From positions 135,075 to 199,074 of the forward strand of contig JBBDRA010000003.1 in NCBI GenBank assembly GCA_040905715.1: 64,000 bases of DNA, written 5' to 3'. Origin of the DNA: Minisyncoccota bacterium (GTDB lineage: Bacteria > Patescibacteriota > Minisyncoccia > Phycocordibacterales > CSBR16-193). How positions within the stretch are numbered: position 1 is the first letter of the stretch; each line of letters opens with the position of its first letter. The notes beneath the pieces are model-generated. The model searched no databases. It was not told the origin of the DNA and worked only from the letters and a program-made list of their open reading frames with translations. Shown here one piece after another: positions 1 through 64,000 of this stretch. The position numbers were made by a program, and so were the translations under genes.

Positions 1-27
1 TTAGTAACTAGCGCTGTATTGTTCTTG

Positions 28-101
28 TGCCTGGGGGCGGACTCGAACCGCCGACCCTTCGCTCTTCAGGCGAATGCTCTAGCCAACTGAGCTACCCAGG
101 C
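28..101 (-). tRNA. tRNA-Phe (anticodon GAA)
   Basis: Reverse complement reads GCCTGGGTAGCTCAGTTGGCTAGAGC...TTCGCCTGAAGAGCGAA...GGTTCGAGTCCGCCCCCAGGCA. The cloverleaf has a 7-bp acceptor stem, a GTTCGAGTC T-loop and an anticodon loop CTGAAGA. CCA is not encoded. Confidence 0.8.
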
Positions 102-140
102 AAATGAAAAGTGTTGCGCAAGAGCCTGTATGCTGACAAA

Positions 141-181
141 TGAGTGTAAAAAGTAAAGTTTTACTTTTCTTTTTACACTCA
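141..181. terminator. Perfect 12-bp inverted repeat hairpin (gagtgtaaaaag / ctttttacactc) downstream of tRNA-Phe
   Basis: tgagtgtaaaaagtaaagttttacttttctttttacactca reads directly as a stem-loop with A/T-rich flanks. It could work as a bidirectional terminator. Confidence 0.4.
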
Positions 182-356
182 TGAAGTCAGCGAGCTTTGC
201 TCGTCTGCCGTTAGGCAGACAGGCTCCTGCATTATCTTTGAGTGCCGCCTGGGCAAGCTTTGCTTTCCCAGGCATTCGGCACCAACTCTGCTCGCTCTCG
301 CATGATTGGCGAGCGCAGTCTGGGCAAGGTATTCCCTTACCCAGTTTTTCAAATAC

Positions 357-665
357 TTACTCCTCCACCACTTCCGTCTCGCCGCCTCCAAAATACCCCT
401 GAGCATTTTCGATGGTCCCCTTGAAGCCGTTGTAGAAATCTCCAAGCTGTTCTATGTATGGCTGAATGAAGTAAAATGCTCCAACGGCTATACCGATAAG
501 GAGCACCCAATAGATGAACGTAAATATACGTCCCCATTGCATGGCGCGGTAAAGCTTGTCTACTCGGGAATGATTATGTTCAACGAGCTCAAGGATCCGT
601 TCCAGTTTCCGACGTTCATCAGGTTCCATACGATGTATACTATACCACAGAGAAGTTAGAATCAA
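357..665 (-). CDS. Small hypothetical membrane protein (one predicted TM helix)
   Basis: 102-aa ORF on the same strand as the hsp20 and prsW-like genes. Hydrophobic segment IFTFIYWVLLIGIAVGAFYFI. No recognisable family. Confidence 0.35.
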   Translation of the reverse strand: MILTSLWYSIHRMEPDERRKLERILELVEHNHSRVDKLYRAMQWGRIFTFIYWVLLIGIAVGAFYFIQPYIEQLGDFYNGFKGTIENAQGYFGGGETEVVEE

Positions 666-682
666 AGTGCGCTATTGCTTCT

Positions 683-1177
683 TTATCCAGTTTTTACACG
701 AACCTTAGCTTCGCGATTTTTGTTTATTTTAGGGAGCTTGATCTCTAAGATGCCGTATCGCTCTGTAGCCTCTGCTTCTTCTACCTCTATTTCTTGCGGC
801 AGGGTAATAGTGCGAGAGAATAATCCCCAGTACAATTCTTGATAATAGTACCTATCATCCGGGACTGATTCATTCATGAGTCTGCGTCCACGGATAGTGA
901 CCATTTCACGTGTGATCGTTACGTCAAGGTCGTCCGGAGAAACTCCGGCAACGATTGTTTTAATAATGATCGCGTCACCGCTCTCGTACAGGTCGACCGT
1001 GAGGTGCCCTTCCTCTTCTTCTTGTGTTTCTTGCGTCCAGTACGTGTCTTGGTCGGGCTGATTCATTTCTTGTGTGAATCCTTGCGGCTCGACGGGCTGG
1101 TCAACTTCGATATCGTCATCATCAAAACGCACTGCCCCGGTTAGTCGTTCAAATAGTGATTGTTTACGTCGTGGCAT
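683..1177 (-). CDS. Hsp20/alpha-crystallin family small heat-shock protein
   Basis: 164 aa. The C-terminal block ERYGILEIKLPK matches the conserved G-x-L-x-I-x-x-P-K end of the alpha-crystallin domain. Acidic N-terminal region. Confidence 0.75.
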   Translation of the reverse strand: MPRRKQSLFERLTGAVRFDDDDIEVDQPVEPQGFTQEMNQPDQDTYWTQETQEEEEGHLTVDLYESGDAIIIKTIVAGVSPDDLDVTITREMVTIRGRRLMNESVPDDRYYYQELYWGLFSRTITLPQEIEVEEAEATERYGILEIKLPKINKNREAKVRVKTG

Positions 1178-1880
1178 TGTGTTTTCTAGTTAGAGCCTTA
1201 ATCTTTTCAAAGAAAAGGAGCAAGATGATAATAGCGCCCCAAACAAGCGCGAAGGCAGCGAATAATAGTTCAGGTGTCTCCTTATGTATACTGTCAATTA
1301 TAAGGTAGTTAAAAGCTGTATGCAATATGATTGCTATACACAAGCCAACACTTACGTAGATGATTCGCAATATTATTCCTTTATAGTAAGCGAACGCAAG
1401 AGCAATACCGACTGTTGCTGAAGCAAGGAGATGGAGAAGCGTGGCACCGATGAAGCGCGTATTGCCTGAAACAAGTCCCTGGGTAAGATTGCCGTCCAGA
1501 AGCGGAGTAAGGAGGTAAAAAACATTTTCGAGAGCCGCGAATCCAAGGGCTGCTGTTATCAGATATATTGGTGCGTCAATCGGTTCATCAAAAGATCTTG
1601 TATTAATGCCGGCTATGTATGATGCGGCAAATTTAACAACTTCTTCTATCGCTGATACTAAGAATAGGGCTGCTGTAAATGTGACAGTGAAATATTTATC
1701 TTGAATGAGCTGAAGCTCTAAGGCAACGATAGCAGCTAGCATTCCGGTAGCAAACGTAATGATAAGCTGCCAGGTCGGTTCCGGGTGCTCTTGGTCTTCT
1801 CTAAGCCAAAACCACAGCCAAAAAAGAGCTGGGAGGATACCGCCGGCGATCGCTAATAAAAGAACAGTGGTTTCGGTCAT
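1164..1880 (-). CDS. PrsW-like intramembrane metalloprotease (multi-TM)
   Basis: 238 aa with at least 6 hydrophobic helices. The EEVVKF segment (E-E-x-x-K) and later His-containing helices (LLHLLASA, ILHTAFNY) resemble PrsW signature motifs. Overlaps the hsp20 gene by 14 nt. Confidence 0.5.
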   Translation of the reverse strand: MTETTVLLLAIAGGILPALFWLWFWLREDQEHPEPTWQLIITFATGMLAAIVALELQLIQDKYFTVTFTAALFLVSAIEEVVKFAASYIAGINTRSFDEPIDAPIYLITAALGFAALENVFYLLTPLLDGNLTQGLVSGNTRFIGATLLHLLASATVGIALAFAYYKGIILRIIYVSVGLCIAIILHTAFNYLIIDSIHKETPELLFAAFALVWGAIIILLLFFEKIKALTRKHNATT

Positions 1881-1892
1881 ATAACGTTATAG

Positions 1893-4136
1893 CTATTGAG
1901 AAGGTGTCTTCGGCCACTGATGGACCATAAGAATGTCATCGGTGCTTGTGGTCGGAAGTAATGACCAGATCTTTTCAGTTATAAAGGGCATAAAAGGATG
2001 GAGTGCAATAATGCTTTGAGTCAAAATATAGTACAGCATCCATTCTGCAGACGCTCGAGTAGCGTCGTCGCTCCCATTTATAGCTTCTTTCTTCTCTTCT
2101 ATAATAACATCAGCAAATGTATGCCAGAAGTAGTCATAAAGTTTTTCTGAGGCAATATGGAGGTGGTATTGGTCGATCTCCTTTGTGGTCGTTTCAAAAA
2201 ACTCCCGAAACTCATTTATGCGTTCCTGATCATCTTGCGTGAGTGTGGGTTCTTCTTTTGTTATGTTCTCAGTTGATACATTGCTCAAAACAAAACGAGA
2301 TGCATTCCATATCTTATTGGCGAAGTGCTTGTAAGCCTTGATCTTGTTCTCAGAGAGCGAAAGATCCGTGCCGGGTGTGTTGCCGACAATGAGAGCCATC
2401 CGCAGTGCATCGGTCCCGAATTTTTCTATCTCTTCGAGTGGGTCGATCGCGTTGCCTTTTGATTTACTCATCTTCTCTCCCTTTGCGTCCCGTACCATGC
2501 CATGCAGGTATACTTTCTCAAACGGAATTTCTCCAAGGTGGTAGGTGCTCATTAAGACCATGCGTGAAACCCAGAACGGAAGAATGTCGTGCCCGGTCTC
2601 GAGCATGCTTGTAGGGTGGTACGTCTCCATATCAGTAGTTTTCTCCGGCCAGCCAAGAGTTGAAAAGGTCCAAAGACCTGAAGAGAACCAGGTATCAAGT
2701 GTGTCCGGGTCCTGCTCCCACCCGTCGCCATCAGGTGCTTCTGTTCCTACATAGATCTCTTGCCCGTCAGCCTTCGGCTGATCGGCCGGAGGCCGATACC
2801 ACACAGGTATTCTGTGACCGTACCAGATCTGCCTGCTAATACACCAATCGCGCAAGTTGTTTACCCAGTTAAGGTAGTTTTTAGTAAATCGATCGGGGAT
2901 GAATTGTATGTCGCCGCCTTCGATCGCGGCTCGCATTAAGGTTTTTAAGGTTACTGTCGCCCCATTCTCAATTCCGGTTATTTTTGACTGGGGAAGAGTA
3001 AATTCTTTGTTAACATCGATAAACCACTGCAACTTCGGTAAAGGCTCGATAATCCCGCCGCTTCTTTGAGCAGTTGAAATGTTCTGCTCGATCACGTCCT
3101 CTTTTTCGAGAAGACCATTTTCTCGTAACCACTTTGCTATCTCCTCACGGGCTTCGCGTGTCTTCTTTCCGTTCAGGAGGTCGTTATCCACTGTCATGCG
3201 TGCGCGTTCATCGATAACCTGGATCATGGGCAGATCGTGTCGTTCAGCTATCTCTGCGTCGGTCATGCTGTGCGCAGGAGTTACTCCAACAGCACCTGTG
3301 CCATATTCAGGATCTATTTCGTTATCGGCAACGATGAGCAGACTGAGGTTAACACCGCAGAATGTTACATCGAACTTCTTTCCGATGTACTGCTTGTATC
3401 GTTTGTCCTCCGGGTGAACTGCCACAGCTGTGTCGCCAACCTTTGTCTCCAGACGGGTTGTGGCTACAGGAATGGGGAAGTCAGCGCTGTAACGAAATGT
3501 GTACAGCGTTGCGGTGCCTTCCTCGTGCTCGACTTCTTCATCCGAAACGGTTGTCCGTCCTTTGGGATCCCAGTTCACAATACGATGACCACGGTAGATA
3601 AGTCCGTCATCGTACATTTTTTTAAAAGCGGTATATACTGCTTTTTGTCTTGGCTCGTCGAGTGTGAATGCCTCCCGCTTCCAATCAACTGACGCCCCCA
3701 TCCTCCTAATCTGATTTTGAATCGTTGACTGGCTTTCTGAGGCAAATTGATGGACCTCCTTAAGGAATGCTTCGCGACCGAGATCCTGTTTTTTAATACC
3801 TTTCTTGTCGAGCAGTTTCTCTACTTTCGATTGGGTTGCAATGGCGGCATGGTCCGTGCCTGGGATCCAGAGAGTTCGATATCCACGCATGCGTTTGTAA
3901 CGAACCATGATGTCCTCTATCGTGATGGTCAGAGCGTGTCCGTCATGCAATACACCGGTTACGTTCGGTGGCGGGAGAACAATAGAAAAACGTGGGGCAT
4001 CCGCAGGAATGACACCTTTTTCTATTTGGTCTTCAGGATGAAAACATCCCGACTCTAGCCAGTGGTCATAGATATTTTCTTCAACACTGCCCGGATCGTA
4101 CGGGGAAAGAAGTTCATTCGGGATATTTTGTTCCAT
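1893..4136 (-). CDS. valS: Valyl-tRNA synthetase (class I aaRS), compact 747-aa form
   Basis: HIGH-region PPPNVTGVLHDGHALT and KMSKSKGN motif. Editing-domain-like middle region. The length is short relative to typical ValRS. Confidence 0.85.
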   Translation of the reverse strand: MEQNIPNELLSPYDPGSVEENIYDHWLESGCFHPEDQIEKGVIPADAPRFSIVLPPPNVTGVLHDGHALTITIEDIMVRYKRMRGYRTLWIPGTDHAAIATQSKVEKLLDKKGIKKQDLGREAFLKEVHQFASESQSTIQNQIRRMGASVDWKREAFTLDEPRQKAVYTAFKKMYDDGLIYRGHRIVNWDPKGRTTVSDEEVEHEEGTATLYTFRYSADFPIPVATTRLETKVGDTAVAVHPEDKRYKQYIGKKFDVTFCGVNLSLLIVADNEIDPEYGTGAVGVTPAHSMTDAEIAERHDLPMIQVIDERARMTVDNDLLNGKKTREAREEIAKWLRENGLLEKEDVIEQNISTAQRSGGIIEPLPKLQWFIDVNKEFTLPQSKITGIENGATVTLKTLMRAAIEGGDIQFIPDRFTKNYLNWVNNLRDWCISRQIWYGHRIPVWYRPPADQPKADGQEIYVGTEAPDGDGWEQDPDTLDTWFSSGLWTFSTLGWPEKTTDMETYHPTSMLETGHDILPFWVSRMVLMSTYHLGEIPFEKVYLHGMVRDAKGEKMSKSKGNAIDPLEEIEKFGTDALRMALIVGNTPGTDLSLSENKIKAYKHFANKIWNASRFVLSNVSTENITKEEPTLTQDDQERINEFREFFETTTKEIDQYHLHIASEKLYDYFWHTFADVIIEEKKEAINGSDDATRASAEWMLYYILTQSIIALHPFMPFITEKIWSLLPTTSTDDILMVHQWPKTPSQ

Positions 4137-4293
4137 AAAATCTGGCGCATTTGTATACTATTGATAGTAGCATATAAAAATGGGCGTTTACAGTGAGCTC
4201 TTTTTGGAAAGAGCAAGTCTTTTTAAGAGACAAAACGATATAATGTCTTTTAAAAATAACGCTTAACCTAGCTGTCCTATTTGGATATATAAT

Positions 4294-4327
4294 GTCCTTT
4301 ATATAAAAACACGATTATATAAAGGAC
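4294..4327. promoter_or_regulatory. Perfect 12-bp inverted repeat GTCCTTTATATA-N10-TATATAAAGGAC in the divergent valS / giant-protein intergenic region
   Basis: Read directly from the sequence. Operator-like dyad symmetry in an AT-rich promoter region. A TTGACA-N18-TAGTAT promoter-like element lies at about 4413-4442. Confidence 0.35.
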
Positions 4328-4662
4328 ACTTTCTAAGTATTATAGCTAATTAGAGCCATATTTTGTTTTTTGTAAGGAGTAACACAGCCTTACCACATAA
4401 TAGATTGTTGATATTGACAAGAGCTAGAGAAGGGGCGTAGTATACATTTGAATATGATCTTTCTCTCAAATTCTATTCCTTCCGCTTAAATAGACCTTCT
4501 GTTTATTTAACCGGTTGGCACTAAATGAAATGACATAGATGAAGTGAGTTTCTTTAAGGGCTCTTGTTGTTGTGTGATCGATCAGATCCACTCTTCTTAA
4601 TTTATTGTTATTGATTGAAGTGTAATTAAAAATCTCCCTAGTTGTCTTAACAGTAGTACGAT

Positions 4663-7600
4663 ATGAATTATTACCAACCGATGATGTGCACATATACGAA
4701 ACGATTACTCTCCGTATGGGTAATTGCCTTCTTTGTGTTTGCTTTTGGTGGCGTTGTGTCAGGTGATGCAACCATTGTGTTTGCGGATAGCGCGACGACA
4801 TCTGAGCAAACACAGGAGCAAGAGGATGGCGAACAGAGTCAGTCTCAGACTCTTGGTGACATGGAGCAGAGTCAGGACCAGTCATTCTTTAATAATACTA
4901 ATGATGACAGTGATGATAGTGAAGAGGAGGATAATAAAAATGAACAAGACGACAATAACAAGGACAAGGAAGAAGAGGGTGATGATCAATCTCAAACTCA
5001 AACACAAGATCAAACATTAGACTCCACTTCAACCTCAACTTCAACACAAGACCAGTCTCAAGAGCAGGATGATGAGGGACAGTCTCAGTTTCAGTCACAA
5101 GATGTGAAAGAAAAGGCTCAGTGTGATAACCCAACCCCAAACGATGATCTGAGCGGTTCTATCGGACAAAATGGCGAGGCAACGGTTACGAACGATTCAG
5201 ACGTATGTGAATACGAGGTAGGACTTGCGTCATACAAAAAGTTCGACAATATCATCGACAACCAGGAGATATTTGATTTTGCAACAACAACAATAGGAAC
5301 AAGCACAACGATCGATCTTTCAATTGATGTGCCGCAGTGTGCATATCAGATCGATCTGTTCCACGGAGACGTGCTCATGTCTCTCGATGGACAGCGATAT
5401 ACAGATCGACTTCTTGATGCTGACCACCCAAACAATGCTGCCGGGTTCTGTGAAGTTCCAGAAGATCCTATCCACCCGACAGCTACTATCTCTGCTGATC
5501 CGGATGAAGTAGAAGAAGGCGACTCGACCGAGATCACGTGGGGTTCTGAGGATGCAGTTTCGTGTGAAAGTGATGATTTTGACACGGACAACGCAACATC
5601 AGGAACGATTACAGTAGACAATATTGTGAACGATACTACGTTTGAAGTGACCTGTGAGTCAGAAACCGGACACACGGCTTCTGACAGCGTGACTGTTGTA
5701 GTAACTCAGAAGGAGGAGTCGCAGCAATGTGAAAACCCTGATCCAAATGGTGACCTGAGCGGCTCTATCGGAAAAGATGGCGAGGCAACGGTTACGAACG
5801 ATTCAGACGTATGTGAATACGAGGTAGGACTTGCGTCATACAAAAAGTTCGACAATATCATCGACAACCAGGAGATATTTGATTTTGCAACAACAACAAT
5901 AGGAACAAGCACAACGATCGATCTTTCAATTGATGTGCCGCAGTGTGCATATCAGATCGATCTGTTCCACGGAGACGTGCTCATGTCTCTCGATGGACAG
6001 CGATATACAGATCGACTTCTTGATGCTGACCACCCAAACAATGCTGCCGGGTTCTGTGAAGTTCCAGAAGATCCTATCCACCCGACAGCTACTATCTCTG
6101 CTGATCCGGATGAAGTAGAAGAAGGCGACTCGACCGAGATCACGTGGGGTTCTGAGGATGCAGTTTCGTGTGAAAGTGATGATTTTGACACGGACAACGC
6201 AACATCAGGAACGATTACAGTAGACAATATTGTGAACGATACTACGTTTGAAGTGACCTGTGAGTCAGAAACCGGACACACTGATTCAGATAGTGTAACG
6301 GTTACTGTTATCGACGATGAGATCGAATGGTGTTCGTTTGAAGGTAAGGTCATTGACCACACGGATCACAGCGATGCTAAAACTCACAATGGTAGTGCTG
6401 TAAATTCAGATCGACGTGATGTTGACGGGGTTGAGAACGGACCGGCCTCAAACGTAAATACAGCCGGACAAGAGAAAAACTACTCGACTGACGACTTCTT
6501 CTCGTTAGGTGTTAATGGTTATCTTGTGTACGAATTCACAGACTCTGTGGTATTTGACCAAGCAGGAGCTGACATTGCTATCTACGAGATCACCGGTGGA
6601 GACGAAGATGAACAAACAGAGGAGAAGATAGAAGTATTGGTAAGTACCGATAACGTTACATATGAATCGCTCGGAATGTATACCGGTGACGCGTATGTAG
6701 ATATCGATTCTGCAGACCTACCGTTTGTAAAATACATTAAGCTTGTGGACCACACTCCGCACAACGTTCACGGTGGAGGCGGAGATGGCTACGATGTAGA
6801 CGCGATTATTATTTTGAATGGAAGTTGCGGAGATGCTGTGCTTCCATCAGTAGATCTCAAAGCTAACGGACAAAACGGACCGATCACCATCGACGAAGGA
6901 TCAACCACAACCCTCTCATGGGATGTAGAGGACGCAGATAGCTGTGTTGCCGGAGGCGACTGGAGCGGTTCAAAGACTGCAACGTCAAGCTCAGAGAACC
7001 TTGGCGAGTTGAGCGTCGGCAACTACTCATTCGACCTCACTTGTGCAAACGAACACGGCACCTCAAGTGATAGTGTTGATGTGACTGTCGAGGAGGATAC
7101 GAATGGTGGCGACGATGATAAAGAAATGACGATCGTTGCTTCTAAGATCGTTTGTGAAGATGAATCCGATCTGCCTAACTGGCACAGTGGTTCAAGTATT
7201 GATGCTGATACAGCGCAAACATTTGTCGACAACAATCCATCATGTGAATTTGCTGACGACTGGTCATTCCAATGGGGATATGAGGGAGTTAATGAGCTTC
7301 CAGGTGATCACATTGGAGAAGCTGATGGCTCAGCCGGTGTAGGTACTGATACTGGATCAGGGTCTGATGACTGGAAAACGTTCGGCCCTACCAACGCTAG
7401 CGGAACAGCTACGGTTGAGATAGAAGATACAAAAGATTCTTCACGTATCTGGGTTCGCGAAGTACTGAAGGATGGATTTGTGTCCTTTAGTGACGCAAAC
7501 TCACAGTCAGGCAATGTATCCGCTGAGATGTGGTGCCACAATGATGTTCTCAATTACGATAACTACGACTTTATTTCCAACCCACAGCTGGATAAAACAT

Positions 7601-9564
7601 ATTACTGTGTTTCAATCAACGCACTGATTGACACTGCAACAACGACGCTTCCATCAGTAGATCTCAAAGCTAACGGACAAAACGGACCGATCACCATCGA
7701 CGAAGGATCAACCACAACCCTCTCATGGGATGTAGAGGACGCAGATAGCTGTGTTGCCGGAGGCGACTGGAGCGGTTCAAAGACTGCAACGTCAAGCTCA
7801 GAGAACCTTGGCGAGTTGAGCGTCGGCAACTACTCATTCGACCTCACTTGTGCAAACGAACACGGCACCTCAAGTGATAGTGTTGATGTGAAGGTTAAGA
7901 AAGACGGAAACGGTGGTGGAGGCGACAACAAACCTGACGTTGACCTCAAAGCAAATGGCTCTAACGGACCGATCACTATCGATGAAGGATCGACAACAAC
8001 ATTGTCATGGACACTCGATCATGACCCGGAGACCTGTGTAGCTGGCGGTGACTGGAGTGGTTCAAAGGCTACAAGCTCTGACTCGGAATCACTTGGCCTG
8101 CTTAGTGTTGGTGACTACACGTTTGATCTCACGTGTGCAAACGAACACGGCACCTCAACCGATAGCGTTGATGTGACTGTCGAGGAGGACAACAACGGCG
8201 GTGGAGGGAACAAAGCTCCGACCGTTGACCTCAAGGCAAATGGCAGCAACTCTCTTACTGTAGATGAGGACACCGAAATAACTCTTGATTGGAGTATTGG
8301 CAACAACCCGGAGACATGTGTCGCCGGAGGCGATTGGAGTGGCTCTAAGGCTACAAGTTCTGATTCAGAACTTCTTGGTGAACTCAGTGAGGGAAATTAC
8401 AGTTACACGCTAACGTGTGCAAACGAACACGGCACCTCAAGTGACAGTGTTAATGTGACTGTTGAGGATGACAACAACGGTGGTGGAGGTGGTACCGGTG
8501 GAGGCAGTATAGTTACCGGCGGATGGATCGGCAATGGTATCGAACCTGACAGGAGACCGGAAGGTGAAGTGCTTGGTATTCAGTCATGTTCATACCTTGA
8601 AGACTTCTTGCACATTGACTGGAACAACGACCCTGTTGAAGTTGCTAAGCTTCAGTACTTCCTCAGAGAGTTTGAAGGCTACAATATCGATGTGACCACG
8701 GTCTTTGACCAGCACACCTATAACACAGTAGTTGATTTCCAGGAGCGATACTTCGACGAAGTACTTGCTCCGTGGGATCACACAGGGGGTACCGGCTTCG
8801 TTTACATCACTACTAAAACGAGGATCAACGAGATCGTTTGTCAGGAGGAGATCAACTTCACCGATGCGGAGCGCGAAGAGATGAGAGAGTTCCGTTCCTA
8901 CCTTGCTTCTATAGGGGGTGATTGGAGAGGTGGTCAAGGTGGTTTTGGAGCGGTTAGCGACACCAATGGTAGTGTTGCCGGAGTGAATGGTGTTGGTGGC
9001 GATAGCCCTGCTGCAGATGATCAGGATGATAATGCAGATGAAACAGGAACAACCTCAACCAGTAGTGGAGCAACGGACACCACGAACGGCTATCTAAGTA
9101 CGGTGGCTGATGTGTTAGGTACAGGTACAGGCACCATGGCCTCCTTCGCCGCTTCAGCTCTTAACTTCCCAAACACTACTGCTGAAGCTGCGCAGTGCTT
9201 GGTTAATCTTCTTTTGGTCCTTGCTATCATATTCTTGATAGGTACGATCATTGTGAACGCCCAAGAAACAGAGCACCTTTCAAAGAACACGCTGTGGGCT
9301 CGGCGCATCATGATCTATATTCTTGGAACCATTGTTGCCGGAGGTATTGCTTACTTTACAGCGCTATTCTGTCTCATTGTTCCATTGCTCGTTGTTCTTA
9401 TTATTCTTGCGGTCTCACTCTTGCTTGTGGTCAACAAGGATAATGGAGAAATTGAAAACGACGCAGTGTCTAATGGTGACCATGGATCTTCGTCCGGTAA
9501 TGGAGAAAAGAAAGGTCTTCGTGATTCAGTTCGATTTCACGAGGGGCATTCACATTCTCACTAG
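4663..9564 (+). CDS. Giant (1633 aa) acidic repeat-rich surface protein: N-terminal signal/anchor, D/E/Q/S/T low-complexity region, tandem ~200-aa repeats, four Ig-like ~85-aa repeats, PG_binding_1-like domain, C-terminal TM helices, His-rich tail
   Basis: N-terminal hydrophobic segment LLSVWVIAFFVFAFGGVVSG. Ig-like repeats carry the pattern LSW..C.AGGDWSGSK...G.Y.F.LTCANEHGTS.DSV.V. The segment VAKLQYFLREFEGYNIDVTTVFDQHTYNTVVDFQERY matches the peptidoglycan-binding-domain-1 signature. C-terminal helices are LVNLLLVLAIIFLIGTIIV and ALFCLIVPLLVVLIILAVSLLLVV. The tail is HEGHSHSH. Confidence 0.7.
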   Translation: MNYYQPMMCTYTKRLLSVWVIAFFVFAFGGVVSGDATIVFADSATTSEQTQEQEDGEQSQSQTLGDMEQSQDQSFFNNTNDDSDDSEEEDNKNEQDDNNKDKEEEGDDQSQTQTQDQTLDSTSTSTSTQDQSQEQDDEGQSQFQSQDVKEKAQCDNPTPNDDLSGSIGQNGEATVTNDSDVCEYEVGLASYKKFDNIIDNQEIFDFATTTIGTSTTIDLSIDVPQCAYQIDLFHGDVLMSLDGQRYTDRLLDADHPNNAAGFCEVPEDPIHPTATISADPDEVEEGDSTEITWGSEDAVSCESDDFDTDNATSGTITVDNIVNDTTFEVTCESETGHTASDSVTVVVTQKEESQQCENPDPNGDLSGSIGKDGEATVTNDSDVCEYEVGLASYKKFDNIIDNQEIFDFATTTIGTSTTIDLSIDVPQCAYQIDLFHGDVLMSLDGQRYTDRLLDADHPNNAAGFCEVPEDPIHPTATISADPDEVEEGDSTEITWGSEDAVSCESDDFDTDNATSGTITVDNIVNDTTFEVTCESETGHTDSDSVTVTVIDDEIEWCSFEGKVIDHTDHSDAKTHNGSAVNSDRRDVDGVENGPASNVNTAGQEKNYSTDDFFSLGVNGYLVYEFTDSVVFDQAGADIAIYEITGGDEDEQTEEKIEVLVSTDNVTYESLGMYTGDAYVDIDSADLPFVKYIKLVDHTPHNVHGGGGDGYDVDAIIILNGSCGDAVLPSVDLKANGQNGPITIDEGSTTTLSWDVEDADSCVAGGDWSGSKTATSSSENLGELSVGNYSFDLTCANEHGTSSDSVDVTVEEDTNGGDDDKEMTIVASKIVCEDESDLPNWHSGSSIDADTAQTFVDNNPSCEFADDWSFQWGYEGVNELPGDHIGEADGSAGVGTDTGSGSDDWKTFGPTNASGTATVEIEDTKDSSRIWVREVLKDGFVSFSDANSQSGNVSAEMWCHNDVLNYDNYDFISNPQLDKTYYCVSINALIDTATTTLPSVDLKANGQNGPITIDEGSTTTLSWDVEDADSCVAGGDWSGSKTATSSSENLGELSVGNYSFDLTCANEHGTSSDSVDVKVKKDGNGGGGDNKPDVDLKANGSNGPITIDEGSTTTLSWTLDHDPETCVAGGDWSGSKATSSDSESLGLLSVGDYTFDLTCANEHGTSTDSVDVTVEEDNNGGGGNKAPTVDLKANGSNSLTVDEDTEITLDWSIGNNPETCVAGGDWSGSKATSSDSELLGELSEGNYSYTLTCANEHGTSSDSVNVTVEDDNNGGGGGTGGGSIVTGGWIGNGIEPDRRPEGEVLGIQSCSYLEDFLHIDWNNDPVEVAKLQYFLREFEGYNIDVTTVFDQHTYNTVVDFQERYFDEVLAPWDHTGGTGFVYITTKTRINEIVCQEEINFTDAEREEMREFRSYLASIGGDWRGGQGGFGAVSDTNGSVAGVNGVGGDSPAADDQDDNADETGTTSTSSGATDTTNGYLSTVADVLGTGTGTMASFAASALNFPNTTAEAAQCLVNLLLVLAIIFLIGTIIVNAQETEHLSKNTLWARRIMIYILGTIVAGGIAYFTALFCLIVPLLVVLIILAVSLLLVVNKDNGEIENDAVSNGDHGSSSGNGEKKGLRDSVRFHEGHSHSH
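5118..6304. repeat. Two near-perfect tandem copies of a 606-bp unit inside the giant gene
   Basis: Spurious ORFs at 5324..5512 and 5930..6118 are identical (offset 606 nt), and so are those at 5346..5675 and the tail of 5952..6362. The encoded ~185-aa segments, GEATVTNDSDVCEYEV...FEVTCESETGHT, are identical between copies. Confidence 0.8.
6835..7095. repeat. Copy 1 of a ~255-bp perfect repeat (Ig-like domain) inside the giant gene
   Basis: Encodes LPSVDLKANGQNGPITIDEGSTTTLSWDVEDADSCVAGGDWSGSKTATSSSENLGELSVGNYSFDLTCANEHGTSSDSVDV. It is identical to the copy at about 7648-7905 at the protein level and essentially identical at the nucleotide level. Confidence 0.75.
7648..7905. repeat. Copy 2 of the ~255-bp perfect repeat; two more diverged copies follow at about 7920-8190 and 8220-8470
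   Basis: Same peptide as copy 1. Copies 3 and 4 are roughly 70% identical (DLKANGSNGPITIDEGSTTTLSWTLDHDPETCVAGGDWSGSKATSSDSE...). Confidence 0.75.
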
Positions 9565-9585
9565 AAAAAGTCTTTATACTAATGA

Positions 9586-9628
9586 AAAGAAAAACACCGG
9601 TTTTTGCACCGGTGTTTTTCTTTTTGTG
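9586..9628. terminator. Rho-independent bidirectional terminator between the giant gene (+) and tsaD (-)
   Basis: aaaaaCACCGGTttttgcACCGGTGtttttctttttgtg: a 7-bp GC-rich stem with an A-run upstream and a T-run downstream. Confidence 0.6.
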
Positions 9629-9637
9629 TAGTAGCAC

Positions 9638-10840
9638 CTAGTCTTTTTTAATTCGCTTTTCTTCAAGAGAAAGGTTGCCAATAGCTTGGATCTGGCTAGG
9701 GTCTTGAAGTATAAGTGAAGGGTCGTATTGTGAGCGAATCCATCCAGCTAGGGCGATCATGAGCGCGTTGTCGCCGGTGAGTGCACGTGAGGCAATATGT
9801 GCCTCTGGAAGGCCACTATGAGCCTTAAATGAGCTTATAAGGCGTGTATTAGCGGCTACTCCTCCGGCAATAAGGATAGAGGATGCTCCATACGCATCAC
9901 ATGCACGCTCTGTTTTGGTCAGGAGGGTTTCAACGACTGCATCTTCAAATTCTCGAGATATACCCTGCTTTTGTTTATCAGTAAGTTCAGCAGTCGACTC
10001 GGCGATCTTTATGTTTTCTATGCCGTTGCGTACGGCTGTTTTTATTCCGGAAAAAGAGAAATTAAGATCGCCGGAGTTAAGCATTGGCCGAGGAAGAGCG
10101 AAGGGCGATGCGGTATCATCTTCACGTGCTTGTGTTGCCAGTTTTGATATTTCCGGACCTCCCGGATAGGGAAGCCCTAGCAAGCGCGCCACCTTGTCGA
10201 ATGCTTCTCCCGCAGCGTCGTCTACCGTCTGGCCAATGATCGAGTAGTCGCCCCAGGCTTTGATGAATACAAGCTCAGTGTGACCACCTGATACAAGAAG
10301 CGCGAGAGCGGGAAATTCTATTTTGCGTAATGGCTGCGCGGTGGCGCTTGCGGGGTCTTCTATAAGAAGGGAGGATATATGCCCTTCCATGTGGTTGACC
10401 GGTATTACCGGTACCTGCCAAGCGGCGCTGAGTGACTTGGCAAGATTGATACCAACCCAAAGCGTTGGTTCCAGGCCGGGGCCGTGTGTGACAGCGACAG
10501 CATCGATGTTTGGCTTGGGAGTTTTGGATAGGAAGGCGAGAAGAGCTTCGGCGAGTCCGGTCTCTCGAGCAAGTAGTTCGGTTATCTGGTTTTGTACCGT
10601 TTGTGATATATCGGGGACAGATGTGCCGAGAGCGGTTTTTTCAAGTGTCTTTTTTATAAGAGGAACAGCGTTTTGTGCATGCTCACGCTTTGCCAGGGAA
10701 GGAAAGACGCCGCCGTACTCTCGGTGAATGTCAATCTGGGAGAGTATCTCGTGGGCGTGTATTGTGACCGATGAACCGTCGATGTCGATTAATGCAAAGG
10801 AGGTTTCATCACAGCTTGTTTCGATCGAGAGAAGCTTCAT
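9638..10840 (-). CDS. tsaD: tRNA N6-adenosine threonylcarbamoyltransferase TsaD/Kae1 family (400 aa, C-terminal extension)
   Basis: N-terminus MKLLSIETSCDETSFALI matches the TsaD signature (GIETSCDDT). Metal-binding HMEGH. ASKH-fold glycine-rich motifs. Confidence 0.85.
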   Translation of the reverse strand: MKLLSIETSCDETSFALIDIDGSSVTIHAHEILSQIDIHREYGGVFPSLAKREHAQNAVPLIKKTLEKTALGTSVPDISQTVQNQITELLARETGLAEALLAFLSKTPKPNIDAVAVTHGPGLEPTLWVGINLAKSLSAAWQVPVIPVNHMEGHISSLLIEDPASATAQPLRKIEFPALALLVSGGHTELVFIKAWGDYSIIGQTVDDAAGEAFDKVARLLGLPYPGGPEISKLATQAREDDTASPFALPRPMLNSGDLNFSFSGIKTAVRNGIENIKIAESTAELTDKQKQGISREFEDAVVETLLTKTERACDAYGASSILIAGGVAANTRLISSFKAHSGLPEAHIASRALTGDNALMIALAGWIRSQYDPSLILQDPSQIQAIGNLSLEEKRIKKD

Positions 10841-11529
10841 AGGTAATTATCTATAACTTTGTTGCAATAGCGGTTGAACAGATGTTTCAGCCTCCTTTGT
10901 ATATGAATGTTGCCACACCTTACATGGCAAACCCCTTTATAGTAAGAATAAGTTTTCGATCCTTTTGTTCTAAGATCTTTGGATACAGTGGTAAAATTTT
11001 TCAGAGGTAACTTGAGCTGTTGTGACCAATAGTGTTTGATCGTATCAGGGTCTTGGTCTGCCCGAATATTAAGTTCACAACGTATTTGACTATCTTCGAT
11101 TCTGTAAAGTTTTCTCAGGCTGGCTATGAAAAACTTTAGCACAAAGGGATCTGAATTTCCGAGTGCCGTTTCCCCATTTCTTTTTGAACCTTCACCTAAA
11201 TAGAGAAGAGCAAGAGAAAGTTCTAAAAAAGTTTCTTGCGTCGTATCTATTTTTTCGAACACCTCTTCTGCTTCCTTTTGGGCGTGGGCGATTCTTTTCT
11301 CCTTTTCGTTCTTATGCCATTGCGTAGCCTTTTTTCGAGCTTCAACAAGACCTCTTTCCCATCTTTTGCGTAACTGGTCTTGGTGTTTTTTAGAAATCTT
11401 TATATCTTTGAACCATCCACTAAGAGTGGAACGGGGTATACCAAGCTTGACTTCGATATCTCGTATAGAATTTCCCGATTGGCGCAGAAGCAAAGCTTTT
11501 TCTTTTTTATGGAACCACTTAGACTGCAT
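10837..11529 (-). CDS. HTH + LAGLIDADG-like homing-endonuclease-family protein
   Basis: N-terminal HTH (IRDIEVKLGIPRSTLSGWF). The internal block LALLYLGEGSK resembles single-motif LAGLIDADG endonucleases (hydrophobic-hydrophobic-G-D/E-G-S). Overlaps the tsaD stop by 4 nt. The attribution is tentative. Confidence 0.4.
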   Translation of the reverse strand: MQSKWFHKKEKALLLRQSGNSIRDIEVKLGIPRSTLSGWFKDIKISKKHQDQLRKRWERGLVEARKKATQWHKNEKEKRIAHAQKEAEEVFEKIDTTQETFLELSLALLYLGEGSKRNGETALGNSDPFVLKFFIASLRKLYRIEDSQIRCELNIRADQDPDTIKHYWSQQLKLPLKNFTTVSKDLRTKGSKTYSYYKGVCHVRCGNIHIQRRLKHLFNRYCNKVIDNYL

Positions 11530-11579
11530 GTATACAGTATATCATCTATGGTTCCAATACTTGATGTGGAAAAGAAATG

Positions 11580-11653
11580 TGGGCGTGATAGGAGTTGAAC
11601 CTATGACCTCCTGCGTGTCGAGCAGACGCTCTAACCAACTGAGCTACACGCCC
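11580..11653 (-). tRNA. tRNA-Val (anticodon GAC), unusual C at position 33
   Basis: Reverse complement GGGCGTGTAGCTCAGTTGGTTAGAGCGTCTGCTCGACACGCAGGAGGTCATAGGTTCAACTCCTATCACGCCCA. Anticodon arm TCTGC-TCGACAC-GCAGG, short variable arm. Confidence 0.65.
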
Positions 11654-11658
11654 GCGTG

Positions 11659-11730
11659 TGACCCCACGGGGAATCGAACCCCGATTTTAAGCTTGAAAAG
11701 CTCACGTCCTAACCGTTAGACGATGGGGTC
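11659..11730 (-). tRNA. tRNA-Glu (anticodon TTC)
   Basis: Reverse complement GACCCCATCGTCTAACGGTTAGGACGTGAGCTTTTCAAGCTTAAAATCGGGGTTCGATTCCCCGTGGGGTCA. The anticodon loop is TTTTCAA. Confidence 0.8.
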
Positions 11731-11798
11731 AGAACGAAATTATCCTATCATTTTTTTGCGATAAATGCCAAAATTTGCTACTTTTGATACACCAATTT

Positions 11799-11881
11799 GG
11801 AGGGGTCGGATAATGGCTATTCCACCGCTTTCGAAAAGCGGCGCCTTCACGGGCTTGCGGGTTCGAGTCCCGCCCTCTCCG
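11799..11881 (+). tRNA. tRNA-Ser (anticodon CGA), long variable arm; apparent integration site of the downstream AT-rich island
   Basis: GGAGGGGTCGGATAATGGCTATTCCACCGCTTTCGAAAAGCGGCGCCTTCACGGGCTTGCGGGTTCGAGTCCCGCCCTCTCCG. Anticodon arm CCGCT-TTCGAAA-AGCGG, T-arm GCGGG-TTCGAGT-CCCGC. Confidence 0.75.
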
Positions 11882-11950
11882 CAGTAAAAATTTAGTATCG
11901 GAAGACCCGAATACCCTTATTTTTAGGGATTTCTAGAAACCGATGAAAGT

Positions 11951-12125
11951 GCAAAAAGTTCGAACCTTTGTGGGGCAGTAGTCACGTGATATAGACAGTG
12001 TCTCCTGAAATAACCATATTTTGCAATGCATATTTAGAACGAGTCATGGGTTCGAACTTTTGTGATTTTTGCTAAAAACAATAAAGTTCTATTTCAAGCC
12101 ATATTTTCAGTTCGAATCTTAGAGA
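11951..12125. promoter_or_regulatory. Three copies of a GTTCGAAC(C/T)TTTGTG-like motif between tRNA-Ser and the first island gene
   Basis: aaagGTTCGAACCTTTGTGggg at about 11958, gGGTTCGAACTTTTGTGatt at about 12048 and cAGTTCGAATCTTAGAG at about 12109. The GTTCGAAC core is palindromic. Confidence 0.3.
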
Positions 12126-12190
12126 CTTTTTTTCCGACATTGATTCCTCGCTCGATTGACTAAGGGTATATTTTCAATAGAATTAAAATA

Positions 12191-13132
12191 ATGTTGCTAG
12201 ACGCTTATAAAAAAATGTTCCTTATTCGAATTGCAGAGGAACAATTGGCTGATTATTATCTTAAAAATAAGATAATGAGCCTCGTTCATTTTTATGTTGG
12301 GCAGGAAGCGATAGCGGTCGGGGTATGTGATGCTTTACATAAAAATGATCGTGTTATGGGTAATCATCGATCCCATGGACACTATTTGGCTAAAGGGGGC
12401 GATCTTAAAAAAATGGTATGTGAATTGTTCGGAAAGGAATGTGGTTCGTCACATGGTAAAGGTGGCTCAATGCACATGATTGATACTTCAGTTAATTTCA
12501 TTGGATCAACACCAATTCTATCTAGCGCTGTACCGCTTTCATGCGGTAGTGCGCTTGAACAAAAATATCACAAAAGCGACATGATAACAGTCGTGTTTTT
12601 GGGTGACGGCGCATTTGAAGAAGGAGGTGTATATGAATCTTTGAATTTGTCCACGCTTTTTAAATTACCACTACTTATCGTTCTTGAGAATAATCTCCGG
12701 TCTATTGACACACGTCTTTGGGAACGTCGATCTTCCGCACACGATACTAAAAAGATCGTTACTGGATTTGGAGTGCAATATGTAAAAGCTGATGGGAATG
12801 ATTATTTAGATGTAGTAGGAAAAGTTAGAAAGCTTATTCCTGAAGTGCGCGAAGGAAAACCTGCTCTTATTGAGTGTATGACTTATCGTCATATGGCACA
12901 CAGCGGACCAACTTTTGAGGAAGAAACCCGCGAGGAGGATACTATAGAACAACGAAAGGAAAACGATTCAGTATTGAAGATTAGACAAAAAATACTCGAT
13001 TCAGGAATCACGGAGGAAGAGGTTATTGCCGTGGAGAATAATATTAAAAAAACTGTTACCAATGCCATCGTGTTTGCTAAGAGGGCACCTTTTCCGAAGA
13101 AAGAAAGCTTATACACCGATCTTTATGTCTAA
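12191..13132 (+). CDS. TPP-dependent 2-oxoacid (pyruvate/acetoin) dehydrogenase E1 component, alpha subunit
   Basis: YVGQEAIAVGV...GNHRSHGHYLAKGGD...GKGGSMHM...FLGDGAFEEGGVYESLN is the hallmark of E1 alpha (TPP-binding). Confidence 0.85.
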   Translation: MLLDAYKKMFLIRIAEEQLADYYLKNKIMSLVHFYVGQEAIAVGVCDALHKNDRVMGNHRSHGHYLAKGGDLKKMVCELFGKECGSSHGKGGSMHMIDTSVNFIGSTPILSSAVPLSCGSALEQKYHKSDMITVVFLGDGAFEEGGVYESLNLSTLFKLPLLIVLENNLRSIDTRLWERRSSAHDTKKIVTGFGVQYVKADGNDYLDVVGKVRKLIPEVREGKPALIECMTYRHMAHSGPTFEEETREEDTIEQRKENDSVLKIRQKILDSGITEEEVIAVENNIKKTVTNAIVFAKRAPFPKKESLYTDLYV

Positions 13133-14165
13133 TAGAATTATCACATACACTGAAGCAATTAAAGAAGCCACAGACCAAATAATGGATGTGGATCATAATG
13201 TTGTTGTTATGGGACTCGAAGTTTCATATAAAAATGGTGCAGACGGAACAACGGCCGGACTTAAGAAAAAATATCCTCACCGCATAATTGAAACACCTCA
13301 ATCAGAAAATGCAGTAACAGGAATGGCAGTTGGCGCTGCTATAACAGGCCTTCATCCTATTGTGCATCATGGCCGAGTTGAGTTCGCGCTCTTTGCTGCT
13401 GATCAAATATTTACACAGGCTGCGAAGTGGAATTATATGTTTGGCGGTGGACATCCTGTTCCAGTTGTGTTTAGGATAAACATCGGTCGTCAGTGGGGTC
13501 AGGGTCCTCAGCATACACAAGCTCTCTATTCACTCTTTGGTAACGCGCTTGGTATTAAAGTCGTTATTCCTTCTACGCCATCTATGGCAAAGGGTCTACT
13601 TATCTCGGCGGTTCGTGATAAAAATCCTGTAGTTATATTGGAGCCACGTTGGCTTTTTTCTTTGAAACAAAACGTGTCAATTGAATCATATGATAAACCG
13701 CTGGATAAAGCTGTTGTGGTGAATGAGGGAGCGGATGTTACAATTGTTGCTTATGGGGATGGTTTAATCGCGGCACATGAAGCTTTAGAACTGATTGGTG
13801 ATGATGTCGGCGTGGATCTTATAGATCTTGTTTCTATAAATCCGATTGATTATGAAACCGTCTATAAATCAGTAAAAAAAACAGGTCGAATTATCACAAT
13901 TGATACTACAAATCACGCCTTTAGTGTTGGCTCAGATATAATTTCTAATGTTGCGCAACAGAAGTTGCTACATTTGAAGAATATTCCAATTTCAATTTCT
14001 TGCCCCGATGTTCCGGTTCCGACATCAACAATACTGACTGAATCTTATTACCCAACCAAAGTGGACATTGCTAATACTGTGTTACGTCAATTGGGTAAAC
14101 CTACCATTAAGCACGATCTAACTTTTGAAGAAATTCACACTTCTCCTAATTACATTATTAAATAA
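13125..14165 (+). CDS. TPP-dependent dehydrogenase E1 component, beta subunit (transketolase-like)
   Basis: Start chosen at ATG 13125 (MSNRIITYTEAIKEA...), overlapping the alpha stop by 8 nt. ETPQSENAVTGMAVGAAITGLHPIV...ILEPRWLF... is typical of E1 beta. The ORF track's upstream start at 13026 would overlap alpha by 107 nt and is rejected. Confidence 0.8.
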   Translation: MSNRIITYTEAIKEATDQIMDVDHNVVVMGLEVSYKNGADGTTAGLKKKYPHRIIETPQSENAVTGMAVGAAITGLHPIVHHGRVEFALFAADQIFTQAAKWNYMFGGGHPVPVVFRINIGRQWGQGPQHTQALYSLFGNALGIKVVIPSTPSMAKGLLISAVRDKNPVVILEPRWLFSLKQNVSIESYDKPLDKAVVVNEGADVTIVAYGDGLIAAHEALELIGDDVGVDLIDLVSINPIDYETVYKSVKKTGRIITIDTTNHAFSVGSDIISNVAQQKLLHLKNIPISISCPDVPVPTSTILTESYYPTKVDIANTVLRQLGKPTIKHDLTFEEIHTSPNYIIK

Positions 14166-14346
14166 ATTGAACAAAAGATATTTATAAATAACATAAAATA
14201 AAAATTGATTTCATCCACTCGGACTTATCTATCTTCGATGTTTTGTGGTTTATATAGCTATTAATTACAAATCTATCAAAAGCGATAGGGGTGCTTAGAG
14301 ATTACATTTTACTATAGACTTAGGTAATGTTTTATGGTACTATAAT

Positions 14347-15921
14347 ATGGAAAATATGGAAAATAATAAACAAAAGTTTATAAGAGATAAAAACCTCCCT
14401 AAATCTATACGATCTGTAGTCCGCATGTATCCATCTAATCAGATCAACAGATTGTTCTATGGCGGACTACCTCACTTGGGTAATACACTTTTGAACTCTT
14501 GGAAATCTGTTGAAATACAAGAAGCCGCCAAAGTGTACGATGAGTATAGTCTATCCACAAACCTTCTCATTAGAGGCTTCAAGGAGCCTACGGTAGATAA
14601 AGTAAGATTAGGTGTCGGCAGTCCTGCACGTTTTAAGCCTTTTGATAGGTGTCTTGCGGGTATTAAAAATGCCTTGAAAGATAGAATTCTTTCTGACTAT
14701 CAATTAGCTGCGGGATATAGTGAGGATAAAAAACCAGTCATGAGATACTTAAAAGTTTCTCATGACTTAGAAACAAATGAGAATAATATTATTTTTACAC
14801 ATTCAAGTACACAGGCATTTACTCTTGTAATGGAAGCCATACTAGATTATGGAGATGTTGTTATTATGACAGCTCCTAATTATGGTCTTTTTTCTTTTAT
14901 CCCAGAAAGAGTTGGGGGTAAAGTCAGGCTTTTACCTCTTACGAGCACTGACAATTGGAAGATAAACCCTCAAGATCTAAAAAAACTCATTTCTAATACT
15001 AATGATGAACTTAAACAAGATTATGATGTGAATCGTGAAAAATATGTTTTAAGACGTTCTGATATAGCACCAAAAGTTTCTGCTTTTCTCAATTTAAATC
15101 CACATAACCCAACAGGGGTCGTTTATAGTAAAAAAGATGAGTCATTATTATTAGAAATTTCTAATATTTGCAAGGCCGCTGGTGTATTTATTATAGATGA
15201 TTTAGCTTATTCTGGTTTAGAATTTGATAGAAGTTCTACTGCATTACCCATGAATAGTTTAAAAGATCACTTTGAGAATACAATATCATTGTACTCTCTT
15301 TCTAAATCTTACGGGTTAGCTGGTTTAAGATCGGGTATGATCATTGCTAATGAGGTGATTATCTCTTTAATAAGAGATAAAATTTTTCAGAATCTAGATT
15401 CGTTGTCTTTACTGCAATCGGCAGCCATGAGTTCAACCTTCTTAATTGAGGATGATGCCACTACAGAAAAAGAGAAGTACTTTACTGATATTGCTAAGAA
15501 ATATTATGAGAGATATGTTTTTGCAAAATCAATTATTATAGGAGCTGATAAAATTAAAAGGAAAGAGAGAATACTTCTTAAGAAAATAATTCGTAATAAT
15601 AATCTTATTCTTGATATCGATAAATCTATGAGTGGTATCAAGGAGGTTAGTATAATACTTGATCCAGAATCAGGATTTTTTGTTCTTTTAGATTTTAGTA
15701 AATTGATTGGAAAATCTTATAAAGGATTTAAAATTACTGATGATACGACCTTGTTACAGTTTCTATACACCTCAGGCAATATTAAATTATTGACAGGCAA
15801 AGCATTTTGTTGGCCTAATCAAGACCAACTTGTTGCAAGAGTAACTATTGCATTTGATGACTACGAAGAATTACTGAAATCTTTCTTACGCCTCAAATCA
15901 TCTATAGAATTATTAAAATGA
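14347..15921 (+). CDS. PLP-dependent aminotransferase, class I/II fold, with ~150-aa C-terminal extension
   Basis: NPHNPTGVVYSKKDESLLLEI...FIIDDLAYSGLEFD...SLSKSYGLAGLRSGMIIAN carries the pyridoxal-lysine motif S-x-S-K-x-x-G-x-x-G-x-R of class I aminotransferases. Confidence 0.65.
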   Translation: MENMENNKQKFIRDKNLPKSIRSVVRMYPSNQINRLFYGGLPHLGNTLLNSWKSVEIQEAAKVYDEYSLSTNLLIRGFKEPTVDKVRLGVGSPARFKPFDRCLAGIKNALKDRILSDYQLAAGYSEDKKPVMRYLKVSHDLETNENNIIFTHSSTQAFTLVMEAILDYGDVVIMTAPNYGLFSFIPERVGGKVRLLPLTSTDNWKINPQDLKKLISNTNDELKQDYDVNREKYVLRRSDIAPKVSAFLNLNPHNPTGVVYSKKDESLLLEISNICKAAGVFIIDDLAYSGLEFDRSSTALPMNSLKDHFENTISLYSLSKSYGLAGLRSGMIIANEVIISLIRDKIFQNLDSLSLLQSAAMSSTFLIEDDATTEKEKYFTDIAKKYYERYVFAKSIIIGADKIKRKERILLKKIIRNNNLILDIDKSMSGIKEVSIILDPESGFFVLLDFSKLIGKSYKGFKITDDTTLLQFLYTSGNIKLLTGKAFCWPNQDQLVARVTIAFDDYEELLKSFLRLKSSIELLK

Positions 15922-16790
15922 AAATATATATTGTCTCATCAGAAAAGCACGCAGGAAAAATCCAAGAGGATGTTTATATGCGTGATGTTTACAGGAATAA
16001 TGGTTTTTCTTGCGAAATTCGCATCTTAAAAGACATTGTAAAGATCTCAAAACCCTTTGATGTGGTAATTTTAAAAAGTATCTGGGGATATCACTTACAT
16101 CATCGTGATTTTCTAAAGCAGATATTAATACTCAAGAAAAAAAATATTAAACTAATAAATGATTATGATTTTATTTTTTGGAATATTGACAAATATAAGT
16201 ACTTAGAGGAATTAAAGGACGTAAATGTAATTCCAACCACACTACTTAATTTTAAAAATACAAAGAAAAAATCAGAGATTATAGATATAATATTACAAAC
16301 AAATACAACATTAAATACGGATGTATTAGTTATTAAGCCTTGTATTTCAGAAAGTGGGTACTTAACACTTAAATACGATAAAGCAAAAGATAATAAAATT
16401 ATTATTTCCTCACTACAAAAGAATAAACAACTTAATTTTATTGCACAACCATATAGATCCAGTGTCTTGTCTGGAGAGATTTCCGTAGTTGTAATCAATG
16501 GAGTTCCTTTATACGGTATAAAGAGATTTCCTGGAATTTTTTGCGAAAAATTAAATCCAGTCTATATAAAGTTTGATAGTTTACCAATTACTATAAAAAA
16601 AGAAGTGAACGTATTAGGATCGTTTTTCTTAGCCAAGTTTGGTAGTTATCCTAATATATGCAGAATTGATTTCTTGAAGTTTAATACTACTTATGAAGTT
16701 TTGGAGGTAGAATTGATAGATCCTGATTTATTCTTTAGGTACACACCAGACAGTTTGAGAGAAAAAGCAACTCTCATGATTAATAAATAA
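15918..16790 (+). CDS. ATP-grasp-like ligase (RimK/GshB-like), divergent
   Basis: VIKPCISESGY...FIAQPYRSSVLSGEISVVVINGVPLYGIKRF resembles the ATP-grasp C-terminal half (IxQxY...GxEIRVxVIGG). Weak. Confidence 0.4.
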   Translation: MKIYIVSSEKHAGKIQEDVYMRDVYRNNGFSCEIRILKDIVKISKPFDVVILKSIWGYHLHHRDFLKQILILKKKNIKLINDYDFIFWNIDKYKYLEELKDVNVIPTTLLNFKNTKKKSEIIDIILQTNTTLNTDVLVIKPCISESGYLTLKYDKAKDNKIIISSLQKNKQLNFIAQPYRSSVLSGEISVVVINGVPLYGIKRFPGIFCEKLNPVYIKFDSLPITIKKEVNVLGSFFLAKFGSYPNICRIDFLKFNTTYEVLEVELIDPDLFFRYTPDSLREKATLMINK

Positions 16791-16803
16791 TTTATAATTA
16801 ACT

Positions 16804-17274
16804 ATGTATAGAAAAGGAGTTTCAGCAATTATAGTCAACCAAGAGAATGAGTTTCTCTTGGTTAATTTAGAATCTTTTGAGGAGAAGTATTTTGCTATTC
16901 CGGGTGGTGGAGTTGAGCAGGAAGAAGAACTAAAAGATGCTGTGTATAGAGAAATAGAAGAAGAGTTGAATATAGAGAAAAAATCTCTTTTACTGATTGG
17001 AAAAAGTAATTTACCAGTAATGATTAAATTTAAAACCATTAAGTTTAATGATGGTGGTAAAGAATTTGATGGAATGGAAAGATATTTTTTCGGATTTAAA
17101 TTTATTGGTGATGATAAGATAATAACCCCGAACCCCGGAGAGGTGCGAACTTACAAATGGGTTGCGTACGACAATTTGAAAGACTATCTTTTATTTGATA
17201 ATCAATTAGAAGAAACAACAGAAAAAATACTTGAAATATTCAGCACGGAAATAACCCCTAACAAAGGATCATAA
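16804..17274 (+). CDS. NUDIX hydrolase
   Basis: NUDIX box GGGVEQEEELKDAVYREIEEELNI (G-x5-E-x7-R-E-U-x-E-E-x-G-U). Confidence 0.85.
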   Translation: MYRKGVSAIIVNQENEFLLVNLESFEEKYFAIPGGGVEQEEELKDAVYREIEEELNIEKKSLLLIGKSNLPVMIKFKTIKFNDGGKEFDGMERYFFGFKFIGDDKIITPNPGEVRTYKWVAYDNLKDYLLFDNQLEETTEKILEIFSTEITPNKGS

Positions 17275-17383
17275 ATATTATTATTTGACACCATAATCAT
17301 ATCGTGTTAATTTGTACATAGATTCATTATATGTTGTTCTGATTTTAAGATCTGTTCTTCACATCCAAAAACGGAGGTAAGTC

Positions 17384-18073
17384 ATGAAAGAAGTATCGAA
17401 AAGTTACGAAGAAGTTAAGACGATGCAGGAGTCCTTTTGGGAAACCATCCACAGCAGAGGCGAGTGGTGGGATTTGTGTTTCGTTCCCAACCCACTCGCC
17501 ACTGACCTTCAAGAAATTCTCCCAGCGAGATCAAAAATTTTGGAGGTCGGTTGCTCTTCAGGGAGAGATGCGAGGTACTTCGCATCTCATGGTCACTTCA
17601 TTGTGGCTATGGATTTTTCAAAAAATGCCTTGAAGCGAATGATGGATCACGCAAGAAAACAAGGCATTGATGTACAAATAACACCTGTACACAAAAACGT
17701 GGCGGAAGGTCTCCCTGATTTTCAGGCGGATTCAATTGATTGTTTCTATTCTCGGTCATCTCTTCATGTTGATGATGACACTATGGTGCAGTTGGCTAAA
17801 AAGATTAGCCTCTACACAAAAAAGGGTGGTATTATTGCTATCGAAGGAAGAACTGAGAATGACACCCCGATATTGGAAAGTGAGGATATCGGTGATGGGT
17901 TGGCAATCAATTGGAAGCAGGGAGGGCACCTACGACGCATTTGGAGAAAAGACTTTTGTATACAACTTGCGAAAGATCTTTCCTGGGAGATTATAACTCT
18001 CGAGGATCGTCATGATGATCTAGGAAACGAAAAGAACCTCCTGCGTTTTGTTGCCAAAAAAGGCTCTGTGTAA
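17384..18073 (+). CDS. Class I SAM-dependent methyltransferase
   Basis: Motif I ILEVGCSSGRDARYFASHGHFIVAMDFS and later acidic motifs. Rossmann-fold MTase. Confidence 0.7.
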   Translation: MKEVSKSYEEVKTMQESFWETIHSRGEWWDLCFVPNPLATDLQEILPARSKILEVGCSSGRDARYFASHGHFIVAMDFSKNALKRMMDHARKQGIDVQITPVHKNVAEGLPDFQADSIDCFYSRSSLHVDDDTMVQLAKKISLYTKKGGIIAIEGRTENDTPILESEDIGDGLAINWKQGGHLRRIWRKDFCIQLAKDLSWEIITLEDRHDDLGNEKNLLRFVAKKGSV

Positions 18074-18153
18074 AATACAGAGCCTTTTTTTATAATTTAT
18101 AATTTATTTTAAAGTCTGTATACTGATATGTAAGCATACGGAGCTAAATTTTT

Positions 18154-19380
18154 ATGAAAAGACCAACATTATTATTTGTAGAAGAATATGAAAATACACT
18201 ATCAAGGAGCGTGGTGTCAAACAGAACTATCAACTTAGTCTTGATAAGATTTAAGCAGAATATGTTCTTTAGTCAAACCCATCTCAAAAAAACATCTAAT
18301 ATTCCTTGTTTCGTTTTTAATAAAGCAGAATCCATGGAACATGAAGTTGAGAGGTTTAGAGAATTCTGTAATAAAAATGAAATTGTTGTTGACTATTTTT
18401 ATAATGACTCTGAATACAACCAAGAAGTGATCCAGAAGTTTGCTTCGTTACTTAGACTTCCCGGCGCTCTTAATGAGTATCAAGCTCTCTGTGTAAGAGA
18501 TAAAGCGGTAATGAAAGATAAAATGCAGGAACTTGGATATCGAACAATGCCATATCAAGAACTCAATTCCATTGATGATGCCTTGGAATTCTCAGAAAAA
18601 AACGATGGTTTCCCATTTATTATTAAATGGCGTAAAGGAATGTCATCGAAAGAAGTGTATAGGATTGAAAATAAGAATCAACTAGAATCATTACAGTTAG
18701 ATTATTCTACAGGGAGATTTATAGCGGAAACATACTGTCCTTACTTAATATGGAGCTTTGATTCCCTTATTCAGGACGGTGGGGTGGTTGGAACTTTTCT
18801 TACTTGGCTTCCATATACTAATCTTAGTTTCGCCGAGAAAAAGGATAAGTTTGCTCAGATTACAGTTGCAGAAGATCATGAGAATATTAAATTCGACGGA
18901 AGAAAAATAACCCAAGACATTATCAGTGAGTTTGGCTTGAAAAATGGATATATAGAAATTGAGTTTTTTGTTGACTCTCAAGGGCAGCCTATAATATGTG
19001 AGTTTGCATGGAGAACTGCTGGTGAACACATGTTGTCAAATCAAAGCATTGCGTTTGGGGTAGACGCTTGTTCTTTATTAACCGATATTGTGGTTGGAAG
19101 AAAAATACAGCCTCTTCCATTAAGTGGTAAACAGTGTGTCGGTGACATGTTCCTGCCGTTGACTAATGGAATTGTCGCTGAAATTTCTACATATCAGGAT
19201 TTAAGTGACCTTGCTGGGGTAATCGATGGAAACATTACATACAAGGCGGGAGATGTCATTGAGTCAAAAAGGCAATATACGAGTTGTGCTGGCTGGATTC
19301 AGGTTACTGGACAAACCCCTGAAGAGGTTTTAGATAGAATGTTAAAAGTATATGAAAAGTTTAAAATTGTCACAGTTTAA
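18154..19380 (+). CDS. ATP-grasp domain carboxylate-amine ligase
   Basis: CVRDKAVMKDKMQELGYRTMPYQEL...GFPFIIKWRKGMSSKEVYRIEN...GYIEIEFFVDSQGQPIICEFAWRTAGE is the ATP-grasp pattern (a pre-ATP-grasp lysine-containing strand followed by an E/D-rich catalytic loop). The true start may be an internal Met at about 18334. Confidence 0.55.
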   Translation: MKRPTLLFVEEYENTLSRSVVSNRTINLVLIRFKQNMFFSQTHLKKTSNIPCFVFNKAESMEHEVERFREFCNKNEIVVDYFYNDSEYNQEVIQKFASLLRLPGALNEYQALCVRDKAVMKDKMQELGYRTMPYQELNSIDDALEFSEKNDGFPFIIKWRKGMSSKEVYRIENKNQLESLQLDYSTGRFIAETYCPYLIWSFDSLIQDGGVVGTFLTWLPYTNLSFAEKKDKFAQITVAEDHENIKFDGRKITQDIISEFGLKNGYIEIEFFVDSQGQPIICEFAWRTAGEHMLSNQSIAFGVDACSLLTDIVVGRKIQPLPLSGKQCVGDMFLPLTNGIVAEISTYQDLSDLAGVIDGNITYKAGDVIESKRQYTSCAGWIQVTGQTPEEVLDRMLKVYEKFKIVTV

Positions 19381-19446
19381 TCAATCTATCGCAACATGTT
19401 TAATTATTAATAAACACCAGACGAAATATGGATAATAAAATTAGGT

Positions 19447-20340
19447 ATGAAAAAATTTAATAAAATAGCAATCATTAACACGGTTAAGATTACTGAAGAA
19501 TCAAAAGAAAAAATCCAGCTTTACTCAAAAGAGCCTATTGTTTATCCTGAGTTTGACACAGAAAGTGAAGCGGAAATTTGTCAAAGAATTGATAACGCTG
19601 ACGCAGTCTTGGGTAATTTTCATTCAATTATAAATGCTTCTATTTTGGAACATTCACCGAATCTTAAGTATATTGGAATTTGTGGAACAAGTTTGACGAA
19701 TATTCATTTAGAGGAGGTGCGAAGAAAAAACATAGTTATAAAAAATGTCACTGATTATGGCGATGATGCGACGGCTGAGTATATTTTTACTCAACTACTT
19801 AATCTTCTCAGAGGATTTGGTCAATATATGTGGAGAGATGGCCCTAGTGAGCTTAATTCAAAAACAATTGGAATTGTTGGTTTAGGAGCAACTGGAAAGA
19901 AAGTTGCTAATATAGCCTTGGGGTTTAAGATGAAAGTCTTTTATTACAGTAAAACCAGAAAAACAGACTGGGAGAATAAGGGAATTCAATATTTGCCTAT
20001 CAATGATTTACTTGAAAAAAGTGACATTATAACTATACATGTCCCTAGAGATACTAAAGTAATTGGAACTGATGAACTAGATACAATGGGTAATGGAAAG
20101 ATTTTAATCGATACATGTCTAGGAAATATTTATAAAGATATTAACGCTGTTAAAAAATGGCTTAAAAATAAAGATAATTTTCTCATAAGAGATCATCATT
20201 CTGAAATAAAAAAAGATCTTGGTCATTTGGAGGGTTTAATATATACAGAGGATGTGATAGCTGGAATGACCTTAGAATCTAGAAATTTATTGAGTGTAAA
20301 AGTTATAGATAACATTGAAGCATATTTAAAAACTAATTGA
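19447..20340 (+). CDS. D-isomer-specific 2-hydroxyacid dehydrogenase (NAD-binding)
   Basis: NAD-binding GxGxxG in IGIVGLGATGKKVANIALGFKMKV. The catalytic-domain layout is typical of the D-2-hydroxyacid dehydrogenase family. Confidence 0.75.
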   Translation: MKKFNKIAIINTVKITEESKEKIQLYSKEPIVYPEFDTESEAEICQRIDNADAVLGNFHSIINASILEHSPNLKYIGICGTSLTNIHLEEVRRKNIVIKNVTDYGDDATAEYIFTQLLNLLRGFGQYMWRDGPSELNSKTIGIVGLGATGKKVANIALGFKMKVFYYSKTRKTDWENKGIQYLPINDLLEKSDIITIHVPRDTKVIGTDELDTMGNGKILIDTCLGNIYKDINAVKKWLKNKDNFLIRDHHSEIKKDLGHLEGLIYTEDVIAGMTLESRNLLSVKVIDNIEAYLKTN

Positions 20341-20404
20341 TTAGATCTTTGAAAAAGTTATAGTGGACACCAAAAAGTTTAGATCTAATCCCCTGATTAA
20401 AAAA

Positions 20405-20433
20405 GTGCCCAGACAGTAAAACTGTTTGGGCAC
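20405..20433. terminator. Bidirectional hairpin terminator between convergent dehydrogenase (+) and ndk (-) genes
   Basis: GTGCCCAGACAGtaaaaCTGTTTGGGCAC: 11/12 complementary arms preceded by AAAAA. Confidence 0.5.
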
Positions 20434-20855
20434 TACAGCATGCGGAAAACCTCGATGTCTTTTTTAGCTTCCGCGCTGTTTCTGGAACGGTGTATGACAT
20501 TCTTATAATACCTCACACCGTCGATCATGAGTGGTTCTGGTGTACCGAGTTTAAATCGGATACTTTCAGGAGCACAATCAGTGGGACTAAGTTCTGTGCC
20601 TGTGATTTGAAGAAGTGTATTAATGGCATCTCTCCCAACCACAAGTCCTGTTTCAACATATGCGTTTACATAGGGTTTAAAGACCGCATTCCTGTACCTT
20701 TCGGGAAGGTCGGAATATACGATTTCTAGTGCCCAGTGTGGCATTATAAGCTTCTTAGTCTCTGGGATGCTTAGACCACCATTCTCAATCATTTTCTTGA
20801 CTTTATCATGGAATACTAAACCGTGAGGCTTGATCATGTAGAAGCTGGTTTCCAA
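20433..20855 (-). CDS. ndk: Nucleoside diphosphate kinase
   Basis: N-terminus ETSFYMIKPHGL (cf. ERTFxMIKPDGV). The C-terminal NVIHRSRNSAEAKKDIEVF parallels NxxHGSDSxESAxREIxxFF, including the catalytic His. Confidence 0.8.
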   Translation of the reverse strand: METSFYMIKPHGLVFHDKVKKMIENGGLSIPETKKLIMPHWALEIVYSDLPERYRNAVFKPYVNAYVETGLVVGRDAINTLLQITGTELSPTDCAPESIRFKLGTPEPLMIDGVRYYKNVIHRSRNSAEAKKDIEVFRML

Positions 20856-21120
20856 AGTACGGCCCTCCTTTCTTATTTAAGGTTTCCTATTCTGATAAGG
20901 ATAATATAATATATTTATGTTTCCGTCAAATGCAAAAATTTATAACCTAATAAGAGATTTACATAATATTGTTATACGTAACTAATCTCTTAGTAAAAAA
21001 TTGATAATTCTCATCAAACTTCAGAATAGATCAGGGATTATGTCTTAAGTAAAATAAGAAAACATATATTCTAAGCCACATTCAGTTTGAGACCGAGACA
21101 GTTTCGAACTTTTTCTGTAT

Positions 21121-22431
21121 TTACGCCATCAAATCAACTTTCTTGTCTTTTACTGTTAACCTACTCTTAAGACAATTCATCAGCTCTCGCTTCTCATCGT
21201 TGGTACCCTCCTGCAGAAGGTACTTTGCATACGTCCTCATATCAAACTCTTTTATTTTTGATTCATCTTCATGCAAGATTCCTTTCCTAAATTTATTGAA
21301 TCGTTTCAGTTCATCTTCAAACTTCTTTTGTATACCTAGTTCGCTGACACTCACTTTATCAATGATTCCAATTAGTTGTTTTATTAAATCTTCTTCACGC
21401 AGATACGGATTTTTGCAGTGTCGATCTCGTGATCTACCACAACCGTAGTAGATGTATTTGGCGGTCGTGCCGTCACGGAGTTTTTTGTATTTCTCTTCAG
21501 CTGAGATACCTGATCCGCACTTGCCACAGAGCATGAGTTTGGTGAAGGCAAACTCCTTATGCTCTCTAACAATCTTATCTCGTTTCAAATGCTCTTGAGC
21601 TTCGTCAAATAGCTCTTTAGTGATGAGCGGTTTGTGCTTTCCTTGATACCAGTTGCCGGAGTCTCGTGGATACTCAAAGACACCGTAATAGAACGGATTG
21701 TCGAGCAGTCGGTAGATACCGCTAAGAGTAAGTGGTTTGTTTCCTCTGGTATGGAAATTAAGTTCAAATCGAAGCCAATGATACAACTTTCTGCCAGACC
21801 ATTTATCGTGTGCCACCTTCTCAAACATCTGCCTTACCACATGACCGCGCTCAGGATCGACTAGTAACAAACCTTTCTTGTCGGTTCGTTTTTGGTTGAG
21901 ATATCCTAATGGTGCCACCGTCGGCCAGTATCCCATCTCACAACGTGCCCTGAGTCCTCGCTTCACGTTAATGCCTCGGTTATCGTTCTCAAGCTTGGCC
22001 TGTGAGCCAAGAATCATTAGGAGGAACTTCTCATTCGGATTATTAGTGAACACCTGTCCATATGTTCGTATCTCATGGAGTTTCCCTTGGTCCATTAGAT
22101 CAACAACTGCGCCGAGGTCTCCGGCATTCCTCGACAGACGATCAGGTGCCCATGCCAGAATACCGGTATACTTGCCAACCCTAACCTCATCCATCAGCTC
22201 ATTGAATACTGGCCTCTGAGCAGTATCTTTGGCTGAATGACTCTCGCGCTTAATATCTACCACTTCAAGCCCTTCACGCTCAGCCAACTGAAGCATCTCC
22301 TTGATCTGCGAATCGATTGAAAGTACCTGACGTTCTTCGCTCTCGGTACTTTTTCGTGAGTACAAGCAGTACTTTATCTTTTCTTTCGGTACTACTTGGT
22401 TTTGCTCCTTTTCTTGTACTGGTATCTCCAT
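21121..22431 (-). CDS. Large serine recombinase (resolvase-domain integrase)
   Basis: N-terminal resolvase domain YCLYSRKSTESEERQVLSIDSQ with catalytic Ser. Recombinase domain, zinc-ribbon cysteines (CGKCGS...YYGCGRSRDRHC) and a C-terminal coiled-coil. Confidence 0.9.
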   Translation of the reverse strand: MEIPVQEKEQNQVVPKEKIKYCLYSRKSTESEERQVLSIDSQIKEMLQLAEREGLEVVDIKRESHSAKDTAQRPVFNELMDEVRVGKYTGILAWAPDRLSRNAGDLGAVVDLMDQGKLHEIRTYGQVFTNNPNEKFLLMILGSQAKLENDNRGINVKRGLRARCEMGYWPTVAPLGYLNQKRTDKKGLLLVDPERGHVVRQMFEKVAHDKWSGRKLYHWLRFELNFHTRGNKPLTLSGIYRLLDNPFYYGVFEYPRDSGNWYQGKHKPLITKELFDEAQEHLKRDKIVREHKEFAFTKLMLCGKCGSGISAEEKYKKLRDGTTAKYIYYGCGRSRDRHCKNPYLREEDLIKQLIGIIDKVSVSELGIQKKFEDELKRFNKFRKGILHEDESKIKEFDMRTYAKYLLQEGTNDEKRELMNCLKSRLTVKDKKVDLMA

Positions 22432-22542
22432 TACTCCAATGAATGACAGAATAGGTTTGAGGAGTCCAGAGCGTCCCGAGTTGATAAGAAGTTGATAAAA
22501 ATCACTTTACTTTATTGGTAATTAATGGTAAGTTAGAAGTTA

Positions 22543-22746
22543 ATGGATAATGAATCTAAAAACTTGGAAGATTTGCCTGAGATATTGACCCTGCGACAAG
22601 CCGCAAATGTTCTTAATTGTCACCCTAATACCTTGAGAAACTGGGATAATGAAGGAGTACTTAAGGCAATTCGTATCGGTCGCCGGAAAGATCGACGATA
22701 TAAAAAAGAGGATGTGTTTAAAATTTTGAAACAAAACAATGGCTAA
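22543..22746 (+). CDS. Excisionase/MerR-like HTH DNA-binding protein (candidate recombination directionality factor)
   Basis: 67 aa. ILTLRQAANVLNCHPNTLRNWDNEGVLKAIRIGRRKDRRY is an Xis/HTH_17-type motif. Divergent from the recombinase gene, and it overlaps the mod start. Confidence 0.65.
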   Translation: MDNESKNLEDLPEILTLRQAANVLNCHPNTLRNWDNEGVLKAIRIGRRKDRRYKKEDVFKILKQNNG

Positions 22747-24406
22747 AGATTACTCAAAAATGAATAAGGAAGAATTACTGAATGAGATTACGAAATTAGA
22801 ATCTCGCAAGTCTTATGGTTTGGTGTGGGAAGATAAGCCAGAGGATGTTGTTGAACAGTGTAAAACTCAAATACCGATTCTTACTGAAGTTAAAAAATAT
22901 TTTATCGAAAAAGATTTGGATAAGCCGACAAATCTTTTGATCGAAGGAGATAATTATCATGCTTTAGCAACATTGAATTATACTCATAGAAAACAAATTG
23001 ACATTATTTATATTGACCCACCGTACAATACTGGTGCAAAGGATTGGAAATACAATAACGATTATGTGGATGAGAATGATTCATTTAGACATAGTAAATG
23101 GTTGTCGATGATGAACCATCGGTTACGTTTATCTAGAAACTTACTTACGGACGAAGGCGCCTTAATTTGCGCGATTGATCATAATGAACAAGAAGCGCTG
23201 GGCGTAATGTTGGATGAGCTTTTTCCAGAAAGAGAGAAAGTTTGTGTAACCATCATACATAATCCTGGTGGGATTCAAGGAAACAATTTTTCTTACACAC
23301 ACGAATATGCATACTTTGTTTTCCCTAAAAATGGCACGTATATCTCAAAGGTTATTAGAGACGATGTAAAGCCTACTCCGCTTAGAGATTGGGGCGGTGA
23401 AGAATCTAAACGCGAATCTGCTAGAAATTGTTTTTACCCAATTCATGTAGATAAAGAAATGAATGTTACGGGATTTGGTGATGTGTTACCAGAAAATAAA
23501 CATCCCAAGTCTGCTGTATTAAAAGAAAAAGATGGATCAATGGTAATTTACCCCATTGACTCTGATGGAGTTGAACGTAAGTGGAGATTTGCGCGACATA
23601 CTGTTGAAAGTATTGAAGATGAACTTAGATGTGAAATAGTAAATGGTGAACCATCAATACGCCGATACAAACAAAAATATAGATGGAAAACTGTTTGGAA
23701 TGATAGTAAATACAATGCAAATGTCCACGGTACACAATATCTTGCAGGTATTATTAAGGAAAAATTCCCTTATCCTAAATCAATCTTTACAGTAGAAGAT
23801 TGTATTAAGGCCATTATTCACGATAAACAAACTGCAACCGTATTAGATTTTTTTGCTGGATCAGGTACAACTGGTCATGCGGTTTTGAAACTTAACGAAG
23901 AAGATGGAGGTAATCGTCGATTCATTCTTTGCACTAACAATGAGAATAAAATCGCTGAAGAAGTAACTTATCCTCGGGTTAAGAACGTTATCAAGGGGTA
24001 CGGTGACGTAGAAGGTATTCCCGCGAATCTCCGATACTACAAAACTGATTTTGTGGATGTTGAATCAGTTCACAGTGTTTCAGATCAAAAGAAAATAGAG
24101 CTTACATATAAAGCAGGTCGGATGATTGCTCTACGAGAGGACACGCTAGAGGAGACTGAGAAGAATGACTGGTGGCAAATATTTACTGACAAAAAAGGAA
24201 AAACCACAGCTATTTATTTTAAAGAGGATAAAGAAAAACTTGATGATCTTGTAAAGAAAATCAGTAAATCTGAATCTGCTGTTCTTTACATATTTAGCTG
24301 GGGTAAAAATGAGTATAAGAACGAGTTTACTGGCCATAAAAACATACGGGTCGAAGATATCCCAGAACCGATCCTTGAGGTATACAAGGAAATTAACAAG
24401 AAATAA
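22739..24406 (+). CDS. Type III restriction-modification Mod subunit (N6-adenine/N4-cytosine DNA methyltransferase, beta class)
   Basis: Motif IV IDIIYIDPPYNT precedes motif I VLDFFAGSGTTGHAV. It lies directly upstream of a helicase-nuclease Res gene. Confidence 0.8.
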   Translation: MAKDYSKMNKEELLNEITKLESRKSYGLVWEDKPEDVVEQCKTQIPILTEVKKYFIEKDLDKPTNLLIEGDNYHALATLNYTHRKQIDIIYIDPPYNTGAKDWKYNNDYVDENDSFRHSKWLSMMNHRLRLSRNLLTDEGALICAIDHNEQEALGVMLDELFPEREKVCVTIIHNPGGIQGNNFSYTHEYAYFVFPKNGTYISKVIRDDVKPTPLRDWGGEESKRESARNCFYPIHVDKEMNVTGFGDVLPENKHPKSAVLKEKDGSMVIYPIDSDGVERKWRFARHTVESIEDELRCEIVNGEPSIRRYKQKYRWKTVWNDSKYNANVHGTQYLAGIIKEKFPYPKSIFTVEDCIKAIIHDKQTATVLDFFAGSGTTGHAVLKLNEEDGGNRRFILCTNNENKIAEEVTYPRVKNVIKGYGDVEGIPANLRYYKTDFVDVESVHSVSDQKKIELTYKAGRMIALREDTLEETEKNDWWQIFTDKKGKTTAIYFKEDKEKLDDLVKKISKSESAVLYIFSWGKNEYKNEFTGHKNIRVEDIPEPILEVYKEINKK

Positions 24407-24408
24407 TT

Positions 24409-26688
24409 ATGTTTACACTTAAAACCTTTCAAGAAAAAGCGATAGCTGAATTACGGAAAAACTTCCTAGAACTTTGGAGTACAGGGAATAAGAGGCTAGA
24501 ACTTATATTCAAATCACCAACTGGATCAGGAAAAACAGTAATGACTGCACAGTTTTTGCGTGACTTAACTGGTGATCCACAATTCAACGCTGACAAAGCA
24601 TTCGTGTGGTTTACCTTTAACGAGGAATCATACGAACAAAGCAAGAAGAAGCTTTTTAAATATTATGGCGGTGCCGGAGAAATCGAACTCCTTGATTTAA
24701 ATGATCTTACCCGTAACGCCAAACTGGAGAAAAACAGTGTCTTCTTTATTAACTGGCAGAAGGTAAAGTCTTCTACTAAAGATGGTCGTAAGTTACGAAA
24801 AGACAACGAGAATGACATTACTTTTGACTCATTCATAGAAAAATCAAAAGCAGATGGTCGTGAGATTGTATTGATTGTTGATGAAGCACATCGAGATGCG
24901 AACACTGACCTTGCTCAGGAACTTATTGATCTCATTGATCCGCGCATTATTCTCAAAATTACAGCCACTCCGAAGAATGAACCGTCGTATTCTGATGTGA
25001 AAAATAAGAAGGTCGGTTTTGTAGACGTTGAGCGTAAGGCTGTAATCGAGGAAGGTTTGATTAAAGAAAAAGTTATTACCCAAACTAAGGAAGATATTGA
25101 GAAAGAGGCAAAGAGAGAAATTGACCAAGATTTATTATTGCTCGATTTAGCGTATCAAAAGCGTCTCGAGCTTAAGAAGAGTTATGAAAAGCTTGGTATT
25201 GATATTAATCCTCTTGTACTGGTCCAACTTCCCAATGATGATAAAGCTCGCAAGGAAACCTTAGATAAATCAAAGAAGGATGTCGTTCTTGATTTTCTAA
25301 AAGATAAAGGTGAAGAAGATCACAATGTTGCTGTTTGGCTTTCAAACGACAAAGAAAATTTGGATGAAATTGAAAAAAATGACTCAGAGATAAATTTCTT
25401 AGTTTTCAAACAGGCGGCTGCCACTGGTTGGGATTGTCCTCGAGCGGCTATCTTGGTGATGTACCGAGAGATTAAAAGTCCGGTCTTTCACATACAAACT
25501 GTCGGGCGAATTCTTCGTATGCCTGAAGCTATTCACTATCCAAGTCCTGATCTAAATATTGGATATCTATATACAAACTACGAGCGAAATCAGATCCTCG
25601 CTGAATACGATAAGCAAAAAGGAGAAAATCGTCCTGCGACACAGATAAGTCGACGCAAGAAAGATGTTAAACCAATCAAGCTCGACTCTGTATTTATGAG
25701 TCGTGCTGACTACAACGACCTTGGTGACTCATTCCAGAAGACATTTAAGCAAGTCGCGAATAAAGAGTTGGGTATTAAAGATGGAAATACTAAAGCACAG
25801 ATTAAGAAGACACTGAAAGAACAGAACCTAGATGTCACAGATGTGAAAGTAGAGAGTAGTCTTATTGTGGATGCTGAAATAGAAAACTACGATAATTTTA
25901 TTGAGGAACTAAGAGCAAATACGGTAGAGCTTTCAAATGAAATTTCACGTAATGATCTGGAGCGTCTCTACAATCTCCTTTGTTTCAATATCATTTCTAA
26001 ACAAGAGGATGAGAACAAGAAATTTGCTCCTGAACGTTCATGGGGAAAGTTGAAAACTGCACTCAACGTCTACTTCTCAAATATGCTAGACATCCCTCGT
26101 GAGGATTACTACAAAGTCATTGTAAATGATCTACTCCGACCAGATAGTGTATTGCGCCCTATTCTTGGGGAGACACTTGAGAAATATCGTCCAATCCGTG
26201 AAAAGGAAGTCAAAGAGAAAGCTAAGCGAACTCGACGTGATGAAGTGTTGGAAATACCACGAGAGTATCTATTCTTCACAGATCTGTATGAAGAGATGAA
26301 AGTGAAGAAGTCTGCGATGCATCCTTTCTATATTCAGAAGGAACCTGTTCAAAATGAAAATGAGTTTATCAAATATCTTGAGGCATCAAGTAAGGTCGAG
26401 TGGTGGTATAAGAATGGTGACTCTGGAAGTGAATATTTCTCAATTCCTTATTATCACGAAACAGAAAATCGTGAACGCCTTTTCTATCCTGACTGGATTG
26501 TGAAGACTAAGAACAAAGTTTGGATCCTCGATACCAAAGCTGGCTTTACTGCCGAAAGCAACGATACTCAATACAAAGCAGAAGCATTGAAAGGATGGTT
26601 AAAGGGAAAGAATAAATTTGACGGCGGTATTGTGGTGCCAGACGGTCCGAACGGGTGGAAAATTGGTGGTAAGAAATTAATTTTATAA
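24409..26688 (+). CDS. Type III restriction enzyme Res subunit (SF2 helicase + C-terminal PD-(D/E)xK-like nuclease)
   Basis: Walker A SPTGSGKTVMTAQ and DEAH box LIVDEAHRD. Late helicase motifs QAAATGWDCP...QTVGRILR. C-terminal YPDWIV...VWILDTKAG. Starts 2 nt after mod. Confidence 0.8.
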   Translation: MFTLKTFQEKAIAELRKNFLELWSTGNKRLELIFKSPTGSGKTVMTAQFLRDLTGDPQFNADKAFVWFTFNEESYEQSKKKLFKYYGGAGEIELLDLNDLTRNAKLEKNSVFFINWQKVKSSTKDGRKLRKDNENDITFDSFIEKSKADGREIVLIVDEAHRDANTDLAQELIDLIDPRIILKITATPKNEPSYSDVKNKKVGFVDVERKAVIEEGLIKEKVITQTKEDIEKEAKREIDQDLLLLDLAYQKRLELKKSYEKLGIDINPLVLVQLPNDDKARKETLDKSKKDVVLDFLKDKGEEDHNVAVWLSNDKENLDEIEKNDSEINFLVFKQAAATGWDCPRAAILVMYREIKSPVFHIQTVGRILRMPEAIHYPSPDLNIGYLYTNYERNQILAEYDKQKGENRPATQISRRKKDVKPIKLDSVFMSRADYNDLGDSFQKTFKQVANKELGIKDGNTKAQIKKTLKEQNLDVTDVKVESSLIVDAEIENYDNFIEELRANTVELSNEISRNDLERLYNLLCFNIISKQEDENKKFAPERSWGKLKTALNVYFSNMLDIPREDYYKVIVNDLLRPDSVLRPILGETLEKYRPIREKEVKEKAKRTRRDEVLEIPREYLFFTDLYEEMKVKKSAMHPFYIQKEPVQNENEFIKYLEASSKVEWWYKNGDSGSEYFSIPYYHETENRERLFYPDWIVKTKNKVWILDTKAGFTAESNDTQYKAEALKGWLKGKNKFDGGIVVPDGPNGWKIGGKKLIL

Positions 26689-26690
26689 TT

Positions 26691-27383
26691 ATGTCATCCC
26701 GTCAAGTAACAAATTGGATTTCTCTTTCTGACATGATGACAGGGTTAATGCTGGTCTTTCTCTTGATTGCTGTTTTGAGTATTGCGCAGGTTGTTGCAAA
26801 AGAAGAAGAGCGACAGGAATTATTGAATGAATATGATTTATCTAAGGAGGAAATTTACAATGATCTAGAAGATACGTTTGGAGACAAAAAAGAAGAATGG
26901 GGAATTGAGATAAGTCGAGATTTGAGCATCAAATTTCAAAATCCTGACGTATTGTTTGGTTATTTAAGTTCTGATATCTCCTCAGAATTTGAAACTATTC
27001 TAGAAGAATTTATTCCTTCGTATCTAAAGATAATAAATAAAGAAAAATATCAAGACAAAATTAAAGAAGTTCGCGTTGAGGGTCATACAGCTGATTGGAA
27101 TGATTATATGTTTACGGTTAAATTGTCTCAAGAAAGGGCAAATGCTGTATTAAGGACTATACTTAACAGTAGCTATTACAACAATTTAGATGCTAAAACA
27201 AAAGATAAAATTAAGTTTTGGTTTACAGCTAATGGACTGGGAAATGGTAGAACTTTGGACTCAGAAGGTGAGTTTACTTATTATTCCGATAAAGATATAA
27301 GCACAAACTCTCGTCGAGTTGAGTTTAGGATTGTGACAACAAGTGATGAACTAATTGAGGAGATTATCAATAGACAGCAATAG
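26691..27383 (+). CDS. MotB/ZorB-like protein: N-terminal TM with conserved Asp plus C-terminal OmpA-like peptidoglycan-binding domain
   Basis: WISLSDMMTGLMLVFLLIA parallels the MotB channel helix (W..yADfMTamMafFlv), including the protonatable Asp. The C-terminal VRVEGHTADWNDY...LSQERANAVLRTIL is the OmpA/MotB signature. Confidence 0.7.
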   Translation: MSSRQVTNWISLSDMMTGLMLVFLLIAVLSIAQVVAKEEERQELLNEYDLSKEEIYNDLEDTFGDKKEEWGIEISRDLSIKFQNPDVLFGYLSSDISSEFETILEEFIPSYLKIINKEKYQDKIKEVRVEGHTADWNDYMFTVKLSQERANAVLRTILNSSYYNNLDAKTKDKIKFWFTANGLGNGRTLDSEGEFTYYSDKDISTNSRRVEFRIVTTSDELIEEIINRQQ

Positions 27384-27389
27384 AACATT

Positions 27390-28427
27390 ATGACTTTAAT
27401 GACAATATTTATAGTGGTTTGGATTGTGCTAACAATTTACATTCCATACAAATTTAAAGAAAGAGGTATCCAAGAGATGCAAACTATTGCAACTACGTTT
27501 GGTATCCTTGGAACATTTATCGGTATTATTGTTGCTTTGTATAATTTTGATACTTCGAACATTGAAGCCGCGGTTCCATTGTTGCTCGACGGATTAAAGT
27601 TTGCTTTTGTAACATCTATTTTTGGAATGTTAACATCTTTACTTATTGGACTTTTTCCTCAAAAATTTGGACACGGTGTTGCCAATGAAGAGGGTGTAAC
27701 TGAAGACAAGGATAAATCAGAGCCAGAATTACTCGCTGAGTTACTTTCAGAAGTTAAAATTCTTAATGGGAATATATCTGGAGAAAGCGATACTACTTTA
27801 ATTACGCAAATTCAAAAAATGCGAACAAGTATTGTAGATAAGCAAGATGATCTAAATAAGGCTTTTGACAAATTTGCCGAAGATATGGTTAATAGTAATA
27901 TTGACGCTCTCGCAGAAGCTATTGAAAAAGTAATGGGTGATTTTAACACGACAGTTAATGAAAAGTTGGGCAGGACCTTTGATGATTTTAAGAAATCAGT
28001 GGAAAATCTTAATGTTTGGCAATCTGAGTATAAAGCTCAGATATTGTCTCAAACTGAAAATATGAAATCAGTTGCAGACTCACTAAGTACTACAGAAAAA
28101 AGTATGAGTGAGGTTAAAGATTCTTATCAAGAAATTGTTTCTATAAAAGAAAAATTTGATGAGCTTCTTAAAAACCTGAATGCGCAATTACAAGGTAGTT
28201 TAGATTTTGCAGACGCAATGAAAGACTTAACAACTGATCTAGAAGGATCGGGCGATGTTATAAAAGAAGAGATGAAAGAGATTACTTATGGAGCTGCTAC
28301 AGAAATGGAAAAAACAATGAATAAAACATTAGCTGATTTTGGGAGTAGTTTAGCAGATATTTCTGGAAAATTAGCGGAGAATTTTGGAAAAATGCAGCGA
28401 GCACTTGATAGTCATGAAAATAACTAA
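27390..28427 (+). CDS. MotA/ExbB/TolQ-like proton-channel protein with ~240-aa C-terminal coiled-coil tail (compact ZorA-like)
   Basis: Three N-terminal TM helices carry the MotA-family motifs FGILGTFIGIIVAL and LKFAFVTSIFGMLTSL. The remainder is E/K/L/Q-rich and predicted coiled-coil. Confidence 0.6.
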   Translation: MTLMTIFIVVWIVLTIYIPYKFKERGIQEMQTIATTFGILGTFIGIIVALYNFDTSNIEAAVPLLLDGLKFAFVTSIFGMLTSLLIGLFPQKFGHGVANEEGVTEDKDKSEPELLAELLSEVKILNGNISGESDTTLITQIQKMRTSIVDKQDDLNKAFDKFAEDMVNSNIDALAEAIEKVMGDFNTTVNEKLGRTFDDFKKSVENLNVWQSEYKAQILSQTENMKSVADSLSTTEKSMSEVKDSYQEIVSIKEKFDELLKNLNAQLQGSLDFADAMKDLTTDLEGSGDVIKEEMKEITYGAATEMEKTMNKTLADFGSSLADISGKLAENFGKMQRALDSHENN

Positions 28428-28432
28428 TATCT

Positions 28433-29245
28433 ATGGAAAAGGACGAATTTAACAATAAAATATCGGATATAGTAAGCTATTTTGATGACATTAAACAAAG
28501 AATCGGTGCTAAAGATACGGGGTTTGTGATAGTGCCAAGAGAATTGAAAACTCCAACTGGTAAATTTAATGCTGGTAAACCAATTACTGGTGCTGAATTA
28601 CAAAGAATTTCTAAAAATTGGAAATCAAAAGATCCTTTGATTGATGAGGAAGGTAATGCGTTCGTTCTTTATATACCTGATTTTACAAGTAATCATTATA
28701 GGAGAGGCTTTTCTCCAGAAAATTTACCAAAGTATCATACTTCTTGGTGTTGGACATTAGATAATATGAAGGAATCAGGAAGAATGAAAAGATATATTAA
28801 AAAGACGGATATAGAAACAAATATCTTTAAAGGGAAAAAGGATGGAGATAGAAATATTGAGAGTGTATTATATGCTTGTCAAAATTGTAGAAAAACATTA
28901 GAAGATATTTACGGAAGAAATATGTATTTTGACGTTAAAAATATGGATATGCTCAAGTTTTTCTCTTTGTACGGAAAACATTATTTATATGACCCTAAAG
29001 TGAAAAAACCTTATTCTGTAATGTATCCAAAACATTGGGATGAAATTTCAAAGAAATATAGAGAAAAAGCAAATTGGAAGTGTGATCAGTGTGGTGAGTC
29101 TTTCGCGAATAACAAAAAGGAATTAGATGTTCACCATATAAATGGAATTAAAAGTGATGTTAGGGATACAAACCTAAAAGTTTTATGTAAAAAACATCAT
29201 GCTGAACAACCTATGCATAGTCATTATAACAAAATTATAAATTAG
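28433..29245 (+). CDS. HNH endonuclease (ZorE-like)
   Basis: C-terminal HNH motif CDQCGESF...DVHHINGIKSDVRDTNLKVLCKKHHA, plus an earlier CQNCRK cysteine pair (zinc-binding). Starts 5 nt after the preceding gene. Confidence 0.7.
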   Translation: MEKDEFNNKISDIVSYFDDIKQRIGAKDTGFVIVPRELKTPTGKFNAGKPITGAELQRISKNWKSKDPLIDEEGNAFVLYIPDFTSNHYRRGFSPENLPKYHTSWCWTLDNMKESGRMKRYIKKTDIETNIFKGKKDGDRNIESVLYACQNCRKTLEDIYGRNMYFDVKNMDMLKFFSLYGKHYLYDPKVKKPYSVMYPKHWDEISKKYREKANWKCDQCGESFANNKKELDVHHINGIKSDVRDTNLKVLCKKHHAEQPMHSHYNKIIN

Positions 29246-29250
29246 TATTT

Positions 29251-30723
29251 ATGAATTTAACAAAAACAGACTTTAAAGAATACTTAATTTGCCCCAAATG
29301 GTTATGGGTAAAGAAAAAGAAACCTGAACTTGCAGTTGAGGGTGAGATGTCGCTATTCCTGAAGAAACTTATTAAAGATGGATATGAGGTTGAGGAATTC
29401 GCTCAGCAGATGTTTCCAAGTGGTGTTGAGATAACTGGCAACTCAGGTGTACTGAAAGAAAAAACTCAGGAATATCTAGAAAAAAATCAAACAATGTTTC
29501 AAGCGACTTTTGAGACAGACAGAGGCTTGTTTGCAAAGGCAGACGTTCTCGAATTTGATGAAGAAAGTGGTAAGTGGAATATCTATGAAATTAAGGCAAG
29601 TTCTTCAATCAAGACCGATCTTCAACATAATCATCTAAAAGATATTACATTTCAAACAATCGTCGCCGAAGAATCAGGGATTCCTATAAATAAAAGTTTT
29701 ATCATCCATATCAATAAGGAATACAAACGAGAGGGTGAAATAAACCCAAGAGAATTATTTGTTATAGAAGACGTCTCTAAAGATGTCCAAGAAGGTAAAG
29801 AAAAAGTAAACCAAGAAATTGAGACTGCTTTAGATTTTTTAAGTAAAGATAAAATCTCAATGGAAGGTTGTGAGTGTTTATACAAATCACACGGACAAAG
29901 ATGTGATTCATTCACAGTCTTTAACCCTAAGGTGCCTGAATATTCAGTTCATCATATCGTTGGTGGAAAGAAACTCCTCTCACTTATTGAAACTGATGTA
30001 TTTGATGTGAAAGAGATTCCAGAAGATTTTAATCTTACCGATAAGCAACAAGAAAAAGTCACACTCCAAAAAACCGGTAAGCCAATAATCGATGAAGAGT
30101 CAATCAGAGAAACGCTTTCTAATTTAACTTTCCCTCTGTATTTCTTAGATTATGAGACTTTTGGTAAGCCATATCCAATACTTGATGGATACACCTCAAA
30201 TCAGCAGATTGTATTTCAATACTCACTACATATTCTAAAGGAAGATGGTTCTTTAGAGCATCGTGAGTATTTAGCTGATGATTTTGAGAATGCCACAAAA
30301 GGACTCCTTGATCATATGAATGAGCATATTGGCCCTACAGGAACTGTTGTCGTCTGGTATGAATCATTTGAAAAAGGAAGAAATAGGGAGCTTGCTGAAA
30401 TACATTCAGAATATGCTGACTTTCTGCACAATATAAACAGCCGAATCTACGATCTAATGCTTATATTTAAAAAAGATTACCTACACCCTGATTTTTATGG
30501 GAGTGCCTCTATCAAAAAAGTGCTTCCTGTAATGCTTCCAGAATTATCCTACAAGAACTTAGAAGTTCAAGACGGAACAATGGCTATGAGCGAATGGGAG
30601 AAGATAGCTACTGGAAAAATTACAGGTGAAGAGGCAGAAGAATTACGAAAACATCTACTGGAATACTGTGAACGAGATACGTTTGCGATGGTTGAGTTGT
30701 TTAAGAAGCTACAACAATTATAA
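29251..30723 (+). CDS. Cas4/RecB-like PD-(D/E)xK nuclease with Fe-S cysteine set, fused to a C-terminal RNase-H-like domain (DUF2779-like architecture)
   Basis: N-terminal YLICPKWLW. Catalytic ADVLEFDE...IYEIKAS (D...ExK). The Cys cluster CECLYKSHGQRC together with the N-terminal Cys gives a Cas4-type 4-Cys arrangement. The C-terminal LYFLDYETF...VVVWYESFEKG resembles the FLDFET RNase-H-like domain. Confidence 0.6.
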   Translation: MNLTKTDFKEYLICPKWLWVKKKKPELAVEGEMSLFLKKLIKDGYEVEEFAQQMFPSGVEITGNSGVLKEKTQEYLEKNQTMFQATFETDRGLFAKADVLEFDEESGKWNIYEIKASSSIKTDLQHNHLKDITFQTIVAEESGIPINKSFIIHINKEYKREGEINPRELFVIEDVSKDVQEGKEKVNQEIETALDFLSKDKISMEGCECLYKSHGQRCDSFTVFNPKVPEYSVHHIVGGKKLLSLIETDVFDVKEIPEDFNLTDKQQEKVTLQKTGKPIIDEESIRETLSNLTFPLYFLDYETFGKPYPILDGYTSNQQIVFQYSLHILKEDGSLEHREYLADDFENATKGLLDHMNEHIGPTGTVVVWYESFEKGRNRELAEIHSEYADFLHNINSRIYDLMLIFKKDYLHPDFYGSASIKKVLPVMLPELSYKNLEVQDGTMAMSEWEKIATGKITGEEAEELRKHLLEYCERDTFAMVELFKKLQQL

Positions 30724-30762
30724 ATATGATGCATGTTATTGAACTTATAAATTATCTTACAG

Positions 30763-31605
30763 ATGTTTTCAAAGTTAATTTTTTTAAAAGACAAACTGTT
30801 TCTTAAAATAAGAAACAAAAAGGATGTAAGACTATACACCTTCAAATCAAAACTACTGCTATATGGAAAAAGAAATTTTAAGCAATATTTCACGATAGCA
30901 AGAGACGGAACTGTGACAGAGAGGATTCTTTTGAATGTACCTGATGTTTCATTAAGAGAAGAAATTATTTGTAAACACTACCTTTCTTTTTTAGTTAAAA
31001 ACTTAATAAAGGAACCTATCGGTATCAACTTGCTAAAAAGGGATCAGCCATGGGATTTTAGTGTTGAGCTCAGTAATGGTGATAAGTTTAATATAGAAAT
31101 CACATCAATCGCTGAAAACAAGGAGTTGTTTGAGAAATTAAAACGTGAAGAGGAGTTTGAAAAAATAGTCGCGAGAAAAAATATTTTATTGCGCGAACTC
31201 AAAAAAATCCATTTCTGGTTTCGTAACAAAAAGGCAAAACAGACCATCAATGATGCTGAAGAAAATTTTTTAAATAAAAACGATAAAGTATTGAATCCTT
31301 TTTACAATTATCCAAGCAGGATTTTCTATAGTAGTTACATAAAGAATGAGGGGGACTCTCTGAAAGATTTGATATCAGGAGCAATTAAAAGAAAGGTGTC
31401 CAAGTCTCATTTAGATAAAGATAAAACTATTTTAATAATTGATAACCGAACTATCCAATTCGGCCTGGAAGACATTTTTTGGGTAATTAAGGAGTTAGAA
31501 GTTGAGTGTGCACACATTCCTTTTCCTGAGATTTATTTCTACACAGGCCACTACTCAGATGACGATGGGAATAATGCTAGGTATTCATTCGTACCCCTTA
31601 AGTAA
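30763..31605 (+). CDS. Hypothetical protein (280 aa), possible degenerate PD-(D/E)xK-like core
   Basis: AT-rich ORF with no clear family. DFSVELSNGDKFNIEITS might be a D...E-x-(K/T) nuclease-like core. Speculative. Confidence 0.35.
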   Translation: MFSKLIFLKDKLFLKIRNKKDVRLYTFKSKLLLYGKRNFKQYFTIARDGTVTERILLNVPDVSLREEIICKHYLSFLVKNLIKEPIGINLLKRDQPWDFSVELSNGDKFNIEITSIAENKELFEKLKREEEFEKIVARKNILLRELKKIHFWFRNKKAKQTINDAEENFLNKNDKVLNPFYNYPSRIFYSSYIKNEGDSLKDLISGAIKRKVSKSHLDKDKTILIIDNRTIQFGLEDIFWVIKELEVECAHIPFPEIYFYTGHYSDDDGNNARYSFVPLK

Positions 31606-31663
31606 CCAGAAAAACATTAAAAACATGCTCACGTCCCTCAGCTATCGAGTTTTCTGAGGGGGG

Positions 31664-32278
31664 TTACCGTTTATTTCTCCTTATCTTTTTTCTATCAAGA
31701 AGTTTCTGAAGATTATCCGCCACCTCTTTAGCTCCGTCTATTTTCAATTTATCTTTTACATCATAAAACTGATCAAAGAAATCATTTATAATATGACGCA
31801 CCTCCTCGCTAGTTCGTTCTTTGGTTCCAAGTTCTTTAATTCTTTTCGATAGCTCGTGAACCAAATCTTCTTTACTTATTTTCTGTTTTTTTCTGCCTCT
31901 ATACTTTTCTATATTGGGTTCTTTATAACCACAAACCCGACATGTTTCTCCAGATTCAAGTTTGTGTGGATGAGTAACTGGATCGACATAAGTTGTACGA
32001 ACTGGTTTGTATCTCGGATTGTTGTATTGAAGCCAGAATATAATAAGGCGAGCATTTTCGTTTTTGATGCCTTTAATAACCGCTGACTCAGCCATGTCAT
32101 TTATGTTCTGCCGACCTATTTCCAATATCGCATCAGTCTGATCACGAAAGTCTTTATCATCCTTACGCCATCTGTAGTAGGTGGTTCGATCAAGGCCGAT
32201 TTTCTTACAGGCAAAAGACACAATTGGTGTCTCTGCCAATATTTGTAATAGTTTCGATTTATCACCCAACCTAGCCAT
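31664..32278 (-). CDS. Phage terminase small subunit (TerS)-like HTH protein
   Basis: N-terminal HTH PIVSFACKKIGLDRTTYYRWRKDDKDF followed by NARLIIFWLQYNNPRY. Compare the aaIFwLKNRrPExW pattern of phage TerS proteins. Confidence 0.5.
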   Translation of the reverse strand: MARLGDKSKLLQILAETPIVSFACKKIGLDRTTYYRWRKDDKDFRDQTDAILEIGRQNINDMAESAVIKGIKNENARLIIFWLQYNNPRYKPVRTTYVDPVTHPHKLESGETCRVCGYKEPNIEKYRGRKKQKISKEDLVHELSKRIKELGTKERTSEEVRHIINDFFDQFYDVKDKLKIDGAKEVADNLQKLLDRKKIRRNKR

Positions 32279-33587
32279 TAATCTTTACCCGTTTCTTACC
32301 CGTATATTTCTCCCATCTATTCAAGATCACTTCCGTATAGACATTCGATTTTTCCATGAGGAAACAACGCCTATTTAACCTATTGGCTGCGATTAAGGTA
32401 GATCCGCTTCCACCAAACGGTTCATACACCAATTCGTCTCTTTTCGTTAGTATCTTTATATACGGAATCAGTATTTCTACAGGTTTCGTGCCAAAGATAA
32501 TTCCCTGACCGCTAGATTTTTCATCCGCCGCATTATGTTCAATAAAGTCAGTTGGGCAGTACTTTTTGTTTTTTCCATATGACTCCCAGTGTGGTTTGCC
32601 GGATATAGCAAACAGAGCGGTTTCGTATTCATTTTCAACAAGTTCCCCCTCTTGTTCTAAATTAACCTCTTTGTTATCCGTACCAACCATAGCAATGTCA
32701 TACTTTGAAAAGAGTTTGTGCTTTCCGGCATACCCTTGATTTCTGTTGGGGAGATGCCAGATAAGCATATTCCTGACTTTCCAGTATTTCTCCATCTCAT
32801 TCCAGATCGTCCTGATATTTTTCCAGTTTTCATAGACAATGATAGCGAAATGCTCGTCTTGTATTTTATTCACATTCGCCATCCACTTTTCGGTAAAGTC
32901 TTCGGGGATAGATTCGGTTTCTAAGTACCTTCTGTTTTTCTTGGCTCCAAAGCCGGTGGTTGCTTCACCGTGTTTAGTCTTGCCGTGTAGGTAATCTAAA
33001 ATATATGGAGGGTCCGTCATAACCATCTGGGCTTTTTCTTTACCAAACAGTTTTGTGACATCTGCCTCTGTTGTGCTATCACCACACATTAAGCGTGACC
33101 CATCGAGATCATAGATATCTCCCTTTTTGACAGTGACTTCTTTGATATCCAGTTTTTCTAGTTCTTTTTGGAGATCAAAAAGTTCTTCTTCGTGATCTTC
33201 GTCGAAAATAATATCTAGTTCTTCGGAATCAAATCCGATGTCAGCTAGAATGGTTTCATCGAATTCTGCCAAAAGGTCATAATTAAATTCTCCTTGATTT
33301 TTGTTTAAACGAAGATTTAATTCTTTTTCTTTTTCCTCGGTTAGATCAAGAAAAACCACAGGAATAGTTGTGTGACCAAGCTCCTTACACACCTCGAGTC
33401 GAAAGTGGCCACCAATAACGACATTGGTTCTCTCTTTATTTTTATTAACAATCAACGGATCAATTGTGCCAAAACGATTGATACTCTCTTTTAATTGTTT
33501 TTTCTGAAATTCATCCCATGTACGAGGATTATATTCAGAAGCGTGAAGTAGATTTATATCTACATATTCTATTTTGATGTTGCTCAT
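32271..33587 (-). CDS. ParB-like nuclease domain fused to N6-adenine/N4-cytosine DNA methyltransferase (orphan MTase)
   Basis: N-terminal ParB/Srx domain (IEYVDINLLHASEYNPRTW...GGHFRLEVCKELG). MTase motif IV MVMTDPPY and motif I VYEPFGGSGSTLIAA. No adjacent restriction endonuclease. Confidence 0.8.
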   Translation of the reverse strand: MSNIKIEYVDINLLHASEYNPRTWDEFQKKQLKESINRFGTIDPLIVNKNKERTNVVIGGHFRLEVCKELGHTTIPVVFLDLTEEKEKELNLRLNKNQGEFNYDLLAEFDETILADIGFDSEELDIIFDEDHEEELFDLQKELEKLDIKEVTVKKGDIYDLDGSRLMCGDSTTEADVTKLFGKEKAQMVMTDPPYILDYLHGKTKHGEATTGFGAKKNRRYLETESIPEDFTEKWMANVNKIQDEHFAIIVYENWKNIRTIWNEMEKYWKVRNMLIWHLPNRNQGYAGKHKLFSKYDIAMVGTDNKEVNLEQEGELVENEYETALFAISGKPHWESYGKNKKYCPTDFIEHNAADEKSSGQGIIFGTKPVEILIPYIKILTKRDELVYEPFGGSGSTLIAANRLNRRCFLMEKSNVYTEVILNRWEKYTGKKRVKING

Positions 33588-33677
33588 AATAACTTAATAA
33601 TTAAACTAATAAACCGTAGCTTTTTGCTACGGTCTTATTTAATCATTAAAAATTTTTGGATTTCATAAAAAAGTACC

Positions 33678-34388
33678 TCACTTTTTTATGAACTTTTTAA
33701 ATACCCGATCCCTTATCTTTTTTATTTGGTCGGATATATTATATATCTCTGACTTACTCGGTCTTTTTCCAGTCTTATCTTCTATAAAGTCTGCTATATC
33801 CTCTGATGTTCTGGTGATATATTCTTGGTCTCCATAGTCAAAATAAATTCTTTTGTTTTCCCATTGATCTTTGATTGCGAGTTTTCTATCTAAATCTTTT
33901 ATTTTCTTGTTAGAAAAAAGTCTCTTACCAAAAAACTTATTTGTAAACTCTTTTATAGTTAACCAATCTTTGTCAGTTAATTTATTATTTATAGTAAGTT
34001 GTACCGCTCTATTTCCAACAGTTGGTTTGATAGAAAAAGGTAACCCTGGAAGTTTTTTAATTTCACCAGTTATTATGTATTGTCTTATCGTCTCAAACCA
34101 GTTATCAGGATAATTAAAGTCCTTAATTATCTCTTGGATACTTGCAGTAAAATAGTTTATGAGTTCCTCCGCATTTTCCTTATGTAGTAATTTATTAAAC
34201 CAAGCCTCAATTGATTGATCCTCATCTTTAGATTCGCTATCTCCATAAAGGCCTTCAGGGATTTCTAAATAGGATCGAATTTCTTGAATTCTTTTTCCAA
34301 ATTCTGGATCACTAAAAGCCAATCGTATATTGTCTTTGTTTCTAGAGCCGTATTCACTTATTTTCCGTTTTAAACCCTTATCTTTCAT
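33678..34388 (-). CDS. Hypothetical protein (236 aa), basic/acidic K/E-rich
   Basis: ORF with island-like AT-rich composition. No recognisable motif. Confidence 0.35.
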   Translation of the reverse strand: MKDKGLKRKISEYGSRNKDNIRLAFSDPEFGKRIQEIRSYLEIPEGLYGDSESKDEDQSIEAWFNKLLHKENAEELINYFTASIQEIIKDFNYPDNWFETIRQYIITGEIKKLPGLPFSIKPTVGNRAVQLTINNKLTDKDWLTIKEFTNKFFGKRLFSNKKIKDLDRKLAIKDQWENKRIYFDYGDQEYITRTSEDIADFIEDKTGKRPSKSEIYNISDQIKKIRDRVFKKFIKK

Positions 34389-34726
34389 TGTTTTGATGAT
34401 AGTTTGTTTGTATTATGAAAGCAACAGTTATATGCTCCCTCGTGTAGTATTTGTTGCATTTTTTACAAGTTACAGCCCGACCCGACCTCCTCAAAATCCG
34501 CTATACTAAAACCACCAAGAAACCCTTGTGGGGCTTGAAATAATTTATTACTTAACCCGAACTGCCCGCCGAAGAGTTTTGCGATGAGGTGGAGAGGGCG
34601 AGCGCAGTATTTTTGAAAAAAATACGTCGCGCGGACTCGAAAAGGTTCTTTAGATATTTTGTGAGCTTGCCTGCTGGCAGGCAGGGAACGAGACAAAATA
34701 TCAAAAACCTGTACTGATCCTGTAAG

Positions 34727-34750
34727 GATCGAGTCCCGCCGCCTCCGCAG
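34727..34750 (+). repeat. Direct repeat of the tRNA-Ser 3' end (attR-like)
   Basis: TCGAGTCCCGCCgcCTCCGCAG here versus TCGAGTCCCGCCctCTCCGCAG at 11862-11883, 20/22 identical in the same orientation. It is followed by a 9-bp inverted repeat CCTCCGCAG...CTGCGGAGG. Confidence 0.55.
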
Positions 34751-34836
34751 ATTTGAGTGTAGCAAAAAGCTGCGGAGGAGAGCAGGGTGTTTTTAAGCGT
34801 TTAGGTGGATTTGAGAGAGTCTGACTTGCACAACAT

Positions 34837-35730
34837 TTGTTTAAGCTGGGTACGTACTTTATTGCGGTTCCTGCGGAATATTTGTATAGTGTTGTTACTA
34901 TGACAAATAAACAAAACAATGTTAATATCTCACCGCGTAAGAGTAAGAAAGTTGTTGCTATAAGTTTTCTTTTCTCAGTCTTTCTGGCTGTGTTATCAAT
35001 TTTTATATCAAATCTTATTATTACACCAAGTCCTTGGGGACCGGTGTATTTTTTTTGGGGTTTTGAAATAGCTAAAATTTTTAGTGCGAGTGTGCTTTTT
35101 ACATTTATAGCATCAGTGCCGTTCATTATTCTAAATTTTTTTGCTGTATTTATTTTTAGAAAACACAGAAGTATTAGGGTTGGATTATTACTGGGTTATT
35201 TGAGTATAATATTAATCTATTTAGTATCATTAGCGCTTTATGGATCTATCCCTTCACTGAATACTATAAATCAAGTTGGTCCGGAAGATGCAAGTCAATG
35301 TGCAGAAATGCAAGTTACTAATAGTACAGAAGGTGCGTTAAGAAACTATTGTTATATAGAAGTTGCTGAAGAGACCTTGAACATTGATTTGTGTGATGAT
35401 CTTGTGAGTGAATATGTAGCCGGAGATATACAATCATGTAAAGATAATATAAATCTTAAGCTTGCATTGGAAAACCTGGATGCTAATTATTGTGAAAATA
35501 TAGTTTACAGCAATAATCGTAATACCTGTAACCTATCTATGTCATTACAAACTGAAAATTATAGTCTTTGCACTAAAATTATTGAGGGAGGCGTCCTTGA
35601 TACTGAGATGTGCTACATGAGGTTCATCAAGCAATATAACTCAGAGGAGATAAGAAACGAACTTTGTCCACTAATAAAAAACCACAGGGATAATGTGAAT
35701 AATCCTTGTAATAAACCCATACCTGAGTAG
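34837..35730 (+). CDS. Multi-TM membrane protein with Cys-rich extracytoplasmic C-terminal domain
   Basis: 4-5 hydrophobic helices, then a C-terminal region with about 14 cysteines (CAEMQV...CYIEV...CDDLV...CKDNI...CENIVY...CNLS...CTKII...CYMRF...CPLIK...CNKP). Confidence 0.4.
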   Translation: MFKLGTYFIAVPAEYLYSVVTMTNKQNNVNISPRKSKKVVAISFLFSVFLAVLSIFISNLIITPSPWGPVYFFWGFEIAKIFSASVLFTFIASVPFIILNFFAVFIFRKHRSIRVGLLLGYLSIILIYLVSLALYGSIPSLNTINQVGPEDASQCAEMQVTNSTEGALRNYCYIEVAEETLNIDLCDDLVSEYVAGDIQSCKDNINLKLALENLDANYCENIVYSNNRNTCNLSMSLQTENYSLCTKIIEGGVLDTEMCYMRFIKQYNSEEIRNELCPLIKNHRDNVNNPCNKPIPE

Positions 35731-35877
35731 TTTGTTTAACATTTAGTCAGTAAGTTTCAACCTTGCGGTTTGGGACATTTGGCATAATTATTTTTGCTTT
35801 AACAAACCCTCGTGAATTATTTCACGAGGGTTTGCTTAAATTCTATAAGCCGTAAGCTGCAACCTATAAGCTAATCT

Positions 35878-36801
35878 TTACACAAACAACTCCTTATAAA
35901 TATCTTCCAACGCTCGGACACCGTCACCGGCAGCAATGTTATTCTGGTGATAAAGCACGTTCGTGCAATCTCCGGCAGCCCAAATACCATCATCAGTTGC
36001 TTTCTGGGTCCATGGGTCGATCTTGATCTGCTTAAAGTCATTCAGTTCAACAATGTTCTCAACGAAAGAAGTATTCGGTACGAGCCCGATCTCAACAAAC
36101 ACACCGGTTGCTGCAAGCTCGTGTGTTTCTTCGGTTGCGAGGTCTTTGTAAACAATTGCTTCTACCATCGCATCGCCTTTGATCTCGATCGGCTCGGCGT
36201 TAGTGATACCGGTGAACTTCTCGTTCTTTTGGAGTTTTTCGACGGTGATCGGGTCACCTTTGAATTCTTCACCTCGGTGAAGAAGAGTAACGCTTTTGGT
36301 GTATGCAACAAGTTGCATGGCGGTTTCAAGGCCTGCGTTACCACCACCGACCACAACAACATCCTGATCAGCAAACATCGGCCCGTCGCAAGATGCGCAG
36401 TATGTTACTCCTTTGTTGTCAAACTTTTCTGCTCCGGGGATCTTAAGCTTGCGCCGGTGGCTACCGGTACCTACGAGAACCGCCTTGCTCTCTATCTCTG
36501 TGCTGTTCTCAGAGATGGTCTTGAAGTGAAACGGTTCGATTTTTTCGATCATTTTGACGCGTTCTCCTTTGAACACAGTCAAGATGTTTTCGGCGTATGC
36601 ATTAAGGTGTTCCTCGAGTTGTTTTGCAAGGTCGTGTCCGGAGATCGAAGGAGTTCCGATCCAGTTCTGAATATCAGTTGAGACTTCACTTTGTCCTCCG
36701 AACGTATCGGTGACAAATGCGGTTTTAAGTCGTTTACGGGAAGCGTATACCCCTGCTGCTACTCCTGCAGGACCGCCACCTATGATCGTTAGGTCGTACA
36801 T
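35878..36801 (-). CDS. trxB: Thioredoxin reductase
   Basis: FAD-binding DLTIIGGGPAGVAAGVYAS. Redox-active CASCDG. NADPH-binding VVVVGGGNAGLETA. Confidence 0.85.
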   Translation of the reverse strand: MYDLTIIGGGPAGVAAGVYASRKRLKTAFVTDTFGGQSEVSTDIQNWIGTPSISGHDLAKQLEEHLNAYAENILTVFKGERVKMIEKIEPFHFKTISENSTEIESKAVLVGTGSHRRKLKIPGAEKFDNKGVTYCASCDGPMFADQDVVVVGGGNAGLETAMQLVAYTKSVTLLHRGEEFKGDPITVEKLQKNEKFTGITNAEPIEIKGDAMVEAIVYKDLATEETHELAATGVFVEIGLVPNTSFVENIVELNDFKQIKIDPWTQKATDDGIWAAGDCTNVLYHQNNIAAGDGVRALEDIYKELFV

Positions 36802-36950
36802 AATTGATTCAGTCTTATTTTATCCGTTCTCATCTCAGTTTTTATCGTTGCATTGTACCAAGTATTCAGTATGCCGTATACCGTATTCAGTGATCGCTCT
36901 GCGGCGGAGCCGCAGAGCGATACAGGATACTCGATACTGAATACAGAAGG

Positions 36951-38192
36951 CTATTTCAATTTGGATCGTCGTAGAAATGCCGGTACTGCGCCCCAGTCGT
37001 CATCGTCATCATCGTCCTCCTCAATATCAACTTTCTTCGGAGTTTCCGCTGGCTGACTTTTTGGCTCTGCCTGTTGTTTCGAACCTGTAAAGGTATTAAA
37101 GATACGTCCTGACGTTGAGGGTTCTTCGCGTTCCTGTTGAATGGGTTGTGTCTGCTGCGTCGCCTGTTGCTGAGGCGGCGTCATGTTCTCGGGGATACCG
37201 CTTCCGGCAATCGGCCCGCCGCTCTGCACGCTTTTCTCAGGGAAGCCACTAGCAATAACCGTGATCTTGATCTCGTCCTTGCGCAGCTTGTCGCTGTTTA
37301 CTGTACCAAAGATGATCTTGGCGTTCTGGTCAACTGATTCAGTGATCGTTTTAGCTGCTTCCTGGATCTCGAACATGGTTACGTCAGCACCGCCGGCGAT
37401 AGAGAAGAGTACACCTTGTGCGCCGTCAATAGAAAGCTCGAGAAGAGGGGAGTTGATCGCCGCCTTCGCTGCCTCAACAGCTCGATTTTCACCACTTGCT
37501 GTACCGACACCCATAAGTGCGTGTCCGGCGTTTTCCATGATAGATCGAATATCAGCAAAATCGATGTTAGCTACTTCACCCGGTGTGGTGATAAGGTCGG
37601 AGATACCTTCAACAGCTTGGCGTAACACTTCATCACACATGGCAAACGCGTCTCTCGCACGTGTTTCTTTGTCGATCGAAGCGAGAAGTTGATCGTTCGG
37701 GATGATGATGATCGCGTCAACACTCTTGCGGAGTTCCGAGAGTGCATTATCTGCTATTTCTCGTCGGCGCTGACCTTCAAAAAAGAATGGCTTGGTTACC
37801 ACACCTACCGTGAGCGCCCCTTGCTCTTTAGCTGCTCGGGCAACAATAGGAGCCGCGCCGGAGTAGGTCCCGCCACCAACACCACCGGCTACAAAAACCA
37901 TATCCGACCCCTTTATGCTTTCCTGGATCTCCTCAGTGGTTTCTTCGGCAGCCTTGCGTCCCATTTCCGGGTTCATTCCGGCACCGAGCCCGCGGGTTAT
38001 GTTCTTTCCAATGTGGATCTTTTTCTTCGCTAGTGAATGGTGGAGGTCTTGAGAATCAGTGTTGATAGCAACAAATTCCACTCCTTTTACTTTGGAGTTG
38101 ATCATGTGGTCAACCGCATGCCTTCCTGAGCCACCGACTCCGAGGACTTTGATGCGTGCAAACGCTTCAACTTCTGGTTTCACTTGTGGCAT
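36951..38192 (-). CDS. ftsZ: Cell division protein FtsZ
   Basis: Tubulin signature GGGTYSGAAPIVA. LGVGGSGRHAVDHM and NTDSQDL motifs. Acidic C-terminal tail. Confidence 0.9.
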   Translation of the reverse strand: MPQVKPEVEAFARIKVLGVGGSGRHAVDHMINSKVKGVEFVAINTDSQDLHHSLAKKKIHIGKNITRGLGAGMNPEMGRKAAEETTEEIQESIKGSDMVFVAGGVGGGTYSGAAPIVARAAKEQGALTVGVVTKPFFFEGQRRREIADNALSELRKSVDAIIIIPNDQLLASIDKETRARDAFAMCDEVLRQAVEGISDLITTPGEVANIDFADIRSIMENAGHALMGVGTASGENRAVEAAKAAINSPLLELSIDGAQGVLFSIAGGADVTMFEIQEAAKTITESVDQNAKIIFGTVNSDKLRKDEIKITVIASGFPEKSVQSGGPIAGSGIPENMTPPQQQATQQTQPIQQEREEPSTSGRIFNTFTGSKQQAEPKSQPAETPKKVDIEEDDDDDDDWGAVPAFLRRSKLK

Positions 38193-38437
38193 AAATGAAT
38201 TTCAGCTTATTTCTTGCCTTTGGTCACGAACATACACGCTGCCAAGTTTTATTGCAGTTGTACCGGCAAAAGACGTTTTTGCCTTACAGCTGCATTCAGA
38301 GCAGTTTTGTGCTATGTCTACTGGTCGGTAAGCCCGGTTGCAAACATAGAATGCATAATTTCGTGAGTCAAAGATTACGTTGAAAACATCATATCATACT
38401 TTACAGGGATGCAAAGCCACCCTGTACGCTTTATTTG

Positions 38438-39643
38438 TTACGGAAGAAATTGCTTGATCCAGCGAAATATTTGGGGGACAAGACGCTTAAGCCAAAGACC
38501 TCGCCTACCAGCACTATCACCTGATGACAGGCCGTAGATACAGATGCCATAGGCAACTGCCCATCGGGCATCTTGTATCTGTCGCGAAGTTTGTTTACCG
38601 AACTCGACTGAAGCTACTCTTGAAGGAAGTTCGAGAGAACTTTTTGCCAGGTCACTTATGTTGGCAATTCTGGCTCCACCTCCGGTAATGATGATGCCCG
38701 CCGGAAGCATTTTGTTGCGCTTGATCCGTTTGAGATGTGTTTCTATTAATTCAAAAATATCCGACAGACGGGCGTTTACTATTTCATTGAGTTGTTGACG
38801 GGAAATGTTCGTGCCGGTTCGTTCGCCGTGCTTGATCTGTTGCGCTTCTTCAAGAGGTATCTTCAAGCCAAGCGCAATGTCGTTGGTGATATCTGTTGAG
38901 CCAAGAGAAAAAGTTTCAAGTGATATTGGAAGATTGTTTTCAAATACAGCTATCGATACGGTCTCAGCGCCGATGTTCGCTAAAACACAGCCGGCGATCT
39001 TTTGGCTTTTAGAGAGACTTACTAAACTGGCAGCGATAGGTGAAGCAACGTAGTCGGTGACTTCAACGCCGGCGTTCTCGACTGCGTCGACCAGATCGCT
39101 CACGTGTGGTTCGAGGGCTGTTATGAATAGGTACTTTGCCTCAATTCTCATACCTTTGAGGCCAATCGGACTTCCCATTACCGGCTGACCGTCTATGGAG
39201 TGTTGGAGAGGGATCCGGTGAATGATTCGACGGTTCTGGAGTTGTGCTGGCGGAATGTTCGCCTCGCAAGCCTCTTCGATCGTGGTAAGATCTAGTTCAC
39301 TTATTTCGTTGTCGCCCCGAGAAACAGTTGATGTACCTTCGGCAGTTATGCTTTCAAGACTGATACCACCTATAGCAAGATAGCCCTCCTCGACGGTAAC
39401 CCCACTTGCTTTTTCCGCCTCCGCAAGGGCGACAGCAATACTGCTGGTTACTTCATTGGTGTTTATAATGTAGCCGTGTCGTAGGCCACGAGATTCAGCA
39501 ATACCGGTACCAATAACGTGAGGAACTGCTTTGCCTTGAGCGTTGCGTGAACGTTCAGCAATAACAACCTTAACGTGGTGAGTTCCAATATCTATTCCTG
39601 CTGTTGTGTTGCGTGACATAATAAGGAGAGAAGCACGCCACAC
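38438..39643 (-). CDS. ftsA: Cell division protein FtsA (actin-like ATPase)
   Basis: GIDIGTHHVKVVIAE phosphate-1 motif, IITGGGA adenosine motif, and the position immediately upstream of ftsZ. The true start may be an internal Met (MSRNTTAG...). Confidence 0.8.
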   Translation of the reverse strand: MWRASLLIMSRNTTAGIDIGTHHVKVVIAERSRNAQGKAVPHVIGTGIAESRGLRHGYIINTNEVTSSIAVALAEAEKASGVTVEEGYLAIGGISLESITAEGTSTVSRGDNEISELDLTTIEEACEANIPPAQLQNRRIIHRIPLQHSIDGQPVMGSPIGLKGMRIEAKYLFITALEPHVSDLVDAVENAGVEVTDYVASPIAASLVSLSKSQKIAGCVLANIGAETVSIAVFENNLPISLETFSLGSTDITNDIALGLKIPLEEAQQIKHGERTGTNISRQQLNEIVNARLSDIFELIETHLKRIKRNKMLPAGIIITGGGARIANISDLAKSSLELPSRVASVEFGKQTSRQIQDARWAVAYGICIYGLSSGDSAGRRGLWLKRLVPQIFRWIKQFLP

Positions 39644-39668
39644 GTTTCGTTTTAATTGTGCAAAGTGG

Positions 39669-40088
39669 TTACACTTTAAAACGGTGGCGGATACGAGCTT
39701 CGCTTGCTTCCATTCTACCCCCGTGTTCCATTCCTTTCAAATGAAAACAGCCGTGGATAAAGAGAAAAACTAAAAAGTGATCCAGTTCACGATCAAAATC
39801 AGGTGCTTTCATTCGGGCGATCTCCGGGCAGATAACGATCTCGCCGCTTGTGTCTGAATACGTAAAACTCAACACATCGGTCGGCTTGTCTTTGTTGCGA
39901 TACGTGCGGTTGAGTGTCTGTGATCGCTTTCGTCCAACAAGGACAAGTGAGCATTCAAAGTGTTTGCCGAGGATCGCATTCTTTATAGCTTCATAATCAA
40001 ACCCCGTCGTCCTGCGGACGACGGGGTTTGAGGTCAATGTTGTGGAGATGGAAAAATGAGAAGCCAAATATTCAGCAAGGATCTTCAT
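39669..40088 (-). CDS. ybeY: rRNA maturation endoribonuclease YbeY
   Basis: Zinc-binding HGCFHLKGMEH (H-G-x-L-H-L-x-G-x-x-H) near the C-terminus, 139 aa. Confidence 0.8.
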   Translation of the reverse strand: MKILAEYLASHFSISTTLTSNPVVRRTTGFDYEAIKNAILGKHFECSLVLVGRKRSQTLNRTYRNKDKPTDVLSFTYSDTSGEIVICPEIARMKAPDFDRELDHFLVFLFIHGCFHLKGMEHGGRMEASEARIRHRFKV

Positions 40089-40109
40089 AACAGATGTACT
40101 GTTTGTCCG

Positions 40110-40361
40110 CTAGTTTCGTCGTCGGTTATCGGTCTTTTCACCGATTTTGCCGAGTTTTACAAGCCATTCGATACGAGCCTTTCGCTCTAATTTCTCAAGT
40201 CGTCTCTGTTTAGTAAGCTCGCTGGAAAGCGGTCGCTGAAAATAGCGGTGCTTACGGGCAGACGAAAGGGTATTTGAGCTTTGTACGCGACGGGTAAAAC
40301 GACGCAGCAAGCTGGTGTTGTTCTCGTTTCCTTTTTTGATTACTTCTGCATTTCGTGCCAT
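40110..40361 (-). CDS. rpsU: 30S ribosomal protein S21
   Basis: 83 aa, basic. The LLRRFTRRV...ARKHRYFQRP block parallels S21 ALRRFKRxxxKxGxLxExRxRxxYEKP. Confidence 0.6.
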   Translation of the reverse strand: MARNAEVIKKGNENNTSLLRRFTRRVQSSNTLSSARKHRYFQRPLSSELTKQRRLEKLERKARIEWLVKLGKIGEKTDNRRRN

Positions 40362-40512
40362 AGGTTGTTTAGATTAGCACAAGAGAAGAAAACAGGCAAT
40401 ATTTTGTTTATTTTTCGTAAAGTGTGTAATAGAAACGTATTTAGTATCCTGCATCCGGTATTCAGTACACCGCGACCAAAAGGTGAGGTGTGCACTGGCT
40501 TTTGGATACAGA

Positions 40513-41745
40513 TCACATCGTGTACCGCTTGAGATAACTGACCAGCTGGTCTAGAGGTACGGTTTCTTGGGCTCGAGTGTGGGCGTTACGGACTATAACA
40601 ACGTTTTCCATTGCCTCCTTTTGACCCATGATGATCGTGTACGGCAGTTTGAGTTGTTCTGCTCGAGCGAGCTGTTCGCGGATCTTGTCGCGGACAAGAG
40701 AGTGGTACACCGGAATGCGGGCAATTCGCAATTCGTCAATAAGCGCGAGACTTTTTTGCCGGGCAACATCACCAAGGTGTGCGAAAAAGTGTTTTGGCTG
40801 CAAAGGTGTTTTTCTCTGTCGGCGAGTTTTATTTCGAGGTGTATAGGAGAGAGAGATGCCAACGGCACTGATGTCGTGGCCGAGGCGGATCTTTCGACTG
40901 AGGCGGTTGTAGCGAGTCCCCATTGCCAGCGGTGCCGTTTTTTCTTCGAAGTCATCGTCCATTTCTCGGATAGAAAAAACGGTTTGGGATGAGATGTTTC
41001 GGTTGCCTACCAAGGTGTTCTTGATGCGATACGGCACGCCGAGTTCCTCGAGGTGTTCAAGGACATCCATAAAATGATGGCGGCTGGCGTCGCTGAGATA
41101 ACTGATCGCTTTGGGCGCTTCCTCGTTAAGCCGCTGGCAGATCTCGTCATTCGAGAACTGAAGCATATCGAACACATCATTTTTTAAAATATCGTGGAAT
41201 TTTGGTGGCAGGTCGCCAATACGGTCACGATAAAATTGGATCAGTGCTCGTTCGAACCGCTGGATCGATTCACGATCGCCAATACTGTTCACGTCTACGA
41301 TCAAGTTCTGATAACCTTCCTCGCGCAAAATGCAGTACGCGGTCTGGATCGTAAGTGCGTCAGCAACACTGTGTGATGCACCGATCACATCGAGACCAAG
41401 ATGGATGTTGCCGTCGCTCGATACGCCACTAACGCTTTTATTACGTGCATAAAAAAGGAGGAGAGGGTAGGAGCACTTATGAAATTTGTTTGCGTGATAA
41501 AAACGTAGGAGGGAAGTCTTCTCTTCAGGTGCGCATAAAAAGAGCGAGCGATCATAGGCGTGAAAGCGCTTTGAATCAGTTCGGTCTGTGCGAGATATGG
41601 TAGGAGCTTTGATCGGTGCAAATCCGTAATACATTGCGATCTCAGCCGGTGCGTCAAACTGCCGTAAGAGAGGAAGCGGCTCGGGAAATATAGTCGGCGT
41701 ATCGTACATATTGCGTTCCTCTGGTGCTGAAGAAAATGGTGCCAT
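40513..41745 (-). CDS. Histidyl-tRNA synthetase-like class II protein with degenerate catalytic motifs (HisS/HisZ family)
   Basis: ALTIQTAYCILREEGYQNLIVDVNSIGD parallels HisRS ELIMLTARWWRALGI..LELNSIG. GTRYNRL parallels GGRYDGL. The C-terminal LPYTIIMGQKEAMENVVIVRN resembles the anticodon-binding domain. The N-terminal motif 1/2 region (LRFYHANKF vs FRYERPQKGRYRQFHQ) is poorly conserved. Confidence 0.5.
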   Translation of the reverse strand: MAPFSSAPEERNMYDTPTIFPEPLPLLRQFDAPAEIAMYYGFAPIKAPTISRTDRTDSKRFHAYDRSLFLCAPEEKTSLLRFYHANKFHKCSYPLLLFYARNKSVSGVSSDGNIHLGLDVIGASHSVADALTIQTAYCILREEGYQNLIVDVNSIGDRESIQRFERALIQFYRDRIGDLPPKFHDILKNDVFDMLQFSNDEICQRLNEEAPKAISYLSDASRHHFMDVLEHLEELGVPYRIKNTLVGNRNISSQTVFSIREMDDDFEEKTAPLAMGTRYNRLSRKIRLGHDISAVGISLSYTPRNKTRRQRKTPLQPKHFFAHLGDVARQKSLALIDELRIARIPVYHSLVRDKIREQLARAEQLKLPYTIIMGQKEAMENVVIVRNAHTRAQETVPLDQLVSYLKRYTM

Positions 41746-41775
41746 AGTGCCTATATTAATGGATAAATTATTCGA

Positions 41776-42363
41776 TCATTGATCCTGCTTGTAACTTCCG
41801 GGTAACAGGTTTAGTTCTTGAAGTGGAAAAAGGCGGATAAGCGGTCGCCCTTGAATAAGTTCGCGTTCGAGCGGTCCCCAGCTGCGAGAGTCTGAACTTG
41901 CCTGGCGGTTATCTCCTAAAACAAAGTATTCATCGTTCTTGAGAGAGGTTCGGAGACTGTCTATTTTTGTATGTTCAACGTATGGTTCATCAAGAAGAAT
42001 TCCATTGGGGTGTTCAGCGTTGTGTATGATGACATCTCCCCGGTTTATCTCCACTGTTTCTCCGGGCAGACCGACAATACGCTTAATGAAGAACGTGGAC
42101 CTGTCTTCAGGGGAACGAAATACGATCACGTCACCACGATGAGGATTATTGAGCTGATAACTTAGTTGGTCAACGATCAGATACTCACCGGTATCAAATG
42201 TCGGAGCCATTGACTGACCATTGACAATGAACGGTTGGGCAATAAAGATCCTGAACGGTACAACAATGATCAGTGCAATAAATGCAAAGCGAATAACATC
42301 AATAAAAAATGAGGAGGCAATCGAGCGCGGCTGAGGAGGGGTTTGGGGATGTTCAAGGCTCAT
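41776..42363 (-). CDS. lepB: Signal peptidase I
   Basis: N-terminal TM. Catalytic-Ser box GQSMAPTF, Lys box, and box E VLGDNRQASSDSRSWGP. Confidence 0.85.
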   Translation of the reverse strand: MSLEHPQTPPQPRSIASSFFIDVIRFAFIALIIVVPFRIFIAQPFIVNGQSMAPTFDTGEYLIVDQLSYQLNNPHRGDVIVFRSPEDRSTFFIKRIVGLPGETVEINRGDVIIHNAEHPNGILLDEPYVEHTKIDSLRTSLKNDEYFVLGDNRQASSDSRSWGPLERELIQGRPLIRLFPLQELNLLPGSYKQDQ

Positions 42364-42560
42364 ACCACGAGTGTTACAAGAGCTATTGTACTTTACGAAT
42401 GGTCATTGACACAAGCTCTTATTGATTTTTTAAATTTTTTGGCACATATAGTATGTCAATCAGAGCAGACATTTGCTTACAGTATCGGTGCGTCTTGTTA
42501 AGAAATACAAAAATGATCGTTTGACTTGTTTGTAGATGCGAATGGTCTTAGAATACCTTT

Positions 42561-43202
42561 ATGATAACCCACTACATTATTGGTCTTGGCAATCCCGGTG
42601 AAAAATATCAGGACACACCTCACAACGTCGGCTTCCACGTGCTCGATGAGCTTTTGAATACTTGGCAGGGCGGCAGCTGGAAGCACGACAATGTACTCAG
42701 TGCTTCGATCGCTCGTTTTGAGTTTTCTAATACCTTGTTTGTATTTATAAAACCACAGACATTTATGAATCGTTCTGGTGAGACGCTCCGCGCACTGACC
42801 AAACAGGTTGATCCCGGGGACCTCATAGAGAACATGCTCGTTATTCACGATGATATTGATCTGCCTGAAGGAAGGATCAAGATAACGCAACGCAGTGGTG
42901 CCGGTGGGCATCGCGGTATTGAGTCTATCGCTCAGGTACTTGGAAGCAATGAGTTTAAACGACTGAAAATAGGTATTGCTCCGCTCGATGAGAATGGGGA
43001 GATGCGTAAACCTAAAGGTGAGCGCGCTGTCTCTGACTATGTTCTCGGACAGCGTCCGCGGTTTTCAAAGCGGGTGAGTGAAGAGATCGCACCGCTCACC
43101 GCGGATGCTATCTGTGTTCTTGTTCGTGACGGGGTTGAGAAAGCAATGTCATTATATAATGCGCAGTCTGAAGATCGAACCGAGAAACAAGGAGAAGAAT
43201 AA
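42561..43202 (+). CDS. pth: Peptidyl-tRNA hydrolase
   Basis: YIIGLGNPGEKYQDTPHNVGFHVLD matches the Pth N-terminal signature (GLGNPGxxYxxTRHNxGF). Confidence 0.9.
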   Translation: MITHYIIGLGNPGEKYQDTPHNVGFHVLDELLNTWQGGSWKHDNVLSASIARFEFSNTLFVFIKPQTFMNRSGETLRALTKQVDPGDLIENMLVIHDDIDLPEGRIKITQRSGAGGHRGIESIAQVLGSNEFKRLKIGIAPLDENGEMRKPKGERAVSDYVLGQRPRFSKRVSEEIAPLTADAICVLVRDGVEKAMSLYNAQSEDRTEKQGEE

Positions 43203-43240
43203 AACAGTCATTTATTTTGCTTGCGATATGAACGCATTAC

Positions 43241-43270
43241 AAAAACCGATCACGTGAGTGATCGGTTTTT
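43241..43270. terminator. Bidirectional hairpin terminator between convergent pth (+) and rpsA (-)
   Basis: aaaaACCGATCACgtgaGTGATCGGTtttt. Confidence 0.5.
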
Positions 43271-43298
43271 GTATTTTGTTTCGGTAATTTCTCTTACA

Positions 43299-44576
43299 CT
43301 ATTCTGTCGTATTTGTTGAAGGTTGTTGGGTCGGTCGGCTTACTTGCTTGTTAACCGGATTGCCTTCCTCGTCAACAAGAGTCAATGCCATGCGCTGGCT
43401 GTTCGGATCGAACAAGGTGATCTTAAGTGGATACGTTTTTCCGAGCTCGAGAGTTTCACGAAGTGCATCGGTGTTGCCGAACTCAGAAACATGGATCAAG
43501 CCGGCGATACCTTCTTCGATCGAAGCGAGGGCGCCGTGCTTGTTGTACTTGATGATCACACCTCGTACGATCTCACCGCGTTGGTAGCGCTTCTCAGCTT
43601 CTTTCCATGGATTTGCTTTCAAAGCCTTGATCGAAAGTGAGATCTTACCGTCTTTGATGTCGACGATCTTTACACGCACTTCGTCACCGACATTATAGAG
43701 TTCCTTAGGGTCTTCCACCAATGACCAATCGATCTCAGAGATGTGGACAAGTCCTTCAAGTCCGTCTTCGATCTTAACGAAGATACCGAAGTCAACGATA
43801 CCGGTAACTTCGCCGGCAACTTCATCGCCGAGTTTGTAGCGGTCGATGATCTTCTCTTTGTTCTCGGCGTCAGGAGTTTTCTCTGAGAAGATGAGTTTCG
43901 ATTCGCTTGGCACTGCCGAGATGATCGAGACCGAAAGTTTTTCGCCAACCAGTTTGCGCAACTCGTCAAGGATGCGGTCTTTGTCGCCGTCCTCAACACG
44001 TGGGTAGTGCTCGGTTTTGAGCTGGGAAGCAGGCAAGAAGCCCTGGATGCCTTGCCAGCTGATGATCAAGCCTCCTTTGTTTGCCTCAGTTACCGGTAGT
44101 TCGAGAACTGTTTTGTTCGCTACTAACTCCTCAGCCTCGCTCCAGATCAGTGCCTGGCGAGCTTCTTTCAAGCTGATCTCAGTGTAGCCTTGGTAACCCT
44201 CGCGCTCTACAACCTTTCCAGTAACGGTATCACCGATCGCGACACGCTTTATAAGGTCGCGAGCGTTTATGTATTCCTTTCCAAAAATGATACCGGTGCC
44301 GAACGGAGGCAGATCGATATAAAGAGTGTTTTTACCGTGTCCGATGACCGGTCCTTCTACAATGTCACCTTCTTGAGGCGGTTCCGGTGTTTCCTCGAGA
44401 ATGCTGGACATCACATCACCGCGATCATCCAAGTTGACGTCCTGCAGATCTTCCGGCGTCTGTCCCTGATGGGTGATCTCCGGTGTTTTGCTTGCGATTC
44501 CGCTACCAGCCTTTTCTGGCTCTGCTGCCGGAGCAGCTGTTTGCGTCACTTCGTCTTTATCTGTTGCTGTTGCCAT
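43299..44576 (-). CDS. rpsA: 30S ribosomal protein S1 (multiple S1 RNA-binding domains) with acidic N-terminal extension
   Basis: Repeated S1-domain motifs (GDIVEGPVIGHG..., VTGKVVEREGYQGYTEISL, VAGEVTGIVDFGIFVKIEDGLEGLVHISEI, IVRGVIIKYNKHGALASIEEGIAGLIHVSEF). Confidence 0.8.
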   Translation of the reverse strand: MATATDKDEVTQTAAPAAEPEKAGSGIASKTPEITHQGQTPEDLQDVNLDDRGDVMSSILEETPEPPQEGDIVEGPVIGHGKNTLYIDLPPFGTGIIFGKEYINARDLIKRVAIGDTVTGKVVEREGYQGYTEISLKEARQALIWSEAEELVANKTVLELPVTEANKGGLIISWQGIQGFLPASQLKTEHYPRVEDGDKDRILDELRKLVGEKLSVSIISAVPSESKLIFSEKTPDAENKEKIIDRYKLGDEVAGEVTGIVDFGIFVKIEDGLEGLVHISEIDWSLVEDPKELYNVGDEVRVKIVDIKDGKISLSIKALKANPWKEAEKRYQRGEIVRGVIIKYNKHGALASIEEGIAGLIHVSEFGNTDALRETLELGKTYPLKITLFDPNSQRMALTLVDEEGNPVNKQVSRPTQQPSTNTTE

Positions 44577-44987
44577 AAAATAAAGGGCCTTACGTGCTCC
44601 TATATAAAATTAAGAGGTACGTAAAGCGGGGCAGAGCTCAGGGGTCACCGGCGCCATTTCTCGTTGCCGTATTCATCGCCGGCGGATTAGCCTGTGCTCT
44701 GCGGTTTGATAATGCTACCTAATATCGTTTTCCGAGGCTCCTTTTCAGGAATCTCTGGGAAGGCAGTAGTGGTGGAAAGTATACTGAATAAAAAGCCAAT
44801 GTCAAAGCTTTTTAGAACTCCATAGTGGTTTGGTAGTGGGTTGATTTTACTCTCGCACTACTTGGTTGGGTGTGGTATGCTATGAAAAACTCGGGAAAAC
44901 TCGATTTTTGAGTGTAATTGACTGTATTTCCATTTCCGACTGTTTTGTTCATATTATTTTGTTTGCCGTATCATTTTTTGACTGACC

Positions 44988-45629
44988 ATGATCATCACCT
45001 ACCACTCAGCAGCATGCTTCAAAGTGCAATTTGGCGACACTACGCTCGCCTTCAATCCTATATCTAAAAAAAGTTCGTCTTATAAACCGGTTCGATTTAG
45101 CGCCGATGTTGCGCTGGTGAGTATCCAGCACCCTGATTTCAATGGGGTTGACCAGGTCAAGCATGGAGATAAAGAGCCTTTCATCGTTCGCGGTCCGGGT
45201 GAATACGAAGTAAACGGCGTGGCTATACGTGGATACCTTTCGAGTTCTGAATATGACGGCAAGAGACACCACAACACTATTTATGTGGTCGAACTAGATG
45301 GAATGAGACTTTGTTATCTTGGTGCGTTGGGCGAGAAAGAGATCTCGCACGAAGCTCGTGAAGCGCTTGAAGATATCGATATTTTGTTCGCACCGATCGG
45401 TGGCAACGGCGTTCTGGATGCGACCAGCGCATATAAGCTATCGGTTGCTCTAGAGCCACGGATCATCATTCCGATGCTTCACGATGGAAGCGGTTCAAGC
45501 GATGACAGTATTGCCACCTTCCTTGAGGAAGGTGGCCGGGAAAAGGTGACTTCAGTCGACAAACTAACGGTGAAACAAAAAGATGTTGCCACTAAAGAAG
45601 GGGAGATCGTGGTTCTGGCAGCACAATAG
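44988..45629 (+). CDS. UPF0173/YtkL-like metallo-beta-lactamase-fold protein (metal-binding motif not conserved)
   Basis: N-terminus MIITYHSAACFKVQFGDTTLAFNP parallels the UPF0173 start (M-K-I-T-Y-x-G-H-S). The canonical HxHxDH appears as SIQHPDFNG. Confidence 0.5.
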   Translation: MIITYHSAACFKVQFGDTTLAFNPISKKSSSYKPVRFSADVALVSIQHPDFNGVDQVKHGDKEPFIVRGPGEYEVNGVAIRGYLSSSEYDGKRHHNTIYVVELDGMRLCYLGALGEKEISHEAREALEDIDILFAPIGGNGVLDATSAYKLSVALEPRIIIPMLHDGSGSSDDSIATFLEEGGREKVTSVDKLTVKQKDVATKEGEIVVLAAQ

Positions 45630-45640
45630 TTCGACAGTCT

Positions 45641-46039
45641 ATGGGTTCATGGCTCACAAATTTGCGTAAGAAACCGCCGGAAGCAAGACAGAAGTATGCG
45701 CTTTTAACTGCCGGCACGATCACGTTTGTTCTCATTGGTGTGTGGGTTATGATGAGTGTGCCGACCTGGACGAATACACAAAACGAAGAGACGGTCTTCT
45801 CTTCTTCGATGTCATCTATCACGTCAACGTTTCAGGATCTGTTCGAGTCTTTTGATCTTGTGAGCACATCGACTCCACCAAACGCTGAGGAAAATGTTGA
45901 TTCACCGTACATGATCGAAGGGGCAACATCTACTGCAACGTCTATAGATGAAGCGAATGATCAGGAGGCTAACGCCACCTCTTCTGAGGGGTATTCGAGC
46001 GCAACTACAAGCACATCGACTATTGATACAGTTGAATGA
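45641..46039 (+). CDS. Hypothetical TM-anchored Ser/Thr-rich low-complexity protein
   Basis: Single N-terminal TM (LLTAGTITFVLIGVWVMM) followed by an S/T/E-rich tail. Confidence 0.35.
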   Translation: MGSWLTNLRKKPPEARQKYALLTAGTITFVLIGVWVMMSVPTWTNTQNEETVFSSSMSSITSTFQDLFESFDLVSTSTPPNAEENVDSPYMIEGATSTATSIDEANDQEANATSSEGYSSATTSTSTIDTVE

Positions 46040-46102
46040 GGCGAGGGAAAGGTATAAGATACGAGAATTACGCGTTATAGCTTAGCGCTAACGTCACGGA
46101 CC

Positions 46103-48607
46103 ATGGCAGAAAAAAATAATTCCAATAATAAAAACGAGGAGAACAAAGAAGAAGGCAAGACCTCTACGCCGGAAGAATTGGCGCTGGCGAAACAGGTGGT
46201 TAGCGCGAGTATCACTGACGAGATGAAGGAGTCGTATCTCGATTATGCGATGTCAGTTATTACGTCGCGCGCCCTGCCTGATGTAAAAGACGGCTTAAAG
46301 CCTGTGCAGCGCCGTATTCTCTATGCAATGCACACAATGAACCTTAACGCCGGGGGGAAGTTTCGTAAGTCGGCCGCTATTGTCGGTGAAGTTCTCGGTA
46401 ACTATCATCCACACGGTGACTCTTCTGTGTATGCAGCGATGGTTAACCTGGCTCAATCATGGTCGCTACGCTACCCGCTTGTATGGGGTCAAGGAAACTT
46501 TGGTTCGATCGACGATGATCCGCCTGCCGCTCAGCGTTATACGGAGGCAAAAATGACCAAGATATCAGGTGACATGCTCAACGATATTGAAAAGAGCACG
46601 GTTGACTGGCGGTCTAACTATGACGGTACAAAAAAAGAGCCGATCGTTTTGCCGGCAGGAGTACCGAACCTGCTTTTGAATGGAACATTGGGTATCGCTG
46701 TGGGTATGGCGACTAATATTCCGCCACATAATCTCAATGAGGTGATCGATGCGACAATGCATCTGATCGATACCCCGAAGGCTACCAACGAAGACATTCT
46801 TGGTTTTATAAAAGGACCTGACTTTCCGACCGGCGGGATCGCTTTTAACGAAGCTGATATTCATCATGCGAGCGCTACTGGAAAAGGGGGAGTGGTTGTG
46901 CGTGGAGAAGCGGAGATCGTGGAGGGAGCAAAGGGAACACATCAGATCATTATTACTTCGGTTCCGTATCGTACGAATAAAGCCGATCTGATAATTAAGA
47001 TCGCTGATCTGGTGCGAAATAAAAAGATCGAGGGTATTAAAGATATCCGCGATGAATCAACTGACGAGATCCGCGTCGTGATCGATCTGAAAGGGGGAGG
47101 GCACCCGCAAAATGTGCTTAATAACATTTACAAATACACGCAACTTGAAGATACATTTCATTACAACATCGTAACGCTTGTTGACGGTATTCCGCAGACC
47201 CTTTCACTCAAAGGAGTGCTTGAGCAGTTTGTCCTGCACCGAGTTGATGTGATCACCCGGCGCACAAAGCATGATCTGGCGAAAGCAGAGGCTCGTGAGC
47301 ATATACTGATCGGGCTGAAGAAGGCGCTTGATCACATCGATGCGATCATCAAACTCATAAAGAAATCAAAAGATACGCAGACCGCGCACGCGAATTTGAT
47401 GAAGGAGTTTAAGTTCTCTGACCGACAGGCGACCGCTATTCTTGAGATGCGCTTGCAAAAACTGGCCGGTCTGGAGCGTCAAAAGATCGAAGAGGAATTG
47501 AAAGCAGTACAGCAACTGATCGCTGAACTTAAGGAAATTCTTTCCAGTGAGAAGAAGATCCGGAAGGTTATTAAGGACGAATTGACAGAAATGCAAAAAT
47601 TGTACGGCGACGATAGGCGAACAAAGATCGTGAAAACGGGAGTTAAGTCAATGTCGGTTGAGGATCTTATTCCGGATGAAGAATCTACGTTGGTGCTGAC
47701 AGCAAGTGGATACATCAAGCGCATGAGCCCTGACGAGTTTAAAAAGCAGAAGCGAGGTGGTGTTGGCGTGGTAGATATCGCAACCAAAGATGACGACTTT
47801 GTTCATACATTCCTGACCGCAAATACGCACAACGATCTGCTCTTCTTTACTGATGCTGGTAAGGTGTACCAGACAAAAATGTATGATGTGCCGGAAGGTA
47901 AGCGGGCGACTCGCGGTAAATCGATCATGAACTTCTTGCCAATAGAAGGTGATGAGCGTATTACAACTGTGTTGCCGATGCCCAAGGAGATCAAGAAAAG
48001 CGACGACCTTTCAGTTCTCATGATGACAAAACAAGGTGTGACCAAGCGGGTGAAGGCAGAGAATTTTTATGACGTGCGCCGAAGTGGGTTGATCACAATG
48101 AAGCTCGGCGACAATGATCAGCTCATCTGTGCTGATTTTGTGAGTGCCGGAGATGATGTGATAACGGTGAGTGCTCATGGTCAAGCAATTCGATCAAGCG
48201 CCAAAGAGATCCGTGAGATGGGACGAAGTGCTGCCGGTGTGCGTGGTATGAAACTCGGGAAGGATGACTATGTTATCGGTGCGCAGGTCATAAGAAGCGA
48301 TGCGGTCAACCCCGGCCTGCTTGTATTGACCGCGGCAGGGTTTGGTAAAATTACCGATATTGATGAGTACAAAAAGCAAAAACGTGGCGGGAGCGGGATC
48401 AAAACATCAAAGGTGACAAAGAAAACCGGTGATATTATTGCCGCGCGTGTAGTAACCGACGAAGAAGAGCTTGTGGTAATGTCTAAGAAGAGCCAGGTGA
48501 TTCGGACCAGTTTGACCGAAATTCCTCGTCTTGGTCGGGTTTCTCAAGGGGTGCGCATCATGAAGCTTCGTGAAAACGACGCAATCGCTTCGTTCATCTG
48601 TCTTTAA
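46103..48607 (+). CDS. gyrA: DNA gyrase subunit A
   Basis: [37 protein letters not shown]. GyrA-box-like [18 protein letters not shown] in the C-terminal beta-pinwheel repeats. Confidence 0.9.
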
Positions 48608-48660
48608 ATGAAATGCACGTAGAGTATTAGGCCGTAAATTCATTTGAACGTAAGGAAAGT

Positions 48661-48700
48661 AAAAGAAACAATAGTATGGTGCTATTGTTTCTTTTGTTTA
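48661..48700 (+). terminator. Hairpin terminator after gyrA
   Basis: aaaaGAAACAATAGtatggtgCTATTGTTTCttttgttt. Confidence 0.4.
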
Positions 48701-48810
48701 TCACTATATTTTTTAGGCTTTATCTATATAGAATAGATAGAAAAGTTATCCCCTGGAACTCGTACTCCGCCCTGTTATACTAATTACAATTAATGTAAGC
48801 TTGAACCGCC

Positions 48811-49338
48811 ATGACTGACCCTGCACATAACTGCGAACAACTTGGTTTACAGCCCGGACAACATGTAGCTGATCTTGGGTCAGGTGCCGGGTACTATACG
48901 ATAGAGCTTGCTAAACGTGTTGGCACAGAAGGAAAGGTGTTTGCGATCGATGTGCGCAAGGATCTATTGGAAAAAGTAAAAAGTGCAGCACGAGATGAAG
49001 GGTTTGAAAATGTTGAAGTGGCTTGGGGAAATATAGAGGTGGAGAATGGAACCCGACTGCGTAGTGATTCGATCGACGTTGTGATCATAGCGAACACACT
49101 TTTTCAGATAGAAGATCAGGCTGGCTTGGCACGGGAGACGGTGCGCATTCTCAAGCCGAAGGGTACGTTGCTCGTGGTTGATTGGACAGGTTCGCACGGT
49201 GGAATTGGGCCGGTTGAAGAGCAGGTTGTGCCGGAAGAGAAAGCGCGAGAGTTATTTGAACTTGCCGGTCTTGAATTTGCAAATTCTATATCGACCGGTG
49301 AACATCATTACGGATTTATAATGGAAAATCGAACATGA
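48811..49338 (+). CDS. Small class I SAM-dependent methyltransferase
   Basis: Motif I VADLGSGAGYYTIELAKRVG, motif II KVFAIDV and an acidic motif. 175 aa. Confidence 0.6.
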   Translation: MTDPAHNCEQLGLQPGQHVADLGSGAGYYTIELAKRVGTEGKVFAIDVRKDLLEKVKSAARDEGFENVEVAWGNIEVENGTRLRSDSIDVVIIANTLFQIEDQAGLARETVRILKPKGTLLVVDWTGSHGGIGPVEEQVVPEEKARELFELAGLEFANSISTGEHHYGFIMENRT

Positions 49339-50633
49339 CAGATCTATCCCCCTTCAAGGTTGCTGTTTTAATTGGCTTTGGGCTCATGCTTTTTGGCGGT
49401 TTTATTGCGCTTACGTTGTTTTCCGGTGCGGGTGGTGGTGAGACGGTGACTATTAATCTATGGGGCACGGCGCCACAAAGTATTGTAAGAGAGGCTATTA
49501 AACAATCTGTGCCGGACGATACAACGGTTCGAGTTGAGTATATAGAAAAGGAAGCGGATACATTTGATACAGAGTTATTAGAAGCACTTGCTGCAGGAGA
49601 GGGGCCTGACCTGTTTTTCTTGCCGCAAGACAAAATATTGAAGCACCAAGGCAAACTTTGGACTATTCCGTTTGAGTCGTATGAAGAGCGAAGGTTCCAG
49701 GATACGTTTGCGAGTGTTACTGAGGTTTACCTTACATCGCAAGGATCGATCGGTCTGCCGATCATTGTTGATCCAATGGTGATGTACTGGAACCGAACGC
49801 TTTTCGATCAACATAGAATTTCCGCACCCCCGCAAACATGGGATAGTTTTAACAACGAGCCTCTTCGTTCGTTTATCGACAGAGATGGCCAGCAGATAGA
49901 CCAAGCAATGATCGCTTTTGGTAACTTTAGTAATATTACAAACGCAAAAGACATACTTACCACACTGGTCATGCAGTCAGGGTCTCCGTTAGTAGAGCGC
50001 CAAGGTCTAGATACGTATCGGGCGGTCATGGGCATTTCTCAGGAAGGACAGGTGATCTCTTCGGCTGTCGCTGCAGTGAACTTCTATACCCAATTTGCCG
50101 ATCCGAATAAGGTTGTCTATACCTGGAACAACTCTCTCCCTGATTCAAAGCAGATGTTCTTGAACGGTGACTTGGCGGTTTACGTAGGTTTTGCCTCAGA
50201 GCGTAATGATCTTATGCGGGAGAATCCTAACTTGGATTTTGGGGTGGCTATGCTTCCTCAGTCTTCCGGGAGAGATCAGCAATTAACCGGTGCGCGACTG
50301 GAGGCCCTTGCGATACCGTCTCAATCGCAAAAGAAAGGGGTGGCACTCACTGCTGCGGCACTGCTCACGGAAGGTGAGGGTGCGCGCATTATTGCTGAAT
50401 GGAGCGGCTTGCCACCGGCACGCCGAGATCTGTTGTCTGAAACACAGAGTCGGTCGCATATGGACGTATTCCATGATTCTGCTTTTATTTCTCGAAGCTG
50501 GTTCGATCCGGAGCCGGAATCAAGCACAGAGGTTTTTCGGGAAATGATACAGTCGATCCAGTCAGGTCGGTTGCAGCCAGCTGAAGCTATAGGTCGAGCG
50601 AATAGAGAGCTGCAAAATCTTTTGGACCAGTGA
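49335..50633 (+). CDS. Extracellular solute-binding protein, family 1-like (ABC transporter SBP), N-terminal membrane anchor
   Basis: N-terminal TM, then ITINLWG, PDLFFLPQD, LPIIVDPMVMYWNRTLFD and GDLAVYVGFASE, which parallel family 1 SBP blocks. Confidence 0.55.
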   Translation: MTDLSPFKVAVLIGFGLMLFGGFIALTLFSGAGGGETVTINLWGTAPQSIVREAIKQSVPDDTTVRVEYIEKEADTFDTELLEALAAGEGPDLFFLPQDKILKHQGKLWTIPFESYEERRFQDTFASVTEVYLTSQGSIGLPIIVDPMVMYWNRTLFDQHRISAPPQTWDSFNNEPLRSFIDRDGQQIDQAMIAFGNFSNITNAKDILTTLVMQSGSPLVERQGLDTYRAVMGISQEGQVISSAVAAVNFYTQFADPNKVVYTWNNSLPDSKQMFLNGDLAVYVGFASERNDLMRENPNLDFGVAMLPQSSGRDQQLTGARLEALAIPSQSQKKGVALTAAALLTEGEGARIIAEWSGLPPARRDLLSETQSRSHMDVFHDSAFISRSWFDPEPESSTEVFREMIQSIQSGRLQPAEAIGRANRELQNLLDQ

Positions 50634-50634
50634 T

Positions 50635-51111
50635 ATGACCACGATACTAAAACACAATAAACTAATGTGGGCGGTATGTAGTACTGTTGCGTTGCTTGCT
50701 GTAGTTGTTGGAGGGGTCGCGCCCACGCAAGCTAGCGCGCAGGAGCCTGGTGACTGTCGAGCAGATGGAGGGGGTGGCGTGTTGAGCGGGCTCGTTCCAT
50801 GCGGGTGCGATACTAATGGGGACGATATAGTGAATGGCGATGAGCGCTGTGATTTTTCAGATATAATGACGCTGATCCAGAATATTATCACCTGGATCAT
50901 TCTGTTCACTATCCCGGTCGCTGCTTTGATGTTCTCGTATGCTGGCTTCTTATTGATATCTGCGCAGGGTGACGAAGGGAAAATAAGGCAAGGCAAGCAG
51001 ATATTTGGATATGTGCTGACAGGTTTTGTGTTTGTGCTAGCAGCGTGGCTGATCGTGTACACAGTTGCCAGTGTGTTATTAGACGACGAATTTTTACAAT
51101 TTCTTGAGTAA
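50635..51111 (+). CDS. VirB2/TrbC-like small secreted hairpin-membrane protein, paralog 1 of 6
   Basis: Signal peptide, a Cys-containing N-terminal region, then two hydrophobic helices separated by the short polar loop ISAQGDEGKIRQGKQ. Confidence 0.45.
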   Translation: MTTILKHNKLMWAVCSTVALLAVVVGGVAPTQASAQEPGDCRADGGGGVLSGLVPCGCDTNGDDIVNGDERCDFSDIMTLIQNIITWIILFTIPVAALMFSYAGFLLISAQGDEGKIRQGKQIFGYVLTGFVFVLAAWLIVYTVASVLLDDEFLQFLE

Positions 51112-51535
51112 TAATATGATCAATAAAAAGTATATCTCACTTGTTTTCTCGTATTGTCTCGTGTTCGTTTTTCTTGTAGCGCTGGTCACTCCTGTTGTTG
51201 TCGGGGCTCAAAGTGGGACAATCCCCGGTGATTCCGGAATACAGAATCCGCTTGGTGAAGATGGGCCAACTACATTAATGAGTTTCATTGAGATCATCAT
51301 TACTAATATAGTATTACCTATCGCTTCGGTAGTTGTGGTTCTAGCGATTATTTACAGCGGTTTTCTCTTTGTTGCAGCGCGTGGGAACCCGACTAAGCTT
51401 GAACATGCTCGTACGGCATTTACTTGGACAGTTGTTGGTACTGCTGTGCTTTTGGGCTCCTGGGTTATCGCAGCGGCGATCGAGGGGACGCTCTGTGAGA
51501 TCACTGACGGTAATATTCCGGGACTGTGTAATTAA
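51104..51535 (+). CDS. VirB2/TrbC-like small secreted hairpin-membrane protein, paralog 2
   Basis: Signal peptide plus two hydrophobic helices with loop AARGNPTKLEHART. C-terminal Cys pair. Confidence 0.45.
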   Translation: MSNNMINKKYISLVFSYCLVFVFLVALVTPVVVGAQSGTIPGDSGIQNPLGEDGPTTLMSFIEIIITNIVLPIASVVVVLAIIYSGFLFVAARGNPTKLEHARTAFTWTVVGTAVLLGSWVIAAAIEGTLCEITDGNIPGLCN

Positions 51536-51543
51536 TTCTAGCC

Positions 51544-51918
51544 ATGCGTAACTCTGTTTCTACCCAGTTTAAACTCATAGCAGCCTCACTGTTCGGATTG
51601 CTGATCATGACGGCCCCGTTTACAGTCAGTGCTCAGTCACCGGGAACGTTTGCGGAGGTTGTGGGCGAATTTATTAGTATACTTAACGTTCTTTTCCCGC
51701 TTCTTGTTCTGGCTGCCATCATGATGTTTTTTTTGGGGCTGGCTAAATACGTTTTTCGAGCTGATGAAGAACCAATGGTGCAGCAAGGAAAGTTCTTGAT
51801 GACTTGGGGACTCTTGGCGATATTTGTCTTATTCTCGATCTGGGGAATACTAGGTTTTATTTACGGCGAGTTTGGCTTTACTGATCCGTTCGGTGCGTTC
51901 TTGCTCCCAACGAGTTAG
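51544..51918 (+). CDS. VirB2/TrbC-like small secreted hairpin-membrane protein, paralog 3
   Basis: FLGLAKYVFRADEEPMVQQGKFLMTWGLLAIFVLFSIWGI is the conserved paralog core. Confidence 0.5.
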   Translation: MRNSVSTQFKLIAASLFGLLIMTAPFTVSAQSPGTFAEVVGEFISILNVLFPLLVLAAIMMFFLGLAKYVFRADEEPMVQQGKFLMTWGLLAIFVLFSIWGILGFIYGEFGFTDPFGAFLLPTS

Positions 51919-51935
51919 TTGCCTTCTTGTAGATC

Positions 51936-52343
51936 GTGTATACAAATTTCTATATGAAAAAATTCTTAAAAGAACAATGTTTTCTTCAAATGGTTATTTC
52001 AAGCTTGTTCATGTTACTCGTTGTTCCTGGTGTGGTGCGTGCGAGTAGCCATCTTGAAGTGGAAACAATGCTTGAAAACGTGATAGGGATCATTGAGACA
52101 TTAATTCAGGTCTCTTTTGTTCTTATATTGGTAGCCTTTTTCTGGGGACTCGCTCGGTATGTTTTTAATGCGGGCAGCGAAGCGTCGATCCAGCAAGGCA
52201 AGCGCATTATGACCGGTGGCGTTATTGCTTTGACGGTCGCTTCACTGATCTGGGGAATTATAACGTGGGTTCGTGTTGAATTAGGGATCAGTGACACGTC
52301 TACTATAGAAATAATAGAAGGTCCTGGTGGGAGCGGGGCATAG
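51936..52343 (+). CDS. VirB2/TrbC-like small secreted hairpin-membrane protein, paralog 4
   Basis: FWGLARYVFNAGSEASIQQGKRIMTGGVIALTVASLIWGI. Confidence 0.5.
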   Translation: MYTNFYMKKFLKEQCFLQMVISSLFMLLVVPGVVRASSHLEVETMLENVIGIIETLIQVSFVLILVAFFWGLARYVFNAGSEASIQQGKRIMTGGVIALTVASLIWGIITWVRVELGISDTSTIEIIEGPGGSGA

Positions 52344-52521
52344 AAGGGGTCGAGCGGAGGAGGAAGTCTACTTCCTCGTTCATCTTATTCCTTCAGGCTG
52401 CCCGGCGCAGCCGTGTATATAGTGTTGTTGTCCACAGAAGGGTCTAGTATAATGTTGTATGGGCTATTATAATGTTAAAAGCTACCTTTATTACCAATTA
52501 TCACTAACAGGAGCTAGTCAT

Positions 52522-52884
52522 ATGAAAAAACAATTTTTAATGTACGGAACGCTTGCAGCAGTAATGGTGTTGACACCAGCTGTAGCTCTTGCGCAGGACC
52601 TGTCAGGAGTAGAAAACCTCATTGATTCGGTGCAAGATATTGTTAACACTTTAATTCCGATCATGTTTGCATTGATCGTTATCGCATTCTTTTATGGATT
52701 GGCGCGATACGTATTCAATGCTGACAACGAAGACGCTCGTGATCAAGGAAAGCGGATTATGGTGGGTGGTGTTATTGCACTAACCGTTGCAGCTTTGATC
52801 TGGGGTATTGTTTCTTGGATCGGTAACATTCTTGGAATTGAAGAAGATTCTAACCAGACCGTACCAACTATAAGCGTACGTTAG
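52522..52884 (+). CDS. VirB2/TrbC-like small secreted hairpin-membrane protein, paralog 5
   Basis: Start chosen at the ATG (MKKQFLMYG...) preceded by AGGAG. FYGLARYVFNADNEDARDQGKRIMVGGVIALTVAALIWGI. Confidence 0.5.
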   Translation: MKKQFLMYGTLAAVMVLTPAVALAQDLSGVENLIDSVQDIVNTLIPIMFALIVIAFFYGLARYVFNADNEDARDQGKRIMVGGVIALTVAALIWGIVSWIGNILGIEEDSNQTVPTISVR

Positions 52885-52893
52885 CTTTAACTG

Positions 52894-53166
52894 ATGCCTT
52901 CTAACGTTCCAGAACTGCTCGATAAGATAAACGCCACGATCCTTAATCCACTGATCCTGCTCATGTTTACTGTCGCGACAGTACTCTTTGCATGGGGAGT
53001 GATAACATTCATCACGAGTGAAGAAGGGGGAGAGGCTCGACAGCAAGGAAAAACAAACCTTGTATACGGACTGCTCGGACTCTTTATCATGATCGCGGTC
53101 TACGGAATTATTAGGATCATTGGTGCGACGTTCGGTATACCTATCGCTGACCTCTATATTTTCTAG
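52894..53166 (+). CDS. VirB2/TrbC-like small hairpin-membrane protein, paralog 6 (no obvious cleavable signal)
   Basis: FAWGVITFITSEEGGEARQQGKTNLVYGLLGLFIMIAVYGI. Confidence 0.45.
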   Translation: MPSNVPELLDKINATILNPLILLMFTVATVLFAWGVITFITSEEGGEARQQGKTNLVYGLLGLFIMIAVYGIIRIIGATFGIPIADLYIF

Positions 53167-53184
53167 CTGAAAGCTAAAAAGAAA

Positions 53185-53230
53185 TGAAAAAAGCTCCCTG
53201 TGCGCGCTGCGCAGAGGGAGCTTTGGTTTG
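53185..53230. terminator. Strong GC-rich bidirectional hairpin terminator after the paralog array
   Basis: aaaaAGCTCCCTgtgcgcgctgcgcagAGGGAGCTttggttt. Confidence 0.55.
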
Positions 53231-53248
53231 ATCGAAATGAACAGGTCG

Positions 53249-53830
53249 CTAATAATCCTTATATAAAGGCTGAACGACGATCGAACGATCAATCGGAGCA
53301 GTCACGTACACTGTGTCGTCCTCACCGATGTCTGGTTCTTCTCCGGGCAATATCCAAACCCCTTTATCGTTCCGGTCAGCCTTGAAGAGGTAATAGAAGT
53401 TACCCTCTTGGGAGGAAGTAACCTTTAGGGTCCAGGGCGTCCCGGGCTCACCTTCCAACCGGATCATCCGTTCCTCTCCCGCCTCCACGAAAATCTCTTC
53501 ACCTGCCCGATTGTATTGGGTCCATGGGACCGGCTCATTCCGAGTGCGTTGAACTCGACGATCAGATCTGTGTTCTTGATCGTCGGACAACAGCGGTGGA
53601 AGAAAGATAAAGGCGCCGATGATAACACCTGCCCAGATAAGTGTTTTTTTGAGAGAAGAGTTTCTTGCTCCAGAGGGAAGAGACATCTTGGGGATGTACG
53701 CCTTCATCGTTGCAAGATCGATCTTCCTCGTTTTTTTGGTTTTGCTCGTGAGGCTTTGGTCTCTAATAAGTCTCCAGACGCCAATGCAGAATACTATGAG
53801 TAAAAGGACGCTAACGAGTATAAGTGCCAT
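53249..53830 (-). CDS. Hypothetical membrane-anchored protein
   Basis: N-terminal TM ALILVSVLLLIVFCIGVW and a second TM (LIWAGVIIGAFIFLPPLL). No family recognised. Confidence 0.35.
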   Translation of the reverse strand: MALILVSVLLLIVFCIGVWRLIRDQSLTSKTKKTRKIDLATMKAYIPKMSLPSGARNSSLKKTLIWAGVIIGAFIFLPPLLSDDQEHRSDRRVQRTRNEPVPWTQYNRAGEEIFVEAGEERMIRLEGEPGTPWTLKVTSSQEGNFYYLFKADRNDKGVWILPGEEPDIGEDDTVYVTAPIDRSIVVQPLYKDY

Positions 53831-53973
53831 TTGGGTACCTCCGTGTTTGGTTGTGGTAAGGTTCAGTCAGTAGATATTATTACATATATGAATACATATG
53901 TCAATTTATATTGAATATAAAAAACTGCTCGTTGCTTGTGCAACGAGCAGGGGGTTAAAATAACATCTTACGT

Positions 53974-55275
53974 TTAGTCAATGTGCGCCTTGGAAATTGA
54001 TGTGACGCTCTTGATAAGATCATCGAAGGTGCCGCCTGTCATAAGCAAGTGATTGTTGCCCTGTTGAAGAGCTCTTTCCATTTGCTGGAGTTGGTAGGCA
54101 AGTCTGCCTTCGTCGTCTTTCATTTTCTTGGCTAGCTGTCCAACACCAAGAGCACGGGCCTTGTAGAGAGCTTTCTCAGCTTCTGCACGAGCTTTACCCT
54201 CAGATTCAATTACCTTTGCGCTCCCGATCCCTTCGAGTTCTAGTCGTTCTCTCTCTGCTTGGGCGTTCGTTATGGTCGTGCGTTTTTGAGCCAACGCACT
54301 GCTTGCCTCGGAAACTGATGCATTAACTACGCGAGGGATCCCAAAATCGGAAACCCAAACGCCTTCAACATCGATACCCCACCACTCCTTTTGTTTTGTG
54401 GAAGCATTTGATCCAGCTTCCACATCGTTTTCGGGTGGTTGCGCATCCGGTTCGCCGACCAGGAATTCGACAGCTTTGGTCAGTTGGTCGTTGATCCAGT
54501 GATGTCGCCGGGTTCCCTGTGCCAATGTTGTTTTTCCAGCAATGGCCTGAAGTGCAGGCTCAGCTGTCTGCATTTGATGCCGGTTGGCTTTGTTAACACT
54601 GCCCACCATTTTCAGAAATAGAGCATGGGCACCGGGTTCCCCATCTATCTTCCAGCGAACGACTACTCGGGGGCATGTGCTGATCCGTGCACCGTATGGT
54701 GACTGAGCGTCTTCTTCCCGTAACAGTTTCCCTTCCTCACCATCCGGATACTTAGCTGTTGCTGCCGGCTCCCAGACTACCTCAAAGGCATCTTCAACGA
54801 TAAACGCTTCATCGTTTTCAGAGGCACTTGTGCTGACAGGATTTCCCAATTCGTCTTTCTTGATGACAGAACCAAACTCAAGTTGTATGTAGTTTTGGGT
54901 TGCTGTTTCAAGAGAGGAGATGCCAAAGGGAACGAAGTGAATACCGGTGTCTGCGTGTTTGATCGGTGCTCCAAAGTAGAGTACTGTACCGATTTCGTCT
55001 ACTCTAACTTTTTTGAAACTAAAGATCGTGTAAATTGCAACCACGATTATGCCGGGAATTAACCAGCGGACGTCTGTAAACACAATAGGCAAGAGTAATC
55101 CCGCCAAAGCGATGACTAAGTAGATCCAGATGACTGTGCGAAGGAAGCTTACTTCCGTCTTCTTCATATCTTTACATATCCGTTCGATCGCTTCCTTTTT
55201 TCTCTGGTCAGCGGTACTGGGTTTTTCCGAGGCGGTTGAATCAGAACTCATGACGATCTTTCCTTCCTCTCCCAA
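53974..55275 (-). CDS. SPFH/band-7 (stomatin/prohibitin/flotillin-HflK-like) domain membrane protein
   Basis: N-terminal TM pair, then an SPFH-like core. The C-terminal Ala/Glu/Lys-rich helical region (AEAEKALYKARALGVGQLAKKMKDDEGRLAYQLQQMERALQQGNNHLLMTGG) is typical of band-7 proteins. Confidence 0.5.
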   Translation of the reverse strand: MGEEGKIVMSSDSTASEKPSTADQRKKEAIERICKDMKKTEVSFLRTVIWIYLVIALAGLLLPIVFTDVRWLIPGIIVVAIYTIFSFKKVRVDEIGTVLYFGAPIKHADTGIHFVPFGISSLETATQNYIQLEFGSVIKKDELGNPVSTSASENDEAFIVEDAFEVVWEPAATAKYPDGEEGKLLREEDAQSPYGARISTCPRVVVRWKIDGEPGAHALFLKMVGSVNKANRHQMQTAEPALQAIAGKTTLAQGTRRHHWINDQLTKAVEFLVGEPDAQPPENDVEAGSNASTKQKEWWGIDVEGVWVSDFGIPRVVNASVSEASSALAQKRTTITNAQAERERLELEGIGSAKVIESEGKARAEAEKALYKARALGVGQLAKKMKDDEGRLAYQLQQMERALQQGNNHLLMTGGTFDDLIKSVTSISKAHID

Positions 55276-55449
55276 TAGGGAGATATGTTGTAAGGTGCAC
55301 TTTGTGGGAGAACGAACTGGTTATAATAGTACTTAAATTAATGAATTTGTCAATATATTATATGGGTAATATTTTGACAAATAGGTGTTTAATGTTATAT
55401 TAAGTACACCTGATTGTTCCTTTTATACACTTGTTTGAAGGAGTGAAGT

Positions 55450-56154
55450 ATGACTTTGTCACCGACTGCATCCGTGTTTGGTTTATTTCTTGTTGTTGGG
55501 CTTCCGATCTTCTTAATGGTAGGGGTCTTTTGGGTGCTGATTCGAGGTTCTAAAAACATGGAGATTGAGGCTGAACGTAAGAAGCAGGCTGCGCGTAACC
55601 CACGGAAGCGCTACTATGGGCCCCCGTTTAAAGTTTGGCAGACGGTTTATGTTCCGGATATGGAACGTAAAGCTGTTGCTCAAAGTTTCCAAGTCCCAAA
55701 AGTAATCAATAAGCGGACAAAGGCAATGCTGCTCTCGGAGCAGTTTCCTTACTGGAGAAGCGGAAAAGTCTCCTTGGTTCGTACAACGCCTTATGACTTA
55801 GGTTTCGAGGCGGGGTGCGAAGGCCACGTTGCGGTCGACCTGAAAACTGAGCGTAAAACGATACTCATTAGAAGGGTCTTGGCGCGCGCTAAGAGTCTTG
55901 GGTTGAAACCGTGCCACCCGGTACTCCCTCTGTTTTTACGACTCCAATTAGATACCAAGGACAAGATAGAGGTTGTTGTCGATCCGGTCTCCTGTAACGA
56001 TACACGTTTATTCCGATGCATATTGCACTATGGGTTCAGTAATGATCGGAGTAGTAGTGTGGAGCGCTTCCGTGTTGAAGAGTTTGTGCCAATCGATGAG
56101 GGCGACGGAGTGGACGTGTTCACCCGACTGATCTTTGCTTTGCCGAACGAATGA
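55450..56154 (+). CDS. Hypothetical membrane-anchored protein
   Basis: N-terminal TM (VFGLFLVVGLPIFLMVGVFWVLI). No recognisable family. Confidence 0.35.
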   Translation: MTLSPTASVFGLFLVVGLPIFLMVGVFWVLIRGSKNMEIEAERKKQAARNPRKRYYGPPFKVWQTVYVPDMERKAVAQSFQVPKVINKRTKAMLLSEQFPYWRSGKVSLVRTTPYDLGFEAGCEGHVAVDLKTERKTILIRRVLARAKSLGLKPCHPVLPLFLRLQLDTKDKIEVVVDPVSCNDTRLFRCILHYGFSNDRSSSVERFRVEEFVPIDEGDGVDVFTRLIFALPNE

Positions 56155-56182
56155 TTATTTGGATTGATGTTTTTCACCAAAT

Positions 56183-56214
56183 CAAGCCCTCGCCTATAAA
56201 GCGAGGGCTTTTAA
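56183..56214 (+). terminator. Hairpin terminator
   Basis: aAGCCCTCGCctataaaGCGAGGGCTtttaaa. Confidence 0.45.
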
Positions 56215-56267
56215 ACAGGTGTTATATTTCTAACTGTTGAAGGTATTTTTAGTGGTTACTTATTATG

Positions 56268-56350
56268 TGGGCAGGGGGAGACTCGAACTCCCAAGCCGTA
56301 AAGGCACTAGCTCCTAAGGCTAGCGTGTATACCAATTCCACCACCTGCCC
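56268..56350 (-). tRNA. tRNA-Leu (anticodon TAG), long variable arm
   Basis: Reverse complement GGGCAGGTGGTGGAATTGGTATACACGCTAGCCTTAGGAGCTAGTGCCTTTACGGCTTGGGAGTTCGAGTCTCCCCCTGCCCA. Anticodon arm CTAGC-CTTAGGA-GCTAG. Confidence 0.8.
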
Positions 56351-56357
56351 ATTTATT

Positions 56358-58019
56358 CTATTGTACTAGCGCCACAACTGGTGTGAGTACGTAGCGCGTT
56401 GCCTCGCGCATCCACTCGTGTTCTCGGATCACATCCGCGATCGGCGGGCTCACCGTATAATACAGGGATACGAGAGAATTGCCAACCGGATTCGGCAGAA
56501 GTGTGTTGTCACGAAAATTACGAAGATGAACTATATCCTGATCAAGGTCAGTGCCGAATGCAGCTGTTGCGATGAAGCATCCACCACCGTCCTCAGGAGC
56601 CTCTTCGACCACGGCTACAGCGCACTGGAAAGTGAGAGTCCGCTCTTCTGTTTGTATGTCTACCTGTGCCTTCTTGATTCCAACGGTACCGTATACTCCA
56701 ATTGCACGGTCTGGATCATCGTTATCTTGATTAAGATCATTGTCGCCGTCCCATATATAGCTAAACTCTCGCGTATTAGCCCCGAACGCGTTTGCGCGCC
56801 ATTGGATTTCTTCACCAATAACATGCGGCGGACTTTCAACGTCGCAGGAGAGTCGGGCACTGTCAAGTTCTTCGGGTGGAAACTGCATGAACTCCGCCTT
56901 GCAGGGGAGTGTAATAGACTGATTTCCGGATGAGATAGTGACAATGCCATCCTTTATGCCGTCATTAAAGTATTCTTTGGTAACTGTGTGCTCACTGCTT
57001 TCAAGTCCCTCTGATCCTTCCCAGTCATACACAACGTCGTTTATACCGCCACGGGCGTTTGCTTCCCAGGTTATTTCATTTGTACGCGTATTTAGTTCTG
57101 CAGTGCACGAGCCGGTTAGTGGTGGTTCGATGACCTGTATAGACCGAGAACAAGTAAAGCTGGTACGGCTTTCTCCATCGGTGGAAACCGAAACAGAGGC
57201 TGTTTTTTGCCCCGTACTTTCGTATCGGATCACTCTTTGCTCTCCGGTTCCTTCAAGATCACCGCTTCCATCCCACTCATACTGATAGCGACCGGTACTG
57301 CCGCCAATAGCAAACGCGCGCCAATTAGCTTCTTGGTTAATTTCTATGCGTTCCTTCTCAGGTTCACATGATCCGGTTATGCCGGTAGTATCTATGTCCT
57401 CAGCTATTACTTCCTGTAGAACGGTAAATATCCGCTCTGCCATTATTTCGTATCCCTCGTCGTTTGGATGGACCGGATCGGAAAGACGCGATGGTTTACC
57501 GTGAATGTCTTGCATAATGTTGCGCACATACGCCGCATCGGTCTCGTCGGCAAGATCTTGATAGTCTTGTTCACGATCAAATCGAAACAGCTGTCCATGG
57601 GCGCTGGCTAAAATGACATGCGCTCCGTTATCCTGGATCCGAGTTACAATTTCCTCGAGGTTATCAAATGTTTCTTCTTTAGGTACATCTTGAAGTATAT
57701 CGTTGCCGCCAAGTAAAACTATGACAATGTCCGGATCTTTTCTGAGAACCGCGGTATCAAGTCTATTTAGAGCATCTTCAGTTGTGTCGCCGGTTCGACC
57801 TTCATTGTCGATCGAAAGTTCTGTCCAACGTTCCAGGTCGGAAACATATCCATTGTCGCTTGAACCAACGCCAACCGTGAGGCTGTCACCGAATGCGACA
57901 ATATCAAGATTATTGACTGGTGTTGCAGCAGAAAGGGTGAAGACAGGTATAAGTAAGACCGCGCCAACAAGTGCGCCAATGAGGAGCATGATCGTAATGA
58001 GTCGGCGGGAAAATATCAT
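56358..58019 (-). CDS. Secreted SGNH/GDSL hydrolase with three Ig-like repeat domains and a conserved Cys-containing C-terminal segment
   Basis: Signal peptide. Block I VAFGDSLTVGVG (GDS-L), block III LLGGNDIL, block V DPVHPNDEGY (DxxH). Three repeats of about 90 aa (WEANARGG..YDWEGSEGL, WRANAFGA..YIWDGDNDL, NWRAFAIGG..YEWDGSGDL). The C-terminus is GGGCFIATAAFG...LRNFRDNTLL. Confidence 0.75.
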   Translation of the reverse strand: MIFSRRLITIMLLIGALVGAVLLIPVFTLSAATPVNNLDIVAFGDSLTVGVGSSDNGYVSDLERWTELSIDNEGRTGDTTEDALNRLDTAVLRKDPDIVIVLLGGNDILQDVPKEETFDNLEEIVTRIQDNGAHVILASAHGQLFRFDREQDYQDLADETDAAYVRNIMQDIHGKPSRLSDPVHPNDEGYEIMAERIFTVLQEVIAEDIDTTGITGSCEPEKERIEINQEANWRAFAIGGSTGRYQYEWDGSGDLEGTGEQRVIRYESTGQKTASVSVSTDGESRTSFTCSRSIQVIEPPLTGSCTAELNTRTNEITWEANARGGINDVVYDWEGSEGLESSEHTVTKEYFNDGIKDGIVTISSGNQSITLPCKAEFMQFPPEELDSARLSCDVESPPHVIGEEIQWRANAFGANTREFSYIWDGDNDLNQDNDDPDRAIGVYGTVGIKKAQVDIQTEERTLTFQCAVAVVEEAPEDGGGCFIATAAFGTDLDQDIVHLRNFRDNTLLPNPVGNSLVSLYYTVSPPIADVIREHEWMREATRYVLTPVVALVQ

Positions 58020-58499
58020 GACATTAGTAAACTCCTTCCCAGGGAGAGTGTCAAGGGTCTGGGAAGGAAATTATCTAGAGTTGTCTTATAAAAAGTTCGA
58101 GTGTGATAGTACTCGAACGTAACATTATTTTTTCCTCCACGGGAAAACTACGTTTTCTCGACCCCTTTCCTTGGTTCAAATCTAAGATGGCCGAGATATA
58201 GAAAATCACCCATATAAAAATGAGTGACGTCACTTGTCCGCCCACTTGGATTTGGCCCCGCGAGTTCTAAGTATTTTGCTTCGCTCACTCTCAAAATAAA
58301 ACTTCTTGTGTTTTCTTCGAAAAAATCCGCGAAGCGAATGTGTGCTTTTTTGGATATGGAACGTTACACTTGCAAAAAACACACATTCGCCTGGCCGGCG
58401 CCTCACATCACTTCGCGATATGTTCCGGCGCTTCAAATCCAAACGAAAGATCATAAATGACCTTTCTCTGGGCGGACAAAAAACCGCTCCGCTTTTTTG

Positions 58500-58572
58500 T
58501 CCGCCCACTTGGATTTGAACCAAGGACCGTTCGCTTAAGAGGCGACTGCTCTACCAACTGAGCTATGGGCGG
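58500..58572 (-). tRNA. tRNA-Lys (anticodon CTT)
   Basis: Reverse complement CCGCCCATAGCTCAGTTGGTAGAGCAGTCGCCTCTTAAGCGAACGGTCCTTGGTTCAAATCCAAGTGGGCGGA. Anticodon loop CTCTTAA. The acceptor stem begins with C. Confidence 0.65.
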
Positions 58573-58620
58573 ATATATAGGTTGTTGAAATTTTATAACA
58601 CAAAAATACTTGTATTGCAC

Positions 58621-58641
58621 GTGTGGGCGAGGCGGGAGTCG
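58621..58641. repeat. 21-nt direct repeat of the tRNA-Leu(TAA) 3' end about 220 bp from the gene
   Basis: GTGTGGGCGAGGCGGGAGTCG occurs at 58621-58641 and again at 58838-58858, where it overlaps the tRNA-Leu 3' acceptor/T-arm. Confidence 0.45.
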
Positions 58642-58840
58642 CCGTCAGCTCACATCAATCTTTTATTTCGCTTCGCTCATAAAAGATTGTGTGGCTCCTG
58701 GCCGGGCTCGCCTGCCTCTCCAGGTATTCGAGACATGGCTCCGCCTTTCGACTCCCGACGAACACGCATAAATGCGTGTTCTCCTCTTCTCTGTGATTAA
58801 CAATAGTGTAGGTACCATAGGTATCCAGTTTATTGTTGTG

Positions 58841-58922
58841 TGGGCGAGGCGGGAGTCGAACCCGCATCCGCATGGCGGACAGCATTTTAAGTGCTGCGTG
58901 TATACCATTCCACCACTCGCCC
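58841..58922 (-). tRNA. tRNA-Leu (anticodon TAA), long variable arm
   Basis: Reverse complement GGGCGAGTGGTGGAATGGTATACACGCAGCACTTAAAATGCTGTCCGCCATGCGGATGCGGGTTCGACTCCCGCCTCGCCCA. Anticodon arm CAGCA-CTTAAAA-TGCTG. Confidence 0.8.
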
Positions 58923-59037
58923 TATCGCTTTTTGCCTTTTCCTCCTAAGGCGGACCAGCCTCGGGCTGGCAATTCCCGACGCACCTAAAGCAGTTTAGAT
59001 GCTCCTCAACCACTGCGAAAACCCGAAGGTTTTCTTG

Positions 59038-59109
59038 AGGCCGAGGCGGGAATCGAACCCGCGTGTAAGGGTTTTGCAAACCCGTGCCTTACCACTTGGC
59101 GACTCGGCC
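59038..59109 (-). tRNA. tRNA-Cys (anticodon GCA)
   Basis: Reverse complement GGCCGAGTCGCCAAGTGGTAAGGCACGGGTTTGCAAAACCCTTACACGCGGGTTCGATTCCCGCCTCGGCCT. Anticodon loop TTGCAAA. 3-bp D-stem. Confidence 0.65.
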
Positions 59110-59135
59110 GTCTGTCTCTATAACATCATACTGTA

Positions 59136-59459
59136 TCACAGATCTCGTGACACCTCCTCAATGCGCTGGCGATGTTTTTCGCCACGATCGAGTTCAACGC
59201 TCAGCCACGGAATACGACCAAGTTCAGTGTGAGATTTCATGTATTCTTTGAGCTCGTATATTTTTTTCTGGCCGAGAGCAACGATTTCATCGGTTCGCTC
59301 GTCAGGGAATACCGTAATGTAGATGGTTGCGTACTGGTAGTCGCTACTCACTTTTGTATTCGTCACTGTCACGAGGCAGTTAGTAGGGGTGACGTCATTA
59401 AAAAAAGCAGCAGCTTCGTGCTTTAAAAGTTCAGCTACTTGTTCCTGTCGGCGAGCCAT
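59136..59459 (-). CDS. rbfA: Ribosome-binding factor A
   Basis: 107 aa, KH-like. RRQEQVAELLKHEAAAFF...VTVTNTKVSSDYQYATIYITVF parallels the RbfA pattern (R..rvae.i..ela.il...vtit.vevs.Dl..akvyvsvl). Sits directly downstream of infB. Confidence 0.75.
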   Translation of the reverse strand: MARRQEQVAELLKHEAAAFFNDVTPTNCLVTVTNTKVSSDYQYATIYITVFPDERTDEIVALGQKKIYELKEYMKSHTELGRIPWLSVELDRGEKHRQRIEEVSRDL

Positions 59460-59477
59460 AACGAAGCAATTAAAACA

Positions 59478-61001
59478 TTATCTTTTAATAATGTCAAAAG
59501 CCTCAATGAAGTCTCCTGGCTGGATCTCGATCCGCGCCTCGATCTCTGTACCGAATTCCATTCCTTCTTCAACTTTTGATACGTCTGCTTTCTGTTGCTG
59601 AAGATTTTTTATGGTGCCTTTGGCTATCTCCGCCTCTCGTCGATAGATAGAGATCTTTTCGCCAACTTTGAGAACACCTTCCTCGACTCGACCGCCGAGA
59701 ACTTGCCTGTGTTTTGTTTGACTAAACCGTCGAAGAACTTTTGCTTTACCGGTAGTTTCTTTCTCCTCGATCGTTGGTGTGCGTCGTTCAACCGCTGTGG
59801 TAAGCCAATCAACAGCGTCATAGATAATATCAAATGTACCCATTTCGATATCATCGCGTTGCGCAATGGTTTTTGCAGTGTTGCTTATATCAATATTAAA
59901 ACCAACGATGATCGCTTTGTTGTTGGTCGATGCTAGCATGACGTCGTTTTCATTGACCGGACCGATACCTTTGTGAACGACATCGAGCCTCACTCGTTCA
60001 TTTTCAAGCTTCTTAAGTTCGTGACTCAACCCTTCAATGCCACCGGTTGTATCGGCTTTCAAAATGATCGGAATACTTTCTTGCTCGGGGTTACCTGCAT
60101 CTTCTGCTGGTCTATCAGTTCCTCCTGATAGCTGTTGTTCAATATCCTGCTCGGCCTCTTTCTTGTTTGCAACTGTTTTCCATTTTGCACCTGCTGCTGG
60201 CATGTCGCTCCAGCCGACAATGTTAACAGGTTGAGATAATGTTGCTTCATTAATGGATTCACCGCGAAAGTTTTCCATAATACGTACTGGGGCATACGTA
60301 GGTCCGGCGGTAACAAATACATTTTTAGTAAGTGTGCCGTTCGTCACAATAAGTGTTGCGGCTATGCCGCGCTTGGGATCACGTTTACTCTCGAGAACAA
60401 CGCCGGAAGCGGGTGCGGCCGGGTCAGCTGATAGTTCTTCCATTTCAGCTACCAGTCCGATCATTTCAAGTAGTCCGTCGATGCCGGTGCCTTTGAGTGC
60501 CGATATTTCAACGATCGGTACGTTGCCTCCGAATTGTTCAATATAGACCTCATGCTCAAGCAAGCTTTGTTTGGTTCGCTCAACGTCAGCGTTTTCCTTG
60601 TCGATCTTGTTAACTGCCACAATGTACGGGATCTCAGCTGCACGTATGGCATCGAGAGCTTCTTTGGTCTGTGGCTTCATACCGTCATCAGCGGCAACGA
60701 TGAGAATGGCAATGTCGGCAACCTCAGCTCCACGGGCACGGACACCTGAAAACGCTTCGTGGCCGGGTGTGTCCAAAAAGGTCATGCTGTGTTCCTTGCC
60801 GTCTGATCCGGTTGAGGTGACTTCGTATGCGGAAACGTGCTGGGTGATACCCCCGGCTTCACTGTCCACTACTTTGGTATGCCGAATAGTATCAAGTAGC
60901 GTGGATTTTCCGTGGTCGATATGGCCCATTACGGCTATGATCGGCGGTCGTGTTGTAGTAGAGGTGGTTGTACTCATAGGTAGTAGTTTTTTATTCATCA
61001 A
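59478..61001 (-). CDS. infB: Translation initiation factor IF-2, compact form lacking long N-terminal domains
   Basis: G-domain [36 protein letters not shown]-terminal beta-barrel domains. 507 aa. Confidence 0.9.
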
Positions 61002-61022
61002 ACACCCTCTTTCCTCCGGGTG

Positions 61023-61526
61023 TTACTTCTTGTTGCCTTGCGTTAGAACTCGGGCGAGGTCAATAACATTCTGTTCCTCCTCAGATAATTCCTGGTGGGG
61101 CTTAAAGCTCGTCACGCGCTTAGAGAAGACATTTGTTCGCTCGCGTGCATAAAGACTTGAGAGCACAATGCCATCACCGCGCTCAGAAATCAAGGCTGTA
61201 GCAAAACTATGGTTGCCACCAGACCCATCTCCGGCGAATGGATTGAACCGAACCGTTTCAACTCCACGAACAGCAGTTTGCATTCTATTTTCTAGATCAT
61301 TGATGTGGGTTTCTGTTTTTTCCCGAAATCCATTGAGTTTATCGAGGTTCTTGTAGATCGCAACTAATGTGTCCTCTAGAGTTTCAGCGTTTTTTGTAGC
61401 TAAGAGGATGCTGAATTTTCGCTCAATACGAATGATCCAGTAAATGAGGAATAGCACAAGTGCTACGAGAACAACAATAACAGCAATTACAAGAATATCG
61501 AGTGAAACAGGTAGGTCAATGTTCAT
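61023..61526 (-). CDS. DUF4446-like membrane protein (N-terminal TM, coiled-coil, conserved RFNPF...GGN.SFA...VLSSLY core)
   Basis: [65 protein letters not shown] recalls the DUF4446 conserved block. Tentative. Confidence 0.4.
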
Positions 61527-61788
61527 AGATGTGCAACAGAGTACGTGAAATGATTAAATATCCCCAATAGGATCGGGGAAGGCAAAACAAGGCCAATAAA
61601 GTCACTTTTGATTATATACGGGACACAACAGAAGTGCAATTCAGGGATATTCACGCGTACCCCATAACTAGAAAAATGGGTCTAAATATGATATAGTTTG
61701 AGTATAGAAAGAAGCGGGCGAATGACTTCCATGGCAGTGTGTCGGGTATGAATTATCTATTAACTAACGCATATTCTCAAAAATTGTT

Positions 61789-64000
61789 ATGAACATGCCT
61801 CCATTCCACAACTTTACAACAAAGGGCAAGGAAGCGATTCGCAAAGCGCACGAGCTTGCGATCGAGCGTGGGCAGAACCACGTGAACCCGCTCCACTTGC
61901 TTACGGCTCTGATTCTGCAGGAAGAGTCAATGGTGACATCGATCCTCGACAAACTCGAGATCGATACCATCATGCTGACCGATTCTCTGATTGAGCAGAT
62001 CGAGGCACCGGAGGCCGCTCACACTATGTCGCCGTCGTACCAGATCTACCTCACTCCTGAGCTGGCAACCATTATCGAGGATTCTGCTCGTATTGCTCAA
62101 GAGCTTGGCGATGAGTTTGTTTCAACCGAACACCTTTTTATCTCTACGATCGAATCGCCGGGCAATGCTAAAGAGATGCTGAATCAATTTCACATCGAAA
62201 AGGAGAGTGTATTGGCTGTACTTGAGGAGCTTAAGCACAGTTCAATGGTGGATACTGAGGAGACACCAAAGAAAAATAAGAATCTTGCCCGGTATACCCG
62301 CAATCTCACTCAGGAAGCGGCTGAAAATAAGATCGACCCGGTCATTGGACGAGAAGAGGAGATCGCTCGCATCATTCAGATCCTCTCACGACGCACAAAA
62401 AACAACCCAATGCTTATCGGTGAAGCCGGTGTCGGTAAGACCGCCATCGTCGAGGGTCTGGCAGCAAAAATTGCATCCGGGGATGTGCCGGAGTCATTGA
62501 AAGATAAGGAGATCGTTTCGCTCGACCTCGGTCTCTTGATCGCCGGTACGAAATACCGCGGAGAGTTCGAGGAGCGTCTTAAAAATATTATTAAAGAGGT
62601 CGAACGATCAGAAGGTCAGATCGTGCTCTTTATCGATGAGATCCACACGATCGTCGGTGCTGGTGCGGCTGACGGTTCGGTTGATGCTTCGAACATGCTT
62701 AAACCAGCGCTTGCTCGTGGAGGGTTGCGCGCTGTTGGGGCTACAACATTCAAGGAATATCAGCGTCATATTGAAAAAGATCCGGCACTCACTCGTCGTT
62801 TTCAGCCTGTGCATGTAAATGAGCCGACCGATGAAGACACTATTACGATTCTTCGTGGACTCAAGGAACGCTATGAGCTGTACCACGGTGTCGGTATCAC
62901 CGACGAATCTATCCGCTCAGCGGTGACGCTTTCGAGTCGATATATAACCGATCGTTTTCTGCCAGATAAGGCTGTTGATTTGATCGATGAATCTGCTTCA
63001 TATCTCAAGATCTCTCTTGAGAATATGCCGCCGCAACTTCAGGAAACTCACCAGCAGATCATGAAACTCGAGATCGAGCGAGAAGCTTTGAGAAAGGAAG
63101 CGGAAGAAAATAATAATAAAAAAGCAAAAACGCGTACGAAGCAAATTGATCGCGAGATCGCTGATCTGCGTGAGAAGACATCCGAGTTAGAATTGAAATG
63201 GAAGAACGAAAAGGAGACTGTGTCAGGTATTAAAGTAGATAAAGAACAGCTCGAACGGCTGCGCCTAGAAGCGGAAGCGGCAGAATCACAAGCTGACCTC
63301 ACGAAAGCCGCGGAGATTCGCTACGGAGCCATTCCGGCGATCGAAAAGGATCTGGAAAATAAAACAAAACGCCTCAAGCAACTTCAAAAAAGTCGACGGA
63401 TCCTGCATGAAGAGATCACAGGCGAGGATGTCGCAAGTGTGGTCTCACGCTGGACCGGTATCCCGGTAGCACGAATGCTTGAGGAGGAAGCAGAGAAACT
63501 TAATCGAATGGAAGAGATGCTCAAGGCTCGGGTTATTGGGCAGGAAGAGGCTGTCCAGAAAATAGCTGATACGGTTAAGCGATCGCGCGCAGGTATTGCT
63601 GATCCTAACCGACCGATCGGCTCGTTCATGTTCCTTGGTCCGACCGGTGTTGGAAAAACAGAGCTGACCAAGGCCCTTGCTGAATTTATGTTTGACGATG
63701 ATGAGGCATTGATCCGAGTTGATATGTCAGAGTTCATGGAGCGACACGCTGTGTCCAAGCTCGTCGGTTCACCTCCGGGATATGTAGGTCATGAAGAGGG
63801 TGGTAACTTAACCGAACAAGTACGCCATCGACCGTATTCGGTCATTCTTTTTGATGAGATCGAAAAAGCGCATCCGGAAGTGTTCAATATTCTACTTCAG
63901 GTGCTCGATAACGGTCACTTAACTGATGCAAAGGGAAAAAAGGTCAACTTTAAGAACACGGTTATTGTTATGACCTCAAACGTTGGAGCAAGCTATATTG
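61789..64000 (+). CDS. clpB: AAA+ chaperone ClpB (partial, continues beyond window end)
   Basis: Clp N-domain repeats. Walker A of NBD1 [16 protein letters not shown] long coiled-coil middle domain typical of ClpB. Start of NBD2 Walker [18 protein letters not shown]. Start at ATG 61789 or 61795. Confidence 0.85.

What the first reader, a model, noticed from the sequence alone, without database searches (positions are those of the whole stretch)
21121..33587. Phage-satellite (PICI-like) signature: integrase, Xis, terminase small subunit-like and ParB-methyltransferase genes with no capsid or large terminase genes
The element carries a TerS-like HTH protein (ACKKIGLDRTTYYRWRKDDKDF ... LIIFWLQYNNPRY) and a ParB-MTase fusion typical of phages and plasmids. 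It has no structural or large-terminase genes in the window. This composition is what phage-inducible chromosomal islands use to hijack helper-phage packaging. Phages and satellites of CPR bacteria are very poorly characterised, so a defence-carrying satellite would be notable.
Basis: inference. Interest (0 to 1): 0.55.

Follow-up and report, generated by a model that had tools for sequence, protein, structure and literature searches.

The report
Mobile defence island with phage-packaging genes
A 13-kb foreign segment in an ultra-small (CPR) bacterium carries anti-phage systems, a recombinase and a phage-derived DNA-packaging gene but no capsid genes, and it belongs to a very large, apparently undescribed family of such elements that may be the first phage satellites seen in these bacteria.

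Summary
Window ~21.0-34.5 kb carries a large serine recombinase (LSR), a small HTH_17 gene, Type III restriction-modification (RM), type II Zorya, a DUF2779 nuclease, a 204-aa TerS-like protein and a ParB-methyltransferase. The 64 kb contain no large terminase (TerL), portal or capsid gene.

The 204-aa protein is a true small-terminase (TerS) derivative. Its N-terminal ~90 residues are 31-53% identical to proteins that sit directly before TerL-portal-protease-capsid genes in real phages.

The element belongs to a large family in CPR genomes, built as [small protein]-ParB-MTase-TerS-TerL-[cargo]-LSR, with no structural genes in the ~9 loci whose cargo I checked. TerL relatives number at least 3,125 clusters, and their catalytic motifs are invariant in 27 aligned copies.

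The window copy belongs to a TerL-less lineage with a longer TerS carrying a conserved HxH...CxxC motif. It is mosaic: its LSR is 95% identical to LSRs of TerL-bearing minimal elements.

The "PICI-like satellite" reading is partly supported. The composition fits a satellite, but there is no replication module and no tyrosine integrase. I found no evidence of excision or packaging, and some relatives are decaying. Attachment (att) sites were not resolved. I found no published description.

The parts
20856..21120 (.). Left boundary zone. It contains a hairpin at 21084-21110 just after the LSR stop codon. The att site was not resolved.
   Evidence: DNA similarity to loci with 95%-identical LSRs (L242/L243) ends at window 21103. 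The hairpin scores as terminator-like. No flanking direct or inverted repeats were found.
21121..22431 (-). Large serine recombinase (LSR), 436 aa.
   Evidence: Resolvase 5e-20, Recombinase 8e-14 and Zn_ribbon_recom 9e-9. phrog_95 integrase 5e-65. It is 95% identical to the LSRs of the TerL-bearing minimal elements L242/L244/L246.
22543..22746 (+). 67-aa HTH_17/MerR-type DNA-binding protein. It is divergent from the LSR and its end overlaps the mod start. It could be an excisionase/RDF or the controller of the cargo operon.
   Evidence: HTH_17 8e-11. PHROG hits mix excisionase and HTH families. Homologues lie just before hsdM in L016/L179 and divergent from the LSR in L183.
22739..24406 (+). 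Type III restriction-modification methyltransferase (Mod).
   Evidence: PADLOC MTase_III 5e-75. N6_N4_Mtase 5e-24.
24409..26688 (+). Type III restriction subunit (Res helicase-nuclease).
   Evidence: ResIII 4e-19. PADLOC REase_III 2e-15.
26691..27383 (+). ZorB (type II Zorya).
   Evidence: PADLOC ZorB2 1e-66 over the full profile length. OmpA 7e-6.
27390..28427 (+). ZorA (type II Zorya), a short 345-aa form.
   Evidence: PADLOC ZorA2 1e-56. MotA_ExbB 2e-8.
28433..29245 (+). ZorE HNH endonuclease.
   Evidence: PADLOC ZorE2 3e-43. PHROG HNH families.
29251..30723 (+). DUF2779 protein with a Cas4-like N-terminal nuclease region.
   Evidence: DUF2779 2e-37. PADLOC Cas4 4.5e-9. A DUF2779 protein also lies in the cargo of element L029, two genes from a Type III Res subunit.
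30763..31605 (+). 280-aa ORF of unknown function, the last cargo gene.
   Evidence: No hit in Pfam, PHROGs or PADLOC.
31664..32278 (-). TerS-derived protein, 'long form', 204 aa. Residues 1-90 are a TerS-type HTH plus helices. Residues ~100-113 carry the HPHKLESGETCRVC (HxH...CxxC) motif. The C-terminal region is charged and helical.
   Evidence: PHROG TerS families and PF13022. Best sequence hit among solved structures is Sf6 gp1 TerS, E 0.04. AF2 pLDDT is >89 for residues 1-86. Top fold hits are 2ao9 and 3hef. Synteny with TerL holds in relatives and in phages. The motif is present in every TerL-less long form and absent from all other TerS examined, TerL-linked or not.
32271..33587 (-). ParB_N-N6/N4 DNA methyltransferase fusion. 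Its end overlaps the TerS start by 8 nt.
   Evidence: ParB_N 2e-9 and N6_N4_Mtase 4e-17. phrog_498 5e-79. It is 78-82% identical to the equivalent gene in other long-TerS elements and 55-63% identical in most ParB-fused TerL-bearing elements; the non-ParB methyltransferase variants are about 25-35% identical.
33611..33635 (-). Terminator-like hairpin between the first gene and the ParB-MTase gene.
   Evidence: Scan hit. A hairpin sits at the same position in L001, L004 and L253, with compensatory stem changes.
33678..34388 (-). 236-aa first gene of the module. It is a possible DNA-binding regulator and an orphan in the databases.
   Evidence: No family hits. No homologue in the 5.8-billion-protein search. 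Only weak full-length blastp similarity (5e-4, small database) to the first genes of L010/L012.
34389..34477 (.). Right boundary zone.
   Evidence: The only match to the related genome L095 on this side of TrxB is a 64-nt block at 34478-34541, 95% identical.

Best explanation
Window ~21.0-34.5 kb is an integrated copy of a modular mobile element that is widespread in CPR (Patescibacteria) genomes.

**Family plan.** One end holds a phage-derived packaging module: a small DNA-binding protein, a DNA methyltransferase (usually fused to ParB), TerS and usually TerL. The other end holds a large serine recombinase (LSR). Variable cargo lies between them.

**This copy.** The cargo is Type III restriction-modification, type II Zorya, a DUF2779 nuclease and one unknown gene. 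TerL is absent. TerS is a longer variant with an HxH...CxxC motif.

**Most likely way of working (inferred, not shown).**
1. The LSR excises and reintegrates the element, perhaps with the adjacent HTH_17 protein as directionality factor.
2. The TerS derivative binds element DNA and recruits a large terminase supplied in trans. The source would be a helper phage or a co-resident TerL-bearing element.
3. The element is packaged into borrowed capsids, as phage satellites are.
4. The ParB-methyltransferase modifies the element's DNA, either for protection in a new host or to license the pac site.
5. The defence cargo pays the host for carrying it.
For: **TerS identity**
- PHROG TerS families and PF13022.
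- Best sequence hit among solved structures is Sf6 TerS gp1.
- The N-terminal fold is confident, and the top fold hits are 2ao9 (phage protein phBC6A51) and Sf6 TerS.
- Homologues with 31-43% identity lie directly before TerL, portal, protease and major head genes in phage contigs L092/L077/L079. The same holds in cultured phage vB_RanS_PJN03, where ParB genes precede it.

**Family**
- About 45 IMG/VR loci share the order methyltransferase - TerS - TerL - 0 to 8 kb cargo - LSR.
- TerL is verified (phrog_38, 1e-79).
- Walker A, Walker B and nuclease Asp residues are invariant across 27 copies that average 46% identity.
- Every TerL with at least 45% identity lies in this context; the next best are 30% or less.
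- At least 3,125 TerL clusters reach E<=1e-30. The few that carry a source name are Roizmanbacteria, Microgenomates or Patescibacteria, and contigs reach 906 kb.
- The same plan appears in L247 and L249.
- Cargo sampled in L016, L029, L060, L247 and L249 has no structural genes.

**Window lineage**
- L253, L006 and L251 have the same order: ParB-MTase, long TerS, then restriction-modification cargo. An LSR follows in L253 and L006; the L251 contig ends first. None has TerL.
- The HxH...CxxC motif is present in every TerL-less long-form TerS and in none of the other TerS examined.

**Module exchange**
- The window LSR is 95% identical to LSRs of the TerL-bearing minimal elements L242/L244/L246.
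- Its ParB-MTase is 79-80% identical to those of elements whose LSRs are only 60% identical.

**Foreign origin**
- GC is 31-41% against about 47% in the host.
- Collinearity with L095 ends at TrxB, after which only a 64-nt block (34478-34541) matches.
- TrxB and TsaD are 25 kb apart here, against 3-9 kb in 14 other Patescibacteria genomes.
Against: - No replication module, no repressor of the CI or Stl type and no capsid-size-redirection gene were detected in this copy.
- No attachment sites could be defined.
- No related contig has terminal repeats that would indicate a circular or packaged form.
- No pac-like repeat array lies near terS.
- No candidate helper phage with a closely related TerS or TerL was found. 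The nearest phage TerLs are 30% identical or less.
- Some relatives have lost the LSR (L001) or keep only a fragment of it (L004). Several have truncated or frameshifted TerL (L026, L027, L044, L054, L244). That pattern fits decay or domestication.
- The C-terminal half of the long TerS has no known counterpart, and its structure model is weak.
- Fold and profile matches to solved TerS structures are individually not significant.
Confidence: 0.45

Rival explanations
1. Decayed prophage remnant that survives as a defence island. A temperate CPR phage with a serine integrase lost its structural, lysis and early genes. What remains (methyltransferase, TerS, integrase) is inert baggage beside selected defence genes, and nothing is packaged any more.
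For: - TerL is absent here, with no remnant.
- TerL is truncated or frameshifted in L026, L027, L044, L054 and L244.
- The LSR is lost in L001 and fragmentary in L004.
- No circular or terminally repeated contigs were found.
- The ParB - modification enzyme - TerS - TerL order is also that of real phages.
Against: - Random decay does not give the same compact architecture in dozens of diverged copies and thousands of TerL clusters.
- TerL catalytic motifs are invariant at 46% mean identity.
- The element TerL clade is separate from phage TerLs, which are 30% identical or less.
- The long TerS is intact in about 20 clusters, with conserved residues and a newly gained conserved motif.
- The ParB-MTase is 78-82% identical across different genomes.
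- The LSR is intact and 95% identical to copies in other samples.
Confidence: 0.25
2. An LSR-borne integrative island that does not use capsids. It would spread by excision plus natural transformation. The ParB-MTase/long-TerS pair would serve another role, such as interfering with packaging by invading phages (a TerS decoy), orphan-methylase epigenetic control, or anti-restriction.
For: - The pair is conserved even where the LSR is gone (L001).
- The long TerS has lost its TerL partner and gained a different C-terminal half with a putative zinc motif.
- The element already carries other defence systems.
- Satellites' TerS-directed interference with helper packaging is a known principle (my own knowledge of SaPI Ppi and PLE; not tested here).
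Against: - PADLOC gives no defence-family hit for the long TerS, and for the ParB-MTase only generic Type II / orphan methyltransferase models.
- The pair's closest relatives are functional-looking TerS-TerL pairs in the same element family.
- Nothing here tests interference.
Confidence: 0.2
3. The 204-aa protein is not acting as a terminase subunit at all. It would be a transposase-type HTH, or a recombination directionality factor or regulator for the serine recombinase.
For: - The Pfam hits are named HTH_Tnp_1_2 and HTH_Tnp_1.
- PHROG also lists a transposase family, phrog_157.
- The gene always travels with an LSR-bearing element.
Against: - PF13022-type homologues occupy the terS position before TerL and portal genes in phages.
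- The gene is translationally coupled to the methyltransferase at the opposite end of the element from the LSR, up to 9 kb away.
- Its sequence does not track the LSR. LSRs that are 95% identical pair with TerS proteins only 41% identical to it.
Confidence: 0.07

Closest known systems
PICIs / SaPIs (phage-inducible chromosomal islands)
   Same: About 13 kb in size. Integrated, with a recombinase at one end. It has its own TerS homologue, no capsid, tail or lysis genes, and accessory cargo useful to the host.
   Different: The recombinase is a serine recombinase rather than a tyrosine integrase. There is no pri-rep/ori module, no Stl-like repressor and no cpm/ppi genes. Most family members also encode TerL, which classic PICIs do not. 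The host is a CPR bacterium. Induction and packaging were not shown.
PLE of Vibrio cholerae
   Same: It has a large serine recombinase, is a capsid-less satellite, and manipulates packaging at the TerS level (PMC6002521 and PMC9638900 from the list; the TerS role is from my own knowledge of Boyd & Seed 2024, cited in 10.1101/2025.02.15.638363).
   Different: PLE has its own replication initiator and origin, and nuclease effectors aimed at ICP1. It has no ParB-methyltransferase and no TerL. No sequence relationship was tested beyond the shared LSR class.
Capsid-forming PICIs (cf-PICIs)
   Same: These satellites encode both TerS and TerL, as most members of this family do (my own knowledge; family TerL shown).
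   Different: cf-PICIs also encode capsid, portal, protease and connector proteins. None was found in the family loci whose cargo was examined.
Marine VEIMEs (virion-encapsidated integrative mobile elements)
   Same: Small integrative elements. Some have serine recombinases, TerS homologues, methyltransferases and restriction-modification cargo (PMC9618062).
   Different: VEIMEs were defined by being found inside virus particles, which is exactly the evidence missing here. They have a different gene plan and marine non-CPR hosts.
Packaging end of temperate siphophages (ParB / DNA-modification enzyme - TerS - TerL - portal)
   Same: Same gene order and homologous TerS, for example vB_RanS_PJN03 and phage contigs L092, L077 and L079.
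   Different: In the element family the module stops after TerS or TerL. Cargo and an LSR follow instead of portal and capsid genes.

Membership tests
PICI (SaPI-type or Gram-negative type) | Tyrosine integrase at one end | tested here: not met
   The recombinase has Resolvase + Recombinase + Zn_ribbon_recom domains, so it is a large serine recombinase.
PICI (SaPI-type or Gram-negative type) | Replication module (primase/helicase-rep plus ori) | tested here: not met
   No ORF in 21.1-34.4 kb hits a primase, Rep or replicative-helicase family. The only helicase is the Type III Res subunit.
PICI (SaPI-type or Gram-negative type) | Master repressor (Stl) or AlpA-type activator next to int | tested here: inconclusive
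   A 67-aa HTH_17/MerR-type gene lies divergent from the LSR, but its homologues head RM operons. No CI/Stl-like repressor is present in this copy. TerL-bearing relatives do carry an HTH_3 gene.
PICI (SaPI-type or Gram-negative type) | Packaging-redirection gene (own TerS) with no structural or lysis genes | tested here: met
   TerS homology. No TerL, portal or capsid gene in the window.
PICI (SaPI-type or Gram-negative type) | Induction by, and packaging into particles of, a helper phage | not testable with these tools
   Only indirect checks were possible: no terminally repeated contigs and no close phage TerS or TerL.
Phage small terminase (PF13022 / phBC6A51 / Sf6 gp1-like) | N-terminal HTH DNA-binding domain followed by oligomerisation helices | tested here: met
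   PHROG TerS families 4e-5 to 4e-3 and PF13022 1.4e-4. Relatives pass the PF13022 cut-off. AF2 gives helices 4-16, 20-27, 31-40, 42-72 and 76-86 at pLDDT >89. Top PDB fold hits are 2ao9 and 3hef, probability 0.8-0.89.
Phage small terminase (PF13022 / phBC6A51 / Sf6 gp1-like) | Gene immediately upstream of, and coupled to, terL | tested here: not met
   This is met in relatives but not in the window. Here the gene is followed by a convergent cargo gene, and no TerL remnant exists.
Phage small terminase (PF13022 / phBC6A51 / Sf6 gp1-like) | Ring oligomer that binds pac DNA and activates TerL | not testable with these tools
   Only a monomer model was made. The C-terminal half is unlike TerL-linked relatives and unrelated to TerL.
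Large serine recombinase (phage-integrase type) | Resolvase catalytic domain + recombinase domain + zinc-ribbon domain | tested here: met
   All three Pfam domains score above their cut-offs.
Zorya type II | ZorA + ZorB + ZorE (HNH) encoded together | tested here: met
   PADLOC ZorB2 1e-66, ZorA2 1e-56 and ZorE2 3e-43 on three adjacent genes. The gene order is B-A-E.
Type III restriction-modification | Adjacent Mod methyltransferase and Res helicase-nuclease | tested here: met
   MTase_III 5e-75 and REase_III 2e-15. ResIII 4e-19.
Complete prophage | Portal, capsid, tail and lysis genes | tested here: not met
   None were found in the element or elsewhere in the window.

The most novel reading that the evidence does not exclude
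CPR bacteria harbour a vast, so far undescribed class of capsid-less integrative elements that encode their own terminase: methyltransferase, TerS and TerL plus a serine recombinase, with swappable defence or metabolic cargo. These would be the first phage satellites of CPR bacteria. TerL-less derivatives such as this window's, with a zinc-motif TerS, could form a second tier that borrows TerL from helper phages or from TerL-bearing sister elements.
Probability: 0.35. Interest if true: 0.8.

Novelty: new variant of a known kind. Interest (0 to 1): 0.62.

Why it matters
**Open question.** Phages of CPR bacteria are barely known. A 2025 preprint states that it is unknown whether satellites exist for viruses of CPR or DPANN hosts (10.1101/2025.02.15.638363).

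**A testable candidate.** This family has at least 3,125 TerL clusters, a fixed and easily searched gene plan, and cargo that includes restriction-modification systems, Zorya, diversity-generating retroelements (DGRs) and transporters. That makes it a concrete candidate for how tiny, streamlined CPR genomes acquire and exchange defence systems.

**A database caution.** Many IMG/VR 'viral' contigs are in fact these capsid-less elements sitting in cellular genomes.

**Two tools if confirmed.** The minimal versions (methyltransferase - TerS - TerL - LSR, about 5-6 kb) would be unusually compact packaging-competent units. Their serine recombinases form a family of natural integrases with varied targets.

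Tried and rejected
- **tmRNA or tRNA at the right flank.** The sequence at about 34725-34750 looked like a tmRNA 3' end. ARAGORN and Rfam found nothing, at gathering or E-value thresholds, and the segment folds as simple hairpins. Dropped.
- **Att sites from flanking repeats.** No significant direct or inverted repeat links the two boundary zones. Aligning the DNA downstream of related LSRs gave no shared arm. The conserved 18 nt after the LSR stop in L242/L243 is part of a terminator-like hairpin, so it is not evidence for an att site.
- **Empty-site comparison.** The closest genome (L095, TrxB 84% identical) is collinear up to TrxB. It then shares only a 64-nt block and carries different genes beyond it, so it is not a clean empty site. 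Of the left-flank genes, only TsaD had a relative in the 80 fetched genomes.
- **Circular or packaged forms.** None of the 94 loci held at that point has terminal direct repeats.
- **Long TerS C-terminus as a fused TerL remnant.** hhalign of A1 against A2 gives probability 0.3%. Rejected.
- **Profile search of the TerS alignment against PDB sequences.** Not significant.
- **Homologues of the 236-aa first gene.** None was found in 5.8 billion proteins, so no structure prediction was attempted.
- **pac-like repeat arrays near terS.** Only chance-level short repeats were found.
- **Literature.** Seven full-text searches found no description of this element family.

Full report
**Observation.**
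- 21121-22431(-) has Resolvase, Recombinase and Zn_ribbon_recom domains, so it is a large serine recombinase (LSR). It also matches PHROG integrase phrog_95 at 5e-65.
- 22543-22746(+) is a 67-aa HTH_17/MerR-type protein.
- 32271-33587(-) is a ParB_N plus N6_N4_Mtase fusion.
- 31664-32278(-) is the 204-aa 'TerS-like' protein.
- A 236-aa gene at 33678-34388(-) precedes the methyltransferase and belongs to the same module.
- No TerL remnant exists anywhere in the window (tblastn).
- PHROG scans of ten unassigned or flanking ORFs outside the element found no head or packaging family. One 553-aa ORF gave weak tail-fibre hits beside stronger lipase hits. The other ORFs look like housekeeping genes by eye.
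- The window comes from a Candidatus Paceibacterota MAG.

**Is the 204-aa protein a small terminase?** Taken one at a time the database hits are weak:
- PF13022 'HTH_Tnp_1_2' at 1.4e-4;
- five PHROG TerS families at 4e-5 to 4e-3;
- Sf6 gp1 TerS as the best sequence hit among solved structures, at E 0.04.

An AlphaFold model built on 23 homologues is confident for residues 1-86, with pLDDT above 89 and five helices. Its top PDB fold hits are the phage protein phBC6A51 (2ao9, the PF13022 type structure) and Sf6 TerS, at probability 0.8-0.89 but E 0.2-0.8. Viral-structure hits are enriched in annotated small terminases.

Gene position is the decisive evidence:
- Relatives with 31-43% identity over residues 19-84 lie directly before TerL, portal, protease and major head genes in phage contigs L092, L077 and L079.
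- In the cultured phage vB_RanS_PJN03, a homologue with 41% identity lies between ParB/PAPS-reductase genes and the annotated large terminase and portal.
- Closer relatives (about 50% identity over residues 5-91) overlap the start of a 500-520-aa protein that hits TerL family phrog_38 at 1e-79.

**The element family.**
- An IMG/VR scan with the TerS alignment returned 80 loci.
- About 45 of them share one plan: methyltransferase (ParB-fused, or two separate methylases), TerS, TerL, 0-8 kb of cargo, then an LSR 44-78% identical to the window's.
- In several loci TerL is followed directly by the LSR, giving a unit of about 5-6 kb (L019, L020, L021, L022, L030, L043, L057, L058).
- Cargo sampled downstream of TerL is never structural:
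  - Type I RM plus an AAA_15 ATPase (L016);
  - a DinG-like exonuclease-helicase (L060);
  - DUF2779, PIF1 and Type III RM (L029);
  - AAA_5 plus a diversity-generating retroelement (L247, Roizmanbacteria);
  - MarR, an MFS transporter and an alcohol dehydrogenase (L249).
- Twenty-seven element TerLs average 46% identity. They keep Walker A (RGSAKST), Walker B/catalytic Glu (DLIICDDVED) and the nuclease aspartates invariant, which argues for function.
- In a second IMG/VR scan every TerL with at least 45% identity sat in this context, and the next best were 30% or less.
- A search of 5.8 billion proteins gave at least 3,125 clusters at E<=1e-30. Contigs reach 906 kb, and the only taxon names attached are Roizmanbacteria, Microgenomates and Patescibacteria.
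- Seven literature searches found no description. A 2025 preprint says satellites of CPR/DPANN viruses are unknown.

**Where the window's copy fits.**
- Its TerS belongs to a small 'long' subgroup: about 20 clusters, and only 9 of 1,986 family representatives at E<=1e-30.
- After the shared N-terminal domain this subgroup carries a conserved HxH...PGExCxxCGYxEP motif and a charged helical tail.
- In the loci examined, the motif is present in every long TerS, none of which has a TerL partner (window, L001-L008). It is absent from all other TerS examined: more than 45 linked to TerL and four TerL-less short forms.
- Contexts of the long form repeat the window's layout. The order is ParB-MTase (78-82% identical), long TerS, mostly RM cargo, then an LSR:
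  - L253: Type III RM plus an SNF2 helicase;
  - L006: PvuII-like Type II RM;
  - L251: Type IIG RM.
- L001 has lost the LSR, and L004 keeps only a fragment.
- The window copy is mosaic. Its LSR is 95% identical to LSRs of the TerL-bearing minimal elements L242, L244 and L246. Its ParB-MTase is 79-80% identical to elements whose LSRs are only 60% identical. TerL-bearing and TerL-less elements therefore share one gene pool.

**Boundaries and context.**
- Host GC is about 47%. The block from 12 to 36 kb is 28-41% GC.
- The closest genome, L095, is collinear with the window from 46.6 kb down to TrxB. After that it shares only a 64-nt block (window 34478-34541, 95% identical) and then carries different genes.
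- This places the right edge between 34389 and 34477.
- On the left, similarity to loci with near-identical LSRs ends 18 nt after the stop codon, at 21103, inside a terminator-like hairpin.
- Att sites could not be defined.
- In 14 other Patescibacteria genomes TsaD lies 3-9 kb from TrxB; here the gap is 25 kb. The interval therefore holds at least two insertions: this element, and a biosynthetic-type block at 12.2-20.9 kb with no mobility genes.

**How it most likely works.**
- Shown: the gene content, the TerS homology, the family architecture, TerL motif conservation, module exchange and the foreign composition.
- Inferred: the LSR moves the element. The TerS derivative marks element DNA for packaging by a large terminase supplied in trans, into capsids of a helper phage. 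The ParB-methyltransferase modifies the DNA.
- One precedent links methylation to pac cleavage: phage P1 pac (my own knowledge, not tested here).
- I put this satellite-like mechanism at about 0.45.
- Against it: no replication module, no defined att sites, no circular or terminally repeated contigs, no pac-like repeats, no close helper-phage terminase, and visible decay in some relatives.
- Rivals, with my estimates:
  - an inert prophage remnant kept for its defence genes (0.25);
  - an LSR island spread without capsids, whose methylase/TerS pair has another role such as packaging interference (0.2);
  - an HTH that serves the recombinase (0.07). This is disfavoured because TerS sequence does not track the LSR.

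**Comparison with known systems.**
- The element works most like a PICI or PLE-type satellite, but it is not a member of either.
- The PICI-defining tyrosine integrase and pri-rep module were tested and not met.
- PLE shares the LSR class but has its own replicon.
- cf-PICIs share TerS plus TerL but also encode capsids.
- VEIMEs are defined by encapsidation, which is the evidence missing here.
- I file it as a new variant of a known kind.

**Verdict.** The larger result is the family itself. Interest is 0.62.

Noticed in passing
window 12191-20855: A low-GC (28-38%) block of biosynthetic-type genes lies between tRNA-Ser(cga) and the element, and has no mobility genes. It holds E1 dehydrogenase alpha/beta, an aminotransferase, two ATP-grasp/L-amino-acid-ligase-like proteins, NUDIX, a SAM methyltransferase, a 2-hydroxyacid dehydrogenase and an NDK-like protein. 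It looks like a second inserted island in the TrxB-TsaD interval.
   Followed up: partly
window 34478-34541: A 64-nt block is 95% identical to L095 11002-11065, while the neighbouring genes are only about 76% identical. It has no tRNA or Rfam match. It could be a small RNA, a regulatory element or an integration hot spot, since different DNA follows it in each genome.
   Followed up: partly
window 34542-35877: A GC-rich, hairpin-rich non-coding stretch (34542-34836) and a 297-aa membrane-protein ORF (34837-35730) are absent from the related genome L095. Neither has a family hit.
   Followed up: partly
window 33611-33635; L001, L004, L253 at the same position: A terminator-like hairpin lies between the first gene and the ParB-MTase gene. 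It is kept across long-TerS elements with compensatory stem changes (GTAGC..GCTAC versus GTGAT..ATCAC).
   Followed up: partly
window 26691-29245: The type II Zorya genes are in the order zorB-zorA-zorE. From memory the usual order is A-B-E; I did not check this. ZorA is only 345 aa.
   Followed up: no
L057 3679-5634; L031, L032, L045, L053, L188: In L057 the TerS and TerL regions lie in one unbroken reading frame of about 650 codons, so they may be fused. Several other elements carry two tandem TerL genes.
   Followed up: no
L244/L245 (RVT_1 + bAvd upstream of the methylases); L247 19003-20373: Diversity-generating retroelement genes lie inside or next to family elements. This suggests these elements may help spread DGRs in CPR genomes.
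   Followed up: no
IMGVR_UViG_3300009873_002614 (L015 + L017); IMGVR_UViG_3300042286_000458 (L039 + L052): Two family elements lie on one contig. In the first case a TerL-bearing copy sits next to a TerL-less copy.
   Followed up: no
L010 4646-5516; L247 11503-12367; L249 11539-12372: TerL-bearing elements keep a conserved pair right after TerL: an HTH_3 (Cro/CI-type) gene on the opposite strand and a 163-175-aa protein (phrog_14275, function unknown, in L010 and L247). It resembles a small regulatory switch. The window copy lacks it.
   Followed up: partly
window 50635-52343: Four adjacent small ORFs (124-158 aa) have hydrophobic, signal-peptide-like N-termini. The two that were scanned had no PHROG hits.
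   Followed up: no

What the first reader, a model, noticed from the sequence alone, without database searches (positions are those of the whole stretch)
22543..30723. Seven-gene composite defence operon with almost no intergenic space: Xis-like HTH, Type III Mod, Type III Res, MotB-like, MotA-like, HNH, Cas4/DUF2779-like nuclease
All seven genes are co-directional, with gaps of -8, 2, 2, 6, 5 and 5 nt. That spacing is characteristic of translational coupling in a single transcript. A Type III R-M pair is fused in one operon with a proton-channel-like MotAB module and two nucleases, HNH and Cas4-like. Zorya-like modules and Type III R-M systems are each known on their own, but this tight fusion suggests a functionally integrated, possibly novel defence system. 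The MotAB-like sensor or motor and the nucleases may act together with the restriction enzyme, or behave as linked first- and second-line defences.
Basis: partly seen in the sequence, partly recalled or inferred. Interest (0 to 1): 0.85.

Follow-up and report, generated by a model that had tools for sequence, protein, structure and literature searches.

The report
Stacked R-M and Zorya defence operon
A tightly packed row of anti-virus genes on a mobile island in an ultra-small (CPR) bacterium combines a restriction enzyme, an unusual version of the known Zorya II system and a conserved double nuclease; relatives show these are swappable modules stacked together, not one new machine.

Summary
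In detail: seven co-directional genes at 22543-30723 with gaps of -8, 2, 2, 6, 5 and 5 nt. An eighth gene (30763-31605) probably belongs too. All seven gene identifications hold: HTH_17, Type III Mod, Type III Res, ZorB, ZorA, ZorE and a Cas4-like+DUF2779 nuclease. PADLOC calls genes 4-6 as type II Zorya, a known system.

The "single integrated novel system" reading is not supported. In related Patescibacteria loci the modules swap independently:
- The R-M slot holds Type III or MmeI/Eco57I-type enzymes.
- The Zorya slot can hold an AAA_13 ATPase instead.
- zorBAE also occurs alone among housekeeping genes.
- DUF2779 is a widespread CPR gene (>2,600 homologues) into which defence arrays run in 4 of 6 independently chosen contexts; in 2 of 6 it sits in a housekeeping context.

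What appears new:
- A monophyletic CPR clade of Zorya II with inverted gene order (zorB-zorA-zorE) and a short ZorA.
- This clade is embedded in larger arrays (8/11 loci versus 0/66 canonical loci).
- The R-M/Zorya/DUF2779 triad persists in 8/8 loci of one subclade.
- The operon lies on a ~22.9-kb low-GC island bracketed by tRNA-Ser 3'-end repeats.

Verdict: a stacked defence operon and a new variant of known kinds; moderate interest.

The parts
11860..11884 (+). attL-like repeat: 3' end of tRNA-Ser(cga), left border of the low-GC island
   Evidence: tRNA-Ser at 11799-11882. The 25-nt direct repeat D7 matches 34726-34750 at 22/25 bases. GC drops from ~0.47 to 0.29-0.41 right after it.
21121..22431 (-). 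Large serine recombinase, divergent from the operon; part of a recurring mobile backbone
   Evidence: Pfam Resolvase 4.9e-20, Recombinase and Zn_ribbon_recom. Homologues at 62-74% identity lie next to the related defence arrays in L001, L003, L011, L087, L093 and L167, and at 47% in L174.
22511..22535 (+). Conserved block just upstream of the HTH start; candidate promoter or operator of the array (inferred)
   Evidence: TTTATTGGTAATTAATGGTAAGTTA is conserved upstream of the homologous HTH genes of L170 and L171, while the sequence further upstream is not. Function was not tested.
22543..22746 (+). HTH_17 / excisionase-MerR-like small DNA-binding protein, leader gene of the array
   Evidence: Pfam HTH_17 8.3e-11; PADLOC mad1 8.4e-11; TIGR01764 excise 4.6e-7. 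Homologues at 69-70% identity head arrays with different second genes in L170 (Mod) and L171 (SF1 helicase), and are absent from L169 and L174, which have the same Type III R-M.
22739..24406 (+). Type III R-M methyltransferase (Mod)
   Evidence: PADLOC MTase_III 5e-75; Pfam N6_N4_Mtase 4.9e-24. DPPY at residue 93 and FAGSGTT at residue 372.
24409..26688 (+). Type III-like restriction subunit (Res): SF2 helicase plus C-terminal PD...DxK
   Evidence: Pfam ResIII 4.2e-19; PADLOC REase_III 2.3e-15. Motifs PTGSGKT37, DEAH158, TATP185, QTVGRILR363, YPDW693 and ILDTK706. D695, T709 and K710 are invariant in five homologues. No Type III Res chain is listed among the PDB hits.
26691..27383 (+). ZorB (MotB-like stator subunit), placed before zorA
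   Evidence: PADLOC ZorB2 1e-66; NCBIfam ZorB2 1.8e-31, below its cutoff; Pfam OmpA 6.8e-6 (26.8 bits, cutoff 27.2). The transmembrane Asp14 is conserved in 98% of 161 ZorB sequences.
27390..28427 (+). ZorA (MotA/ExbB-like channel with a short helical tail, 345 aa)
   Evidence: PADLOC ZorA2 1.1e-56; Pfam MotA_ExbB 2.4e-8. G38, F43, G45, F73, S76 and G79 are 98-99% conserved in 170 sequences. Median ZorA length is 344 aa in the B-A-E clade and 422 aa in A-B-E loci.
28433..29245 (+). ZorE (HNH nuclease effector of type II Zorya)
   Evidence: PADLOC ZorE2 2.6e-43; NCBIfam ZorE 6.3e-32, below its cutoff; Pfam HNH_3 7.6e-4. H234, H235, N247, H256 and the Cys pairs are conserved.
29251..30723 (+). 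DUF2779 protein: Cas4-like PD-(D/E)xK/Fe-S nuclease fused to a DEDDy-type RNase H-fold exonuclease
   Evidence: Pfam DUF2779 2.1e-37; PADLOC Cas4 4.5e-9. D98, E113, K115, C14, C207, C209, C218, D300, E302, N396, D401, Y472 and D476 are invariant. AF2 pLDDT 91.5. Foldseek matches the N-terminal half to Cas4/RecE/MGME1 and the C-terminal half weakly to ERI2/3'hExo/RNase H. Literature: PMC3985635, PMC13621843.
30763..31605 (+). orf280: eighth co-directional gene, unknown family, possible restriction-endonuclease-like fold
31635..31660 (.). Hairpin CCCTCAG-N12-CTGAGGG between convergent orf280 and the TerS-like gene; likely end of the transcription unit (inferred)
   Evidence: Read from the sequence. 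Not flagged by the terminator scan, whose loop limit is 8 nt.
31664..33587 (-). Backbone genes of the element: terminase-small-like HTH (31664-32278) and ParB-N6/N4 methyltransferase (32271-33587)
   Evidence: Pfam HTH_Tnp_1_2 1.4e-4; PHROG terminase small subunit 4e-5; Pfam ParB_N + N6_N4_Mtase. Homologues flank the related arrays.
34726..34750 (+). attR-like repeat: duplicated tRNA-Ser 3' fragment, right border of the island
   Evidence: Direct repeat D7. No tRNA is called here. Host genes follow: a thioredoxin-reductase-like flavoprotein and FtsZ.

Best explanation
The region is a stacked, probably co-transcribed defence array (22543-31605, eight genes). It is carried on a ~22.9-kb low-GC island integrated at tRNA-Ser in a Candidatus Paceibacterota (CPR/Patescibacteria) genome. 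It is built from separable modules.

1. A small HTH_17 leader gene, probably the array's regulator.
2. A Type III R-M pair. Mod methylates host DNA and Mod-Res cleaves unmethylated incoming DNA.
3. A Patescibacteria-specific variant of type II Zorya in the order zorB-zorA-zorE with a short-tailed ZorA. By analogy with characterised Zorya II, a peptidoglycan-anchored, ion-driven ZorA5B2 complex detects infection at the envelope and recruits or activates the ZorE HNH nickase.
4. A Cas4-like + DEDDy double nuclease (DUF2779). This is a widely conserved CPR gene at which defence arrays typically end. It may process DNA ends and nicks.
5. An unknown protein, possibly with a nuclease fold.

Shown: gene identities, catalytic motifs, packing, modular exchange among relatives, and the island borders. 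Inferred: single transcript, regulator role of the HTH, every biochemical activity, and any cooperation between modules.
For: Gene identities.

Packing, and absence of predicted internal terminators.

Host: the DUF2779 protein and orf280 are each 100% identical to proteins of a Candidatus Paceibacterota MAG on a 523-kb contig.

Modularity:
- L169 has the same arrangement, with Res 90%, ZorB 87%, ZorA 81%, ZorE 83% and DUF2779 89% identical.
- L087 keeps ZorB 88% and ZorA 79% but has an Eco57I/MmeI-type R-M.
- L174 keeps Mod 81%, Res 74% and DUF2779 68% but has AAA_13 in place of ZorBAE.
- L092 has an OLD-family ATPase 3 nt upstream of zorB and no DUF2779.
- L005 has zorBAE alone between rpsI and grpE.

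DUF2779 contexts chosen without regard to Zorya: a defence array lies directly upstream in 4 of 6 (L170, L171, L174, L175) and the context is housekeeping in 2 of 6 (L172, L176).

Island: tRNA-Ser 3'-end repeat at both borders, GC profile, and a recurring serine recombinase / TerS-like / methyltransferase backbone.

Zorya II mechanism: PMC11890865.
Against: - Within one subclade of the B-A-E clade, all 8 independent loci keep an R-M and a DUF2779 gene next to zorBAE, although the R-M type changes at least twice. This could reflect selection for the combination and not mere stacking.
- The CPR clade is embedded in larger arrays far more often than canonical Zorya II: 8/11 versus 0/66 upstream, p = 8e-9.
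- Here DUF2779 lies inside the att-bounded low-GC island (GC 0.354), so it travelled with the cargo and is not a fixed chromosomal anchor.
- The context sample is small, the trees are unbootstrapped NJ, no transcript or activity data exist, and the terminator and promoter scans are E. coli-type consensus scans.
Confidence: 0.68

Rival explanations
1. The R-M, ZorBAE and DUF2779 form one functionally integrated pathway. R-M cleavage and ZorE nicking generate ends and nicks on invading DNA, and the Cas4-like/DEDDy nuclease degrades them. DUF2779 would thus supply, in RecBCD-poor reduced genomes, the DNA-processing hub that Zorya II uses in E. coli. Methylation by Mod would give self/non-self discrimination for the whole pathway.
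For: - The triad is retained in 8/8 loci of one monophyletic subclade, down to 38% ZorA and 33-36% DUF2779 identity, despite R-M type replacement.
- Junctions are 2-6 nt.
- In E. coli, Zorya II is sensitive to recD loss, and its synergy with Druantia III needs intact RecBCD (PMC13192584, section 7).
- DUF2779 has intact catalytic residues for both nuclease domains.
Against: - zorBAE occurs without an R-M or DUF2779 (L005, L092, L168).
- DUF2779 occurs without Zorya next to other cargo, or alone in housekeeping contexts.
- A DUF2779 member is quasi-essential in a minimal Mycoplasma genome (PMC13621843), which points to a general DNA-metabolism role.
- R-M systems also occur in three of the four DUF2779-terminated defence arrays that lack Zorya (L170, L174, L175), so R-M adjacency is not specific to Zorya.
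- Whether this genome has RecBCD or AddAB was not checked.
Confidence: 0.2
2. DUF2779, the HTH and the flanking recombinase, terminase-like and methyltransferase genes are backbone genes of a phage-like integrative element (prophage remnant or satellite). The defence genes are moron-type cargo in its hotspot, as in P2/P4-type hotspots. DUF2779 would be the element's own recombination or replication nuclease.
For: - Serine recombinase, TerS-like and two N6/N4 methyltransferases (plus TerL in L001 and L167) recur beside the arrays.
- The island has att-like repeats at tRNA-Ser.
- The variable cargo lies between conserved genes.
Against: - DUF2779 matches no PHROG family, and neither it nor this ZorA clade was found in IMG/VR contigs.
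- The window's island lacks a large terminase and any structural genes, and carries about 8 kb of metabolic genes.
- DUF2779 occurs without this backbone in L171, L172, L175 and L176.
Confidence: 0.1
3. The MotA/MotB-like genes are a flagellar stator or a Tol/Exb energiser unrelated to defence.
For: Pfam MotA_ExbB 2.4e-8 and OmpA-like domains are shared with those systems.
Against: - The best profile matches are Zorya-specific by 40-60 orders of magnitude.
- ZorE follows zorA after 5 nt, and the three genes are found together in 145 of the ~170 fetched loci that have a ZorA match.
- No stator or Tol/Exb partner genes lie in the annotated neighbourhood.
Confidence: 0.02

Closest known systems
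Type II Zorya (ZorA-ZorB-ZorE; PADLOC zorya_type_II; mechanism in PMC11890865)
   Same: All three components are present with strong family matches. The conserved features are intact: the ZorB transmembrane Asp, the ZorA pore motifs with a helical tail, and the ZorE HNH plus zinc-binding cysteines.
   Different: - The gene order is zorB-zorA-zorE, against zorA-zorB-zorE in 138 other loci.
- ZorA is shorter: median 344 versus 422 aa.
- Scores are far below the NCBIfam equivalog cutoffs.
- The hosts are Patescibacteria.
- The system is usually embedded in a larger co-directional array (8/11 versus 0/66).
Type III restriction-modification (Mod + Res, EcoP15I-like)
   Same: The order is mod then res. 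Mod is a beta-class N6/N4 methyltransferase with DPPY and FxGxG. Res has SF2 helicase motifs and a C-terminal PD...DxK.
   Different: Res is short (759 aa) and only weakly matches the Type III Res profiles (2e-15). No Type III Res chain is listed among the PDB sequence hits. An HTH_17 gene overlaps mod by 8 nt.
DUF2779 / UU173-family Cas4-like + DEDD nucleases (MMSYN1_0389 of JCVI-syn3.0, PMC13621843; RNase H-like family F.17, PMC3985635)
   Same: The same two-domain architecture, with the catalytic D/E/K and DEDD(y) residues conserved.
   Different: The CPR proteins keep all four Fe-S cysteines, whereas MMSYN1_0389 keeps two. Here the gene is the 3' neighbour of defence arrays. No function has been tested for any member.
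Defence hotspots with conserved flanks and variable cargo (for example P2/P4 prophage and satellite hotspots, and core-gene-anchored defence islands; recalled from general knowledge, not read here)
   Same: The conserved flanking genes are the HTH leader, DUF2779 and the recombinase/methyltransferase backbone. The cargo between them varies: Type III R-M, MmeI-type R-M, ZorBAE, AAA_13, SF1 helicase + WYL, and Type I R-M with Shedu/NERD/Zeta/Fic.
   Different: The hosts are Patescibacteria. The cargo is fused into one co-directional array with 2-6 nt junctions. The anchor gene is itself a nuclease and here lies inside the mobile island.
Druantia III - Zorya II synergy through shared DNA intermediates (PMC13192584)
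   Same: Zorya II is co-encoded with a helicase-nuclease system, and a RecB-family nuclease activity is implicated.
   Different: The partners here are a Type III or MmeI-type R-M and DUF2779, not DruHE and RecBCD. No synergy has been demonstrated here.

Membership tests
Type II Zorya | ZorA: MotA/ExbB-type membrane channel subunit with a C-terminal helical tail | tested here: met
   PADLOC ZorA2 1.1e-56 (residues 5-334 on profile 18-349 of 420) and Pfam MotA_ExbB 2.4e-8. The pore motifs are 98-99% conserved. The tail is shorter than in most canonical ZorA2.
Type II Zorya | ZorB: MotB-like, transmembrane Asp plus peptidoglycan-binding OmpA-like domain | tested here: met
   PADLOC ZorB2 1e-66. 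D14 is conserved in 98% of 161 sequences. The Pfam OmpA match is 26.8 bits, just under the 27.2 cutoff.
Type II Zorya | ZorE: HNH nuclease effector encoded with zorAB | tested here: met
   PADLOC ZorE2 2.6e-43. The HNH residues and Cys pairs are present. The gene starts 5 nt after zorA.
Type II Zorya | Usual gene order zorA-zorB-zorE (not a formal criterion of the detection tools) | tested here: not met
   The order is zorB-zorA-zorE in the window and in 18 related loci. It is A-B-E in 138 loci from other phyla.
Type II Zorya | NCBIfam equivalog score cutoffs (ZorA2 700, ZorB2 400, ZorE 600 bits) | tested here: not met
   The scores are 124.9, 110 and 110.8 bits. This is a divergent subfamily, not an equivalog of the E. 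coli-type proteins.
Type II Zorya | Anti-phage activity; 5:2 ZorAB complex; ZorE nickase activity | not testable with these tools
   Requires experiments. The reference data are in PMC11890865.
Type III restriction-modification | Mod: N6/N4 DNA methyltransferase with DPPY and FxGxG motifs, encoded immediately upstream of res | tested here: met
   PADLOC MTase_III 5e-75. DPPY at 93 and FAGSGTT at 372. The gap to res is 2 nt.
Type III restriction-modification | Res: SF2 ATPase/helicase motifs plus a C-terminal PD-(D/E)xK endonuclease motif | tested here: met
   Walker A at 37, DEAH at 158, motif III at 185, motif VI at 363, PD at 694-695 and DTK at 708-710. D695 and K710 are invariant in 5 homologues.
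Type III restriction-modification | Detectable sequence relationship of Res to a structurally characterised Type III Res | tested here: inconclusive
   PADLOC REase_III reaches only 2.3e-15. Against the PDB, the profile hits generic SF2 helicases (7clg 1.7e-11) and a Type I R subunit at 0.065. No Type III Res chain is listed.
CRISPR-associated Cas4 | PD-(D/E)xK active site with a four-cysteine Fe-S cluster | tested here: met
   D98, E113, K115 and C14, C207, C209, C218 are invariant in 37 sequences. Foldseek matches Cas4 8d3l at E 2.6e-4.
CRISPR-associated Cas4 | Encoded with cas1/cas2 and a CRISPR array | tested here: not met
   No Cas hit among the annotated neighbours. No CRISPR-like array in the window. 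This is a 'solo' Cas4-like domain fused to DUF2779.
DUF2779 (PF11074) Cas4-like + DEDD exonuclease family | C-terminal RNase H-fold DEDD(y/h) exonuclease domain after a PD-(D/E)xK domain | tested here: met
   Pfam DUF2779 2.1e-37. D300, E302, D401, Y472 and D476 are invariant. The fold matches to ERI2, 3'hExo and RNase H are weak. The classification follows PMC3985635.
MADS (methylation-associated defence system) | Multi-gene mad1-mad8 locus | tested here: not met
   Only the small HTH matches mad1 (8.4e-11). None of the other nine proteins scanned in that call (the other six operon genes, orf280, the serine recombinase and the ParB-methyltransferase) matched a mad model.
Flagellar stator / Tol-Pal / ExbBD | MotAB-like pair encoded with rotor or TolA/TonB partners | tested here: not met
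   NCBIfam MotA reaches only E 0.0018 against Zorya profiles at 1e-56. No partner genes lie in the annotated neighbourhood, and an HNH effector follows directly.

The most novel reading that the evidence does not exclude
In one Patescibacteria lineage, R-M + ZorBAE + DUF2779 would be a selected three-part pathway. The conserved Cas4-like/DEDDy nuclease would replace RecBCD as the DNA-processing hub that Zorya II (and restriction) depends on. For that reason it would act as the nucleation point around which CPR defence arrays assemble. The inverted zorB-zorA order and short ZorA tail would be adaptations of the Zorya sensor to the single-membrane CPR envelope.
Probability: 0.2. Interest if true: 0.75.

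Novelty: new variant of a known kind. Interest (0 to 1): 0.5.

Why it matters
Zorya has been characterised in E. coli-type systems, and nothing on it in Patescibacteria was found in the searchable literature. Here a distinct, monophyletic Zorya II variant is found in ultra-small CPR bacteria, which have reduced genomes and a different envelope. It is short enough (about 2.6 kb for three genes) to be an attractive minimal system for structural and mechanistic work.

The recurrent stacking of R-M, Zorya and a conserved double nuclease gives a natural test case for synergy between defence systems. It also allows a test of whether a Cas4/DEDD nuclease can stand in for RecBCD.

The DUF2779-terminated arrays could serve as a guide for finding unrecognised defence genes in CPR genomes. 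Candidates include orf280 and the unannotated 200-500-aa proteins beside DUF2779.

The practical caution is that 2-6 nt junctions in a compact genome do not by themselves indicate one integrated machine.

Tried and rejected
- **Flagellar, Tol or Exb identity of the MotAB-like pair.** Rejected on the profile scores and on the adjacent ZorE.
- **MADS system.** Only mad1 matches.
- **Viral origin.** IMG/VR scans with the DUF2779 protein found nothing. The ZorA alignment found one distant locus, L173, which was not examined. DUF2779 and most island genes have no PHROG match.
- **Sequence search of the PDB.** For DUF2779 and for Res as single sequences there were no meaningful hits. The Res profile gave only generic SF2 helicases.
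- **PHROG 'ribonucleotide reductase' label for 35878-36801.** This suggested a split gene at the island edge. Pfam shows a complete thioredoxin-reductase-like flavoprotein, so the idea was dropped.
- **SD-mediated translational coupling.** No SD-like motif lies upstream of 7 of the 8 genes. SD motifs are rare across the whole window (9/51 genes), so this neither supports nor refutes coupling.
- **Literature search for Zorya in Patescibacteria.** One incidental paper. The groundwater defensome paper does not mention Zorya.
- **Tandem AGTTGATAA repeat upstream of the HTH.** It is not conserved in L170 or L171.

Full report
**1. Observation**

All are on the + strand and all start with ATG, with gaps of -8, 2, 2, 6, 5 and 5 nt. 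An eighth co-directional ORF (30763-31605) follows after 39 nt.

A crude gene call gives 60 genes in the window, and 32 co-directional pairs lie outside the operon. Their median gap is 27.5 nt and 25% have gaps of 6 nt or less. Six such gaps in a row are therefore unlikely under independence (p about 2.4e-4).

No + strand terminator-like hairpin is predicted between 22543 and 31605. Promoter-like matches are at the level of shuffled sequence. A hairpin, CCCTCAG-N12-CTGAGGG at 31635-31660, lies between orf280 and the convergent next gene. The sequence is thus consistent with a single transcription unit. These consensus scans are weak evidence for this kind of organism.

**2. Gene identities**

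Pfam, PADLOC and NCBIfam reproduce every assignment.

| Gene | Best matches |
|---|---|
| HTH | Pfam HTH_17 8e-11; also PADLOC 'mad1' |
| Mod | PADLOC MTase_III 5e-75 |
| Res | Pfam ResIII 4e-19; PADLOC REase_III 2e-15 |
| ZorB | PADLOC ZorB2 1e-66 |
| ZorA | PADLOC ZorA2 1e-56 |
| ZorE | PADLOC ZorE2 3e-43 |
| DUF2779 protein | PADLOC Cas4 4.5e-9 on the N-terminal half; Pfam DUF2779 2e-37 |

The catalytic signatures are intact.
- **Mod:** DPPY at 93 and FxGxG at 372.
- **Res:** Walker A, DEAH, motif III, motif VI and a C-terminal PD...DTK. D695 and K710 are invariant in five homologues.
- **ZorB:** Asp14 is conserved in 98% of 161 sequences.
- **ZorA:** the pore motifs are conserved in 98-99% of 170 sequences.
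- **ZorE:** the HNH residues and the zinc-binding Cys pairs are present.

The MotAB-like pair is therefore Zorya, not a flagellar, Tol or Exb stator. The three Zorya proteins score far below NCBIfam's equivalog cutoffs, so they form a divergent subfamily.

**3. Organism and island**

The DUF2779 protein and orf280 are each 100% identical to proteins of a 'Candidatus Paceibacterota bacterium' MAG on a 523-kb contig.

The operon lies in a low-GC stretch, 0.29-0.41 against about 0.47 outside. That stretch begins right after tRNA-Ser(cga) at 11799-11882. The last 25 nt around the tRNA's 3' end (11860-11884) recur at 34726-34750 with 22/25 identity. Host genes, a thioredoxin-reductase-like flavoprotein and FtsZ, resume beyond that point. 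This is the signature of a ~22.9-kb element integrated at a tRNA gene.

The island carries:
- about 8 kb of metabolic genes;
- a nucleoside diphosphate kinase;
- a large serine recombinase;
- the defence operon;
- a terminase-small-like gene;
- a ParB-methyltransferase.

No tyrosine integrase, large terminase or structural gene was seen.

**4. Comparative genomics of the Zorya part**

I fetched 166 Zorya II-type loci from genome and metagenome collections and annotated them with iterated HMMs.
- The order is zorA-zorB-zorE in 138 loci from many phyla.
- The order is zorB-zorA-zorE in 18 loci. These are the closest relatives of the window; the named ones are Paceibacterota, Saccharibacteria and Kaiserbacteria.
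- The B-A-E group is monophyletic in NJ trees of ZorB+ZorA and of ZorE.
- Its ZorA is shorter, with a median of 344 aa against 422 aa.
- In canonical loci no large co-directional gene abuts the first Zorya gene (0/66). In the CPR clade one does in 8/11 loci (p = 8e-9). Downstream of zorE the figures are 6/69 and 7/10.

**5. Is the composite a unit?**

Contexts come, and identities.

| Locus | Arrangement | Identity to the window |
|---|---|---|
| L169 | Same arrangement as the window | Res 90%, ZorB 87%, ZorA 81%, ZorE 83%, DUF2779 89% |
| L087 | Eco57I/MmeI-type single-chain R-M in the R-M slot | ZorB 88%, ZorA 79% |
| L001, L167, L091, L011/L093 | MmeI-type R-M, then zorBAE, then DUF2779 | ZorA 65% down to 38% |
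| L003 | zorBAE, then a serine recombinase on the other strand, then DUF2779-Mod-Res | ZorA 58% |
| L092 | OLD-family ATPase-nuclease 3 nt upstream of zorB; no DUF2779 | ZorA 44% |
| L168 | AAA_13 ATPase after zorE; no DUF2779 | ZorA 44% |
| L005 (Kaiserbacteria) | zorBAE alone between rpsI and grpE-dnaK | ZorA 48% |

The eight loci that carry both an R-M and DUF2779 form one subclade. Within it the R-M type flips between sister lineages, and the ZorE tree is incongruent with the ZorBA tree. This indicates recombination between modules.

**6. The DUF2779 gene**

It has more than 2,600 homologues. The best 120 are all about 490 aa long and at least 57% identical, and every taxon name attached to them except one (a Bacteriovoracaceae MAG) is Patescibacteria. 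The ZorA clade has only a few dozen members.

Six contexts were chosen only for contig length.

| Locus | Context of DUF2779 |
|---|---|
| L170 | HTH - Mod - Res - AAA_13 - DUF2779 - Mrr |
| L174 | Mod (81% to the window) - Res (74%) - AAA_13 - DUF2779 |
| L171 | HTH - 1585-aa SF1 helicase - WYL - DUF2779 |
| L175 | Type I R-M with Shedu, NERD, Zeta toxin, NADAR and Fic/RhuM - DUF2779 |
| L172 | Housekeeping genes |
| L176 | rpoB - rpoC - dnaG - rpoD - DUF2779, syntenic with L172 |

So defence arrays run into DUF2779 in 4 of 6 cases, with varied cargo, and the gene also exists without any defence neighbour.

Structurally it is a Cas4-like PD-(D/E)xK/Fe-S domain plus a DEDDy RNase H-fold exonuclease. 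This rests on the invariant residues, a model with pLDDT 91.5 and fold matches to Cas4, RecE and MGME1, with weaker matches to ERI2, 3'hExo and RNase H. It agrees with PMC3985635 and PMC13621843. The latter reports a quasi-essential member in JCVI-syn3.0.

There is no cas1/cas2 gene and no CRISPR array nearby.

**7. Other parts**

*The HTH gene.* Its homologues, 69-70% identical, head arrays whose second gene differs: Mod in L170 and a helicase in L171. They are missing from L169 and L174, which have the same R-M. A 25-nt block directly upstream of its start codon (22511-22535) is conserved in all three loci, while the rest of the upstream region is not. I infer an array leader or regulator with its promoter or operator. 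A role as recombination directionality factor for the neighbouring serine recombinase is possible but less likely, because L171 shows no such recombinase within the 4.3 kb upstream of its HTH gene or elsewhere in the 21-kb locus.

**8. Mechanism**

The best-supported reading has four layers.
- The Type III R-M provides methylation-based discrimination and cleavage of entering DNA.
- The Zorya II variant acts as in E. coli (PMC11890865). A peptidoglycan-anchored, ion-driven ZorAB complex reacts to infection and brings the ZorE nickase to the DNA.
- DUF2779 is a general end- and nick-processing nuclease.
- The HTH controls expression.

All of these activities are inferred from homology.

The modules are independent in evolution, so they are most likely independent in function and stacked in one operon of a compact genome (confidence about 0.68).

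A real possibility, about 0.2, is that the triad is selected as a combination. It persists in 8/8 loci of one subclade through R-M replacement. In E. coli, Zorya II depends on RecD, and its synergy with Druantia III depends on RecBCD (PMC13192584). A RecB/Cas4-like + DEDD nuclease could supply that hub in reduced genomes. I could not check whether this genome has RecBCD or AddAB.

**9. Novelty and limits**

Type III R-M and type II Zorya are known kinds, and PADLOC would call both here. Four things appear new relative to the literature I could search:
- the CPR-specific B-A-E short-tail Zorya II clade;
- its systematic embedding in larger arrays;
- DUF2779 as the recurrent 3' end of CPR defence arrays;
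- the tRNA-Ser island that carries them.

The limits are these:
- The context sample is small and biased toward long contigs.
- The trees are NJ without support values.
- The R-M HMMs were built from few sequences, so R-M frequency near canonical Zorya loci was not measured.
- There are no expression or activity data.

Noticed in passing
window 11860-11884 and 34726-34750: A 25-nt direct repeat (22/25 identical) of the tRNA-Ser(cga) 3' end brackets the low-GC region. It implies a ~22.9-kb island integrated at the tRNA. No tyrosine integrase was found; the only recombinase is a large serine recombinase (21121-22431).
   Followed up: partly
window 12191-20340 (+): The left third of the island is a low-GC (0.29-0.40) cluster of metabolic genes: E1 dehydrogenase alpha and beta, an aminotransferase, two ATP-grasp ligases (one L-amino-acid-ligase-like), NUDIX, a SAM methyltransferase and a 2-hydroxyacid dehydrogenase. 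It is possibly a horizontally acquired small-molecule or peptide biosynthesis cluster in a CPR genome.
   Followed up: no
[not shown]
   Followed up: partly
window 22511-22535; L170 and L171 upstream of their HTH genes: A conserved ~25-nt block lies directly upstream of the HTH_17 leader gene in three loci whose downstream cargo differs. It is a candidate shared promoter or operator. A tandem AGTTGATAA repeat at 22479-22498 is specific to the window.
   Followed up: partly
L003/L004/L008 19006-20601: A diversity-generating-retroelement-like pair (RVT_1 reverse transcriptase plus bAvd accessory protein) lies immediately after the Type III Res gene in a Saccharibacteria locus.
   Followed up: no
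L027 9968-19911 (Poribacteria): One locus carries several ZorA/ZorB-like pairs in a row (A-B-B-E-B-A-B-A), a multi-stator Zorya cluster.
   Followed up: no
L001, L087, L167, L170, L171, L092 downstream of DUF2779 or zorE: After DUF2779 there is usually an unannotated 300-500-aa protein followed by an Mrr_cat + Zn-ribbon or a LEM-3-like GIY-YIG nuclease. These look like further defence cargo with no family assignment.
   Followed up: no
window, whole: Shine-Dalgarno-like motifs are rare upstream of genes across the window (9 of 51). This is consistent with non-SD translation initiation in this organism.
   Followed up: partly
L162 1-2981: A distant DUF2779-like gene (30% identity over a partial match) lies divergently next to a canonical-order zorA-zorB on a short metagenomic contig. 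It is the only Zorya-DUF2779 proximity seen outside the CPR clade.
   Followed up: no
window 35878-36801: The best PHROG match labels this gene 'ribonucleotide reductase large subunit' (5e-62), but Pfam shows a complete pyridine-nucleotide-disulphide oxidoreductase. The PHROG label is misleading here.
   Followed up: yes

What the first reader, a model, noticed from the sequence alone, without database searches (positions are those of the whole stretch)
26691..29245. Minimal Zorya type II-like module with inverted gene order (ZorB-like before ZorA-like) and a much shorter ZorA tail
MotB-like: the channel helix WISLSDMMTGLM carries the conserved Asp, and the OmpA-like PG-binding C-terminus is GHTADW...SQERANAV. 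MotA-like: helices with FGILGTFIG and FAFVTSIFGMLTSL, then a ~240-aa coiled-coil tail. HNH nuclease: DVHHINGIKSD...NLKVLCKKHHA. Together these equal the component set of Zorya type II (ZorA, ZorB, ZorE). The MotB homolog precedes the MotA homolog here, and the MotA-like protein is only 345 aa. Described ZorA proteins are roughly twice that length. The tail has been proposed to set the reach of the signalling arm, so a half-length tail in an ultra-small cell is biologically interesting.
Basis: partly seen in the sequence, partly recalled or inferred. Interest (0 to 1): 0.8.

Follow-up and report, generated by a model that had tools for sequence, protein, structure and literature searches.

The report
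Rearranged compact Zorya II defence operon
This is a complete type II Zorya anti-phage system in an ultra-small Paceibacterota (CPR) bacterium; it belongs to a CPR-only branch that carries the genes in the order zorB-zorA-zorE and has the most compact ZorA tails of the family, but that tail is only about 10% shorter than the type II ZorA whose structure is solved, not half as long.

Summary
The three ORFs and all quoted motifs are present at 26691-29245. They match the type II Zorya profiles over nearly their full length: ZorB2 1e-66, ZorA2 1e-56, ZorE2 3e-43. They also match the solved Sulfuricurvum kujiense type II ZorAB (8VVI). So this is a true Zorya II system.

The inverted order is real and lineage-specific. 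All 17 loci of the Patescibacteria-type branch read B-A-E, and all 64 other type II loci I retrieved read A-B-E. The split has 97-100% bootstrap support.

The "half-length tail" claim holds only against type I ZorA (~700 aa). The solved type II ZorA is 378 aa. ZorA on the CPR branch (325-398 aa) is still the short extreme of the family (median 478 aa elsewhere). It lacks one variable insert near the C-terminus.

The host is a Candidatus Paceibacterota MAG. The operon lies in a low-GC island, fused downstream of a type III restriction-modification pair and upstream of a Cas4-like DUF2779 nuclease. That nuclease recurs next to zorE on this branch.

Published Zorya surveys used RefSeq and discarded non-canonical gene orders, so this branch was probably missed. 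Verdict: a new variant of a known system, of moderate interest.

The parts
26691..27383 (+). zorB (230 aa): N-terminal transmembrane helix with the channel Asp (D14, codon 26730-26732), a linker, and an OmpA-like peptidoglycan-binding domain
   Evidence: PADLOC ZorB2 1e-66, residues 4-229 against 12-237 of 238 profile positions. PDB 8vvi_A (type II ZorB) 3.7e-33, with WISLSDMMT identical. Pfam OmpA 6.8e-6.
27390..28427 (+). zorA (345 aa): three transmembrane helices (residues 3-88, nt 27396-27653), a disordered linker (89-110), and an all-helical cytoplasmic tail (111-344, nt 27720-28421)
   Evidence: PADLOC ZorA2 1.1e-56, residues 5-334 against 18-349 of 420. PDB 8vvi_F 1.4e-28, residues 13-335 against 16-363 of 378. 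AF2 secondary structure. Best Foldseek hit 8vvi_C. Helical periodicity z 7-10. T42, T75 and S76 are invariant.
28433..29245 (+). zorE (270 aa): HNH nuclease effector. The HNH/zinc-finger core is residues 217-256 (nt 29081-29200). A conserved N-terminal H/C cluster comprises H102, C106, C149 and C152.
   Evidence: PADLOC ZorE2 2.6e-43, residues 53-266 against 48-265 of 283. Invariant C217, C220, H234, H235, N247, C252 and H256 across 15 ZorE sequences of both gene orders. Precomputed Pfam DUF8245.
29251..30723 (+). Associated gene, not a recognised Zorya component: Cas4-like PD-(D/E)XK nuclease N-terminus plus a DUF2779 domain (490 aa), starting 5 nt after zorE
   Evidence: Pfam DUF2779 2.1e-37. 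PADLOC Cas4 4.5e-9, residues 2-181. A homologue lies directly after zorE in L005, L061, L062, L066, L079 and L080, and nearby in L002. Its ORF overlaps zorE by 4 nt in L005, L062 and L066.
22739..26688 (+). Context: type III restriction-modification pair, Mod 22739-24406 and Res 24409-26688. Res ends 2 nt before zorB.
   Evidence: PADLOC MTase_III 5e-75 and REase_III 2.3e-15; Pfam N6_N4_Mtase and ResIII. Same arrangement in L079.
22543..22746 (+). Context: small HTH protein (67 aa) at the head of the same-strand gene string; it overlaps the Mod start
   Evidence: ORF list. Precomputed Pfam HTH_17/MerR_1.
21121..22431 (-). Context: large serine recombinase, divergent from the defence gene string
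   Evidence: Pfam Resolvase, Recombinase and Zn_ribbon_recom. Close homologues lie beside zorBAE in L002, L005 and L066.

Best explanation
The locus is a functional type II Zorya anti-phage system of a Candidatus Paceibacterota (CPR/Patescibacteria) bacterium. By homology with the characterised systems, five ZorA subunits surround two ZorB subunits in the cytoplasmic membrane. ZorB anchors to peptidoglycan through its OmpA-like domain. Ion flow past ZorB Asp14 and the ZorA Thr/Ser ring turns ZorA around ZorB. The bundled helical ZorA tail, about 235-245 residues and roughly 32-35 nm if extended, carries the signal into the cytoplasm. The HNH nickase ZorE is then recruited and concentrated at the membrane, where it nicks phage DNA and, collaterally, host DNA. 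This copy belongs to a monophyletic, CPR-restricted branch of type II Zorya in which zorB moved ahead of zorA (zorB-zorA-zorE). On this branch the ZorA tail is reduced to the conserved core and lacks the variable insert found in other lineages. The cassette travels in mobile defence islands next to restriction-modification enzymes and often a Cas4-like DUF2779 nuclease. Shown here: sequence membership, intact catalytic residues, purifying selection, gene order, clade structure and host. Inferred from published work on other Zorya II systems: stoichiometry, rotation, ZorE recruitment and nicking.
For: All three proteins match the type II profiles nearly end to end, and ZorA and ZorB match the solved type II complex 8VVI. 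ZorB D14, ZorA T42/T75/S76 and the ZorE HNH and Cys residues are conserved. The tail is helical with strong amphipathic periodicity. dN/dS against the closest relative L079 is 0.03-0.07 for zorB, zorA, zorE and the DUF2779 gene; dS is near saturation. Gene order is B-A-E in all 17 loci of the CPR-type branch and A-B-E in all 64 others. The BA|AB split is recovered in 97/100 (ZorA), 100/100 (ZorB) and 100/100 (concatenated) bootstraps. Named B-A-E loci are from Paceibacterota, Saccharibacteria and Kaiserbacteria. The window's housekeeping proteins are identical to Paceibacterota MAG proteins. The mechanism comes from PMC11890865 (5:2 complex, tail bundle, ZorE nickase recruited to the membrane on infection) and PMC11946911 (rotary model, PG sensing).
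Against: There is no experimental evidence for this locus or for any CPR Zorya. The published activation model was built for diderm envelopes, and Zorya is reported as under-represented in monoderms, whereas Patescibacteria are thought to lack an outer membrane. The trigger may therefore differ. The AF2 model is a monomer of medium confidence (mean pLDDT 66.7, pTM 0.30), so bundle geometry and tail length are estimates. The promoter and terminator scans were at chance level, so the operon structure rests only on spacing and strand.
Confidence: 0.88

Rival explanations
1. On this CPR branch the working unit is larger than zorBAE. The Cas4-like DUF2779 nuclease downstream, and possibly the restriction helicase/nuclease upstream, is a functional partner. 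That would make a four-gene (or larger) Zorya subtype in which ZorE nicks and the PD-(D/E)XK nuclease processes DNA.
For: The whole string HTH-Mod-Res-zorB-zorA-zorE-DUF2779 is on one strand with 2-6 nt gaps. A DUF2779 homologue follows zorE in 7 of about 13 B-A-E loci whose downstream side is visible, and sits nearby in an eighth (L002). Its ORF overlaps zorE by 4 nt in L005, L062 and L066. It diverges roughly in step with ZorA and is under purifying selection. No DUF2779 homologue was found in the A-B-E loci screened. Published precedent: Druantia-associated ZorE variants carry an extra C-terminal PD-(D/E)xK-like region, and ZorE can cooperate with helicase-nucleases.
Against: L003, L004, L012, L067 and L081 have zorBAE without DUF2779, so it is not obligatory. 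The upstream partner changes type between loci: type III, type IIG/ISP, MmeI-like, and RNase H plus an SF1 helicase. That is the signature of defence-island shuffling rather than a fixed partnership. Adjacency of defence genes is common without functional coupling.
Confidence: 0.2
2. The MotA/MotB-like pair is a housekeeping ion-driven stator of the Mot, Tol or Exb type, and the neighbouring HNH gene is unrelated.
For: Pfam alone sees only MotA_ExbB (34 bits, residues 27-100) and OmpA (26.8 bits, just under the cut-off). NCBI names the protein 'MotA/TolQ/ExbB proton channel family protein'.
Against: The Zorya II profiles score 190-223 bits over the full length, against 27-34 bits for the generic families. 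The best PDB and fold matches are ZorA and ZorB, ahead of TolQ, PomA, MotA and ExbB. A 235-residue helical tail is absent from Mot, Tol and Exb proteins. ZorE co-occurs in nearly every retrieved locus whose zorE side is present. The locus sits in a low-GC island with restriction-modification genes and a recombinase.
Confidence: 0.02
3. The cassette is an inactive remnant carried passively on a decaying mobile element.
For: The island looks partly degraded. Compared with L061 and L080 it lacks a large terminase next to the conserved HTH plus ParB-methylase block. One relative, L081, has a fragmented zorE.
Against: All three ORFs here are full length against profiles and the solved structure, with catalytic residues intact. 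dN/dS is 0.03-0.07 against L079.
Confidence: 0.05

Closest known systems
Zorya type II of Sulfuricurvum kujiense (ZorA5B2 cryo-EM structure, PDB 8VVI) and E. coli ATCC 8739 (functional work), PMC11890865
   Same: Same three proteins and domain plan. ZorA has three TM helices without the large insert of type I, plus a helical tail; it aligns at 13-335 against 16-363, E 1.4e-28. ZorB has the identical WISLSDMMT channel motif and an OmpA-like domain (E 3.7e-33). ZorE is an HNH nuclease.
   Different: The gene order here is zorB-zorA-zorE instead of zorA-zorB-zorE. ZorA is 345 aa against 378 aa. The host is a CPR bacterium thought to lack an outer membrane, not a diderm proteobacterium or campylobacterote. 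The cassette is fused into one gene string with a type III RM pair and a DUF2779 nuclease.
Zorya type I (E. coli NCTC 9026 ZorABCD, PDB 8QYD; Shewanella ANA-3, 8VVN), PMC11946911
   Same: The ion-channel core is homologous (ZorA residues 29-87 match 134-195 of EcZorA; ZorB E 3.2e-10), and both follow the general plan of a 5:2 motor with a cytoplasmic coiled-coil tail.
   Different: Type I ZorA is about 700-730 aa with a ~70 nm tail and an extra domain between TM1 and TM2. Its effectors are ZorC and ZorD, which are absent here. This is the comparison that made the tail look half-length.
Flagellar MotAB/PomAB, TolQR and ExbBD 5:2 motors
   Same: Shared MotA_ExbB channel fold, a conserved Asp on the B-subunit helix, and, for MotB, an OmpA-like peptidoglycan anchor.
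   Different: These have no long helical tail, no nuclease partner and no defence-island context. They are only distant sequence and fold matches.

Membership tests
Zorya type II | ZorA: MotA/ExbB-like membrane core followed by a long alpha-helical cytoplasmic tail | tested here: met
   PADLOC ZorA2 1.1e-56 over residues 5-334. 8vvi_F 1.4e-28. AF2 helices 3-21, 27-51, 58-88, then 111-344. Periodicity z 7-10.
Zorya type II | ZorB: single TM helix with the conserved channel Asp plus a C-terminal OmpA-like peptidoglycan-binding domain | tested here: met
   PADLOC ZorB2 1e-66. 8vvi_A 3.7e-33; D14 aligns with D21 of S. kujiense ZorB. Pfam OmpA 6.8e-6.
Zorya type II | ZorE: HNH endonuclease as the only soluble component (no ZorC/ZorD, no ZorF/ZorG) | tested here: met
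   PADLOC ZorE2 2.6e-43, and no neighbouring protein hit a ZorC, ZorD, ZorF or ZorG profile. HNH and Cys residues are invariant.
Zorya type II | Canonical same-strand gene order zorA-zorB-zorE (described as typical; used as a filter in PMC11946911) | tested here: not met
   The order here is zorB-zorA-zorE on one strand. The same order holds in all 17 loci of the CPR-type branch and in none of 64 others. The literature treats order as typical rather than defining, so this marks a variant and does not exclude membership.
Zorya type II | Polar Ser/Thr ring in ZorA facing the ZorB Asp | tested here: inconclusive
   T42, T75 and S76 are invariant in the family alignments. Assigning them to the ring described in PMC11890865 is by homology only; I did not superpose residues.
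Zorya type II | ZorA5:ZorB2 assembly with a pentameric tail bundle | not testable with these tools
   Only monomer prediction was available. It needs a multimer prediction or cryo-EM.
Zorya type II | Anti-phage activity that depends on ion flow, PG binding, the tail and ZorE nickase | not testable with these tools
   Known for E. coli ATCC 8739 Zorya II. Nothing is known for CPR.
Zorya type I | ZorC and ZorD effectors; ZorA of about 700 aa | tested here: not met
   No ZorC or ZorD profile hit in the neighbourhood. Type I ZorA profiles match only weakly, 3e-11 at best.
Flagellar MotAB / TolQR / ExbBD | Stator without a long tail, encoded with flagellar, Tol-Pal or TonB partner genes | tested here: not met
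   The tail is 235 residues long. The neighbours are RM, nuclease and recombinase genes. These families rank below ZorA in the fold search.

The most novel reading that the evidence does not exclude
The CPR-restricted zorB-zorA-zorE branch is a distinct Zorya subtype adapted to an ultra-small cell without an outer membrane. Its tail is trimmed to the minimal functional core, because tail length scales with cell or genome size. Its trigger differs from the diderm model of a shrinking inner-membrane-to-peptidoglycan distance. A Cas4-like DUF2779 nuclease, possibly translationally coupled to zorE, acts as a fourth, DNA-processing component.
Probability: 0.15. Interest if true: 0.65.

Novelty: new variant of a known kind. 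Interest (0 to 1): 0.42.

Why it matters
Zorya is one of the few defence systems thought to sense phage attack at the cell envelope, and its tail is proposed to relay that signal. Three things follow from this locus.

1. The main published surveys used RefSeq, which omits nearly all CPR genomes, and the tail-length and phylogeny survey also discarded non-canonical gene orders. Together these filters would hide this branch.

2. Zorya is reported as under-represented in single-membrane bacteria, and its activation model relies on diderm envelope geometry. A conserved, selected branch in Patescibacteria gives a natural test case for how ZorB sensing works without an outer membrane.

3. This branch carries what looks like the minimal natural ZorA tail: the conserved core without the variable insert. 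That is a useful construct for structural work and for testing whether tail length matters.

None of this changes the kind of system it is.

Tried and rejected
- **Genome scan with the broad alignment.** A 9-sequence alignment worked.
- **First tree script.** It timed out. The second produced NaN distances from an over-high distance cap. I repeated it with a valid cap and three more loci, and those are the numbers I rely on.
- **Promoter and terminator scan.** The counts equalled those of shuffled sequence, so it says nothing about the operon.
- **PDB sequence search with ZorE.** It found only a spurious eukaryotic zinc finger.
- **Foldseek on the ZorA model.** It ranks ZorA structures first, but with weak E-values (7.8e-3), because the model is mostly long helices.
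- **Scan of viral contigs for the B-A-E branch.** It gave one distant relative only. I therefore dropped the idea that the cassette is typically phage-borne, even though L061 and L080 carry a terminase nearby.
- **Metagenome scan.** It returned only 17 loci.
- **Rejected readings.** I rejected Mot/Tol/Exb housekeeping stator, Zorya type I or III, and pseudogene remnant; the reasons are given under the rival explanations.
Full report
**Observation.** The interval 26691-29245 holds three adjacent + strand ORFs of 230, 345 and 270 aa, separated by 5-6 nt. The Asp of WISLSDMMT is residue 14 of the first protein, codon GAC at 26730-26732. Pfam recognises only the generic families: OmpA 6.8e-6, MotA_ExbB 2.4e-8 and HNH_3 7.6e-4.

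**Identity.** The defence-system profiles of PADLOC match all three proteins nearly end to end.
- ZorB2: 1e-66, residues 4-229 against 12-237 of 238 profile positions.
- ZorA2: 1.1e-56, residues 5-334 against 18-349 of 420.
- ZorE2: 2.6e-43, residues 53-266 against 48-265 of 283.

Type I and type III profiles score far lower. The closest solved structure is the type II ZorAB complex of Sulfuricurvum kujiense, 8VVI. ZorA matches it at 1.4e-28 (13-335 against 16-363 of 378), and ZorB at 3.7e-33 with an identical WISLSDMMT. D14 here therefore corresponds to the critical D21 named in PMC11890865.

An AlphaFold2 monomer model built on 52 aligned homologues has a mean pLDDT of 66.7. It gives three membrane helices (3-21, 27-51, 58-88; pLDDT about 80-88), a disordered linker (89-110) and an almost continuous helix from 111 to 344. 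Its best Foldseek match in the PDB is 8vvi_C (91 columns, TM 0.65 on the target, rmsd 3.3 Å). Type I ZorA follows, then TolQ, PomA/MotA and ExbB. The tail shows strong hydrophobic periodicity at 3.5-3.67 residues (z 7-10, 0 of 500 shuffles reach it) and none at control periods.

In an alignment of 15 ZorE proteins from both gene orders, C217, C220, H234, H235, N247, C252 and H256 are invariant, as is an N-terminal H102/C106/C149/C152 cluster. All are present here. This is a genuine Zorya type II system.

**Tail length.** The claim that described ZorA proteins are about twice as long holds only for type I. E. coli ZorA is 729 aa with a ~70 nm tail, and the Shewanella tail spans residues 236-696. 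The type II ZorA whose structure is solved is 378 aa with a tail at residues 100-378, and the PADLOC ZorA2 profiles are 420-590 positions long. So this ZorA is about 10% shorter than a characterised type II ZorA.

Within the family it still sits at the short extreme.
- ORF-based ZorA lengths are 325-398 aa (median 345) in the 13 complete loci of this branch.
- They are 359-799 aa (median 478) in 56 complete loci with the canonical order (Mann-Whitney p 8e-7 on the set).
- The 359-aa ZorA (L029) is followed by a 220-nt gap and a short 202-aa ZorB, so it looks degraded. L033 (ZorA 351 aa) is clearly degraded and was not in that set. The shortest canonical-order ZorA with normal spacing is 389 aa.

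The difference maps to one place. The membrane core, the proximal and middle tail and the last ~35 residues have almost the same length in both groups. The segment at window residues 297-312 is 5-49 aa (median 16) on this branch and 43-381 aa (median 106) elsewhere. These ZorA proteins are thus the conserved tail core without the variable insert. Using the E. coli figure of about 0.14 nm per residue (70 nm for residues 223-729), the tail here would be roughly 32-35 nm. This is an estimate, not a measurement.

**Gene order.** Hu et al. describe zorABE as the canonical type II order. I fetched 60 loci from species-representative genomes, 17 from metagenomes and 4 through exact protein look-ups. 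In each I located ZorA, ZorB and ZorE homologues with phmmer on six-frame ORFs or from the gene calls.

The order is B-A(-E) in the window and in L001-L005, L012, L061-L067 and L079-L081; L062 and L067 start within or at zorA, so only zorA-zorE is seen there. That is 17 loci including the window. The order is A-B(-E) in all 64 others.

The named B-A-E loci come from Candidatus Paceibacterota, Saccharibacteria and Kaiserbacteria, plus one unclassified MAG. The A-B-E loci come from Poribacteria, Latescibacterota, Bacteroidota, Alpha- and Gammaproteobacteria, Binatia and other diderm phyla.

In neighbour-joining trees of 69 loci, the split separating B-A from A-B loci is present with bootstrap support of 97/100 (ZorA), 100/100 (ZorB) and 100/100 (concatenated). 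The simplest reading is one rearrangement in the ancestor of a CPR-restricted branch. An exhaustive search of 1.84 billion representative proteins finds 177 clusters at E ≤ 1e-30. The word-indexed search lists about 40 clusters at 39% identity or more, with lengths of 301-398 aa. So the branch is populous, not a singleton.

**Host and context.** FtsZ, GyrA, ValRS and other window proteins are identical to proteins of Candidatus Paceibacterota MAGs, with a longest contig of 523 kb. An independent Logan assembly covers the stretch from the defence genes through to FtsZ, so the right-hand junction is not an assembly artefact.

The locus lies in a low-GC stretch of about 12-36 kb (0.32-0.39, against 0.46-0.48 in the flanks). 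This stretch begins next to a tRNA-Ser gene. The last 25 nt of that tRNA recur, 22 of 25 identical, at 34726-34750.

On the + strand, with gaps of 2-6 nt or overlaps, run:
- a small HTH gene;
- type III Mod and Res;
- zorB, zorA and zorE;
- a 490-aa protein with a Cas4-like N-terminus and a DUF2779 domain.

An unknown 280-aa ORF follows after 39 nt. A large serine recombinase is divergent upstream.

Relatives keep the zorBAE core but change the neighbours. Directly upstream of zorB is type III Mod/Res in L079. It is a type IIG/ISP enzyme in L005, L065, L066 and L080, an MmeI-like enzyme in L061, and an RNase H plus SF1 helicase protein in L012. That variety fits defence-island shuffling.

The DUF2779 protein is more constant. 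It follows zorE directly in the window and in L005, L061, L062, L066, L079 and L080, and sits nearby in L002. Its ORF overlaps zorE by 4 nt in L005, L062 and L066. It is absent in L003, L004, L012, L067 and L081, and it was not found in any A-B-E locus screened.

Against L079, dN/dS is 0.03 (zorB), 0.07 (zorA), 0.07 (zorE) and 0.06 (DUF2779), with dS near saturation.

**Mechanism.** By homology with published work, ZorA5B2 is an ion-driven rotary motor anchored to peptidoglycan by ZorB. Its tail is required for defence. ZorAB brings the ZorE nickase to the membrane on infection, where a high local concentration lets it nick phage and host DNA (PMC11890865; PMC11946911). What I show here is that every sequence feature this model needs is present and under selection. 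What remains inferred is assembly, rotation, recruitment, nicking and, above all, the trigger. The published trigger model depends on the inner-membrane-to-peptidoglycan distance of diderms, and Zorya is reported as under-represented in monoderms. Patescibacteria are thought to lack an outer membrane.

**Novelty.** Standard tools would call this locus Zorya II, so the kind is known. The new points are a monophyletic CPR-only branch with a fixed non-canonical order, the most compact tails, a host with a different envelope type, and a recurrent DUF2779 neighbour.

Both published surveys I read used RefSeq. [quoted passage not shown] No paper in the searchable library links Zorya specifically to Patescibacteria: the only paper holding both words mentions them separately, and a search for 'Candidate Phyla Radiation' with 'Zorya' found nothing. 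I file it as a new variant of a known kind, of moderate interest.

Among 19 chromosome-level A-B-E loci, ZorA length rises with chromosome size (Spearman 0.68, p 0.0013). Collapsed to 9 taxon groups this weakens to 0.63, p 0.067. Poribacteria (4.7-7 Mb) have 590-799 aa, Pelagibacteraceae have 403-418 aa, and the CPR branch has 325-398 aa. This is suggestive but not phylogenetically controlled.

**Limits.**
- Locus retrieval used two short peptide patterns per scan, so it is a sample, not a census.
- ORF lengths take the first possible start codon and may overstate N-termini.
- Metagenome loci are assigned to the CPR branch by tree position, not by taxonomy.
- The trees are neighbour-joining on simple corrected distances.
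- The structure is a monomer of medium confidence.

Noticed in passing
window 11860-11884 and 34726-34750; low-GC stretch about 12000-36000: The last 25 nt of tRNA-Ser (11799-11882) recur, 22 of 25 identical, 22.9 kb downstream. The repeats bracket the low-GC region (0.32-0.39 against 0.46-0.48 in the flanks). This looks like the ends of one or more elements integrated at the tRNA gene; the serine recombinase in the middle suggests nesting.
   Followed up: partly
window 29251-30723 (+); L005, L061, L062, L066, L079, L080, L002: A 490-aa protein with a Cas4-like PD-(D/E)XK N-terminus and a DUF2779 domain follows zorE in about half of the B-A-E loci. Its ORF overlaps zorE by 4 nt in three of them. 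It was not seen in any canonical-order locus screened. It could be an accessory nuclease of this Zorya branch.
   Followed up: partly
window 22739-26688; L005:4131-7256, L061:6077-9298, L080:4307-7282, L012:3636-7124: The gene ending 2-4 nt before zorB (about 60 nt in L012) is a large nucleic-acid enzyme whose kind differs between loci: type III Res, type IIG/ISP, MmeI-like, or RNase H plus an SF1 helicase. Either zorBAE is repeatedly captured behind such genes, or the upstream module is swapped.
   Followed up: partly
window 31664-33587 (-); L061:426-4301, L080:1-3040: A conserved block of a small HTH protein plus ParB-N/DNA methylase genes lies near the cassette. In L061 and L080 it sits next to a large terminase-like gene that is missing from the window. 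The island may derive from a phage-like element. A scan of viral contigs found only one distant ZorA relative.
   Followed up: partly
whole window (protein accessions): Identical housekeeping proteins occur in three Paceibacterota MAGs, but the ZorA and ZorE sequences carry accessions from only one of them. The island may be variable between near-identical genomes, or it may be lost at contig breaks.
   Followed up: no
L006-L059: ZorA length in canonical type II loci rises with chromosome size (Spearman 0.68, n = 19; 0.63 over 9 taxon groups, p 0.067). Poribacteria have 590-799 aa and Pelagibacteraceae 403-418 aa. No phylogenetic control was applied.
   Followed up: partly
window 12191-20340 (+): A low-GC run of metabolic genes lies between the tRNA-Ser and the recombinase: E1 dehydrogenase alpha- and beta-like subunits, an aminotransferase, two ATP-grasp ligases, a NUDIX hydrolase, a methyltransferase and a 2-hydroxyacid dehydrogenase. 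It may be a horizontally acquired small-molecule pathway.
   Followed up: no
window 27390-27476; L078:5288-6238: The Logan gene call starts ZorA at Met30 (316 aa) and so drops the first membrane helix. The 345-aa start is supported by alignment to 8VVI from residue 13 and by 345-aa homologues.
   Followed up: yes
L081:9200-10102: One B-A-E relative has zorE broken into three short ORFs (139, 69 and 72 aa) in a housekeeping context. This is an example of decay of the system.
   Followed up: no
window 30763-31605 (+), 33678-34388 (-) and 34837-35730 (+): Three island ORFs of 280, 236 and 297 aa have no Pfam match. The 280-aa ORF also has no PADLOC match; the other two were not scanned against PADLOC. 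The 280-aa ORF closes the same-strand defence gene string.
   Followed up: no
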